A stretch of DNA of 58,346 bases, the filler included, from Bipalium vagum (lineage: Eukaryota), in the NCBI GenBank assembly GCA_037834085.1. It is 3 parts of 3 records of this genome, joined end to end, with 100 filler letters (N's around TTAATTAATTAA, not from the genome) between each part and the next. Parts side by side here need not be neighbours in the genome. Positions count along the whole stretch, not along the records: positions 42,384 to 58,346 come from JBBMKC010135658.1; 2 more parts are not named here. One strand, given 5' to 3'. This document shows, piece after piece, positions 1 to 58,346 of this stretch. Position numbers and translations under genes: made by a program. The stretch's first letter is position 1. The number at the start of each line of letters is the position of its first letter. A model generated the notes under the pieces. The model searched no databases. It was not told the origin of the DNA and saw nothing but the letters and a program-made list of their open reading frames with translations.

Positions 1-2700
1 ATGTTATGAATATATTTGAGAAGATTTCACAGTGTAACACACCGTGCGATGCTTTAGAAATTACAGAATAGCTATTGTTCACCACTTCCCTTTTCGCCTG
101 GCTGAAAAGTTCATATTTATCAAAGGATGTATATAAATTGATGGGAATGATTTCTCATCCTTTTTGTTAAAAAATAATCATTGAATAGTAAATACCACTC
201 CTGCTCCATGATCGCTTGCGGTTGTGGTTAGTGTATATAATTCAATTTTCATCGCTCATTACTATTCTTTTCAAAAATTAATCCTTGGCTGCACGCTTGA
301 GTAACAAATCTTATATGTTAATGCATTGCATTGAAATCTAACTAGAATAGATTTCACCCTTACACCTAATCCACATTGCCTTATCCAGTCTTCAAAATTA
401 GATATAAAGAAATGTACCCCCACATCCTTAAGGAAATTTTGAGTATTGAATTCCATATTTCCTCCTGAATAACACTTCTGACCTTCCAAGTTTTTTCAAA
501 TGATCTAATGATTAACAATTTATAAGTAAGATTATTTTCTATGAATATAACAGGAAATAAATATTTCCACATCTTCGGGGAATGTTTAATCCAAAAACCG
601 CATACTCGAATTTGACCTCCGGTGCTGAAGAGTCCCTTGAAAGAATGGTTATATTTGAACAAATCTCTGTAATAATAGTATCAAAATTTACAGTAAAATA
701 AATCAATAATGTAAAACTTTTTCCTCATTTTTAAGAAAAAATTCGATTTTTAAATTAAAAATAAATTTACTGTTTTTTGGAATTTTATTAAATTTTTTAA
801 AAATTTTCATTTAGAAAAAAAAATTAACCCAATATATTTTGATTTCGCTTATATTTCTCGTTTAACAGAAGATATTCATTTTTAGCGTATTTCCCAGTTG
901 AAATGTTAGATGAAGCAGAAAGTATAAAATTGCATAATCAATTCATTTCACAATTATTTAAATAAATTATAATAAAATTTAGTGGAACAAAAATTAAATG
1001 AATAAAAAATTCGAAAAATTTCTAAATAATTTGGTGGAATATTTAAGAAATTGGAAACATTTTCTCTAAATTTTTCTATCTAAAAACTGTTGATTTAACA
1101 AAGGTTAAAGGAAAAGAATAATAATTTTTATAATTATAAAATGGTAATCCTTCAGTCAAGTTGCGTAAAATTGACTTAAGTTTCCTGAGTGGCGTAAAAT
1201 TTAGAAGATTTTGAAATAATAATAATATTTGAAAAAAGAGAAATATGCGTTCAAAGCGGGTAATGGTGACTAACACTACAAATAAAAGCGGAAAATGTCG
1301 AACTGTTCTTATGCTGATTACACCTCATGAAGGTGCGACGTTATCAAATAATTAGATGTTTGGTGCTTTAAAATACGTACGCCGCTTTACTGTGATATTA
1401 CCAATGAAACAATATACTGGGAAAACCGAAAATTTGACGTTTTTAAAACTTATAACATTTTATTTGGTATTTACACAAAAAGAAAGAGAAAAGGCAATTC
1501 AAGTTCGAATAACAATCATGTTGGAAAAAAAGATGTATATGTTATAGTTTTATTATAAAGATAACAAAATTAATTGAAAAATAATTCTCGTGATAAAAAT
1601 ACGACAGATTAAGTTCTTCATTTATAAATTAACGAAAACGGTCAAAGATAAATGATCTCAATAGTTTGATCGAAAACCATTGTTAATAGGTCATTGTCTG
1701 AGAAATATTTTTAAATAATAAACTATATAACTTTAAAATAAAATCCTATAATCCAATAACACTTTGACCACCAACCATTGAAAAATGTTACGCTTCAAAC
1801 TGAAATAACATTTATAAAGCGATCGTTTAATTAAATTACTGTCGGAAAATGTTTTTATTAATTAATTTTTTTTATTTTCATTAAAAAATTGATCATTATA
1901 TTTCTCTGTTAATTTTTTCTCCTAAAATTAAAAAATCAATATTTACTTAACGGATTTTGTGGAAAAAAAACAAAAATAATAAAAAATTAAAATTAATAAA
2001 AAGTTACCAAGAATCAAAAAATTGAAAAACATAACCTCATTTGATATAGATATAATCTACAGGTTATTTAATGAAAGAGTTTTTACAAAATTGATTATAG
2101 CATGACAAAGTATATTGTACATGATAATTCAGGTTCAAGTTGAAAGATAGTCATAAAGTATTTGATCATATATCGCGATCCGAGAGCCGGATAACTGCTA
2201 ATGATGACTAAAAGGTTTTTAATTTCTGATTGAATGGTTTAATCATGTTGACCTATCAATATTACGGTGAGATCATTATTGAATAACCTTCTATATACAA
2301 TTATTATGAGGAAATTATGAACTTACTACAAATTAGCTTTCTTTGTTGCTAGAACAATTAATATTTATTTTGAAAAAAACGTGCTTTAATGCAAATATGC
2401 ACTGTTCACAACTGATTTTAAGATCAAAGATTAGATCTCAATTGATTACATAAGATTTGTAAAATCGTAGAAAGAATATAAAAATAATGCAACCTTTGAC
2501 TTAATTAGGTCAAATCATCACTGTGTGCATCCGTCGACCAATCGGAAAAAAGCACACGCGATGACAACTTGTATACACACTATTACAATCATGAACACTC
2601 ACAGTACACACAACACAATGGAATATTAACGTGTTGTTAGTCTGTCAGATAAAGTTAATAGCAGACATCATATTCGATCATATAATTATTTCAAACTTAG

Positions 2701-5700
2701 GATCAGACTCAATAATCGTTGGAGAATTTCAAAGACCTGTCGAGGAATCATTTTTAATGCTAAAGGAAAAACACAAGAAAAACTTGTCGATCTTCCCACT
2801 CCAAAGGAAATTTAGTTTGGAAAAATTAACATTGAAAGATTTATGGCATGGGGACGAGCTACCATATGCCTTAAAGGTAATTTTAAAATGAGAATCTCAT
2901 GAACAGTAGAATTTAAAATTTTAATGATGGAGAATAGTTGATACTAATACTTCTTCAGTTTTACAATTTTTATCAAGTTTAATGGGATAGATTTAATATT
3001 TATTAATTTCCAAAATTGTTTGATTCCTCGAAAGAGTTTTATATCTCAAATTGATCCCCAGTTTTAATGATTATTCTACATTAATATTTTGAGAATATAA
3101 ACCGAAAACAGTGTTCATCTTTACAATTATTAAATTATTCAGAGTAGCCTGGCATTCATCTATCATTATCATCTAAAAACGATCAACGTATTCCGTAGAA
3201 ACGGAAACGAAATCGCTCATGAGAGTATTTGTAATGCTCTGAAAAAGAACATGAACGTTCAACCCTACCTGTCAATTTCGATGATATTTGACATTTGTTC
3301 AGCTGTAAAGGTAATCATTGCATGATTTATTAACAATTTTAGGCATTTCCCTTTCAGGCTTATGTGAGAGACATTCCTAACGGCTTAATGGAAAAGAGAT
3401 TGCAAAGAGAATGGTACAAAACTGCACGATTATTCAATTCTGAAGATATCAAGAAAAGATTAAAAAAGTAATGGTTATGCTTTGATAGACATTATTTATA
3501 TATTGGACCCTTGTGCAGTCTAATACAGAAATTACCTCAGGCTAACAGAAATTTGCTGTTTCACTTTCTGGTGTTGATTTCCGCAATAGTAAAAAACCAG
3601 AAGGAAAACACAATGTCCAGCAAGTCCCTCAGTATTGTTTTCCTTCCCAGTTTCTTTGAGAAAGTGATAAATATAACCGATATCAAAGAACTACCGTATT
3701 TCATGGAATTATTGGAAACCATGATTCTTAATGCAAAGTTTTTAATTGAGCCTGATATTTTCAACAAAATTGAGACCAATTTCAAGGAAATTGGAGAAAG
3801 TCTGGTCATTCAGTCTTCACATATTTCTGAAGAGAAACCTTTGGGTAAAACTTTATTTCCTGTGTTTGTAAAGTATCATAAACATTATAATCTGGTGAAT
3901 AATTATTTTATTTTAATTCGTACATTATACATATTTGAACTGTTCATTAAAACAAAATTATTTTTCTATAAATATACCTCTTATTTAGTTTTATATTATA
4001 TTTATTTCATGTGTGGATTATAAAATTGTTTTTATTTATTTATTCCTCTTCTTTCTTCAATTCTGCACAAATCTTTTCATACTTTTGTTTTAAAATATTA
4101 AAATAAAATAAAATATGAAATATTTTGAAGATTTCCTTCTACATAAAAACTTTGTCGATATAATGGATGTAACGATATGAATAGGAAATATTCCCTCTGT
4201 GACAGACAAGGCTTTTTTCAACCGATATTGATTAGGGTTCAACAGTGAAGGAATATAAATTCAGTATACAAAACAAATCTTAGAAAATATTTTTTTAAAA
4301 ATAAAATAACAATCGTTGTTGTATTGCATAAATATCTGTGTAGACAAAGTACAATAAGAAATAGCTAAAATAATATTTATTAATAACAAAATTTGATATA
4401 TGTACACTTATTTAACAAAAAATATTTTTTTACAAAATCGCAAATTGTTGATCGATTTCGGAATGATGAAAGTTTCGTAGAAATAATTCACAGAATAATC
4501 TTGGATCAGATTATCTCGAATGGAATGCTGTAAATGTTCTGTGGATGTGAATTAATAAAAAGCAAAAATATTAACATGAAAATATAGGGAAAAGAAAGAA
4601 TTGTTACTTTTAATTATTTTTTATCAGGATTATTTTAATTTCAAGAAATCCACAAAATAAATGCTAAAAAAATATTATTTATTTTTTCATTATTGATCGA
4701 GAAGAGAAGAACAAAAAAATTTCCGAATAAATCTTAAAAATTCGATTATAAATTACAATTTGATTTTGTTTTAATAAAATCAATTTCTGAGGTAAAATTT
4801 CGATTCATTGTGAAATGTCGTATTATTCTTTTTAATAAAATAAAATAAAATATTTTCAAAATTAAAAAAGATATTTTTATTCTTAATTTCTATGGAATGG
4901 TAGTACTATATATCATTTATTGTTTTAATAAATGAATTTTCCAACAGTTTTCAATTCTCGAAATCATATCATGTTGGACATGTCTCTCTTTGATCTATCT
5001 GAAATTTTCTTAATCATTTCCATAAAAATTACAGTTCTTTGGTAAAAGTTTCTATGACAATATTTTCAATTTCTTTTACCCAAAAAGTTTATTTATACCA
5101 ATATATTAAAGACATTCATTTGATTTTTTAAGAGTACAGTTTTGTTTTAATCTTTGCAAAATATTATTCTTGGGAAAAATATAAACTTATCAAAAGTACT
5201 AGAAATATTTGTTAATTGATAGAGATTCTACCTTGAGAAAGATATTTCTTTTTCACGAAAGTTCCCAATGTTTTTAATCATTTGGAATTAAATAGAAATA
5301 TCGGGCGGAGTCGGATATGACTTTTATCTTACCACAATTATTAAAAAATTAAAATTATGCAATGCTTTCGTTTTATGAATTTTAGAGTTTATACAAAACA
5401 GTGGGAAGTTTCACCAACCGGTAATATAACTGATAGACTGAAGTTGAGGTGTTTTGTCACAGTTATATTCTTCTGTTGTTTTTACTTAAGCAAAAATTTT
5501 CAAACATGAACCTCACCGTTTTTAAAATTAAATTATTTACTTTATAAAAATTTACCAACATTTATTGTGCCTTTTTTATTTAAAATATGTTAAAAACTCT
5601 AACTTAAAAAATGTAATGATTTTTAAAACTTTAAATTAAAAACATTTAATAATCGTTAATTTAGGCATGAGGTCCCTATTTAAAAATTTCAATCAAACTA

Positions 5701-7242
5701 ATTGTTCGAACAACTCTTTATAGTCAGATTTACTTTTGTTGAATGTCTTAAAAATATATCAACTTGAGTATGAAATATTGATCGGAAATTTAAAGTTGTT
5801 CTAGGGCACATCGGTTTTTATGGAAAGGCGATGATCATTGGTACATCAAGCAAGATAGCGCTTCGTTTTACGTGTTTCGTATCCTTTTTATCCAAAGAAA
5901 AATAATTAGAATGTTCAATTAAAACAAAGTTTGGATTAATTCTCAAAACCTCTACGATTAATTAATGAGAGATTTTTTTATTTCAAATCAAATTTGTTAA
6001 TTTTTTGTTTTTTTACTTATCTTAATTGCTCTTGTAACTAAATTCTTTTATGACTATCGTATTTTGATCTATTGAACTTTACCCCGTAATTAATCGTTGT
6101 GTTTGAGTAAAATGTTTCAACGGCTTATCAACGGACATTTGTAGGGTGCAGACTGCAAATATTTGTGTGAATGATGCAATTGATAACATTGTGCAGAATT
6201 GGTTGAGATAAAAATTCTGTCTTTTTCATTCATGTGACGAAATAAAAACCATTTGACATGTCATTTACTTTCAGAAGAAACCAAAAGATCCCAATATACA
6301 TCCCAAGATTCAGGACTTAACTCGACCAGGTACATTGTTACTACGTACATTATAACCGTTATTACCGTGTTTAGTTTCGTGGACGATAAGGCCAGTCAGA
6401 GTAACAGCAGCAGCAGTCAAATGTTCTCAAACTTTGACAAGAATGGTAATAGCATGGAGGACTTGCTTAATGAATCGGATAGTGTAAATGCAACCACTTC
6501 AAATGAGTCGGACCAAGGGAAATTGCACAAGTCCGATTCTGTCCTGTCCATTACATCATCAATCTGCTCTGATAATGATGATGATATCAATAATGAAAAT
6601 AGCAATTTTCTAAGAAAACCGGATCCGTATCATCAAAAGTGTCAGACTTCAAAACTGAATGAAAATTTCAGTTGTATTGGAACAAAAGTTCATAGCATAA
6701 ACGAATGTCGACTTCATTCAATTCATAACAACCGCAAACCCGGTTATGACAACTGGGATGATGGCAAGCACCATGACTACTGTTATGAGCCAGTGTACAA
6801 TAGGTCTTGCTTCAATATCAATTGCGGTTTGGAATTAACGAAGAGTCTGATAAACAAAGATGAGAAATCCAATGATCAAAGTTCTTATTTCATTCAAAGA
6901 AAGAAACCTATAATCAAGAGATCATCGTGTATAATTAGACCGTTTGAACGAAAAATCAAATCCGTGCTAAATCCTTCAACCAATATTGAAGAATCCAGTG
7001 TAGTTCCAGCCAAGCTGTCGAGTAACGAATCCTGTCCATCTTCTGCACATTCGTCCTACTTAACCATCAACTCCAACAAATCGAGTAAAAACATTGTCAT
7101 CAAATATAAAGCAAAGCGTAACTTTAACTCCAACTGGAAAAGGTTCACAGCTCCAATCAAACTGTCAGAAGACGTTAGAGAAACTTCTGACACCAGTCTT
7201 TCAAGACCAGCCTCAGTGTATCAAGCTGACACATTCACTTGA
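2701..7242 (+). CDS. RhoGAP-domain protein, spliced, 5' end unresolved. Exons 2701-2876, 3143-3310, 3358-3467, 3519-3844, 6275-6329, 6375-7242
   Basis: Phase-consistent GT-AG joins give ELPYALK|SSLAFIYHYHLKTINVFRRNG (arginine finger)...DICSAVK|AYVRDIPNGLM...LIQKLPQANRNLL...NQKENTMSSKSLSIVFLPSF. These are the RhoGAP boxes (FR, K-x-Y/F-x-R-x-L/I-P, LP-x-x-N, N-x-M-x-x-x-x-L-x-I-V-F-x-P). A Ser/Asn-rich tail ends at TGA 7240-7242. Confidence 0.85.
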
Positions 7243-8236
7243 TCAATGTTCCATGATTCCGCCACTGGTCCATCCTTCACTACGTCAGTCAATCTCAAGA
7301 CAGACATGTCTAAATACATTAACGTCGTCTTTAGTTTATTTTTTCTTTGTAGACTTCAATTGTTTTCACCAACGTTCATAGTTGTTTCTTACAGAATTCT
7401 TTGTGCAATGTCAGTGATCTCGGAATCTCTAATTTTCGGATTCCAAAAGCTCACCAATATCAATTTTATTAAAAATTATTTAGAATAAAAATGGAAAATT
7501 TCTTCAATTTAATTTTTTCACCAAAAATGATTGATAAAGATTACCGGTCCCCATCGTGTTCGATGAAGAAACGTGGGTTGGAAAATTGGACTAAATAAAA
7601 CCTTCACATTTTTAATGAAGTTGATAGGCTAGATAAAATTATAAATAAGTAGACATCATAATTAATCATTAATTAATAATTAATAATAATAATAAAAAAA
7701 ATTACAAATTACAAATGTCTACTTGGGGATTGTATTTATAAAAGTTTCATGATGAAAGATTTTTAGTATGGTATGAGCTATTTATATTTATACTACGAAA
7801 TAATTATTATTTGGTGAATAATAAATTAATTAATTAATAATTGTTGGAGTAGGTATATGAAATTGGGAAGTACCTCTAACACTACAAATGTTAATAATTG
7901 TTATATTGTATTTATATTATATATTATTTATTGAAAATATTATTATATCATCGGACCTGGAACCTTTTTCTGATACCCAAACACCTTGGTCGCTCATGAT
8001 TGATATTTAAATCAAACTGATTTTTACATTTTATTTTTTAATATTTTAATCATTCTTAAACTGGAATATTTAATATTGTAAAGATATCAAAGGTTTTTCT
8101 TTCTTCTTTAGATGGGCATCTCTAAATAACTTTGATATTTTTAATTTTACTGTATTGATTTATTAAAATTTTATGTTTTTATTTTAAGCTGTATTTTTTT
8201 TAAAATCAAAAAATATTTTAATTTACCATAATCTAA

Positions 8237-8237
<1 letters not shown>

Positions 8238-8275
<38 letters not shown>

Positions 8276-8303
8276 ACTATTATTATTATTATTATTATTA
8301 TTA
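8238..8303. repeat. Head-to-head (AAT)n/(TAT)n microsatellite palindrome
   Basis: A run of AAT, then CACTAC, then a run of TAT; self-complementary. Confidence 0.85.
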
Positions 8304-8756
8304 ATTAGAAGAAGAATAGCAAAAACAATAACTATAATTATTATTAATAATAAAAATATATAATAATAAAAATGATAATGATAATACTAGTAATAGTAAA
8401 ACGAGTAATAATAATTATAATTATAATTATACTTTAATTATAATTATCATATTTATAGTTATAGTCATAGTTATAATAGTAATGACTCCTTAACTTTTGA
8501 ACGTTACAATTGTAATTGGTTTATGGTTTTGGAAAGGCTTTTATGAATCGTAACCAGGGAGGCATCATTATTATATTGAAATGTGCTTCAAACCTTTCAA
8601 CAAAATAATAATTCTACAATGATGCAATAGAACTTTTCTCTCAGAATTTGTTATTATTTTGTGCAATTATAATTATTATGTATTTGATTGTTATCAAATT
8701 TGTATTGATTATTTTATCAATTATTATTATTTATGTAATTAAGAAGGAAATTCATC

Positions 8757-11700
8757 ATGATAATAGGTCTCATTATATTATTTTCATTACTGCCAGACAA
8801 ATTACACATGATCCATTATTTTCGAATAAGAAATTGTCTATTTGAGTTCTATTCTGACCCAAGTGCTTTCAACGAGTCTTGGTTTATGCCAATTGAGGCT
8901 ATGGAAATAATGGTGGAAAAGGAAACAGAACCGACTTTTCGATGCAATATAGTCAAAAGAGAGTATCATATAAAGTTTAGTTTTTTTCGCCCCTCCAATT
9001 TCAACTCTTTTCAATGTCAAGACTTGGGTGAATATTAACTAGTTACTGAACGTTGGTCTTTATTTTGTTTTAGACGTCCCGATGTCTTTATCCCACATGC
9101 ATATCTTGGCTAATGTAACTGCATTGTATCAGGCAGCTAATTTTGCTCAGAGCCTTTCAAATGACATTTTACATTTACTTAAGATCACTAAGACTCTGGA
9201 AATGGTTCCTAATTTTGTTTTGCCTTTAATAGATATGATAATTGACCTTTCCCAAAGATATTATATACTTTCTGTCCTGGATCAAAAAGAATTATTAATT
9301 TGGTGGGCAACTTTTTATAAATTGAAACCTTTCAATTTCAATTATTTTATTTATATTTTTACGCTTGATAATCTTTTAAAATTCACCTAAAATGAAAGCT
9401 TTTTTAGGTATCCAAATAAGTTCTTGTCTTTTTTATTACATTTATTTATTTATTACATTGTTTATTGCTTATTCCTCAGAAAATCATTTTGTTTTATTAG
9501 ATTACTTTAACCATGTAATTTGATATTTAAAATATCATTAACTCATTTAAGCTTTTAAGTATTCAAAATGGCGGACAGAAATTCAGCCAAAAATAAAATT
9601 TTTTATTATATTTTTTTCCGAAAATATAATCAATCAAAAAAAACCATACCAAGAAGTGTCCAAGATTGTACCGTAAGACACATTGTCATGACTCGCTATT
9701 TTGACATCTCTACATGTTTTCCATATAAATTTATTTATTTCATTCAATTTGATCAAATATATTTGATAATTTCATTTCTTCAATTTTTATTTTTTTAGTG
9801 GTTTGTTTTAATTGAAAATGAATATTATCGTTCATGTCTTTATAACGTTATATATATAACGCTTCTCAGAAAATTTTATTTTGGTCACCTATAATAATAG
9901 TTTATGCAGCTATCTAGCGAATGCACACATGGTTAGTTTCAATTGAAAATTAAATCAATGAGTTAATATTTATTTTTTTATTACCAACGCCGTTGAAAAC
10001 GCTGCCTGTATTACGTTCAGAGTTCTTCAACCTTAGAACATTTATTACCACTGACAAATGAATTTAGAATAAACAAGAATTATTAATTATTATAAATAAA
10101 ATATTTTAAAATAATGTTTTGTTAGATATTAAATATTTAAAACATCAAACACAGGCAAAATTTTTAGAAATATAAAATTTTATCTATTAAAAATATTTAA
10201 GCAAATGATATTTCAAGTTTAGATCTGAAATAATTTTATTATTAATTATTAATTCATTAATAAATGCTGTGTTATTTAATGATATTCTTTTTTGAAAATT
10301 TAATTTACAGAAAATAAATTTTCGCCTATAAATGTTAAAAAATGAAAAACACATTTTTGATAGTCTTTTCAGAATAAATCAGGCTCTTCTGAACAACCAT
10401 TTTGCTATTGAACATCTTGATTTAAAGTATTTCCATTATGCAAGGTTCCAGGTACGAAAGGAGAACATTTTTCAGGTTATTTTGAAGCTGGAATTGAAAA
10501 ATTAGGAAATATATTTTAAGATTTTTGATAATAAACTATATATCATTTTTTTAACAAATTCTCCTCGTATCACATACGGAATTCTGGGACTGAAAAATAT
10601 TGCAACACGTTCAATGTTTTCTGTTCAGAGTTTAACTACAAAAACATTGCCATATAAAATAATAATAGAAAAGAGATCCATTTATGAAGGTTTATCATGC
10701 AATGTCTGGAGTCATAAAGATCAGCCTGGAGAAATATGCAATATTACCCGTATCGTCTATGGTTGGGTTTCCTGTCAATGTTCTCAACTTGGAGTTTGGA
10801 CAATCAAAAAACGAATAAATTTGGTAATTATGAACGGGAAAATAACGTTTTTATGTAAATAAATAGGTTGTAAATAAAAGGATTCGAGAGAGACTAGTGA
10901 CCGGACCTTCAGTGGTCATTCGAAAACTTGGTTACGATTTGAGAGATATGTTAGAAAAGAATTTCAGATACGGCAAGGCGGCAAATGTTCTCTTTCTGTG
11001 CACCATACTCACTTGTCTTTTTAATATCATTCTCAGCACTATTATGATGTAAATCGCTGAATTGTTTTGACCTTATTCTAACTGTATCTTTAGACTTTAT
11101 TACATAAATGTTCTGGAAACCATTTCAAATACAAAGTTAGTTCATAAATTTTTATGTATTATATTATATAATATCTTTATATTATTTTATTAAATGAAAA
11201 TTGCATTTATGAACTTGGATAAATTATAAACTCCCCAAATCGTGGTGGGATGGCAGATGATGAACATTCTTTTAAATGATGATTAATAAAATATTTATAA
11301 ATAATATACAATTCCGAAAGTAAATTATTTTTACAAGATTAATACATATGGGACACCAGGTCACCTTAGAACATGTATCACCGAACAATCAAAATAAATA
11401 GGACCAGTAAATAAATTAGTAAACCTAATCTTTCAGTTTTCTTTAAGTAAACAATTGAACCTTACCTTTCGAAGAAATGTTAAGAATTATTGGTCATTGT
11501 TATTATTGCTAATATTCCAATATTAACCAAGCAAGTTCAAAAACCATTTTAGAAAATTGAAGTTTATCGGCCGAAAATGAGCTTTAAAATGTATCCACGT
11601 TTCACAGATACCGAAGTCCGACTGGCCTCGGAATGCAATCTTAACTGAAAGCATTACGAGAATTAAAGAAAAATGATGAAACTAATAAAAATTATAAAAA

Positions 11701-12101
11701 ATATGATAAAGATGATAACATCATTAATTTAGAGATATAGAATTTTCGAATGGGATTTTTAAACATTGAAATCCTTTATATCATATCTTAATTTATTTTT
11801 TAATTAAAAAAATTATTATTATTTGAAAATACTTTACATGAATTAAAACAAATAAATTTTAGATATTACAAAGAATTAGTAGAATTTAAATTTAATCTTT
11901 ATTTTAAATGAAATATTAATTTTATTCTTTAAAAGTGAATCATTTTAAGATTTTAAAAGTATAAATTTTTTTTATAAAAATAATGATTTTAATAATTTAG
12001 TGATCAGCCGATTTGTATCCATTGTGTTATTTTAATCTATTTTTTCTTGAAATATTTAAAAACTTAATATACAAATAGAAATAGAAAAAATTAATGTTTT
12101 A

Positions 12102-12141
<40 letters not shown>

Positions 12142-15100
12142 TAAAAAAAATAAAAAAAATAATAATAAAATGTATAATAAACCAAATATAAAGCAAAAAA
12201 TATCTAACAAATTTATTGTTTAAATATTATTATAAATTTATTTTTTTATTATTAAACACACCATAATTATATCTATGGAAAATATAATATAAATTTAAAA
12301 TAAAAAGATCCAATGAAGTAATAAAGTTTCATAAAGTAAAGAAAAAAAATTCATTAACTAATTAGCAAAACTTGGTTGGAAAACCTATTCAAAACTACTT
12401 AGATGTCTTCAATAGTCACTCATAAATTGAAAGAGACTGACTTTCTGAAAATAGTTTTAATGTAATAAATGATGTTCATTGGAATTGAGTTTTTATATTA
12501 GACAATTCTCTTTAAATAATTTTGCTGAATTTCCAATTGAATGCGATCAGCGGAAAAATATTGGTTATATTATTTCTATTTTACTATTAAAATTAATAAA
12601 AATAACTTAGTTGAAATGAATTGGAAACAATTCATAATAATTCGGTTTAGTAGTTTTAATTGACTATATTTACTTGAGTCCCGGATTGTTTTATTAAATT
12701 AATTTATCCATATTAAACATGATCTTTATATTTACAAATTTTGAGGTATACCGTAGATACGCGATTTTTTTAGATTCATTTGGAGTGAAATTTGGGGAGT
12801 CGCGGTATTGTCGAGACACAACATTAATTTATTTTATTGGACACTGATTTCACATGTCAGAAACTTTAGAAACTTGTTACGATAGCTAGGGATCGAAATC
12901 GATCGTTTGTTGGCTCAAAAGACGAAATATATCTATTTAGTCGGGAGATGTAGCTCAGCGGTCAGAGCAGTGCATGCGCATGTGAAGGTCCCGGATTCGA
13001 ATCCCGGTATCTCCGATAAATTTTCACTAATACAATGTAAAGTTAATGTTGCTTTGAAAAAATATATATTTTGCCGGTTCACAATACATAGCATTTGGCC
13101 AATTTTTACTCTCGCGTTATACTCGCGTTTTGCATTTTTTAATACTTTTCCACCAAATTTTGTATGTCTCGCGTTATAGTCGGGTAGCGTTATACTCGCG
13201 TATCTACGGTAAGTCTTTTTATAATTAATAGTTCTTGCTAGTTTAGTTTTTATTTTCTACAATAACCTTTAAAATTAATAGTTATGTAATATTAGTAACA
13301 AATGCATTAGAAGAAGCGGGGCAGAAGTAAATTTCAACCATTTTAATACTACCTTTAAATGGCGAACTGGTCTGACTTTATTAACTAATATTATTAAATG
13401 ATACTAATACTTATAAGATATTAGGAGACATTTATAAGTTGACTTTATTTGACTGATTAATGCAGAGACAAATTATCGACATTTTAATTCGTTTTAGAAT
13501 TTTTTATTAATATTTTAAGGTTTTATCATGATATCATTTTTCTTAGATTTTAAATGATAATATTAATTAAATTTTCTGATTTGCTGAAAATATTTAATTT
13601 ACAATTATCTAGAATAATTTTTAAGAATTTATTATTAAATTATTTTTAACTCCCCAATGCAATTTTTGATAGAATGTTAAAATATATCATAAAGAGAGTC
13701 TTCAAATATTTGAAAATAAATTTTGCATTGGAGATGAACATAAAATATTTTTATTTAAGCCATATTTTAATATTGATTTAATTTTAGTAGACAAATAATT
13801 TGTCTTCTTTGCATTTTCTTGTTGAATATCCTACTGTTGCAACCGCAGGCTATGGATCGTTTCAGATCATTAAGATCAAACTATAATACCAGTGAATACA
13901 TAGTAGACACTAAAATTAATTATGATTTATAATGTTTATAATCTATAGGCATGGGGAATTCTTGTTGTCCACTCTATTTGTTCATATACCCTTATGCTGG
14001 GAGGAGTTCAGCTTATATTGTATATTTGTACATCAAACAATGAGGTGTGGACAAAACAGGTGTTCGATAGATTGCTATCTTTGGTCTTTCTCGGTGTCTT
14101 GTGTAAGTTGAAATTCATTTTAAATATAAGAAAAATAAAAATTCGCCAATATATTAAATAATACAGTTTTCCAAAACATTGAAATTATACCGTAATCGAA
14201 GTTTAATAACTTGTTTATTGTCCCCAAGCCAGATGTCTTCAGCTAGAATTTTCAGAAAATAAAATCTTAATCTTTATGTCCCAGAAATATTATTATCCAC
14301 AATATATAATAGAATATTTATAAATGAATAAAATTTGAATAACAAATGAATAACAAATTGAAGTCATACCATATCCTTCGTACTCACCCGATGTTGTAGC
14401 ATCAGACTTCCACTTGTTTTACATCATGTTGTATTTATAACGGGGTAAACGATTTGAGAACAAACAAGATCTGGAAAAGAGTATGTTAGGGTTTATTTAC
14501 TCTAAATTTCTAGAATTGTTTGAAAATGGGATTCGCAAAATTGCAGGACGTTGGACCCCTGTCTGTGACAATGCTGGATTGTATTTTTATTTCGTAATTT
14601 TATGATATAAAATAAAAATTTTGTATTGAAATTTTTGAATTAAAATGGTCACTTTCTGCCACTTTGAATATTAAAATGTGCTTAGTTTCTTTTATAAGTA
14701 CATAAATCAAAGTTGAAAAACCTCTTTTAATTATCGCTAGATGGGAAACCTCTTAACAAATTAGACTAAATGATTTGCTTAATTTCTGAATAAATTTTGA
14801 ATTATGTTTCTCTTTATTTGTAGAAACTAAGCTTGGAAATTCTTTTAATAATTATTTCACTTGAGATATATTATAAAAATATTTTATAATTTTTATATAA
14901 TGATAAAAAAAATTTGTTGGATTTCTTAAAAACTTATTCAGACTATTTTTATTAAAACGTTGTAAATAAATATTTATCTCTAATGTTATGTTATCTTATA
15001 TATTTATATTTTACTTAATTGTAATGTTTGATTTTTATGAATTTATAATATTAGGTTGTTCAGAAAGTTTTGCAAGTATTTTGTTTATTTACATTAAAAT

Positions 15101-18100
15101 TGTAAATAATTTATTTAAAAATTATTTTATTTTAATCCGTACAATTATATATTCCATTTAAAAGCTTATATATTACTCTCTTTAAAGTATTAATCCCAGA
15201 TAGCTCGTGTGTTAATAAACTTCTCAAGAGATATCATGAAATAGACAGGTGGTCCCAAAAATCTTTGTCTCTTTCACATATTTATTCAGACAGTATTTGA
15301 ATTAGGTTTTTCCTCATTTAAAAAACAATTTATATATTTTTGATAAAAATTGTAATAATTAGTTAATAATACAATGCAGTCTATATGTTTTGGGTCACCA
15401 TGTAAAAATGGACATAATAGTAGATTTTGGTTTAAATTAGAAGTTTTATGATTTGAAATACTTTAATTTAGATACATGCAGAGTATGATGGTTTTGGACG
15501 CAATCAAAGAAAATTGTATCATAAGTCTCATAAGTGTTCAGATCGCATGAATTCTGATGCCTATCATGATGTATTGAAGAAAGAGTTGCTGCCAATATAT
15601 GAGGCACAGAATATATTTCAACAAGACGGATCTCCATGTCATATGTCAAGATTGGTGACTTCATTTATGAAAAAGTCCATGTTTTATGTACTGAGTGATT
15701 GGCCGGCTCAATTATTAGATCTGAATATAATCGAGACTGTGTGGACTGATCTGAAAGCCAGAGTTGCTATATACAGACCGGCAAACAGTGAGACACTGTG
15801 TAAGAATTTCGAAGGAGCAGTAGGCGATGATTATAATATCTAAGATTAAAAATCTTTATGAAATTAAATTGTTTTTACAAGATTAATTAATAATATTTTA
15901 CCAAGAAGGATCAAAGAGGTAATTAAAAATAAAGATATGAATACAAAGTCTAAATTCGAGTATCTTAATTGTTCACGAGGTTGACTGTTTCTTATTTGAA
16001 ATGTAAATAAAAGATGTTTTACTGAAGTTTTAGTCTTCTATTTAAAAAACCTTTAAAATGGATGTTTTTGAAAAAATCGGTTTTTCTACATTTACAAAAA
16101 TAATGCTTTAGAAAGTTTTGTTTGGAAACATGTATTTCAACATATTCTCTGATATAGTTAAATAAAAACTGAATTAAAGTACTTATAGTATTATATGTCC
16201 ATCATTTTTATGGAAATAAGAGATGACCCAAAACATATAGACGGCAATGTAATAATCGCAAATTAAAAAACAATATTACTTTATCATTACATCCAAGATC
16301 CGAATCAGCTTCTGATGTCCTGGTACGATTTAAAATGCTGATCAGCCAGACTATGCAACATCGAAAGGAATAGATGGTAATCTCTAAAGCTAGTATCTGG
16401 CGAATACAGCGGGTGAGGTAGAACTTTATATTTAACGGTTTCTAAGTATCCTTTAACCGGTTGCGAAGTATGCTGCCGACCAATGTTATGCTGCAAAATG
16501 ACTTTAACATGTCTGTTGACTTAATATAGTCGTTCATCCTTTACTGTTTGGATTAAACGAATCAAATATGTGATTGCTTTGTTCGGCTGCAACTACATAA
16601 CTGATCAAATCAAATACACAGCATGAGGTTTTGTCTATAAATATTTGGCTTTGGCGTCAATGTTGATGTATGACCAAGATGTTTCCATTAAATTTTCTGC
16701 TTGGTGTTACTGTAATGCACCAGTTTTTAATCACCTGTTACAATGCAATGAAAAAATCCTTTTAGTTTTTGAGATTGAAGCAACCGCTCACAAGTACACA
16801 AACGACATTCTACAATAAAATATGAATAGCATAAAACTTTAATAACATAATTCTTGAGAGAGAATTGTGCATCATTTAATGAATAGATTTCAGAAGGAAA
16901 ACAAATGATTTTGTTTTTCAAAATATACATATAATTTCATATTTTTATAATATAAAATGATTTTTTAAAAACTTTTGATCATTTTGATTTTTTTATTTCC
17001 AACTTACTTATTTCAAAAAAATAATAAAATAAAATGATCCTTGAAATTAACTAAATAATATTAAAGTAATGTTAACTCCTATAAATAATAGTTTAATTTA
17101 TTATAAAAATATTTACTTATTTTAGTCTTGGCTTTTGTTTTGATTCTGGCCATGTATGATATTACAATTGGATCCATTGATGAAGTCACGTAAGACAACT
17201 ATTACTTTTTATTATATGCTTTGGTTTTAAAAAACTATTTTATTTTAGTATTAAAGTAAATGATAAAAAGGAAATAACATTTTCAGAAAATGTTATTTCA
17301 TATTTTTTATTGTTTTTAAATTAGTTGCTCATATTATTATTTATTTTATTTTATTTATTATTTATTATTATTATTATTAGTTGAAATTTTAGATAAATAT
17401 TTATTTAAAAACCTATTTAAAATAAAATCTTACTAAATCATTATTATTTTTGAGATACTTCTCTCTGAAATACTTTTAGCATTGTTTCTAATTCTGATAG
17501 AGTAAAGGTTTTGCTGAAGTGTCTTTAATCTTCTTGTTTGACAATAAAAATCTTTGGTTTCGAATGAAATAAAACGTTTTTACTTCAAAATAACAAAGTG
17601 ATAATGAAATACGAATCTTTCCTTGTGAAAACTTTTCTTTTAATACTTATGGGGTTTCCCTTTAATAATTCATTAGCTAATGTAAACCGATATGTTTTCC
17701 GTTTGTATAATTTACAACATATATTAAATGTTTCGATCTATCGATAACTTTTTGCATATTTATAGCCATTTAAAATAATTTTATTATTTTAATACGCATT
17801 ATGTACAATTTTATAATAATAAAATTAGATAGGTCCTCTCAATTTCTGTAACCATCTCAAAAAAAATATATTATTTAGGCTGTACCCTATGGGTTATGGT
17901 GCATTTCATTTGGTCATTTTCCCCATGTTCGGAATTTTAGGATTCTCCATTATTTTAACGGGAATTTCGTGTTTTACACCAAAACGGGGATGTATGCTTA
18001 TCATGGTCGCAATTTATCCCTTGATCCTGTTGCACATGGCCTCCTTTTATTTGATGATGATCATTAAAGAGCACGATGATTATGAGATTCTGAAATACTT

Positions 18101-18230
18101 CTATTTCTCTTGTGGAATATTCCTCCAGGCCCTATATTTATCAATGTGGCTTATTACTCTAATCGTTTTACCGATAAAGGAAATTACGGTTTTCGGTAAA
18201 AGAGATGCTGGTAGTATTACATTTCATTAA
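8757..18230 (+). CDS. Divergent adhesion-type (family B2) GPCR with GAIN/GPS and 7TM. Exons ~8757-9027, 9074-~9306, 9560-9672, 10364-10475, 10521-10823, 10867-11048, 11094-11135, 13791-13902, 13949-14102, 17126-17189, 17879-18230
   Basis: All joins from 9560 to the stop are GT-AG and phase-consistent. GAIN-A-like LANVT...SNDILHLL...LSVLDQKELLIW. GPS-like CNVW...C...CQCSQLGVW. Seven hydrophobic helices follow, including TM3 YTLMLGGVQLILY (cf. WMLxEGxxLY), TM6 YPLILL and TM7 YFYFSCGIFLQALYL (cf. SLQGFFI). The start codon and the 9306/9560 junction are uncertain. Confidence 0.75.
12751..13209. mobile_element. Non-autonomous Tc1/mariner-superfamily MITE (Tc2/pogo-like CCGTA termini) in a GPCR intron
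   Basis: 14-bp TIR CCGTAGATACGCGA...TCGCGTATCTACGG with TA on both sides (12749-50, 13210-11). Subterminal repeats of GCGTTATACTCGCG. No transposase ORF. Confidence 0.8.
12944..13015 (+). tRNA. tRNA-Ala-derived pseudo-tRNA, the same unit as in the 54-kb LTRs
   Basis: Acceptor stem GGAGATG/TATCTCC, A-box TAGCTCAGCGG, B-box-like GATTCGAATCC. The anticodon arm cannot form a canonical 5-bp stem with 7-nt loop. Flanks TTAGTCG and GATAAATTTTCACTAA are shared with the LTR copies. Confidence 0.75.
14340..14600 (+). mobile_element. Mariner transposase 3' remnant
   Basis: Translates as VIPYPSYSPDVVASDFHLF...FENGIRKIAGRW (YSPDLAPxDF motif) with stops. Confidence 0.7.
15480..15950 (+). mobile_element. 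Tc1 (DD34E) transposase 3' remnant
   Basis: ORF 15514-15843 contains FQQDGSPCH...DWPAQLLDLNIIETVW (WPxQSPDLNPIE motif). Confidence 0.8.
16270..16830 (-). mobile_element. Mariner (Mos1-like) transposase remnant
   Basis: FFHCIVTGD, QHNIGRQH and VLPHPLYSPDTSFRDYHLF in broken frames. Confidence 0.75.
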
Positions 18231-18531
18231 ATACAAACATATATTGATATCTTTACAGTTTTGAAAAAAGAGTATATTTACTTTATCAAAATGGAATAAA
18301 GTCCGTGGAAACTGACACCTTCCAGAGATCTTAATGGACTTCACAGTTGAATAATTTGATATAAAATATTTCAAATTCGTAAAGAAAAAAGAAAAAATAT
18401 TTATTTCGATTAATTCTACAAAATATCACTTATAAGAGTTGAGTTCCCAAAACGTGACTTCATTTTTAGATTACACCAACTTATTAATTATATATAATTA
18501 ATAATTTTTTTTTCATTTAAAGAAAGTTTTT

Positions 18532-19170
18532 TCAAAGATATTGATTTATCACACAATATAATGCAGCAGCGTCATAACCGAAGATCGCTTGAATTTCATA
18601 TGGTAAGTGTTGATAAACAAGAAACAACAGCAATCCTTATGTTGAAAAATCATCATTAAGTTTATAGGAATACACACACCAATATCACTGACCGTCAAGT
18701 CCTATCTGTAGGCCATATATAAGTGATTCCTTTTCCAAAGAACAAGATGATTTTGATAATTTCTTGGATCTCATATTCATTTATAGGTTTTATCCCAAAA
18801 ATGAAATGATGAAAAGATCTTAATATTTGAAAAAGTGGTAGAATAATACGTGAATTATTATTATGATTCACAATTGTTTATCTTAAATCTTCAAACTTTA
18901 TTTGATGTACTTTTGAAATGCGTGCTTTTCGAACTCTGTTTTCAAGTAATATTCAAATATCTGTTCTCTATGACTTTCCAATCGCAAGACAGTTAACAAT
19001 GTTTCTTATTTCTTTTGCTGATATTTTTAAGTTGATTTTTATTAATACTATTTTTAAAATTTTTGTACCATCAGCTATAAATTTGATTTCTCTTCTATGA
19101 AGATAATTGAACTCACCTCCACTGAATCTGGCATAAATAGTTGATCATGATCTGCACTAGGTTTTCTCAC
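18532..19170 (-). CDS. Probable 3' exons of an unidentified spliced gene
   Basis: The last join DLTVSDI-G|LLLFLVYQHLPYEIQAIFGYDAAALYCVINQYL* spans a short GT-AG intron. An exon-like RVRKPSADHDQLFMPDSVE ends at a GTGAGT donor near 19116. Intermediate joins could not be resolved. Confidence 0.3.
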
Positions 19171-19471
19171 TCTACTAAAAGATTAGATTTTTATATATAC
19201 CAATATTTCTTATATATTCCCCTGTTTTTTATACCTTATTAATGAAATTTAAATAAATCTGAAAATTTCTCAAACCAAAACTGGATTAATAAATCATTTA
19301 AAATTAAAGTCATAATGAACAATTAAAACATAATGAAGAACATTATATTAGGGTGTCACATAAAAATGAACGTTTTTGTTATAATGATATAAAATAAAGA
19401 AAATATGTTCTTGAATTAATAAATATAAAACATTGATTATTTATTTTGAATATTTAAAATTTTCTGAATAA

Positions 19472-19571
19472 NNNNNNNNNNNNNNNNNNNNNNNNNNNNN
19501 NNNNNNNNNNNNNNNTTAATTAATTAANNNNNNNNNNNNNNNNNNNNNNNNNNNNNNNNNNNNNNNNNNNN
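19472..19571. other. Assembly spacer N44-TTAATTAATTAA-N44
   Basis: A 100-nt gap with a six-frame stop linker; artificial. Confidence 0.97.
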
Positions 19572-21565
19572 GTCATGATATTGTTCTCAAAATTATGAAA
19601 TTTTTATCATTTATATTACCACTGACTTTTGGGACACCCTGTATATATGCAATTAACTCTTTACTTTTCCACCATTTGTTATAAGCTTTATTATACATGT
19701 ATTTATAATGAAGTTTCAGAAAGTCCCGTAACAATTAAATCAAATCACAAATTTATCCAAAACTGTTAAGAATCAAAGATTTTAGTTCTTTACAATTTAG
19801 AACTGAAAATTCTTCTAAAATTTAATGTGATGTTCTATTTAGCTAAAATCATTTTTTGTAAAATCATGTCAAATATACACCGTATATACAAGTTATTTCT
19901 TTTTGTATAACCCCAAGGTTCAGTGAGTGGAGAATTGATTTTCTGTTGGATCATAGACCGGTCAATTTAAAATCAAGATGACTTAAATATATAACACGGT
20001 CTGTTGTATTACCTATCAGTAATCAGGTGTTAAAATTGATCATTTTTCCTTTAAAATAATCTTCAATCTCAGTAAAAAAAAGGTTTACAACAAATTTTTA
20101 AACATTTTGCATATAATCTGTGGTTTTTGTTAAATCTCCGATGAACAGACAGTGTTGATTTGTTCACATTTTTATTATGCATATACTTAATGTAAAATTG
20201 GATTAATTACGTGTTACCCAGTTGTATTAGAACACAAAAGTGAAATTATGTTGACTTTTGAAATGTTGAAACTTTATCTTTTGCAATAAATGTTCCGTGG
20301 ATCATTTTTTCCATTTATAAAGCTAACTCACTAAGGTTACATACATTTTTATTTATTTTATTATATGACTTTTCTCTAATTTCAGTTAAATGTTCGAAAT
20401 ATCTTTGACTAGTCTCTGCATTTATCGATGGAGTCTCCAGAATTTTTAACATTTCTCAAGAAAAATCTTCTCATAAACCTGTGTTGGATTTAAAACTAGG
20501 TTAATTAAAAATCTCTAAAAGAAATACCCCAAAATCTTTTAAATTTTCTTAAACCTTAAGTACCTTTTGTTTGATAGCATCAATTTGTAATACCGTATTT
20601 CTCGAGTAACAGCTTTCCTTTATATCATTTAAATTTACATTTATGTAGTATTATGTTCCTGAAAATATAAGACTAATTATTAATACTAGATTTTATTGAT
20701 CACACTTTATTTATTGACTTATTTTTCGAACTATTGACTTTTATAAATTAAAATTTTTAGCAATGGTTGTTACTAAATTTTACTTAGTTCAAAATTCTAA
20801 TTTTATTGCCCAGAAAAATGCTTTCTTTTAAGTTTTTCTATTATTTCAACCTTTTTTACTTTTTCTTATTTTTTTTACTTAAATTCTGAACCAATTTTAA
20901 ACAATTTAAGAAACATTGACAATTTGTGCGTATAGAAATAATGTTTCAAACTGAATCATACCCCATCGACAATACTGCAATTTCCTATACCGTGGATAGC
21001 ATTCCCAGGATTGTTAAAGAGTACACATCATTCACAATCAAAAGTTATTGATAAATTTAAGTAACATTAGTCTTCATTCATTTTACGTTTGACTAAAGCA
21101 ATTAATCAAATCCTTAATTAAATTTTAATCGACCTTTCACTACAGCTTCGAAAAAGTTGAAACTATATAAATGATAAAGTCTTAATTAATCCCCTCGATT
21201 TTCACTCCAAAGATCCTAATATAATTTGATTAAAAATGATTTGGATATGTTTGTTACTATCAACATTTTCAAGACAAAAAAATACTTGATAATTTTTCAA
21301 TGTTCTCTATAACCGTTGAAATCATAATAATATAATATAATTTTTCAAATATAAGATAGAATAGTTTTTCAATAATTCAATATTACCAATAAATGAAAAT
21401 TTAAAAAATAACAATATAAAAAACCAATTTTATAAAACATCAAGAAATAGAATTTAAATTTTTAAAGAATATAAATATTTCGATTTTTATTTTAGCGAAT
21501 TTTAAAAGCAATAAAATTAAAAACTCAATTTCCTTAAAAACTTTCAAATTTGATTATCTTTATCA

Positions 21566-23441
21566 TTAGGTTGGTGCAAAAATAATATCGTTTTATAGCT
21601 ATAAAAGAAAAAAATTCATAACTAAAAGGAAAATAAACTTTATTAATCAAAATAATGTCCATGCGAGTCAATACATTTCTGCCAACGAGTGATGTGTTTA
21701 TTTATGCCTGTGGAATAAAAGTCTTTTTTTGGAGGCAACAAACTCATCAAAAGCTATTTCAGCATCGGGTCGGGTTTCGAAGCACATATTGACCAAGAAA
21801 TTATCCAGAGCCTTAAAGAAATGGAAATCTGTTGGCGAGAGGTCTGGTGAAAATTGGGGGTGAGTCAAAATCTCGTAGCCCAAATTGTTTATTTTCTGCA
21901 ATGTTTTTTGGGCGACTTTTGAGCGTGGTTGTCTTGCAACAGAGTTGGACCTTTTCTACTGATCAGTCCCGGACAGATGACTCGAAGCTTCCTATACATT
22001 TCGTCTATTTGCGGGCAGTATGTTTCTGCTGAAATAGTTTCGCCCGGACTTAGGAAGCTGCGATGGATCAGACCGGTCATGGACCACCAAACAGTCACCA
22101 TATTTTTAGGGTGCAAATTTAGCTTTGGGAAATGTTTCGGAGCTTCATTTCTATCCAACCATTTTGCCGATTATCCCAGAGAATCCATTTATCATCACAC
22201 GTCACGATTCGATTGAGAAATGAGTCGAGGTTGTTGCGCAAAAGCAGAGAAGATGCCATGTCGAAACGACGATTATTTTATTTTTCGCTCAAGTCATGTG
22301 GCACCCACTTATACATCTTTTTCACCTTTCCAATCTCATCTAAGTGTCGAAGTACTGTTGCATGAGCAACCGCAAGTTCCGCTCCGACTTCCCTTGTGAA
22401 TTTTGATGAATCAACTTCGATTATCTTCATTAATTTATCATTGTCAACTTTACGTGAACGACCGTGACCATCCTCATCTTCAAGGGTACCATCTCCTTGA
22501 CGAAACCGTTTAAACCAACGTTTCACCATACGCTGATTGACAGTTTCAGGACCAAATGCATTATTCATTTTGCGAGCCGTGGACATTTTGTTTCGGTGTT
22601 AGTGAACCGGGTTTACCTGGCATCACCCAAGCTGCTTTGCGTTTTGGATTGTAATAGCGAATCCATTTTTCGTCTCCTGTGATAATTCGATGCAAATAAC
22701 TTTTCCTTTTTTTCTGTGAAGAAAGACATGAAAAATTGTTTTTCGCCGTTCAATGCATCTTTCTGTCAATTCATGTGGGATCCAAATTCTTAATTTTCGA
22801 ATAATTCCTAAAGCTGTTAGACGTTTTGAAATGCATTGTTAAGTCACATTTAATGCGACAGCCAGATAAAATTGTGTTTAAAATGGATTTTCGTCCAACA
22901 GCCTTCTCAAATCTCTATCTTCACATTGTTTTTATGACTTCTCATGCTCCTTGTCGTTCGTATCATTTGGTAATTTTTAAAACGGCAAAACCAATCTTTA
23001 CATGTAGTAATCGAAGGAGCATGTTCTCCATATGTATCTCGAAGCAAGCGGTACGTTTCCCCTGCAGCTTTCTTGGCAATAAAGTAATGTAGAATTACTT
23101 CCAGCAAATGTCATTTATTTGGGATGAATATTGACATTTTGAATCGCTATAATTAAACAAGGAATATTAAAACAACTGTCTCGTGATATTATTAATTATA
23201 TGATATTTTTGTTTATAAATCAATTTAATATAATTTAGATACATATGCAAACAAAATTTATATTATCATTTTTAAAAAAACCGGAGTCATAGTTGTACAC
23301 CTAATAATTTATAATAAAATTTACTTTCAAAATTTTACTTTCAAAAAATTAGCAAAATATATTGAATTTTCAAACAAAACATTTATTAAAATGAATGAAA
23401 TTAATGACTTGCCAAAAAACATTATTTTTGCACCAAACTAA
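21566..23441 (-). mobile_element. Mariner element, Hsmar1/cecropia-like, degenerate, containing a second mariner
   Basis: TIRs TTAGGTTGGTGCAAAAATAAT and ATTATTTTTGCACCAAACTAA. Transposase pieces 22278-22586 (RWFKRFRQGD, WVPHDL), 21889-22158 (VTVWWS, LLQDN) and 21698-21901 (HPQFSPDLSPTDFHFF). Confidence 0.9.
22587..23304 (-). mobile_element. 5' half of a Mos1/mauritiana-like mariner nested in the previous element
   Basis: Single TIR TTAGGTGTACAACTATGACTCCGG. N-terminus MSIFIPNK...KKAAGETYRLL...DWFCRFK, then WIPHELTE and IITGDEKW, ending abruptly near 22587. Confidence 0.8.
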
Positions 23442-23701
23442 TAATATATTCTACTTTATTTAAAAAAATAATTGAAATAACAAATACAATAAAATATTCT
23501 TTAATAAATTAATTAAGGATTGATAGATAATTTTTAATAAAAATAATTTTTGATTATACAAAATTTAATTTAACAATAAATCGATAAAAATTTCTAAAAT
23601 TTGTGATTAATCAATTAAAAATCAATCGATAAGTTCATTCATTTGTTGTTTTTTATGGTTAAATTATTTCCTCACCCATAAAATCAATTTTAAAAATCAA
23701 A

Positions 23702-26700
23702 TTAAAAATAACGTACGTAATCTTTATTGTTGGATGTTCTTAATAAAACTTCTCTCAGTCGGAAACAACTCAATTCAACATCATCAATAGCAGAAATAAT
23801 AGTTTTTCGATCAAGAATACCGGGTTGACTCTTTTTCCAAGATGACTGCGTTGCAGAAATCGTATAAACAATTTGATATGTTAGTTCCATTATGGTAATG
23901 GCAGTTGACACAAGATCGCTGATGTATGTGATCTAATGGTAGATATTTTATTTTTTATATGGACAACAAAATAACAATCAATATACCAGTAATAAATAAC
24001 TGTCAGGAATTAGAGTTATTTGACAATTTCAAAAAAATAATAAATGATAAAATCAAATTTATATTTCTCGTAATTTTACCATGGGTTTTTATTTTTATCA
24101 GTTAAGGATTTTAGCTAAAGATGATGTTCGTTTTTACTATCTGATTTTGTTTTTTAAACTAAATTGAAGTTAGCATTTATACAGAATGTTTATTATGTAT
24201 CTTAACACAGTAGTATTTTCAATATTTTAATAAGCAATAAATACATGAAGTCTGTAATAAATTTGTTCGAAATAACATTTATTTAAAAGAAAATTAAAAT
24301 ATTTGATTACACAAAGAAATGTTTCCAAAGTTGTAATATTTATCTCCTTACATTATATATTTCTCTTTATAGAATGCACTTTCTAACCTCTACGAGAAGA
24401 AGTTAAATTGCAGTTAGATCGGACGAACCAGGATGTCACTCAATTAAATCTCGTCTCCCAATTTGGAGATTAAGGAATTTCAGTCCACCCAGTTTCTTAT
24501 CACATTTAATTAGAACTCCTGTGCCTCATCCTATTTTAAGTACTAACGATCCCTTGTTGCTTTAGACCATAAAGATTCGTTTGCATAGAACTTCCCATTC
24601 ATGAATTTTTTGCTGTGTGATTTTTGAAACGTATGACAAACCATTGTCATGGAGGAAATTTTTCAACCTTGCATTCATATTTTGGTGCGCAGCCCTTGGT
24701 TCACGTGCGGCTCGCTTATTGTGGATAGATATCCGAGTTGACCTTCTGGCCAAATTCCAGTACCTCAATGTACACAGCTTTTGGTTATGTTATTATATGA
24801 GATCTACTTTTCATACGATGTAAAGACAGTACCTCAATGTACACAGCTTTTTGTTATGTTATTAAATGAGATCTACTTTTCATACGATGTAAAGACTGTT
24901 TCAAAAAATCGATGTTCGTAGCACTGGTGAATCATGCAGCCTTTTTTGAAACGCTTAGCTGATGCGGTACCAATTTTTTCCAATACACATTTTTCACAAT
25001 AATAACTAAATATATATAATAAACTAAACAACTGAGACTTTTACACTTAGTAACATCTAATAAGAGTAGATCACAATTTATTGATCTAACCTATAAAAAT
25101 CTTCCAACAGTTTTCTCACAAAAAAAATCATCAAAATTTTTCACTGAAAGCATGTAGGAAGAAAACTATGATGAAAGAACTTGAACAAAGTTGATTATTT
25201 TTAACTTTTTATACTACTTATACTTTATCAGCCAATTATATATCATATGCTTAAACTTTTTAGAAATGCGAAGGTTAACTCAAAATTGGTATTAGTTTCC
25301 AAAAATTGAATTCTTACCTTGACATCTGTAGATATAGCCTCATATTCCTCTCCAAAAATAACATTTTCAAAATGTATGATTTCCGTTCTCATTACATTTA
25401 TATAATTCAATAATTCTTCGTGACAATCGGAAAATTTATGAAAGTCTCGATTTACCTTGTTCAAATGATGCAAAGATAACGGCCATAATTCCGTTGATGA
25501 TGATAGGAGTAACAATTCACAGTTCATTTGCAATTTCTGACCATTTACTATACTTTCAACTGATAGCTTCAACGAGGGCTTTATATTTTCAATATTTATG
25601 GAATATATTGGTTTATCGAAGCCTACTGTTTCCTAAATTTCGAATATAAAATAAAATTAATAAAATAAAAACTGACAACAATACTGGACAATGATTTTGA
25701 CTTTTTATTAGCAATTGTTTGGTTATTTTCAATGGAAAGATTATCACTATAATTAGAAGAACTTATTGATTTTTTTGATTTTTCATTTAAATTGTGAGAT
25801 GAAAAAGATATATTGGCATTGTAAGGAATAGACAAGGCTTCAATGTTTTGATTTTTATTATTTGAAACCTTTAATAACTGATGTCTATTGAACATCCTTA
25901 AAAGTCCATGTAATTAAATATTTTAAAATTTTAGATAAAATTATTTCAATTAAAAACCTGTACCAAACATTTAATAAATAATTATTAATAGGTTTGGGCG
26001 TATCAAAAATTAAAATACCTACTCCAAAAAGTAAAAATTAAAACAATGGTGTAGGTCATTTGATAATCAGAATTATATAACTTTCAACAAAGAATTATTT
26101 AAAAATTAATATTAACCAATCCTTAAAATTAAATGTCTACTAATACAGAATATTGTATAACTGTTTATCTTGCAATTAATGAAATCATAATTATTTAATT
26201 TTAATAAAATTCAAAAATTCAAAAACTATAAAAGCAGATTTAGAAGTTCCTTAGAATAATGCAAAACTGTAAATTATTCTAAAAAATGTAATTAATTTTT
26301 AAAAATATTGCAAAAATTTCAAAACCTATTTAGAAAAACTTATATTATAAATTAGATATGGATTACAAAACTTTATTTACAGGTATCTATATTATTCAAT
26401 CTATTAAAATTTGAAGTAAAATAATTCCGGGGTTTTCGGGTTTTAAATGTTTCTGAAGTTGAAGAATAGCTTTTAGCATTGAAAAACTTCTTTTGATTTG
26501 ATTTGAAGTTGAAGCACATTTCATGATATTTGAGCAATCGCTTGGAGATATATTTTGATTTTCGTATGCCATACTTTTTGGGAAATCAAATTTGTCTCAT
26601 CTAGAATTAAGATATTCGTTTAAATTTATTGGGTCTTTATCAAAATTCATTTTCTTTTTGATGGTCCAATTGAATACTATCTCCTTATTGCAATCATGTA

Positions 26701-28054
26701 ATGAATCAATAAATTCTATGAGACTTCCGTATTAATATTTAATGGCAATCACCATACTATATAAAGACTCATGAAAACAGGAAAATTTTGCTCTATGGTA
26801 TATTACGCCATCATCTTTCACAAATTTAAATAAATCTCTGACTTTATTCAAATTAATACAATAATTATCCACCACACTGAACCAGTTGTTCCATCTCGTC
26901 GCAATCAGTATTTTACAATCAGTATTTTTTTAGCCATGAATTTACCCTAACCATATAGAAATTTCAAAATTGATTGTCATCATTAGTAATCATTCAGCAC
27001 ATAATTAGTTTGAATACCTTCTAGTGTTTCTATTAATCGATATTTTAAATTCTACAGGTCTGGCGATAAGCATTATTTCTTTCTTCATTAGACCAACCTT
27101 ATATATGTAGGGCCTTGATCTCAATATTTCCATCGACAGATCCTACCGGTAGAGCAAATGATTCTAAGCTGGCTATTGAAATCAGGATCTTTAACACCAC
27201 TCATGGCTGATGATTGCTTTGGTATAAAGTATTCAGGTGTTAAGGTCCTAATTTATAAAAGGTTGAACTTAAAACAAAGGTTAATAGGACTTAACGGCGA
27301 AGGTTGCTCTTATTATTGATATTAAAAATGTTTAAATAATAACGTTAAATAAAATCAAATGCAAGTAAATCAAATTTTCAAAAATTATATTTTTAAATAA
27401 AATAGGGACTTTAATTTAGAAATGTGGGTGATCGTAATTGATGGATTTCAATATAATCTCTATTTTAGGGTTATTTTTAGTTTGGCCTTAAAAAGCCCTC
27501 TCACTCTAAGGCTCAGAGGTCCTCGAATAAGAAAAACAATTTAACTCACCGCCATACTGCTGCTTTTATACTGGGATTTGATTATTTGTTTTTTATCTTA
27601 TTTTTAATTTTTATATCCAATATTTTTGTTTTGCGTAATTTATTTTATGTATTTTTAAATTTTTAGTAACTTTATATATATATATATATATATAAATTAA
27701 AATATTTATATTTTATTTTTTATTATTATAATCATTATCCACCAAGGGCGATCTTACAATTAAAAATAAAAAAATATCAACATAAAATATAATGTAAAAT
27801 ATACAAAATACAAATGTTTAAATTTATATACACAAAAACACCAAAATGGTCACATAATATCACGTTAATATCAGATGTCTTAAAAACACAGATATCAATG
27901 TTTTGATTGTCTTCGAGTTTTGGATGGACTTGGAGGATTTTTTGATGGATTGGATGAGCTGGGAGGATTTGATGGGAGTCTCCATACTTTTATCAAATGG
28001 TCTTAACATTAATTTTTTGTTAAAAATATTATTAGATTTGTTATAAATTTTCAT
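23702..28054 (-). CDS. Unidentified multi-exon gene (exon-like segments near 27870-28054, 27550-27600, 27020-27250, 25684-25896, 25318-25622, 23702-23933)
   Basis: Phase-consistent joins such as STDVK|ITYISDLVSTAITIMEL and AAVWR|TLTPEYF, and a Ser/Asn/Lys-rich middle. One junction is unresolved and no domain was recognised. Confidence 0.45.
24590..24960 (-). mobile_element. Mariner remnant with an internal 69-bp tandem duplication (24758-24896)
   Basis: VLEFGQKVNSDIY and FLHDNG...KITQQKIHEWEVL. The unit CAGTACCTCAATGTACACAGC...TAAAGA occurs twice with few mismatches. Confidence 0.65.
26400..26950 (-). mobile_element. hAT-like transposase remnant
   Basis: IATRWNNWFSVVDNY (TRW motif) and STSNQIKRSFSMLKAIL...LKPEN (ERxFS dimerisation-like motif), interrupted by stops. 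Confidence 0.55.
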
Positions 28055-28972
28055 TTATTCTAAAAACTGATTCTAATAACATGATAATAAGAAATAATTT
28101 ACTTTAAACTTTTCAGGACAACATAGAAAATATTTTGTTTTTTCATGTCAATATGCTAAATCCACTATTTAAATAAAGCTTTTTTTCATTTGATTTTTCA
28201 TTTTTCAAATCTTTTGAGTCTATAAGTTTTTTAAAAAGATTTTGTTAAAGAATCTAAAAATGTTAAAAAATGTTGTTTACTATTTCTATTATATTATATA
28301 AATTGTAATTTAAATATTTGATCTTTTTAATTATAACAAATAATTTTTTATCTTTAAAACTGTAGATTGGCTTCCTTTTATTATATTTTCAATTATTAAT
28401 AACTGATTGTAAGATTTAGGCTTAAATTCTTTCAATTGTGCATTTATAAATTTTAATCCTACATTCCAACTTAAAGTTGAAGTTGAAAAAAATATCAAAG
28501 ATCATTTTCAGAATGTTTTTAAAGTTTTAAAAAATTCCGTTAAAATTATGAGATCTAATTTTAAGTAAAAAAGTAAATATTCTTTCATATTAATTTTATT
28601 GTTATTATAATAATTAAAAATTATTTTCATATTGGTTTTTACTTTTTTTTTAATTTGTTAAAATAGAACTGAAATTATTTTTGTAGGCATTATTTCTTAA
28701 TATTAATCGTTTATTTCTTTATAATTTCTACCATTAATATAATTATATGGAAATATACATTTTTTGGGTTTGTAGTTGAGAGATTTTAATATTTCATAAT
28801 TATTATTTTATTTAAAATTTGGGACAATTTTTTTATTACCGATAGAAATACCCATGTATTTTTTCTGACCTACAATAAAAACCAATGTCAATAATAACAA
28901 GAAAGATAAAATTAACAACCAACAATTATATTTTTATTAACAAATAGTTTCTTCAAAGCTATTATGGTATTG

Positions 28973-29750
28973 TTACCATACAAGTTCTTGAAGAAAAGCA
29001 TTCCCTACACGTCCGTGACTCATAGTTTGGTGTATATTTCCTGATTTACCTTTATCATTTGCTGTCCATAACACCAAATGTTTCCCATGCTGACTATAAC
29101 ACTGGAAAATCACTATATCACTGAAGACAACATTTTTCCACTTATTAAAATCCCAGTCCTTATGCTTGTTGGCCCATAACATTCTCTTTTGTCTTTGTCT
29201 TATTGATAGGAAAGGTTTCCTTATGCTTCTGTAACCATGAATACCATATTTTTGAGAATTCTTCTTACGATACTCAATGATATTGTAGTACTGCTTTGAG
29301 ATAAGAAATCATTGGTTACTTGTGCCATATAAAAGTTATTGTTTGCTCTTGAAATTCTTTTGAGTAATCTTTCACTTCTTATTGATACCTTTCGGGGTCT
29401 TCCAATGCAAGCTAAATCTTTCGTTTCGTTTGTTCTTAAAAACTTTTGCATTCTGTGTCTAAATACAGTGGTGAAATATTGATTCTGTAAATCTAATTGA
29501 ATTTCATTTCAGATCTTCCGACTCTTCTTAAGTACAACTCTGACATTTCTATTAAATTCTGATATCTTTCTTGCCATTCTGTAACTGAAATAAACGCTAT
29601 AAGAATTATAAAAATTTAAATAATTAACATACATCAATATTATTTAATAAATTTATTAATTAATAATTAAAAGTTTAATTTTTTAAAACACAAATTACGT
29701 AAATTATTAGTAAATTTTAGAGGGGGTGAACAAACTTTTTGAGGGTACTG
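28973..29750 (-). mobile_element. Tc1 5' half
   Basis: TIR CAGTACCCTCAAAAAGTTTGTTCAC next to TA (29751-52). GRPRKVS HTH segment and WANKHKDW...WKNVVFSD. Confidence 0.85.
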
Positions 29751-29752
29751 TA

Positions 29753-30095
29753 CATGATAATGCCCGATCGTACTTCGCAGTTGGGGTAGAAAGACCTCCC
29801 ACACCACCTTATTCTCAAGATCTGACACCAACAGGTCTTTTGTGGGCCTTGCAGAACTACTTGAATTTCAAGACATTCGCAAATGATGACGATCTGAAAG
29901 TTTTTATTGGAGACTTTTTGACAGTAAAATAATGACCTTTTATAACGATGACATCAATGACCTACTCTATCGTTGGAAGCATGTGCTCCAGCATAATAGT
30001 GATTATATTAATAATCAATATATACTCTCTCCTCTATTGCTTCATTGTATTTTGTCATCAATAAAAATTGTGCGTTACTTTATTTCTGTCTCAAC
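29753..30095 (+). mobile_element. Mariner 3' remnant abutting the Tc1 end
   Basis: HDNARS...PPYSQDLTPT...FYNDDINDLLYRWKHV. Confidence 0.7.
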
Positions 30096-30386
30096 ACATC
30101 AACTTTACATTCTAAAAATTAATAAATTTATAAAGAAGAAATATAATTATTTTAAAATGTTTAGTGCAACCCGTACAGTGAGAAATATGTTGTTGATTGA
30201 GTGTTCTGTTTGGAGAATTTTATTAAAAATTTCAATATAAATTTCCTTTCTTTTCAAGCTTATAAAATGAATACTATTTGTTCGTAATATTTTCGAAATG
30301 CGATAAAAACATTCAATAATGTATTTAATTAAAAAAAGTAAGAAAAAATCTTGTGATTCATATATAATTGAAGTCTTTGGAATACG

Positions 30387-33300
30387 CTACCCAGGTTTAT
30401 TCATGCTAGTGCTTGGCAAATCAGAATAGGGTGGAGGAGGACCTGAAAAAATATTTTTTGATAATAATAATAAATTAAATAATTCTAAATTTTTAATTAC
30501 TTTTTTCAATTAGTTAAATTTTGACGAAATTATCTAATATTGATTAATTGTGTCACTTTGTTTTCATGCCAAGTGAAAGAAGTTTATTGTGAGAATTAGA
30601 TAGTGTTAACATAAATAAACAGCCACACCAAGATTATCTGGCTTCTTGCTCGCAAGCATTTTTGAGTCGGATACCGAAACCAAAGTTACGAATACATTTT
30701 CCAAGATATTATTAGTTCATCCATTTCTGTTACATTTTGTTCTGAAATTTCATTAGGTTCTTTTGTAACACATGAGAGAATTACAATTTCTAAATCAGCA
30801 ACATCTTTGCCAATAACTGCTTTATCAGTTAATCCGTCTACAATACTTGGGATATCAACAATTCTGTGCAAAGTTGATTTCTCGATTTCTAACAGATGTC
30901 ATGAAGGTTAATGGACTTGAAAATTGTTTTGGGACCATTCAGATGATTGAATCCAAAAATGGAAATCTTTCGAATATGAAATATCTGTACGACACAGGGA
31001 GTAAAAGACAATTAATGGAAAGACATTCATCCTTATTTTTAGACAAAAATTCCACAACAGTAGAAAATCAAATAAAAAAGTATGGCAGCATTTATTTGGA
31101 TCCAAATAGTTCAATACGTAATGACTTCCTGGAACAAGGCAGCACCACAAACATCAATATTTTGCAAGAGTTCAGAGATACCAAAATTTATCACGAAAAA
31201 TGAGCTTTTTTGATAAATAAAGTTATAGCAAAATGGGAGTTGTCGTTGTCCTTCGTCCAACAGTCATAATTTCGTTTCATGTGACTTTCATTTGTTCGTC
31301 TTATGAGAAACTTTTTGCGTGGATAACGATTTGACAAAAAAGATAAACTCAAAAGAGCTTCGCAGTCATTTTACAAAAACTGGCCTCCATCGACCTTCAA
31401 GTTTTTTGATACCCTCTGAAAAATAAGATTTCTCCAACCCTTCAAAATATGATGTAGTTATGACTTCACCATTTGTGTAAAATCTTTTAACAGAGAGTTA
31501 TCTTTTGAAGTTTCGGAATAAGAACAAGTCACTAGGTTCTAAGTCCGGAGAAAAACGATGGATGTGGAAGCAAAACGTGTATTTTAGACGTTGAAATTAC
31601 ACTTCGATGAGGCGGTGCACTGTCATGATGAAATAGCACCGTCTTTTTTGCAAACTGTGGTCTTTTTTGTACAATTATAATACTTAATTAATCCAATAAT
31701 GCTGCATAATATTGTTCCGTCATCATTTTCATTTTTCAAGGAAATCAATGAATAGTATTCTATTGGCGTCCCAAAAAACAGTTACCTTAAGTCTTCCAGC
31801 TGACTGCTGTGATTTTAGCCGATGTGGAGCATTTTCAAAGGGTCCTATCCATTGCTTTGACTGTCGTGAAGATTCCGGTGTGTAGTTTGGTATCCACGTT
31901 TCATCTACGGTTATATTACGACGCAAAAATTCATATGGATTTCCATTAAAAACGCTTAAACACAGCTTTGAATCATTAACTCGTTGTTGTTTCTGATCAA
32001 TTGTCAAAGTACACGGCACCCATTTTGCGACAAGCTTTTTCATTTCCAATTCATCGTGAATCATTTTCCAAACACTGTTGACTGATATTTTTGCGAGGAT
32101 AGATAACTTGAGGATGTTGATTTTTCAATCATTCATAATTTTTTTTTTTAATGTTCTCTAGCACAACCACTTCAACTGGACGACCTTTTCGTTCAGCATA
32201 CTGCGTTTAAAGTCAGCTAACCAATTTTTAACCGTTGAATCACCATAATATTTATCCCGTTTTTCTTTTGTTTCTTTTGGTGTTTTCTTTCGTAAAAAAA
32301 TATGCTTAATCAATATGCAGAATTCACCTTTATCCATCTAAAAATCAAAACGGAGTATGTATTTTAATGTTAGTGGATAATTTAAACAAATTGATAGATG
32401 TCATTAAAATTTAAAATTTCATAGTTTAAAAGAATGCACTTTTCATTAATTTTGGTAATTTTTTACTTTTAGTGCTTTTTCATGTTCGGGGCAGGAACTT
32501 TTTGAACGACCTATTGTAATTTTCTTTTCATGTTTTTTCTTAATTTTATATAATAATAAACATTTTCACAGAATTTAATCGATTAAATTATGTAATTCTT
32601 TGTTTAGCTAAGTTTTTTTGTAACTTAAAATTTTGTGAAATTTTGAACATACCTTTGATCACAGAGTGATGAGAGAGGAAGTTGGTCTTTATCCTTACAA
32701 ACTACAATATCACAATATGTTGTATGAAGAGGATTTTGCAAATAGAGTAGAGTGTTGCAAAGGCATACTAGAGATACATGTCAAATGTAACCATTTTCTT
32801 GCATTTTTGGTAACGTCAGACGAAGTAATGTTTCACCTAAATTGTCAAGTAAGCCGACACAATTGCCGAATTTAGACCTTGCAAAAACCGGAGGCTATCC
32901 TTAATAAAAGCCTCTGTTCTCCTAAAGTCAACATTTGAGTAAGCCTAGTAAGCATGTTCTTCTGGGGTCATTTTTTTTAATGAAAATGTTAATGAATTCA
33001 ATTATCTGGTCATGCTCAGCAACAATGTGGTTCTATTTCTTAAAGCTATCGTCGTCACCACAAACCATCAGTAACCAATTACATGAACAAATACTAGCTG
33101 TTACTCGCATTTTCAAAACCTTCTGTCTCTGATATTAATCAATAAAGACGTTTGGAAAAGAACATCTAAGTTTGAATGTTGAAGATTGGAAAAAAGTATT
33201 ATGGTCAGACGAGTCACCGTACGTGTTATACTTTAAGTACTCGAAACGTGTTTGGAGACTTCCAAATGAACGCTATTCCGCTTCATGTATGATACATGAT

Positions 33301-36300
33301 AAAAACTAATGGTTCGGGATGTTTTGCCGCACATAGTGTTGGAAATCTTTGTAGAATTCACGGAATAATGGATAAAGAAAACTTTTGTCAAATATTAATT
33401 AGGAAAATGATACCTTCATAAAAGAAAATTGTTCCCAGATGGTCATTAAGTGTTTCAGCATGACAATAATCCGAAGCACAAAGCGAAAATTATTCTAAAA
33501 TATTTACAGAACACAAATATTAATAATTAAGACTGACCATCTCAAAGTGCAGATAATAATCCATTGAAAACTTATGGATTTTTCTGGAAAACAAGTGAAA
33601 GATAAAAATCCAACAGATTAAAATGGTTTATTAAAACTTTTGCGCGTTCGATGGAAAAATTTAAACAAGATTTCCTCATGAATCTTATCGAGACCATGCC
33701 ATGCAGATGCCAAGCCGTAATTGACAAAATGAATGGCCTACGAAGTATACTTTATTAATTATTAATGAAGGTTTTAAGAAAATTTGTCTTAATCTAATAG
33801 TGATCGGATTTTTTCTTCGTATTGTAAATATAATAAAAAGCAAGTAATTACTCCAAGAAAGTAATGATAACCGTTTGGTGGTCTATGGTCAGTATTAATC
33901 ATTATGATTTCTGCCTCGGTGAATCGCAGCCTTCCGACGCTTTTGCATGATAACTCTTGGTTGCTAAATCATTAAGCTTTGCCAAATTAATTCTACAAAA
34001 ATTACAGGAACTAAATTACGAAACTTTACATCACCCACCTTATTCCCCAGATAAACCTCCCACAGATTATCACCTATTCCTGTCACTTGCCATTTCCTAC
34101 TAAATAAGCAGTTCAAAACCAGGATACCTTTGCCTCTTATTGAATCCCATGACCCGAACTTGTTCAGAAACGGGATAAAGAAACTCATAGAATATTGGCA
34201 AAGTGTTGTAGATGCCAGTGGTGCATAATTTGATTAATAAACATCTTATAGTGACTTATTGACTTTTGATTTGTGAGATGAGAAAGCGACAATACTTTTC
34301 CCTCAACATTATAAATTTGAGTCAATTGCTTTAGACTCGTTTTAATATTTAACCAAGAAATTAATTAATTTAAACAAATGAAAAAATTAAAAGCTGAAAT
34401 TACAATTAAAAAAAAAAGTAATTTGAAAAATGAAAAATTTTCAAAAAAATCTATAATAATAAAAATCGATAAAAACGATTTAATTAATATTTAGTAATAA
34501 TTCAATTTAGTTAATTATATATTGAATTAAATCTGATATATATAAATTAACATTTCCTTTTCTCTTTATTTTTGTTATACGTACCTAATGGGAAAGATGT
34601 AGGATAAGCTGTCTCCGGTTTATAATTCACATTATTAACATAATAATATGGAGCAGTTGGATCCACTTGATTAATACCCTGTGAAATAACATACATATTC
34701 ATGGGATTATTAGCCGAGTTATATGCAGGTGCATATGGATTCGAGGTTGAATCTGTCTGAGGATAATTGACTATAACGATAAATATGATTAGTTATATCT
34801 CTGTGATTATCTTGAATACCAATTTCTTGATCATTCCTGTACTGAATGCATACTGTACTTTGTCTTTTAATTTTAGTCTTTTTATAGAAAGCAAATAGCC
34901 CGCCAACAACTATAAACATAATAGTTGTCACACCAATTATTAAAGCAGCGAGATATCCAGGTCTAAACAGTAGAAATTTTTGTGAAAAAGTAATAAATAT
35001 TTTCTAAGATTTAATTAATGATTCTTAAACAATTTTCTTAATTTGTTTTAATGTGTTTCATTTAATAATAAAATTTTGAAAAAATATTTTATTATCTTAA
35101 GACATCAATAAAAACTTGATTTATTTAACATGAATTATTTTAATTTTATTTTGACGATTTGAAAAATTTTTTTTAAAAACATGACAAAAATAGAACTATT
35201 AACAACAAACGATAAAGACGCTGAATTTGGAAAATTGGGACATCAATTATTTTAAACAACGAATGTAATTTTTCCTTTTTTTGAAATAGTCTTTCAGCTT
35301 TAATCAAAAACGGAAAAGAGAATCTTTAGATTTACTTTATTAATTTCTTTTGAGTTCAGGGAAGTTCAAAATTTCTGAAGTAAAATATCGTCGTGAATGA
35401 ATAGGACTATTTGGTTCGCCCAATGGGAATTTTAATGGGCACTGAGAAAAGAGACCGCAAGGAGAATCAAGAAGGATAATAATAATAATAATAATATTAT
35501 TATTAATTAAATATTAATTTCAAATTTTAGAAAAGTTTTATTGACAGGCTGAATTTCCTGAGTTGTGGCAATGTTTTGAAAGGTACTGTCACTTAGAGAA
35601 ATTAAGAATAATTTTTGGAAATTTTAAGACACCATTGCCCGGATAACGGACACTTAGTAATCTTATATAAGAACTGATGGATCAAGGAGATTTGATCAGA
35701 AAATTCTAGTCAAACAATTGATTTATTTATTAGATATTTACTTACACAATTTTTCGAAGACAGTATTTTCAAGAAGTGCTGGTTTTATTTCTTCCGACGG
35801 TTTTGGATCAGCTTTTCTTTACGAAGATTTCTACGATTTTGTGGCATTTTGTAATGTTTTAGACAATCAAGTTCGGTAGTCCTTAGATACGAATAACTGA
35901 CAACCAAATTGGTTGTTGAAATCATTTGTTCGGCTATGAGCTGGCACATTTATTTTTTATTCCACCTGTTTTTCCTTTTATTGCATTGTTTGACTAATTT
36001 CTTGGATTTTATCGTTTGACACTTATCGATGCGTATTGACATTGATTTCTTTATTTTATCGCTTAACATTTAATGACTCTCATTGACATTGATTTGATCA
36101 TTTGATTAATTCTTACCGAAATTGATTTCATTATTTTATCTTTGATATTTTATTGATATTTATATCATTATTTTATTTTAACTTAGTGTATTATAGATTC
36201 ATTGACATTTATTCATTTTTGTTATTTATATAAGTGACGGCAGTGGTTACGAGTAACAGTGATCTATTTGATTTCGAAAAACAGGAATGGATGGATATGC

Positions 36301-39300
36301 AAAAATTGAAAATTGGTTTAATCTTTATGTATTGTTAATAAAGTTTTATTTTTGAACAGATTATTTTTCTTTCATTAATACCAACCATTAGTGAAAGGAA
36401 GGATAAAGACTCAATCTTTAATTTCAACTACTATTTTAGTTGAATTTAGTTAACAGTACTGTGAGAAATACAATGAAGAAAGCAGGAATTTTTTTACTGA
36501 GAAGTTTAAAGTTAAAAATAAATAATATTTAAAAATTATTTTTATTTTATTTTTCATAATAGAGAAGGTGATGAATATACATTTTTCTACTTGTATTTTT
36601 TCACTTTTAAAAACTTTTAATTTTAGAGCAAATTGTTATCAACAAATAGTACCATATAAGCTCATTATAGTTGTGGCTTTACGTAAACTATGATTGGCTT
36701 CATTAAGTTCTAATTGAAACTTTGAAGATTTTGTACTGTCATGCTTCGTATTTGAAAATTTTCGAAGGTTATCTAATTTTTTAAAATTATTTTTATATAT
36801 TAATTTATTAATAAATATTATCCATATTTTCAATTAATATTGGGTAGTCTAAAAAGTTTCCGCTGATTTTGGTAAAATGAAAAGGTTAGAAAAATAAAGT
36901 CGAATTGAAAGTGTTATTAAATTACATAATTACCATTTTGATCGACAATGTCTTGCCATTCTTTTTGGTAAAGCCAAAATTCCGTCACTGTAAAACTTTT
37001 TTGATTTATTGGCTAAAAGGTAAGATAAGTGTTTTTCACAATCTTCTTTTGAATTTAATTTTACACCATTAAGGAAGTTCTGCAATGAGCGAAAAAGATA
37101 ATAGTCTGGCGGTGCCATATCAGGACTATATGGAGGATGCAACAAAATTTCCCAATCAAGATCACTCAATTTTTGCTGCGTCATGAAAGATACATGTGGT
37201 CTGTCGTTGTCATGGTAAAACACTACGCTTTCCTATTGATTAATTCGGGACGCTTTCTTGCAATTTCCTGATGTACTCTTTTCAACTGTTCACAGTAGAT
37301 AAATAAGTTTACTTTTTGTCCTGGTTGGAGTAATTCATAATGGACTATTCCCTTGTAATTCCACCAGACACAGAGCATTAACTTCCTTGAAGTCATACCA
37401 CATTTTATCCAAGACCTTGTTATTATCGTACTTGATCCCTTTTTCGTCACATGTAATAAGACTTTTCAAAAATGGATCGATCATGTTTTTATTCAACAAT
37501 GTTTGGCATATTGAAATTCGGTCTTTCAAATTCTTTTCAGTCAAATTATGCGGTATCCATACATCCAGTTTCTTTGTATATCCACATTTCTCCAAATGAT
37601 TTAAAACTGTTTGATGATGAATCCCCAATTCTTGAGCTATTTCGTGGCTGCTTGTATTCCTGTCTTCTTCAACCTTCTTAATTATTTTATCGACTTTTTT
37701 TAAAACGAAACGAAAACGGAACGAAATTTAGCGAACCATTCAGGGACTGCTCTATCCAAAACACTATCCGCTCCATAAACAGCATTAATCTTTTTATGTA
37801 CCTTTGTTTTATTTTTACCTTTCAGGAAATTAAATTTCATTATGTATCGCATTTCTTCTTTATTTATATCTATTTCTAAAGATGAATAAAATTTTACTAA
37901 TTAATCAAAATGCTTACTTTTTAAAGTTATTTGAATGCTAGGATTATAATAAATTATAAAATTATATATTAAAACAAAATCAATTGAAATCAAACTATAT
38001 AAAGAACATTTTCACAGGCTATTAAAAAAATCGGCAGAAACTTTTTAGACTACCCAATATATAGGAGGTAAAGCAAAGAAGTATTTAGACTACCTGAAAC
38101 TATAAAATCAACTCAACAACCCAAGACCTTAAATGTATTCTCATTTTTGAAAATCTAGTCCTTTGACTCTTTTATAGTAGGGAAAGTGGAGACTAAATGG
38201 CGTTTCGTCTGTAGTTATCAAATTCGATAAAAAATTGGTCCAACTACTTCCAGAAGACGAAGATTCCTATCACAGTAAATTTTTCATCTAGTCATCATGT
38301 CAGCTGCTAAAAACTTAGTAAGAATCCGCTATTAACTTTTGTAATCCCATTAGCTATAGAAGCAGCTGAGTAGTTCTTTTGCATACATCTAGCCTCTCAG
38401 ATAGCTGAGATTGAGTATTTTCTCCTTCATTTATCACAATATCTCAGTGTTTTTAGTAAGTTCTTCTTTATTTCATAATACATGATGAGAAACACATACG
38501 GAATGAAGTTTTTTATGAACATCCTCATGGGAAAACAGCACCGAGAGCATTAAAATCAAGCAAACAAATATATATTCTAAAATCCTTAATGTTTCAAAGT
38601 TGAAGATTTTGATTTAAGAAAAGTTCCTAAATGTATCAGGACATTATTTGTAATAAATGACACTATTCAAGTCGCAGTACAAAAACATTAACGTTAAACT
38701 TTTGATGAAAGACCAAGTCTTTGAAACAATTCTGCGTTGCAGATGCTAATCACTTTAAAAAGTAATGTTACCTTATGAAGCCCATCTAAAAACAATGTGA
38801 AGTGTGTACATTGTGTTACCAGACAATGTATTTTTCTACATCTTGTAGATGTACAGAGTACTCAATAGTTAGAGATTTGGCCTCATGAATTAAGCATAGG
38901 AGACATCAAACTGATACAAATAACTTTTTGAAAGTACTTCACAGAAATAATACCAAACCAAAACAAAAAATCAGTCTGGAGAGATAATCCCTAAAGAATG
39001 AAATTAAAAGATCAATCTGACTCTTTTCTCTCACATATCCCAGACTGTGAATATAATGATAATTTGAGAAATAACTTTTTTTGTTTTAATTTATAATTAA
39101 AATTTTAATACATATAAAGAAAATATTAAAAAATATAAAGAGTATTAATTTTAATAATAAATTTATTATAATTTTAATAATAAATAATAATAATAAATTT
39201 ATTATAATTTTAATAATAAATAATAATAATAAATATATTATAATTTTAATAATAAATAATAATAATAAATTTATTATAATTTGAATAATACATAATAATA

Positions 39301-40009
39301 ATAATAGATATATTATAATTTTAATAATAAATTTATTATAATTTTAATAATAATTTCATTTCAATATTAAAGACCAAACGGTAAAAAAAATTCAAATTAA
39401 ACTCAAGTTCACAATATTTATATGATATTATACAATAGAAAATAGTCACAATGAAAAATACAAATGATAATAAAGGAAAACGTAAATTTAACAAACTCTT
39501 ATCGCACCTGTCGAAATACCTACAGCAATATTGATTATGCTTGTTTCCACAACAAAACTGATAATCCATCTTATCCCAAGGACACACGAACCAAGGAGTA
39601 ATTGGAGAAATGCGTCCATAATATAAGTTGTATTTATTGTAACATATTGAAATCTCTGAACAATGGAAAAAGAACAATATATCATAAACAAACACTCAAT
39701 AATAAATTAAATAAATAAAAACCTGTTCCTTAGTTACTAAACCAGCTGCAACCAATGATATCTATAATTTCCGCAAATCATAAATTAATGGAAAATTATG
39801 TCATTTATCCAATTCGTTTTAAAATGTTAATATAAAACATTTTTACTTAAAAATGTCACATGAAAAAATTCATATCAAACTAATGATAAAAAAAGATATA
39901 TATAAATCATAATTAATATTTATTAATTAAACAGTTAAATAATAATATATATAATACAATATATAGTACATAAAAAATAATATGTGATAGATATCACCGT
40001 AATAATATA

Positions 40010-40051
<42 letters not shown>

Positions 40052-40368
40052 CCTAAAATTAATTACTATTATTATATATATCTTCACAATTAAAACTAGT
40101 TTTTTGCTTGGCCGATATCTTTATGAAAACACCGAAGATGGCATCAACAACTGAATGCATTTCGTTGTTACCATAAAACGTACAGACTTTTGCATGCATT
40201 GAATTTAAGTGAACATAAGAGTAATCTGGTTGCTTGAAAGCTGCACTGGAATTGGTTGGTTTTGCTTTTTGGCCTTTTTTAATGATATAACACAACTTAT
40301 AGAGTACCATAATACCTACTGGACATTTTCTCAATAACCAGAATAAGTATAAAGAATCTTAGTAACAT
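30387..40368 (-). CDS. Shisa-like / WBP1-VOPP1-type single-pass membrane protein, 193 aa. Exons 40368-40339, 39761-39743, 39655-39508, 34962-34820, 34770-34585, 30442-30387
   Basis: All five introns are GT-AG and phase-consistent (582 nt in total). Signal peptide MLLRFFILILISLVAA, Cys pattern C..C..CC..CC (FVCPW...FCCG...QYCC), TM LAALIIGVTTIMFIVVGGLFAFY followed by KK, and a Pro/Tyr-rich tail ending GPPPPYSDL (PPxY). Confidence 0.85.
30790..31380 (+). mobile_element. Highly degenerate mariner remnant
   Basis: LGYQQFCAKLISRFLT (cf. LGMRKVCAKWVPRxLT) and YDTGSKRQLMERH (cf. YDPETKxQSxEW). Confidence 0.55.
31400..32515 (-). mobile_element. Mariner, Himar1/irritans-like, degenerate
   Basis: MDKGEFCILIKH N-terminus. 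ORF 31729-32064 reads KWVPCTLTIDQKQQRV...ITVDETW...SAGRLKVTVFWDA. TIR-like end near 32490-32515. Confidence 0.85.
32666..33040 (+). mobile_element. DD41D (rosa/Visitor)-type transposase fragment
   Basis: GLYPYKLQ...EEDFANRVECC...TSDEVMFHLNCQVSRHNCRI. Confidence 0.7.
33140..33826 (+). mobile_element. Tc1 3' two-thirds remnant
   Basis: WKKVLWSDES, FQHDNNPKH, PSQSADNNP and MPCRCQAVI in shifting frames. Confidence 0.75.
33850..34310 (+). mobile_element. Mariner 3' remnant
   Basis: KVMITVWWS, LHDN, LHHPPYSPD and RNGIKKLIEYWQ. Confidence 0.7.
36840..38057 (-). mobile_element. Near full-length mariner (mellifera-like), frameshifted, in an intron of the Shisa-like gene
   Basis: TIRs TTGGGTAGTCTAAAAAGTTTC and GAAACTTTTTAGACTACCCAA with TA duplication. 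WIPHNL, ITCDEK, MLCVWWNYKG, FYHDNDRPH and HPPYSPDMAPPDYYLF (DD34D). Confidence 0.92.
38200..38950 (+). mobile_element. Very degenerate hAT (Buster/Charlie-like) remnant
   Basis: LVIMSAAKNLV (cf. LILPAAKDIV), IIHDE and KCVHCV (HCxxH-like) pieces. Confidence 0.4.
39140..39352. repeat. AT-only ~36-bp tandem repeat
   Basis: Unit close to ATTTTAATAATAAATAATAATAATAAATTTATTATA, repeated about 5-6 times. Confidence 0.8.
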
Positions 40369-42084
40369 AAATAATATATTTTAAAATAATTAATAAATTT
40401 AAAGTTGAAAACAAAAAGAAAATATTTAAATTGGTCTATTTAAACAAAGTTTTAATAATGAGAAATGTTTTAGAATTATTAAATATTTTTGAATTTCTTT
40501 GTAGTCATTTAGATTTTAAATTCATCGTAACCTTTGACATTTTTAGTAAAACTTGAAAAGTTTTTTCCCAAATGTCTCTTTTATTTAAAATCTTTTTCCA
40601 TTTTGTATTGTATTATTATTATTATTATTATTGTATTTATTATTTATTTTTTCCAATTAGTCAATTAAAGTAACAAAAATTGTATTATTGATAAATTTTT
40701 ATAAGAAAATGTTTTACTTTTACTTACTTTTACTCTTCGTATGAGATTAAATGTGTTTTATCGTCCAGACTTTCGAGTTGTTTGATCTACTTGTCTTGAA
40801 ATCAATATTATCTTTACCACTGCTTTTACATTTATATAGATGTCCTTCATACAACTGCGCTAATAAAAGCTCATCATTTATAGTATCTTACTAGAATGCC
40901 AGTTCTTCTACTGTATATCCTATATATATCTTTGTGATGTCATAAAACGCATTTATTGTAACCTCAGCTGATTGGCATGTCTGTATCGAAGGATTCATCA
41001 ATTACTCTTGATCTTTCTTTGTCATATAACTTTACCTTATGTTTCCTTCGATATCGGTTTACCAATTGATCTAAAAAGTTTCCCGATATGATTATTTCGC
41101 TTCGCCATTTATGTGTTATATTTATCCAATAGAAAGAGACAGTGATTAATAATAATAACAACAATAATCACTGATAATACTATTTGTGTTACAAACTAAA
41201 GTTAATTGTTTAGTAAATCAAGTATTGACTCTCAAGGATACCTGAAGTTTATTAACTCATTTTTTATTCCTATTTTATTGTCCATTTTTCTTTATTATGA
41301 ACAAGTTAGTGAAAATGGAAAAATTTGTAACTCTGTTAATATTGTTAGAAACCGCGGTTGAATCAGTGATGAATATCATCAAGTAATTTTTAATCTCCAA
41401 AACTAACAATCAAAACCTTGCGGACGAGTCAAAAAGAATCACAGGAAAACTCACAGATGAGTCAAGAGGCCCCCAATGGATTCCCAGGACCCGATAAAGG
41501 GTGATGAAAGGTTTCTCAAATTACCCATTGATTGTTCAACTATAACTGACAATTAGGATCATTTATGCTTTCAATTTGTATATTTTTTACTTGCACGAAA
41601 AGGTTTCGTTAGACCTACTATCATTATGTACTTAAATTTCATATATTTTATGATAATGTTTTATTAAAATATGTTGGGTTTACCCAAGACAACCCCCGGG
41701 GAAAAAATAAGCAAAAAAAACATTAAAAGGGGTATAAATAATAATAATATTATTATTATTAATAATTAAAATTAATTAGCACTTGAAAAGCAATTAAAAA
41801 TTTACAGATATTTTTAGTTTGAACCTACTTAGAAAATAAAACAACCCTCCAAAAGTAATTTTTATTTTTAAAAAAGTCCAAAAGAGGGAATTTAAAAATA
41901 TTAATGGTCGTCAGAAAATTATTTTTTTAGGGAATTCTAGAATTTTAATAGAATTTTGAGAATTTAAGATTAATTTTGAGATTATTTCAAGAATAATCGC
42001 CAGATGAAGATCAGTTTCAGAAAAGTATATAAGCAGAGCGATTCTAGCACAATTTCACCCCTCAGAAAACGTGCAGCTTAAGCT

Positions 42085-42283
42085 TATCAGATTCGTATTG
42101 ATTATCAGAGATTGATTAGCAGATTCGCATTGATTATCAGATATTGATTAGCAGATTCGTATTGAGTATCAGAGATTGATTATCAGAATAGTATTGATTA
42201 TCAGAGATTGATTATCAGAATCGTATTGATTATCAGAATCGTATTGATTATCAGAATCGTATTGATTATCAGAATCGTATTGA
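42085..42283. repeat. Minisatellite of mixed 14- and 18-bp units running into the gap
   Basis: ATTGATTATCAGAG alternates with ATTGATTATCAGAATCGT and becomes pure 18-mers at the contig end. Confidence 0.9.
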
Positions 42284-42383
42284 NNNNNNNNNNNNNNNNN
42301 NNNNNNNNNNNNNNNNNNNNNNNNNNNTTAATTAATTAANNNNNNNNNNNNNNNNNNNNNNNNNNNNNNNNNNNNNNNNNNNN
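42284..42383. other. Assembly spacer N44-TTAATTAATTAA-N44
   Basis: Identical to the spacer at 19472. Confidence 0.97.
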
Positions 42384-42789
42384 TAAAAGTTTATACTAAT
42401 TAAGTAAAAAGTTATACTTTTAAAGTAAAAACTTATCCATTTAAAGTAAAAACCCTATACATTGATGCTATTTCATATGGAACATAACCATATTATTTAA
42501 AAATTATGTGTGAATATACAATAAAAATTTCAGTCAGATAATCGACGAGGAACAGTCCAAAAGTTTCGGGAATAAAAAATATGAAAATGTTTAGTAAAAA
42601 ATAAAAAAATAATCATAAAATACGGTATTTTAATACTATATTACTTTTATCTAATAATAAAAATCGCATTTGTTTAAATAAATATTTACGCTTAAATATG
42701 GCATACAAAGCGGATAACATAAATGTATCAATGGAAAAATTTCGAAATTTATAGGGATATTTGGGAACGACAAGTACTTCCGTCTGGTG

Positions 42790-43280
42790 AAAAATCCACA
42801 TGTTTTTATGCATAATAATGATCCGAAACATTGCGAAATTTGCAAAAGCTATTTAGTAGATCTTCAAAGTCAACAAATACTAGAAATAATGGAATGGCCA
42901 CCACAGTTACTAGATCTCAATCCGATCGAGTTGCTATGGGAGGGACTTGACAGAAATGTGCGAGTAGAGCACCCATCTTATTTAGAAAACCTTTGGCACA
43001 TATTGCGAGTAAAATGGAATGCAATACACCCCGAAACATTTCGTAAATTAATTACTCGTATGCCAAAGATCTGTGTCACTGTAATAAAGAAAAAACGAGA
43101 ATATTTTGACGAATCAAAAATTTAAATATATGTCGCTTGTCATTAAAAATTTGTAATAAAAATGTTTCATATTTATTAGTTTCTGTATAAACATATATTT
43201 AGCACAAATCATAATTGAAAAAGTTTATTTATTCAGCAGTTTAAATAAAAATAGTACCTGCTTCAAACTTTCTGTCAGTA
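42790..43280 (+). mobile_element. Tc1 3' remnant
   Basis: FMHNNDPKH...EWPPQLLDLNPIELLW...MPKICVTVI...YFDESKI. Confidence 0.85.
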
Positions 43281-43507
43281 GTTATTATATAAATATAATG
43301 TATAAATTAAATAAAAGATAAATAATTCATAAAATGAATATTAAAAACAGTTAAAGACTGTTTAAAAGTTGATCTCCAAATAGTAAAATATATAAATGTG
43401 AAGAAGTACAATAATAATGAATTAAAACAAATTGTAATTTTTTGATAATTTAGAAATGAAATTATAAAATTACTGTTAACCAAATAAGATTAATCACAAA
43501 AAAATAC

Positions 43508-43789
43508 TTGGTTGGCATCAAGACCCCAAAACTCAAGCTCCTCTTCAAACAGCGGACCACATACATCTGTCGGATAATGCAATTTACCCGTTCGATAATA
43601 ATTAAGAATCTGAGCAAAGACAGCTGGATGGCGATCAAAGAAAAACTCGTTTAGGATGGGATCATAATTCGCTAATGCTTTCGTCAGTCGAGAAAGACGA
43701 GTTGCAGGAATCTTTTTCAAAGTAGCTTTATACGTTTCGTGTCTAAATCCACCAATATTTAAAATCACTCTGTGATCTAAAATATTCAT
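43508..43789 (-). CDS. Shaw: Shaw/Kv3-family voltage-gated potassium channel, T1 (BTB) domain exon; later exons not seen before the gap
   Basis: [29 protein letters not shown]...[41 protein letters not shown] is the Shaw T1 signature. An AG acceptor lies directly before the ATG and a GT donor follows DANQ. Confidence 0.95.
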
Positions 43790-46700
43790 CTAAAAATAAT
43801 TTTATTAAAAATGATATTAAACAGCAATTTTTTTGCTTTATATAAATATTGTTACTGTTTCTATTATTATTAATAAATATGAAAATAGAATCATTTTATT
43901 CTGGGAAAAACGTTGAATTCTTTTGTTTCTCACCTTTTTCTAAAAACATTTTCTAACATTTATTGAAATTTTTATTTTATATTTCATAATAAATTTAAAA
44001 TGGAAATATTATTACTTTCATCTCAATTAATTACTTAATTATTTAATAAAATAAAATAATATTTTGGTGCCTTATTAAAATAATAAAATTAATTTCTAAT
44101 ATTTTAATTTTATTTTAATTATCATGTTTTTTAAAATCTTTATATTTATTTACATTTATTAGTATTTATTAGTATTATTATTATTTTTTATTTTTATTTT
44201 TATTTTTTATTAATATTTATCTTTATCTTCATTTTTATTATTATTTGTATTATCCTTATTGTTTTTATTATTATTAATTTTATTTCTTTATATTATATTA
44301 TTATTATTATGTTTCTAAGTTAGCCAAAAATCGAATTCATAGATAAGCTACTTCAAGTTATTGTTATTGTTATTTTCTCATCTATTTATGGTACGAAAAT
44401 CAATAAACCTCTTCCATTAAAATTTTACGAATTCCATACAAACTAGTTTTTTATAAAAATAATTTTGTTGGTATGTTGTTAAAGGTTGAATTGTAGAAAT
44501 AATTATTCCCAATCTAAATGCATGTGGCATTTTCTTTGGCAGAGTATACTTTTATACCTAAAGTATATATCTGTTTTATTTTAGGTGAAAAGAAATTGAA
44601 TAAAAAGAAATCCACAGATATTTAAAAAATAAATAATTATTTATTTTCTTGAAACAAAAATAATTAATTAGACATGACATGAATGATATTATCGGTTGTA
44701 ATTTAACTCATTTTAGAATATCTTTTACAAAATTATATGGAGAAATGAAATTAATTATAAATCTTGAACAATAAGAAAATTCAGTTTGGAGAAACACAAA
44801 AACAGCTGGTTGACAATTAGTTTTCATTATCTAAATCGAATTTTGAGCAAGGTAATTGTATATAAACAAAAGTGAAATGAAACAAAATTTGTTTCTCTCT
44901 TTCAATATCATAAATGGTTCATCTTAAAATGTGGTCAAAATGTAGGGGAATTTCAGTATTTTGATAATTATTTTTCTCTAATAAAGATAGGTGGAAATAA
45001 TAACAAATAAATATTGTAGTAGTTTTACATTTTTCCAAAATATTTTGAGAATTTTTCGTAATTTATTTATTAAATTTTAATTGATTTTCAATTAAAATAT
45101 TTTTTATTTAGTAATATAAAAAAAAATAAGTTAATAATTAGTCAATATAATTAATACATATCGTATTACAATTAATCTATGAGAAAATAAAATAAAAATG
45201 GATTTTCTCATAATTATAGTGTATATAAAGTAAGTATCAGATTTTAAAATAAATAATACCGTAAAATATATTTAATAAAAAACTGAAAATTTATGACAGT
45301 AATATTTATTTATTAAATTTAATGTTTTCACTAAAGAATGGCTATTAATGTTAATGCACTAATTTAAGCGATAATAAAACTCATTCATAACATGTTGACA
45401 CATTTCTGGCGATATTCTAGTTGCCTCCATTTGAAAAATATCTTTTATGTCAGAGATATCTTTTGGTTTTCTTTAATATACCTCTCTTTAGGTGTCCCTA
45501 AAGTAAAGAAATCAAACTTGATATATTTTGCATATTCTTCCATTTCAAGTGCCCTATCGTCTGACATTTGTGACTGATTCTATCTTAGCTATCAGGAAAA
45601 ACAAATTGAACTCTTTCTTCAATGGAGGACATTATTTAAATTTGAATTTACTAAAATTAAATTTGGTATCAGCGATTTATTAAAACAATTAAGCATTTAA
45701 ATTAAATTTCGATAATTCTTTTTCTTTAAAAAGTAAAACATTTTTAATTAAGATATTTGTATATTAGAGAGCTTCAAACTCTAATGTTTAATTTTGCAAA
45801 CCCTATCTTATAATTTAACAATTTTAGCATTTTAAACTTAAAATTTATTTCATTAATCTAAATCTTTTCTTCTTATTTAATTATATTTATTATGCTATCA
45901 GGTAAAGAATACTTCAAGTACTTCAGAAATTAGGCGTAATTTAGATAAAAAAAATAATAACAACATTAAAATTTAATTCGACTTTCAACGAAAGATTCTT
46001 GAAACCGAAAAAAAATAATAATTCAGAATGCCAAATTAAATTAATCTTCTATAAGTAAATGCTTCACGTATTGATAAAACACATCACTTTATTGAAAGCT
46101 GCTGTTTGCAGAAGAATAAAAAAAAGATTTTTTATCAATTTGTGACAAAAGTTTTGATTTTCATAAAATAGTGGATACTTGAAATTAGATACATGTATCC
46201 CTAAAAACAAAATAACTCGGTTTAATTACCTAATTTAATATAATAATTTAGGTTTTAATATAAAAATAATTATAATGCACTTACAACATTCTCCTTCACA
46301 GTTATTTTTCTGTCATTTTTTCTAGCAATCGAAATAGGTAAAATTTTGAAGGAACTATTTTTTACCTATATAGTGAAAATGATGAAAATTGCGTATGGAG
46401 AGTTGCTTGGAGGGTACACTGAGTACAGAGTTATTTTCCATTATAGGTCTGATAGTGTTTGTTTGACAAATGAAGAAAGATGTCTTGCATTGTCATACAA
46501 AGAATGACTTTCGTCGATTACTGGCTATTGCAGTCTTTTTTAGTCAATCCATCATTTAATCTTTTTAGTTGATAATGATATAGTTCCGCCATAGCTATTT
46601 CCTCCGATTTCAAAAATTCATGGTACTACTCGACATCTTTCATATCATACTAAATATAAAGCATAACTTTCTTATCATAATTATTGCCTTTCATGGTAAA

Positions 46701-47008
46701 CGTTGATGGCTGAATCAAGCCATAATTTCTTTCGTTTAGAGTTTTGGAGAAAACAATTCGCCATAAATACCTTTTTTCTGACAAGTAAAGATGCGGTTAT
46801 ACTTAATAGATTACAGATAGCACTTTCACTCAAATTAAGAGGAGCCCATGTTTCTTTTTGAATTTTTCCGTACATGTAGCCGTCTATGTGTCTAGTGCCA
46901 TAGTTAAAAGTGTTTATTTAAACAAATAGCAGTTCTAAACCTATATAAACTTACATTTCTTTATTCAGATATTTAACATAATTTTTTATTTTGATTTTAT
47001 TACAAATA

Positions 47009-48302
47009 CAGGGTGTTCCATAAGTCCCCGCGGAAAGTAAATGAAAAAATATTTCTTAAGCTGGATGAGATATTTAATCACTTTCTTAAAGACAACTCTT
47101 TTAATTTTTATTTCATATAAAAATATTTACAACAATTGTTCGAAATGACTACCATTAATTGATATAAATAAATTCATCCTTTTTACAATTTTTAAAAAAT
47201 ACGCTATTCAAAGTTTCTGTGATAACACTTTATTTCTTTGGTAATTTTTGTTTTTAAATCGTCAATATATTTTATTTCAGATATGTATATCCTATTCTTT
47301 AAATGGCCCCATAAATAGAAGTCAAGAGAAGTTGAATCTGGTGAACGTAGAGCCCATCGAATTGAGCCACCTCTTCCAATCCATCTGTTCAGATAATGAG
47401 CGTCAATATACCGTCGTATATTCGTTAAAAAATGCACAGGAACTTCATCTTTCTGAAATACCAGAGATCGTACTTTGTACATTTTCATCACTTCAAATAT
47501 AAAATAGTCTTGAAGCATTGATAGATAATTTTGGCCATTAACAGTCTCATCTTCAAAGATATACAAACCGATACAAAGCACATCAAAATTTACCTTCTGG
47601 GATTTTCTAGCAGTTTCAAAAGTAACATGTGCATTACTTTCTCACCAATATCTGACGTTATGTTTATTTACTAATCCTTTTAGGTAAAACGTTGCTTTAT
47701 CTGAAAAGAAAATATTTTCTTGAATATTCACATTTTCTAACATTGGGACCAGGGTTTTGCACATCTCAACTCTGTCTTTCAAATCCTCTTAATGTAATTC
47801 CTGCGTGAAATGGACCTTAAATTGTTTCAATGATAACTGTTCTCTCAAAATTCGATGGGTTGCTGTTCACGAAATAGAGCAGGTGGTTGCAACAGACCGA
47901 ACACTGCATTGTGGGTCACTTTCAATAACTTCAATCATTTTCTCAACCTCATTTTCAGTGATCAGCCTTGGTCCTTCAGAACGTTCATGATCTTCCACCG
48001 AGCCAATCTCACAAAAACGATGAAAATTCTCTCTTATAGCTCTTTCACTTGGCTAAGTTTTCCCAAATTCGGCATGTAATTTCCGCTCAACACAAATTGA
48101 GTTGAATTTGTCCATTAAAAGTACAATTTTAATTCTTAACTTCAAATCAAGTGGCATTTGCTAAATCTAATTATAAAAGATTAAAACAAAACTTAGACTT
48201 ACATAACCTTACCTTAATATTATATAAATAGAAATTTCAATCGATTGAATTTAATGAAAGATATTTAAGTTTACTTTCTACGGGGACTTATTGGAAACCC
48301 TG
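47009..48302 (-). mobile_element. Full-length degenerate DD41D (rosa/Visitor) Tc1-mariner element
   Basis: TIRs CAGGGTGTTCCATAAGTCCCCG..GAAAGTAAA and TTTACTTTCTACGGGGACTTATTGGAAACCCTG with TA duplication. IFFSD, then FQKD-(41 aa)-LDF including RWIGRGG and RSPD. Confidence 0.9.
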
Positions 48303-51300
48303 TATAACTAACATTTTTGCTTATTTTAATTTTATACATGAATTAATGTATATTCATAATTGTCACACTGTATTTGATTAGTATTTTTTTCATATAAGAA
48401 GTGTCGAAGGATATTCAAAGGCTGTATAATAATTCCCTCATCCATATTATTTTCACTGTTTTCAATCAAAGCAAAATTCTTAATGTATTTTTTTCATGTT
48501 TTATCATTTGAAAAATCGAATGGTAAGGAATAACCATATTCTACATTTCTAAGATTTCTGTTTAGGCATTTTTTGCTTTATTTGATATTTGAAACATGAA
48601 TATGAATTAAACATATATTTAATGTCAAAAAAAGAAGACTTGAAAGTAAAATTTATAATTAATTTATGATTAGGTGTCATAAAAAATTTTAAAATTATTC
48701 CATCTGTTGGATTAGATTTGGTAAGAGAATCAATAGTTTTATTTGATTTTTTAGTTTTACTTTTTATTACAAGCCTGGTTAAAGAAAATACTCTAATGTA
48801 AATATTATTAAATATTCTTTTTTTAATTAGATGTCAGACACCAAGAGCCTTTAGTAAATGAACATTTATTATTTTTTCATTATAACTCTAAAGGTTAAAT
48901 TTTAATTAATATTAAAATATTAAATATAATTAATATAATATAATATAATTAATATTAAAAAATAAAAAATATTTTATCAATACTTTTTAAAGAAATTTTA
49001 AAGTAATGTATTAAAATTTAATATTAAATGTAAAATTAATTTGTTAATGAATTTTTAGTTTTCTTTTAAAAAGTAAATAATTAAATTAATGTTAATAAAA
49101 ATTTAGATAATTAATTAATTTAAATAAATAATAATAATAATAAAACACTTCTTCAACTATTCAGTAATTTTGATCGAATAAACATTTTCCTTAATCATGA
49201 CTTAATGAATTCCGAAAGTGTTGATAGCGTACCAGTAACTCAGAATAACGATAGCGAATAAAAATAGAACTACTTTTTATGGTAAACAAAAAACTGTTAT
49301 TACATGTATAATGAAAGGTAGAGCATTTAAAATAATAAAATATGAAAAATTATTAATGGTTATTTATTTTCCAGTATTGATTGTGTTTCTTTGAAGATAT
49401 GAAGAAGAACATTGAAAGAACGAGAGTAAGGTATACCATGTGAATCTCTAAGAGTGTTATAAAACCAATTAGTATTACTAATGATTTTTTATCGTCATTA
49501 TAATTACATGATTATTCTGATAATTACTATTATCTTATATTTCTTTGATGTTTAAAGAAATAGCAAAATCCATTTTAAAGGCTTAAAAATAAAGATATTT
49601 AATTAAAATATAATTTATTTATAAATAAAAATCAAATATATTTCAAGCCTTCATTTGTTAAAATAAAATATCAACGTAAATAATGATTTACAAATTATGT
49701 CAATATAATCTGTTTAAAGTGATTAAAAATAATTATTAATTAACGATTTAGTTTATTTCAATTAAAGTTTAATGAAAAGTTGAAAGTAGTAAAATAGGAT
49801 AATTTAAATATCACTTAAAATGACATTATCCAGTCTATGTAGGCCCTCTTGTATATGTTTATTTAAATTAATCGATCTATTTATCATTTTCCATTAAGAT
49901 TATTTATTGATTTTTGCTTTTATTTGTTATTCTGTATTTATAAAAAAATGAAAATAAAATAATTTTTTAGAATTAATTATATTTTTCTATTATCAGAATA
50001 AATTCAGGATATAAATATAAACACGAAACATTAAAATTTTTCCCAGCAAAATATAGAAGATGAAGTAAAATTTTTAAAACAATATTATTTTTTTTCTCTA
50101 ATCCAAATGTATATTTATTTTTATAAATATAAATTTTTAATATAGCTTTCAATTAAAAAATACAGAATTTTCATTATGTATAATTGTGTTTTTAAAAATT
50201 AAAATATTATTTTTAAATATTTATTAATTTTTAAAATAAAAATAAAAAATCTGATTGGAAAAGTAAAGTGAGATTTAATAATTTAATTATTTTTTTAAAA
50301 AATTAATAATTTTAAAAATATCAATTCTAATATTTACATTTTTTCATTTTAAAATAAGATTAATGCTATTTTGTCCTGGTACAAATAAATGAAAAAATTA
50401 TAAACTCACCAATGATGATAGTGATATTTTGGTTTTTCCAGGAGAGAATATCAGGAGAATATAAGAGTAATTTCAAAGACAAATGAGACGCAATGCAAAA
50501 TATCCTTTGTTAATTTGGGATGATTGAATGGTCTGAGAATTACGGGATCTGTCCTTCCAAAAATACCGAAGCCATGTCTAAAGATAAATAATATTTGAGG
50601 AAAATGCTTATCATAGATATTCTTTTTACACGTTTTGTAAGCTGAAGGTGATTGATTAGGATTCCTTACAAGTTCTACAGAAATAACCAACCAAATTCGA
50701 CATTCAACTCAGAAAGTGTTTCTCTCAATTTTATTTTTTGTTCAACTTTAAAATATTAATATATATTTGTATATTTATTATTAACTGGGAAATTAAATTT
50801 TGTTCATTGAAAAAATATTATATATTTTTTTAATATTATTTATTTATTATTAATAATAAAGAAAAATCTGTCTTTTAAAATTGCATAAATTTATTTTAAA
50901 TCTAATTAATATAAAATAATAAATTCGATTACAATGATTATTTATTTCCATTACCGATAATAAATAATTAATTAACGTTTTACAATTATCTGAGATAATA
51001 TCAATAAATTATAGTAATTAATGAAATTTTAAATTATTAAACCTTTTGATTACTTTTCCAGAAATTATATATTGTATATAGAATAAGTTGAAAGATCATT
51101 TACAAATGTTTGATAATATTTATGATATTTAATCATTAAATTTCCAACGGAAATTGAAGGGATAATATAAGCGTTTCATTTCGATGTCAGGAAATTTCTT
51201 TTGTCATAGACATTAAAGAGAGAAAAAAATATATTTGTTTGTTTGTTTTTATTTCAAAATATCACTTGTAATTAAAAAATTATTAATGACTTATGGAACA

Positions 51301-54024
51301 GTGACATTATGAATCTTTTATAATTATATTATACAAAATTATTTTGCAAGATATCTGACATTCTCTTAAAACAAATCATAATAATAATGAACTGGATATT
51401 GATCGAAAAATAAAATAATATTAAGTAAATAAATATAAATTGATATAAATAAATAAATATAAATTAAGAGTATAAATAAATAATTTAAATATAAACAAAA
51501 TAAAAATGAATATTAATATAAATAAATAAATATTAATATAAATAAATAATGTAAATATAAACTAAATATTTAAGGGTTTTTTGGGGAATATTTATATGAA
51601 CACTTTAAAGAAACCAATACCTTTTTTCAATCAATTTCTTGTTTCTGTTCAAAAAACCAACTAGAATGATTTATTGAGTCTTAAAAGTGAATGGATGATT
51701 ATTGAAAAGGGAATATGGTCTGTTCAGTTCAATTATTTTTTACTTCGAACTTCGGTATTGGAAATGCAAAATTAAATTTATAATCGACTTAGGCTGTATG
51801 GAACTTTTAAAAATTTAGGTTTTAACATATCTTTGGATCTCATGACACATTATGATATTGGTTTACTGCATATCTTGATGGGTACTATTAATACAAATAA
51901 GTTATAAATTGATAAGAAAAAACCAAATTAACAGGATTTTTAAAAAATAAAAGATTGTAGATTCTATGGAGCGAAGGCTTTCCACAATATTATATGCAGC
52001 TGGAGGATATACATAATATTAACAATATATTGTTTCCTGTATATAAATATAATATACATATATAATAATATAAATGTTGTAATTTTTTTACTGGACAATT
52101 GAATGTATCAGACTGTATATGTCAGCAGCCTCAATAAAAAACACACAAGAAAATTTATTGAAATTCTCACGAACACTACGATGAATCAAATGGTTTGGTA
52201 GAAGGTTAGAGGTTGTTAAAAAAGCTAAGAGTTTAAAAATTGTCGAATATCTAAAAGTTTCGTGCCAACACAGAACTTAAATATGGTAATTTGATAATTA
52301 TATATATATGAAATCTTGAGACACTAAGATCACTAATTTTCTTCACATTAAAAACCTTAGGCTTAGTTAGATATTCAGTTAGATATATACGATTGTACGT
52401 AGTGCGATCCAAAACCACGTGGATTACGTAAGAAAAAGATGGAATCTTGAAAACCATGTAGTATACTTTTTTCTAAACAATTTTCTACTTCCAAATTACA
52501 TGATTATCTAACCGGTTTTAAAATATTTCAGACTGTAAGTCTGAAAACCGATCTGGTCGTCGCCTTTGAAAATTTTGGGCGAATTTCCCTCCAATATGCA
52601 ATTAAGCTTTCTTTATCAAAACATTCTGTTCATAGGTGCCAAACATTTACTTTATTTTCAAAATCCCCCCCTGTTTTGCGGGACAGCACCTTTCATCACC
52701 GCAAATATTGTTTGATGTTTACCATCCTAAATCTGTCTGTTTTTTCTAACTGTTGTTTTCAATCTATAGTTTTCTTGTTCCAATATGTTAAAACTGGTAT
52801 GTTTTCATTTTCTTTGTCAATAGTGAATTTTATATTATAATTTTATTTTCTAAACTATTAATAAATTAAAAACCCAATGTTGACCATAAAGGTGATTTCA
52901 TAGAACCTCCCTCAGCTTGCATGTACCATTCACTGTTGAATAAAAATCAAATGCTTTTGTATTACAATAATAAATTTGTCCATAATGTTTTTATCAACTC
53001 TATCTTTTCAAAGAGAAGCTTATAAATATTTGAATTAAATTTTTATTAACATAAATTTGTTTCAGCGATGACTGTTCCCAAAAAGAAACTCCACACGATT
53101 TTAAAGAAAAGCAAAAGTGGTCGTAAACTTGTGAGTCATTGGGGAAAATGCGTAAAGTAATGGTTTCTATTTTGATAGATGAAATTTTGTTTAAGCTGTA
53201 ATTTGTTCATTTGAAGTTCTATGTTGAAAACCGCCATTTATTTCTTCACAATCTAATAAATAATTACCACAAACACCAAATGACACCATGTAAGCTTTCT
53301 CAGACTTTTCCTTATATTTATAAAATTGCAAAATTCGGAACTATAATTTAAATAAACTTAATTTTCTTTGTAATTCAGCATATTACTGTATGTATATATT
53401 ACATTCCTTACAAATAACTTTATTGAGAACTGATCTTCTTCTGGTTAATTTAATTATTGTCTACTACTTTTCATAATCCGTGAAAATGAATTTGAAGAAA
53501 TTTCATTAAAAAATTTCAAAGTAATTTTTGAATTAAAAATTATTGTTTCTTCGAATTTCGAAAATTCAGCTTTTTATTTTTAGTATTTTTTGACTGATTA
53601 ATTTTTTTTTAAAAATTTTATGTAATAATTTACGGAAGGCTTACATAGAGATTTTGATAAAAAAAATTATTAATAAAATAAATAAAGTTATTTCAATAAA
53701 AATCGATTTGGTGTAACATTATTTTTATTTTTAGCTTTTTACTTTTAAGGTTTTTGTACAATATTTACTTATATATTTCTTGATGATGATTGTGAACTAA
53801 TACTTAACTAAATATTATTATCTAATTTAATATTATAAGGTTAAAAGGTTAATTAAAAAGTGACCTTACAAAAAATATTATTGTTTAAATAATTAAATTT
53901 TATAATAATTAAAAAACTATTATTATTAAGGTACAATTTTTAAAGCCTTAAATTGAAAAAAAGTACTTTTATACATTTGAATATCTTATTTAGTATAAAA
54001 TAACTATGTTAGTTGAAAATTAGT

Positions 54025-54096
54025 CGGAGATACCGGGATTCAAACCCGGGACCTTTACATGCGCATGCACTGCTCTGACCACTGAGCTACATCCCC
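54025..54096 (-). tRNA. tRNA-Ala-like unit inside the 3' LTR (pseudo)
   Basis: Acceptor GGGGATG/TATCTCC with G3:U70, A-box TAGCTCAGTGG, mutated B-box GGTTTGAATCC, aberrant anticodon arm. Confidence 0.75.
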
Positions 54097-54269
54097 CGAC
54101 TAATTTTCAATTTATCTCACATCCCCCTCCTTTGAAACTCACATCCATACCCTTAACCGCCCCGAGTCTCTTTACTTCTATTTCCATTCAATTCCTTTAC
54201 ATTTTTACTTTCGAGACCTCGTCCTCTGGTTGGTGTCCTGGTGTGGTCGCCATGTTAGTGAAAATTAAT

Positions 54270-54341
54270 CGGAGATACCGGGATTCGAACCCGGGACCTT
54301 TACATGCGCATGCACTGCTCTGACCGCTGAGCTACATCCCC
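54270..54341 (-). tRNA. tRNA-Ala-like unit inside the 5' LTR (Pol III promoter intact)
   Basis: Same acceptor stem, A-box TAGCTCAGCGG, B-box GGTTCGAATCC, aberrant anticodon arm. Confidence 0.75.
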
Positions 54342-55589
54342 CGACTAATTTTCAATTTATCTCACAAACTACACAAACTGAAAATTATATAATTTATTGG
54401 AATCATTTAAATAAGTATAAATATAACAAATAAATCTTCCATTATTTCTTAGAAATTGAAATTACTAAATATTTTGCCATTTAATAATGTTAAGAAAAAA
54501 ATATATTCCAAAAGATTATATTACTGAAAAAGTAATTATTTATTAGGTTGGAAAAAAATGTGTGATTTTATTATTTTTTTTACGGTATTATATTTATTTA
54601 ATAGCAAATGTGTCGAAATGTCTTGTAAATGAAACATATTTTTCTGCTCTACATTAGCATTTTTTTCATTTTTATTTCAGCTCAAATAAAAGATGATATT
54701 ACATTTATATAACATAAATTAATTTACCTAATGATAGAAAAATTATTATATTTCAAATTGATATATAAATCGATATATTCCAATTGTGAATCAACTAAAA
54801 AATTACTTTGAACTACTTAAACAAAAAACGAAGTTTATTTTATTTTCATCTAAACATGGAATTTAATCATCATAAATACATTTATACATTACTAATTTTG
54901 CTTATTCCAAGGTATAAAATCCAACAAATACATTTATCAAATACTTTGTAGTTAAGTGTATTATCAATAGTTATATAATTTTAAAAATATTATTGAAAAT
55001 CACAAAGACTACCTAACCTACTACAACCTAAGATAAAAAAAATTTTTAAAATGTTAGTAAAATAAATTTAAAAATTAAATATTTTCTTCTTAATACACTC
55101 GAAACTCTTGGTTATGGCTTTTTTATTATAATAATTATTAATTAATTTAAGCAATTCAATTAATTTAAAAATGTGATTTATTAATTAATTTTAAATTTTA
55201 AAAAACTGAACCACATATTTTTTGAAATATATCATTTTTCTGATACATAATTTATAATTTACCAAAATTAAGTAAAAATTTTCAGATAAATTTAAAAATA
55301 TATTGTTTTAAGTCTATATTTATAAATGAAACGTGATACTCCAGAAATCGAAATCACAAAATGATTCTTCTTTTTAGATAATGAACAGAAAATTAAAAAT
55401 TATTTTAAATCTTAAATTCCTATCTTGGGGGAGCAGGAATAATTAACAAAACAGATAATTAATTTTTTACCTTCATGAATTCTGTAAAATAGTAAAAAAT
55501 ATTTAAATAATAATTAATATTTTTTTGAAAAGTAAATTTTTGTGATGAGAATAAAAATAATTGATTGATGATTGATTAAATATTTTAGT

Positions 55590-55720
55590 AACATTACTCT
55601 TTAAGAGAAAAACCTCTACAAAATTATTAATAAGAGAAAATCAGTTACGGCAATGTCTGGTAAATAGGTCTGGTGCTCCATAATTTCCCAGCCAAGCTTA
55701 TTTACTGTGTCCTTGGTAAA
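55590..55720 (-). mobile_element. Mariner remnant next to the 3' end of the R2-like element
   Basis: VNKLGWEIMEHQTYLPDIAVTDF. Confidence 0.6.
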
Positions 55721-55740
55721 GAAAATAACATAAAACTTAC

Positions 55741-57055
55741 TTAACTTACGTGCCTCGGGGGTATACATATTGACCAGGTCCCCTTTCCTACCTCAGGTTC
55801 CTCCCCAGTCCGACCACCGGATACCTGTACACTTTTCTGAGATACCTGAGACTGAGATTCGAGCCCTATGTATGGCTGTTACTAAGGACATCCGTACGGC
55901 CACACACTCAGCCCGTTGCACGTCGACCAGATCCGGATACGGCATGCCTAAACGGAATCATTACAGCAGAGCCCTCCAAAGACATCACAGTCATCATTAC
56001 CTTCAGGTCCAAGAGCGCGAACCCGAGTTCCTTGAGCAATAACCATGTAGTAAAACACCAAGCCCCCTCTAATTGAGTTTTATACCTGCTAAAACGGCTG
56101 CACTAGTCCCGTCGGGGTCTACATACCGATGTACCGCGCTTATATCATATTTACGGCCCTTGATTTTATTAGTTTCCTCCAAGTTTACGAAACTTCAGTC
56201 GCTCACAATCTGGGCATCTAAAACCAGAGGAGGAACACTGTCCTTAAAGGCTACGATATCTGGCTTTAGAAAACTGCTGTTATAGGGGATTTTCGGTTCG
56301 ACCTCGACCCAAGATTGGAGTTACCTCTATCTATTCCTCAGCTTACCCGCCTTACTATAAGACGCTACTAACACTACAGCATGTTGTTCAACTACCTCGA
56401 TCAACTTACTGCGATCTAAGATCACCTCTTCGAGTAGCTTTTCACTCCACATATCTTAATCGATCGTAGGAATTCCAAGAATCCCGCATCCGTCGTCCAC
56501 TTGCCGTCTAATAACTCTAGACCTCTAGGTAAGATATCAGAGTCTTCGCGCTCCTCGCAAGCCAGGTTTCTCTTCCTTCTCTCCTCAGTCCGCAAATCAC
56601 AAATCGCTTTCTCCAAAGCAACTTGGTAATCGGATTCCTTTCGGTAATGCGTAATGCACTTTCCAGTCCTGTCACAAATCCGTCCAAGCATCTCCGAAGT
56701 GAAAACCTGAACGCCTTTTACTTTCAAAGGTAAAAAAAAATGCCTCAGCCTGAATAAAGCCGGAAATCTCGTCTTTCGTGACGTTTCTCCTCTTCACAAC
56801 TTTATCCTTCATTGCCGGCGGAGATGACACGACCCCTGGTAAGATGCCCGCATCACCAAAAATTGGGTCGGAGTTCAGAGGATCTAATTTCAACGGTTAT
56901 TCCGACGTTGTTTTAATCATGTCCTTTTCCTGCTTACTGTGCCATCTCATATTGACAGTCGAACTCCTCTGGTTTTTGCAAACCTTCGGGCAGATCGTGC
57001 ACCGAGCATCGTCTTCGCGCAACGCATCTGGCTCGTCTTTGCCTTGAGAGCCCAT
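55741..57055 (-). mobile_element. R2-clade non-LTR retrotransposon derivative: zinc finger, Myb and RLE, with RT deleted; pseudogenised
   Basis: GC-richer island. CTICPKVCKNQRSSTVNMRWH (C2H2-like), KRRNVTKDEI...AEA...DRTGKCITHYRKESDYQVAL (R2 Myb-like), then EPKIPYNSSFLKPDIV...VLDAQIVSD...KGRKY...N*RG...LLKELG (PD-D RLE). Contains stops and frameshifts. Confidence 0.82.
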
Positions 57056-57959
57056 GAATGCTAGCTAATTATTTAGTTTCGAGCTTTTCATAAATTGCAC
57101 GAAGTTGTGTACCCAACTGAAGCCGACTACGTAAGCCAGTGGGAATGAATAACTAAATTTACCAACAAACCGAAGTATACAAGATTTTGAGATATTTTAG
57201 ACGGCAGATAGAAAACTGAGTTTAGTTGTCATTGGGGATGTCAAAATTCAAATGTTTCGGGATTCTGTAACTATAACTGGGCGTCTGTGACTATATTTAG
57301 TGAAAAGTAATGGAACAAATGTTGAAGAACACAACTATCAATGAGTGATATTGAATTGAATAGTGTTTTTCACGAGTAAAGAAAGGCCACTCGAATTGTT
57401 TATCGCTTTCTTTGCAAAGAACAAAAAGATAAATAAAGGCAAAATAATTGTTGTTAGAAAATTAAAACCAAATTTTGTTGGAGAGGTAGATACCATGAAA
57501 CTTTTTGGAATGAAATTATGTTATTCCAGTAACACTGAAGATACTGATGTATCAAATCAATTTAATGATTAAGAGAAAACGAAGCTAACAATGGAATATT
57601 TAAAAATATCAATAGTGTGCGATTGCATAAATTGTTGCATAGATACGGGAAAATATTGATGACATCAACATTTGATATAGGTCACACTATGTTAGTTCAG
57701 CATTATATAATAGTATGAGCTTTACCCAATACACAACAACAAAGAAGACATCCAATGCATCTGGAATCAAAAATAGATTTGTATCACTACATCAACTTGA
57801 ATTGAATGTTTCTAGGGGTAAAAACCTAAGAGGAATTGAATGACTGAAGAAATGGCCACAGTCTTGTCGAAGAGGGAGTTATGATGTTTGAAATTTGTTT
57901 TAATTGGTAAATATTTTTGATTACCGTGTTTTTTTTTAAATGAATCTTAAATAAGATTC

Positions 57960-58240
57960 TACTTATTCAAATTATTCTCCATTTTCAGGCAGTTTTATTA
58001 TTCCTCGGCAATAAAATATGGCATTCTTTGAATCAAAGAACTCTCGTAGAGAATTGTGCATTTCATCAACGCTTTCAAGTAATTTCCTTTTGAAATGTTG
58101 CAAGAAACGAAATAAGTAAAAAAAAATTGTACACCAAGTAATATTAGATTTGATGACTAGAGCAGTATACGTTAGCCTTACATAAAAAGGTGGACATTTA
58201 GGATATAAATCAGATTCTATAGAATCTTCGAAAAATACTC
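57960..58240 (-). mobile_element. Mariner 3' remnant
   Basis: LFRFLQHF, EFFDSK and FYCRGIIKLPE. Confidence 0.55.
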
Positions 58241-58283
58241 AATTTCAAATATAATTTTCAAAATCTACGATATCATAATAACC

Positions 58284-58284
<1 letters not shown>

Positions 58285-58346
<62 letters not shown>
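58285..58346. repeat. (AAT)n microsatellite at the window end
   Basis: About 20 perfect AAT units. Confidence 0.95.

Follow-up and report, generated by a model that had tools for sequence, protein, structure and literature searches.

The interval 54002–54371 of the window (the whole stretch of 58,346 nucleotides of Bipalium vagum DNA that was analysed, filler included) holds a single non-coding element of 360 bp and not two neighbouring tRNA-Ala genes. This element is very probably a single member of a non-autonomous family of LTR retrotransposons of the TRIM type that is highly repeated and has LTRs built round a pseudo-tRNA derived from tRNA-Ala, and it can be placed among the Helenus-type elements ('TRIMp3', Kojima 2024). 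The first-pass annotation had proposed that what resembles a tandem pair of tRNA-Ala genes is one minus-strand element with the order LTR-PBS-PPT-LTR, and both the direct reading of the minus strand and the script from which the anatomy below was obtained lead to the same result.

All parts of the element lie on the minus strand and are given here in its own 5′ to 3′ direction. The upstream TSD (TAGTT, 54367–54371) is followed by a 5′ LTR of 114 nt with the termini TGTGAG...CTAACA (54253–54366). This LTR opens with a leader of 25 nt (54342–54366), which may represent U3 and which includes a TATA-like GATAAAT at LTR positions 6–12 (54355–54361). The tRNA-like unit comes next (54270–54341), with its A box at 54324–54334 and its B box GGTTCGAATCC at 54281–54291, and 6 nt past it there is a TTTT run (54261–54264) that could serve as a Pol III terminator and as the R/U5 border. 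The PBS TGGCGACCACACCAGGAC (18 nt, 54235–54252) adjoins the CA of the 5′ LTR, and the PPT AAAGGAGGGGGA (12 nt, 54122–54133) is found immediately ahead of the 3′ LTR. The latter measures 115 nt (54007–54121) and contains a second tRNA-like unit (54025–54096) with an A box at 54079–54089, a B box mutated to GGTTTGAATCC at 54036–54046, and a TTTT run at 54016–54019, where the RNA of the element would end. The downstream TSD (TAGTT, 54002–54006) closes the locus. The internal part, PBS and PPT included, is purine-rich, lacks gag and pol and has 131 nt (54122–54252), a length that had earlier been assigned to the core; the figure holds for the whole internal part, whereas the core between PBS and PPT has 101 nt. 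The total of 360 nt (114 + 131 + 115) contains a sole ORF, an antisense TTG frame of 63 codons without a Pfam match.

The claims of the first-pass annotation on this architecture otherwise stand. Specifically, the AACTA reported at both sides (TAGTT on the minus strand) is duplicated exactly, and the TRIM arrangement of LTR-PBS-PPT-LTR within a TSD, the LTR lengths of 114 and 115 nt and the 72-nt tRNA-like unit with A and B boxes (the last two by script and Rfam) are all recovered. The two LTRs are 3 substitutions and 1 indel apart, which corresponds to an identity of 97.4% if substitutions alone are counted and 96.5% if the indel is included, close to the previous estimate of about 96%. At the local base composition an exact 5-bp match of the flanks is expected by chance with P ~0.003; neither 4 bp nor 6 bp fits, and the length of 5 bp is known from one insertion, namely the single full copy that is readable base by base.

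Each LTR carries a dead tRNA copy with a decayed anticodon arm. The unit extends over LTR positions 26–97 (72 nt), its A box reads TAGCTCAGYGG, and its Rfam tRNA scores are 48.4 bits in the 5′ LTR and 47.4 bits in the 3′ LTR, compared with a gathering score of 29; the same scan of the examined piece of the window detected tRNA alone and no 5S rRNA in the LTRs. The G3:U70 pair is present in both units according to Rfam. ARAGORN reports both as 'tRNA-???' with an anticodon of two bases, the Rfam alignment shows a 6-nt anticodon loop with two mispairs, and the predicted fold retains the acceptor, D and T arms and has neither a normal anticodon arm nor a 7-nt loop. A genuine tRNA-Ala is characterized by a cloverleaf whose anticodon loop has 7 nt and presents an alanine anticodon, and neither unit conforms to this. 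A tandem duplication of genuine tRNA-Ala genes or pseudogenes, in which PBS, PPT and TSD would be chance look-alikes, could account for the scores above the Rfam threshold and for the kept G3:U70, and a direct repeat could in principle reflect a local duplication of 245 bp. We nevertheless consider this explanation extremely improbable, given that the anticodon loop does not have 7 nt, that PBS and PPT are situated exactly at the LTR borders, that the 5-bp TSD is exact (at the chance probability given above), and that all 360 nt, the internal part too, recur hundreds to thousands of times between limits set at TG and CA.

The element forms a dispersed family of high copy number that is bounded by the ends of its LTRs. 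The copy evidence consists of the contigs of the only public run containing the locus, of which 6078 match the element at a threshold of at least 80%. Contig depths, which are sums and not true copy numbers, amount to 15,000–23,000 for the internal part, 43,000–274,000 for the LTRs and 25–100 for the flanks, so that the element exceeds its flanks in summed depth by a factor of hundreds to thousands. Unrelated and diverse AT-rich flanks begin at the LTR termini, and the loose ends of other copies cluster at 54366/54367 and 54253/54259 for the 5′ LTR and at 54007 and 54121 for the 3′ LTR. The matching contigs, the excess of depth and the unrelated flanks that start exactly at the LTR ends rule out a local duplication. 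No second copy or solo LTR occurs within the examined piece of the window; scans of viral contigs for further copies gave GC-rich chance matches or nothing, and two scans of bacterial and archaeal genomes, aimed at contaminating host DNA, gave no match to the element.

Variation among the copies follows the same anatomy. The PBS is kept in most of them, the listed variants being A>G at 54242, with ~16% of the depth, and C>T at 54249, with ~5%. The A and B boxes are free of variants above 5%, with the exception of the Y of CAGYGG and the B-box mutation of the copy at 54002–54371. This copy has one and the same variant in its two LTRs (54056 and 54301), which sets them apart from more than 90% of the family, as expected if both LTRs stem from one RNA template.

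SINEs lack LTRs as well as a PBS and a PPT; they terminate in a tail that is A-rich or derived from a LINE, and depend for their mobility on the target-primed reverse transcription of LINEs. The element resembles tRNA-derived SINEs (SINE2) in its tRNA-derived head with A and B boxes, its shortness and its high copy number, and the 115-nt unit might accordingly be a LINE-moved SINE of this type, two copies of which flank unrelated DNA by chance. Besides the tRNA head, the depth of LTR-like sequence, ~15–20x that of the internal part, is in favour of this explanation, as it implies that most units are solitary. However, an excess of solo LTRs is usual in such families, with 529:144 and 1114:151 LTRs to internal parts in two cases (Kojima Table S3, PMC10886601). 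The unit has a fixed ...CTAACA end with neither a poly(A) nor a simple-repeat tail, and it is the 360 nt as a whole, not each unit, that the TSD encloses. Furthermore, the internal part is highly repeated in its own right, and other contigs contain it attached to the units (records 2–7): records 2–6 show the junction of internal part and LTR, and record 7 (2750 bp) has the internal part and the 5′ LTR at the contig's own end. With two LTRs, a PBS and a PPT in place of a lone unit with an A-rich or LINE-derived tail, the locus departs from what defines a SINE, and this explanation appears highly improbable.

As regards the sequence around the element, a Shaw K+ channel T1 exon at 43490–43789 is 88–93% identical to insect, flatworm and metagenome animal sequences, a TE-like ORF at 56422–56727 has no match in the search, and the best matches of a Tc1/mariner-type (DDE_3) transposase remnant reach just 55–58%. 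The contigs retrieved via the neighbouring proteins (41–46% GC) contain no copy of the element.

For the life cycle of the TRIM, we infer the polymerase, the primer tRNA and the partner. RNA would be made from the 5′ LTR, most likely by Pol III acting through the A and B boxes inside the tRNA-like unit; the polymerase would have to pass the weak T4 of the 5′ LTR and would stop at the same T4 in the 3′ LTR, and the tRNA-like unit with its trailer would serve as the R region. A cellular tRNA, probably an arginine tRNA, would prime minus-strand DNA at the 18-nt PBS, and the PPT would prime plus-strand DNA. The primers are presumably arginine tRNAs of the GACC...GGTCG type, among which tRNA-Arg(TCG) is the candidate of the first-pass annotation; a text search of the literature for the PBS string, and also for a PBS of Drosophila 412/mdg1, returned unrelated primers only. 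Reverse transcriptase and integrase would be given in trans by an autonomous LTR element, and insertion would create the 5-bp duplication. Such a helper would recognise the LTR tips TGTGAG...CTAACA and use the same PBS, and is expected to have TGTGAG...CTAACA LTRs followed by TGGCGACCACRCCAGGAC and gag-pol.

A metagenome scan with a query of CA plus PBS yielded one relevant contig (L001), in addition to three GC-rich chance matches. This contig (24% GC) has an LTR of 122 nt that starts with TGTGAG and ends with CTAACA, as in the TRIM, and shares 17 of the 18 PBS bases with it. Its LTR has TATA-like and AATAAA motifs and no tRNA-like part. An open frame begins directly after the PBS, and the contig ends 88 nt past the PBS; the resulting frame of 29 codons has no Pfam match. 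On the strength of the shared LTR termini and PBS, L001 is a candidate for the partner type.

The position of the TTTT at 54261–54264, between the tRNA-like unit and the PBS, means that a full-length Pol III RNA requires read-through; a considerable fraction of Pol III transcripts would be halted at the run, short of the PBS. Together with its twin in the 3′ LTR it is the sole sense-strand T4 run in the element; with the composition of the element itself taken into account, the absence of further such runs is not significant (P = 0.74). The template of the same TRIM could alternatively originate from Pol II or from read-through that starts at host promoters, in which case the tRNA-like unit would be a passenger (e.g. 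a SINE or a copy of a tRNA once inserted into an ancestral LTR) giving a Pol III RNA of at most ~85 nt. While this is rather unlikely in our view, it agrees with the T4 located before the PBS, where Pol III should often stop, with the TATA-like GATAAAT near the start of the LTR, and with the TATA-like and AATAAA motifs of the related L001 LTR. Conversely, the LTR of the TRIM is without AATAAA, the 25 nt before the tRNA-like unit leave little room for a Pol II promoter, and thousands of copies have retained the A and B boxes despite the decay of the anticodon arm. In addition, Cassandra, the 5S analogue, makes transcripts from its Pol III promoter according to Kojima 2024, where Pol III transcription from the LTR was left unvalidated for Helenus (PMC10886601).

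Taking the TRIM and L001 together, we tentatively suggest, with a chance somewhat short of even, an animal Helenus lineage that was born independently from tRNA-Ala, has a 5-bp TSD, and has as its partner a short-LTR element of the Pol II type that has nothing but the six-base LTR tips and the 18-nt PBS in common with it, as in L001. If true, this would be one of the most successful TRIMp3 families known, with about a thousand internal parts and possibly ten thousand LTRs, and the two elements, with the same tips and PBS but with and without the tRNA unit, would be a matched pair for testing the takeover of an LTR by a Pol III gene. The look-alike also leads to the hypothesis that a TRIM must share LTR tips and PBS with its helper, and the T4 between promoter and PBS makes the element a small system in which to ask whether Pol III can supply the template of retrotransposition. 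There is a practical side as well: such elements get miscounted as tRNA genes. The two units at 54002–54371 both score above the Rfam threshold for tRNA, and with copies in the thousands the annotation of this genome would contain too many tRNA-Ala genes or pseudogenes.

The kind of element is already known, since its design matches that of Helenus, a miniature element whose LTRs contain tRNA-derived sequence and which was described in 2024 (PMC10886601), and the picture of the kind itself, published in that year, is unchanged. The name Helenus and the 4-bp TSDs of its animal members, as given in the first-pass annotation, both agree with that description. The likeness extends to two short TG...CA LTRs, each with a tRNA-like unit and conserved A and B boxes (the box A pattern TRGCY...YGG and the box B GGTTC of Helenus are present in the LTRs at 54002–54371), a PBS for a tRNA 3′ end downstream of the 5′ LTR, a PPT upstream of the 3′ LTR, the absence of coding capacity, a non-functional tRNA part, a length (360 nt) within the range of 311–1263, and LTRs that far outnumber internal parts. 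Like Helenus, the element belongs to a dispersed repeat family with a TSD (6078 contigs, the TSD being read on one copy), and a T4 run after the tRNA-like part also occurs in those published LTRs that are quoted (PMC10886601).

Several features differ from those of the described animal Helenus. The TSD is 4 bp in all 150-odd animal families listed and 5 bp in fungal and plant Helenus (PMC10886601), compared with 5 bp here; the 4-bp length is a lineage trait that lies outside the definition of the group. The PBS (TGGCGACCAC...) is not among the PBSs shown for animal Helenus, the Arg-primed wasp families having TGGCATCC, and none of ten k-mers of the element is present in the published Helenus consensus set (PMC10886601). 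By these sequence comparisons the family is apparently new, consistent with the earlier suggestion of a probably undescribed family. It is also much shorter than the arthropod (chalcidoid, cynipid) families, with LTRs of 167–323 nt and full lengths of 537–1263 nt, and its LTRs seem to be more abundant than those of most families listed. The known range of Helenus is widened by its tRNA source and its PBS, both of them new, and by a TSD of 5 bp in an animal, which fits Kojima's view of a repeated origin of such elements (PMC10886601).

Among other systems, PbTRIM of ants (Zhou & Cahan 2012, PMC3532108) is likewise an animal TRIM, abundant, with solo LTRs and AT-rich insertion sites, but its LTRs of 152–184 nt have no reported tRNA-like part, its PBS is of the tRNA-Leu type and its TSD is 4 bp, mostly ATAT. 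In Cassandra and Ajax a small-RNA gene of the Pol III type, with promoter and terminator, likewise lies within each TRIM LTR; Cassandra features tandem arrays with shared LTRs, and Ajax has the 5-bp TSD in an animal. Similarity in sequence to these two would not be expected. In both the LTR gene is derived from 5S rRNA, whereas in the element at 54002–54371 it is derived from a tRNA.

The locus is confirmed as a real, abundant Helenus-type TRIM, of a kind already published in 2024. By definition, Helenus elements are TRIMs that carry tRNA-derived sequence in their LTRs, and together with the 5S-bearing Cassandra and Ajax they make up "TRIMp3" (Kojima 2024, PMC10886601); the name given in the first-pass annotation was therefore right, and its main claim is supported, as every structural feature of the definition is found here. 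On the minus strand, the element reads as an upstream TSD (TAGTT, 54371-54367), a 5′ LTR of 114 nt (TGTGAG...CTAACA, 54366-54253), the PBS TGGCGACCACACCAGGAC (54252-54235), a purine-rich stretch of 101 nt (54234-54134), the PPT AAAGGAGGGGGA (54133-54122), a 3′ LTR of 115 nt with the same ends (54121-54007) and a downstream TSD (TAGTT, 54006-54002). This is the layout first proposed, with one correction: the length of the 131-nt core stands, but it is that of the entire internal part with PBS and PPT counted in. At local composition, flanks would match exactly over 5 bp with a probability of ~0.003, and neither a 4- nor a 6-base duplication fits the flanks of this copy. Three substitutions and one single-base indel separate the two LTRs (Jukes-Cantor K = 0.027). 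In the 3′ LTR, two of these substitutions (54081 and 54042) have turned CpG into TpG, and one of the two damages the B box of that LTR; the pair is a hint that CpG is methylated in this genome, in which case an age taken from LTR divergence would be an overestimate.

The tRNA-like unit occupies LTR positions 26-97 and scores 48.4 and 47.4 bits in the two LTRs against the Rfam tRNA model (gathering score 29). It keeps an A box (TAGCTCAG(C/T)GG), a B box (GGTTCGAATCC) and an acceptor stem with the alanine-type G3:U70 pair, and is a relic derived from tRNA-Ala. It is not a functional tRNA: ARAGORN could name no anticodon in either unit, in the Rfam alignment the anticodon loop is of 6 nt and the ends of its stem are mispaired, and the predicted fold is without a normal anticodon arm.

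Only one public run contains the locus, at 0.91 of sampled words, and 6078 of its contigs align to 53600-54800 at a likeness of at least 80%. Summed word depth is 25-100 in the flanks (two single-copy flank contigs stand at 13 and 23), 15,000-23,000 in the internal part and 43,000-274,000 in the LTRs; these depths are sums and not copy numbers, and they point to a family of very roughly a thousand internal parts, with about ten times more LTRs. A solo-LTR excess of similar order is known for published families (Kojima 2024, PMC10886601). Loose contig ends accumulate at 54007, 54121, 54253/54259 and 54366/54367, which are the four LTR termini, and the sequence of these ends is diverse and AT-rich (agreement ~0.45). 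Junctions between internal part and LTR are present in further contigs (records 2-6), and a 2750-bp contig (record 7) carries the internal part and 5′ LTR at one of its termini. The locus is thus a member of a repeat family. A local duplication is contradicted by the number of matching contigs and by divergent flanks that start at the LTR termini, and the same result favours the element on the point that the first-pass annotation had named as decisive against it, namely a lack of other copies. At 54056 and 54301 the two LTRs of this copy agree in a minority base, from which >90% of the family differs, as is expected if one RNA templated both. Variants above 5% concentrate in the internal part and, within the LTR, in the trailer and anticodon region, and spare the A and B boxes. 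In two contigs of the run, the outermost position of the 5′ LTR (54366) is joined to that of the 3′ LTR (54007), going back 360; such an LTR-LTR junction would be expected of head-to-tail elements or of a 2-LTR circle, possibly with letters between the ends.

The anatomy of the element points to the standard LTR cycle, in which a tRNA primer at the PBS would start reverse transcription, strand transfer would proceed via a repeated R, the PPT would prime, and the integrase of a helper would integrate the copy. The tRNA implied by the PBS ends in ...GUCCUGGUGUGGUCG-CCA, with the acceptor stem GACCACA/UGUGGUC and discriminator G, a pattern which we take to be that of arginine tRNAs (TCG/CCG type); string searches of the literature for this assignment found nothing useful. 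The element's own tRNA-like unit is not its primer, because complementarity between its 3′ end and the PBS stops at TGGCG.

Given that the element is a TRIM, it is fairly probable, judging from its sequence, that Pol III drives it. The A and B boxes conserved inside a decayed tRNA argue in favour, as do the mere 25 nt of LTR upstream of the tRNA-like unit and, by analogy, the precedent of Cassandra. The sense strand has two T4 runs only (54261-54264 and 54016-54019), each 6 nt past a tRNA-like unit. A Pol III transcript begun in the 5′ LTR would thus run into a terminator ahead of the PBS, and the model requires partial read-through at the first T4, with transcription ending at the second; R would then be the tRNA-like unit plus trailer (~80 nt), and U5 would be ~8 nt. 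Among published Helenus LTRs, those quoted from oyster and rust fungi also have T4 after the tRNA-like part (Kojima 2024, PMC10886601), so that this layout looks like a common feature and not a defect. The lack of any further T4 over 241 nt has P = 0.05 against the surrounding genome and P = 0.74 against the element's purine-rich composition, and is thus unusual for the former but not for the latter.

A scan of JGI metagenome contigs for CA + PBS matched one AT-rich contig, Ga0307474_10451249 (L001, 24% GC); three other matches were GC-rich and due to chance. Positions 778-1005 of L001 span a 122-nt LTR-like unit (TGTGAG start, CTAACA end) with TGGCGACCACGCCAGGAC directly 3′ of it. It has 17 of 18 PBS bases in common with the TRIM, and the difference is the A>G variant seen at 54242 in ~16% of the family by depth. 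Between their common tips the two LTRs are unrelated; in that of L001 there are TATA-like and AATAAA motifs but nothing tRNA-like. An open frame whose ATG adjoins the PBS is cut off by the contig end after 29 codons and has no Pfam match. As a candidate, L001 looks as an autonomous Pol II-type helper would if it had its integrase sites and primer in common with the TRIM, on a contig that ends before gag-pol could show.

The piece carrying the element has 17-43% GC per kilobase, mostly near 20-30%, and contains (TAA)n. The TRIM lies ~10 kb upstream of the first coding exon of a Shaw-type (Kv3) K+ channel (43490-43789, minus strand; T1/BTB_2 domain, Pfam E = 1e-28), which is 88-93% identical to animal sequences. 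Tc1/mariner-type transposase remnants lie at 47204-47581 (minus strand; best database matches only 55-58% identical) and 42787-43125 (plus strand; weak DDE_3 match). From this content the host was judged to be an animal, probably an arthropod, and no database search narrowed it further. Contig depth reaches 3,000-4,000 at 54666-54800, against 25-100 nearby, which indicates that a second repeat, moderate in copy number and with no terminal inverted repeats evident, lies ~300 nt from the TRIM. A block of 39-43% GC inside ~20% GC DNA (55650-57100) holds several broken minus-strand frames, one with a C-x2-C...H motif and none with a Pfam or protein match; it probably represents an unclassified mobile element in decay.

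Judged by sequence against the consensus set and PBS figure of Kojima 2024, our reading is that the kind has been described but this family has not. None of ten k-mers (9-19 nt, from the LTR tips, tRNA-like core, PBS and internal part) occurs in a related context in that consensus file, the one 9-mer match lying within an unrelated fungal LTR, and a literature search found no later papers on Helenus or TRIMp3. The PBS, TGGCGACC..., is absent among the animal Helenus and autonomous elements of the PBS figure, where arginine-primed wasp Helenus families have TGGCATCC instead (Kojima 2024, PMC10886601). Arthropod Helenus in Table S1 come from chalcidoid and cynipid wasps only; their LTRs measure 167-323 nt and the complete elements 537-1263 nt (Kojima 2024, PMC10886601), and the present element is half their size. 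Animal Helenus in the same table have 4-bp duplications throughout (Kojima 2024, PMC10886601), whereas the TSD here, in a single copy, is of 5 bp; a 5-bp TSD in an animal is possibly the distinctive trait of this family, one that the copy shares with fungal and plant Helenus and with nemertean Ajax.
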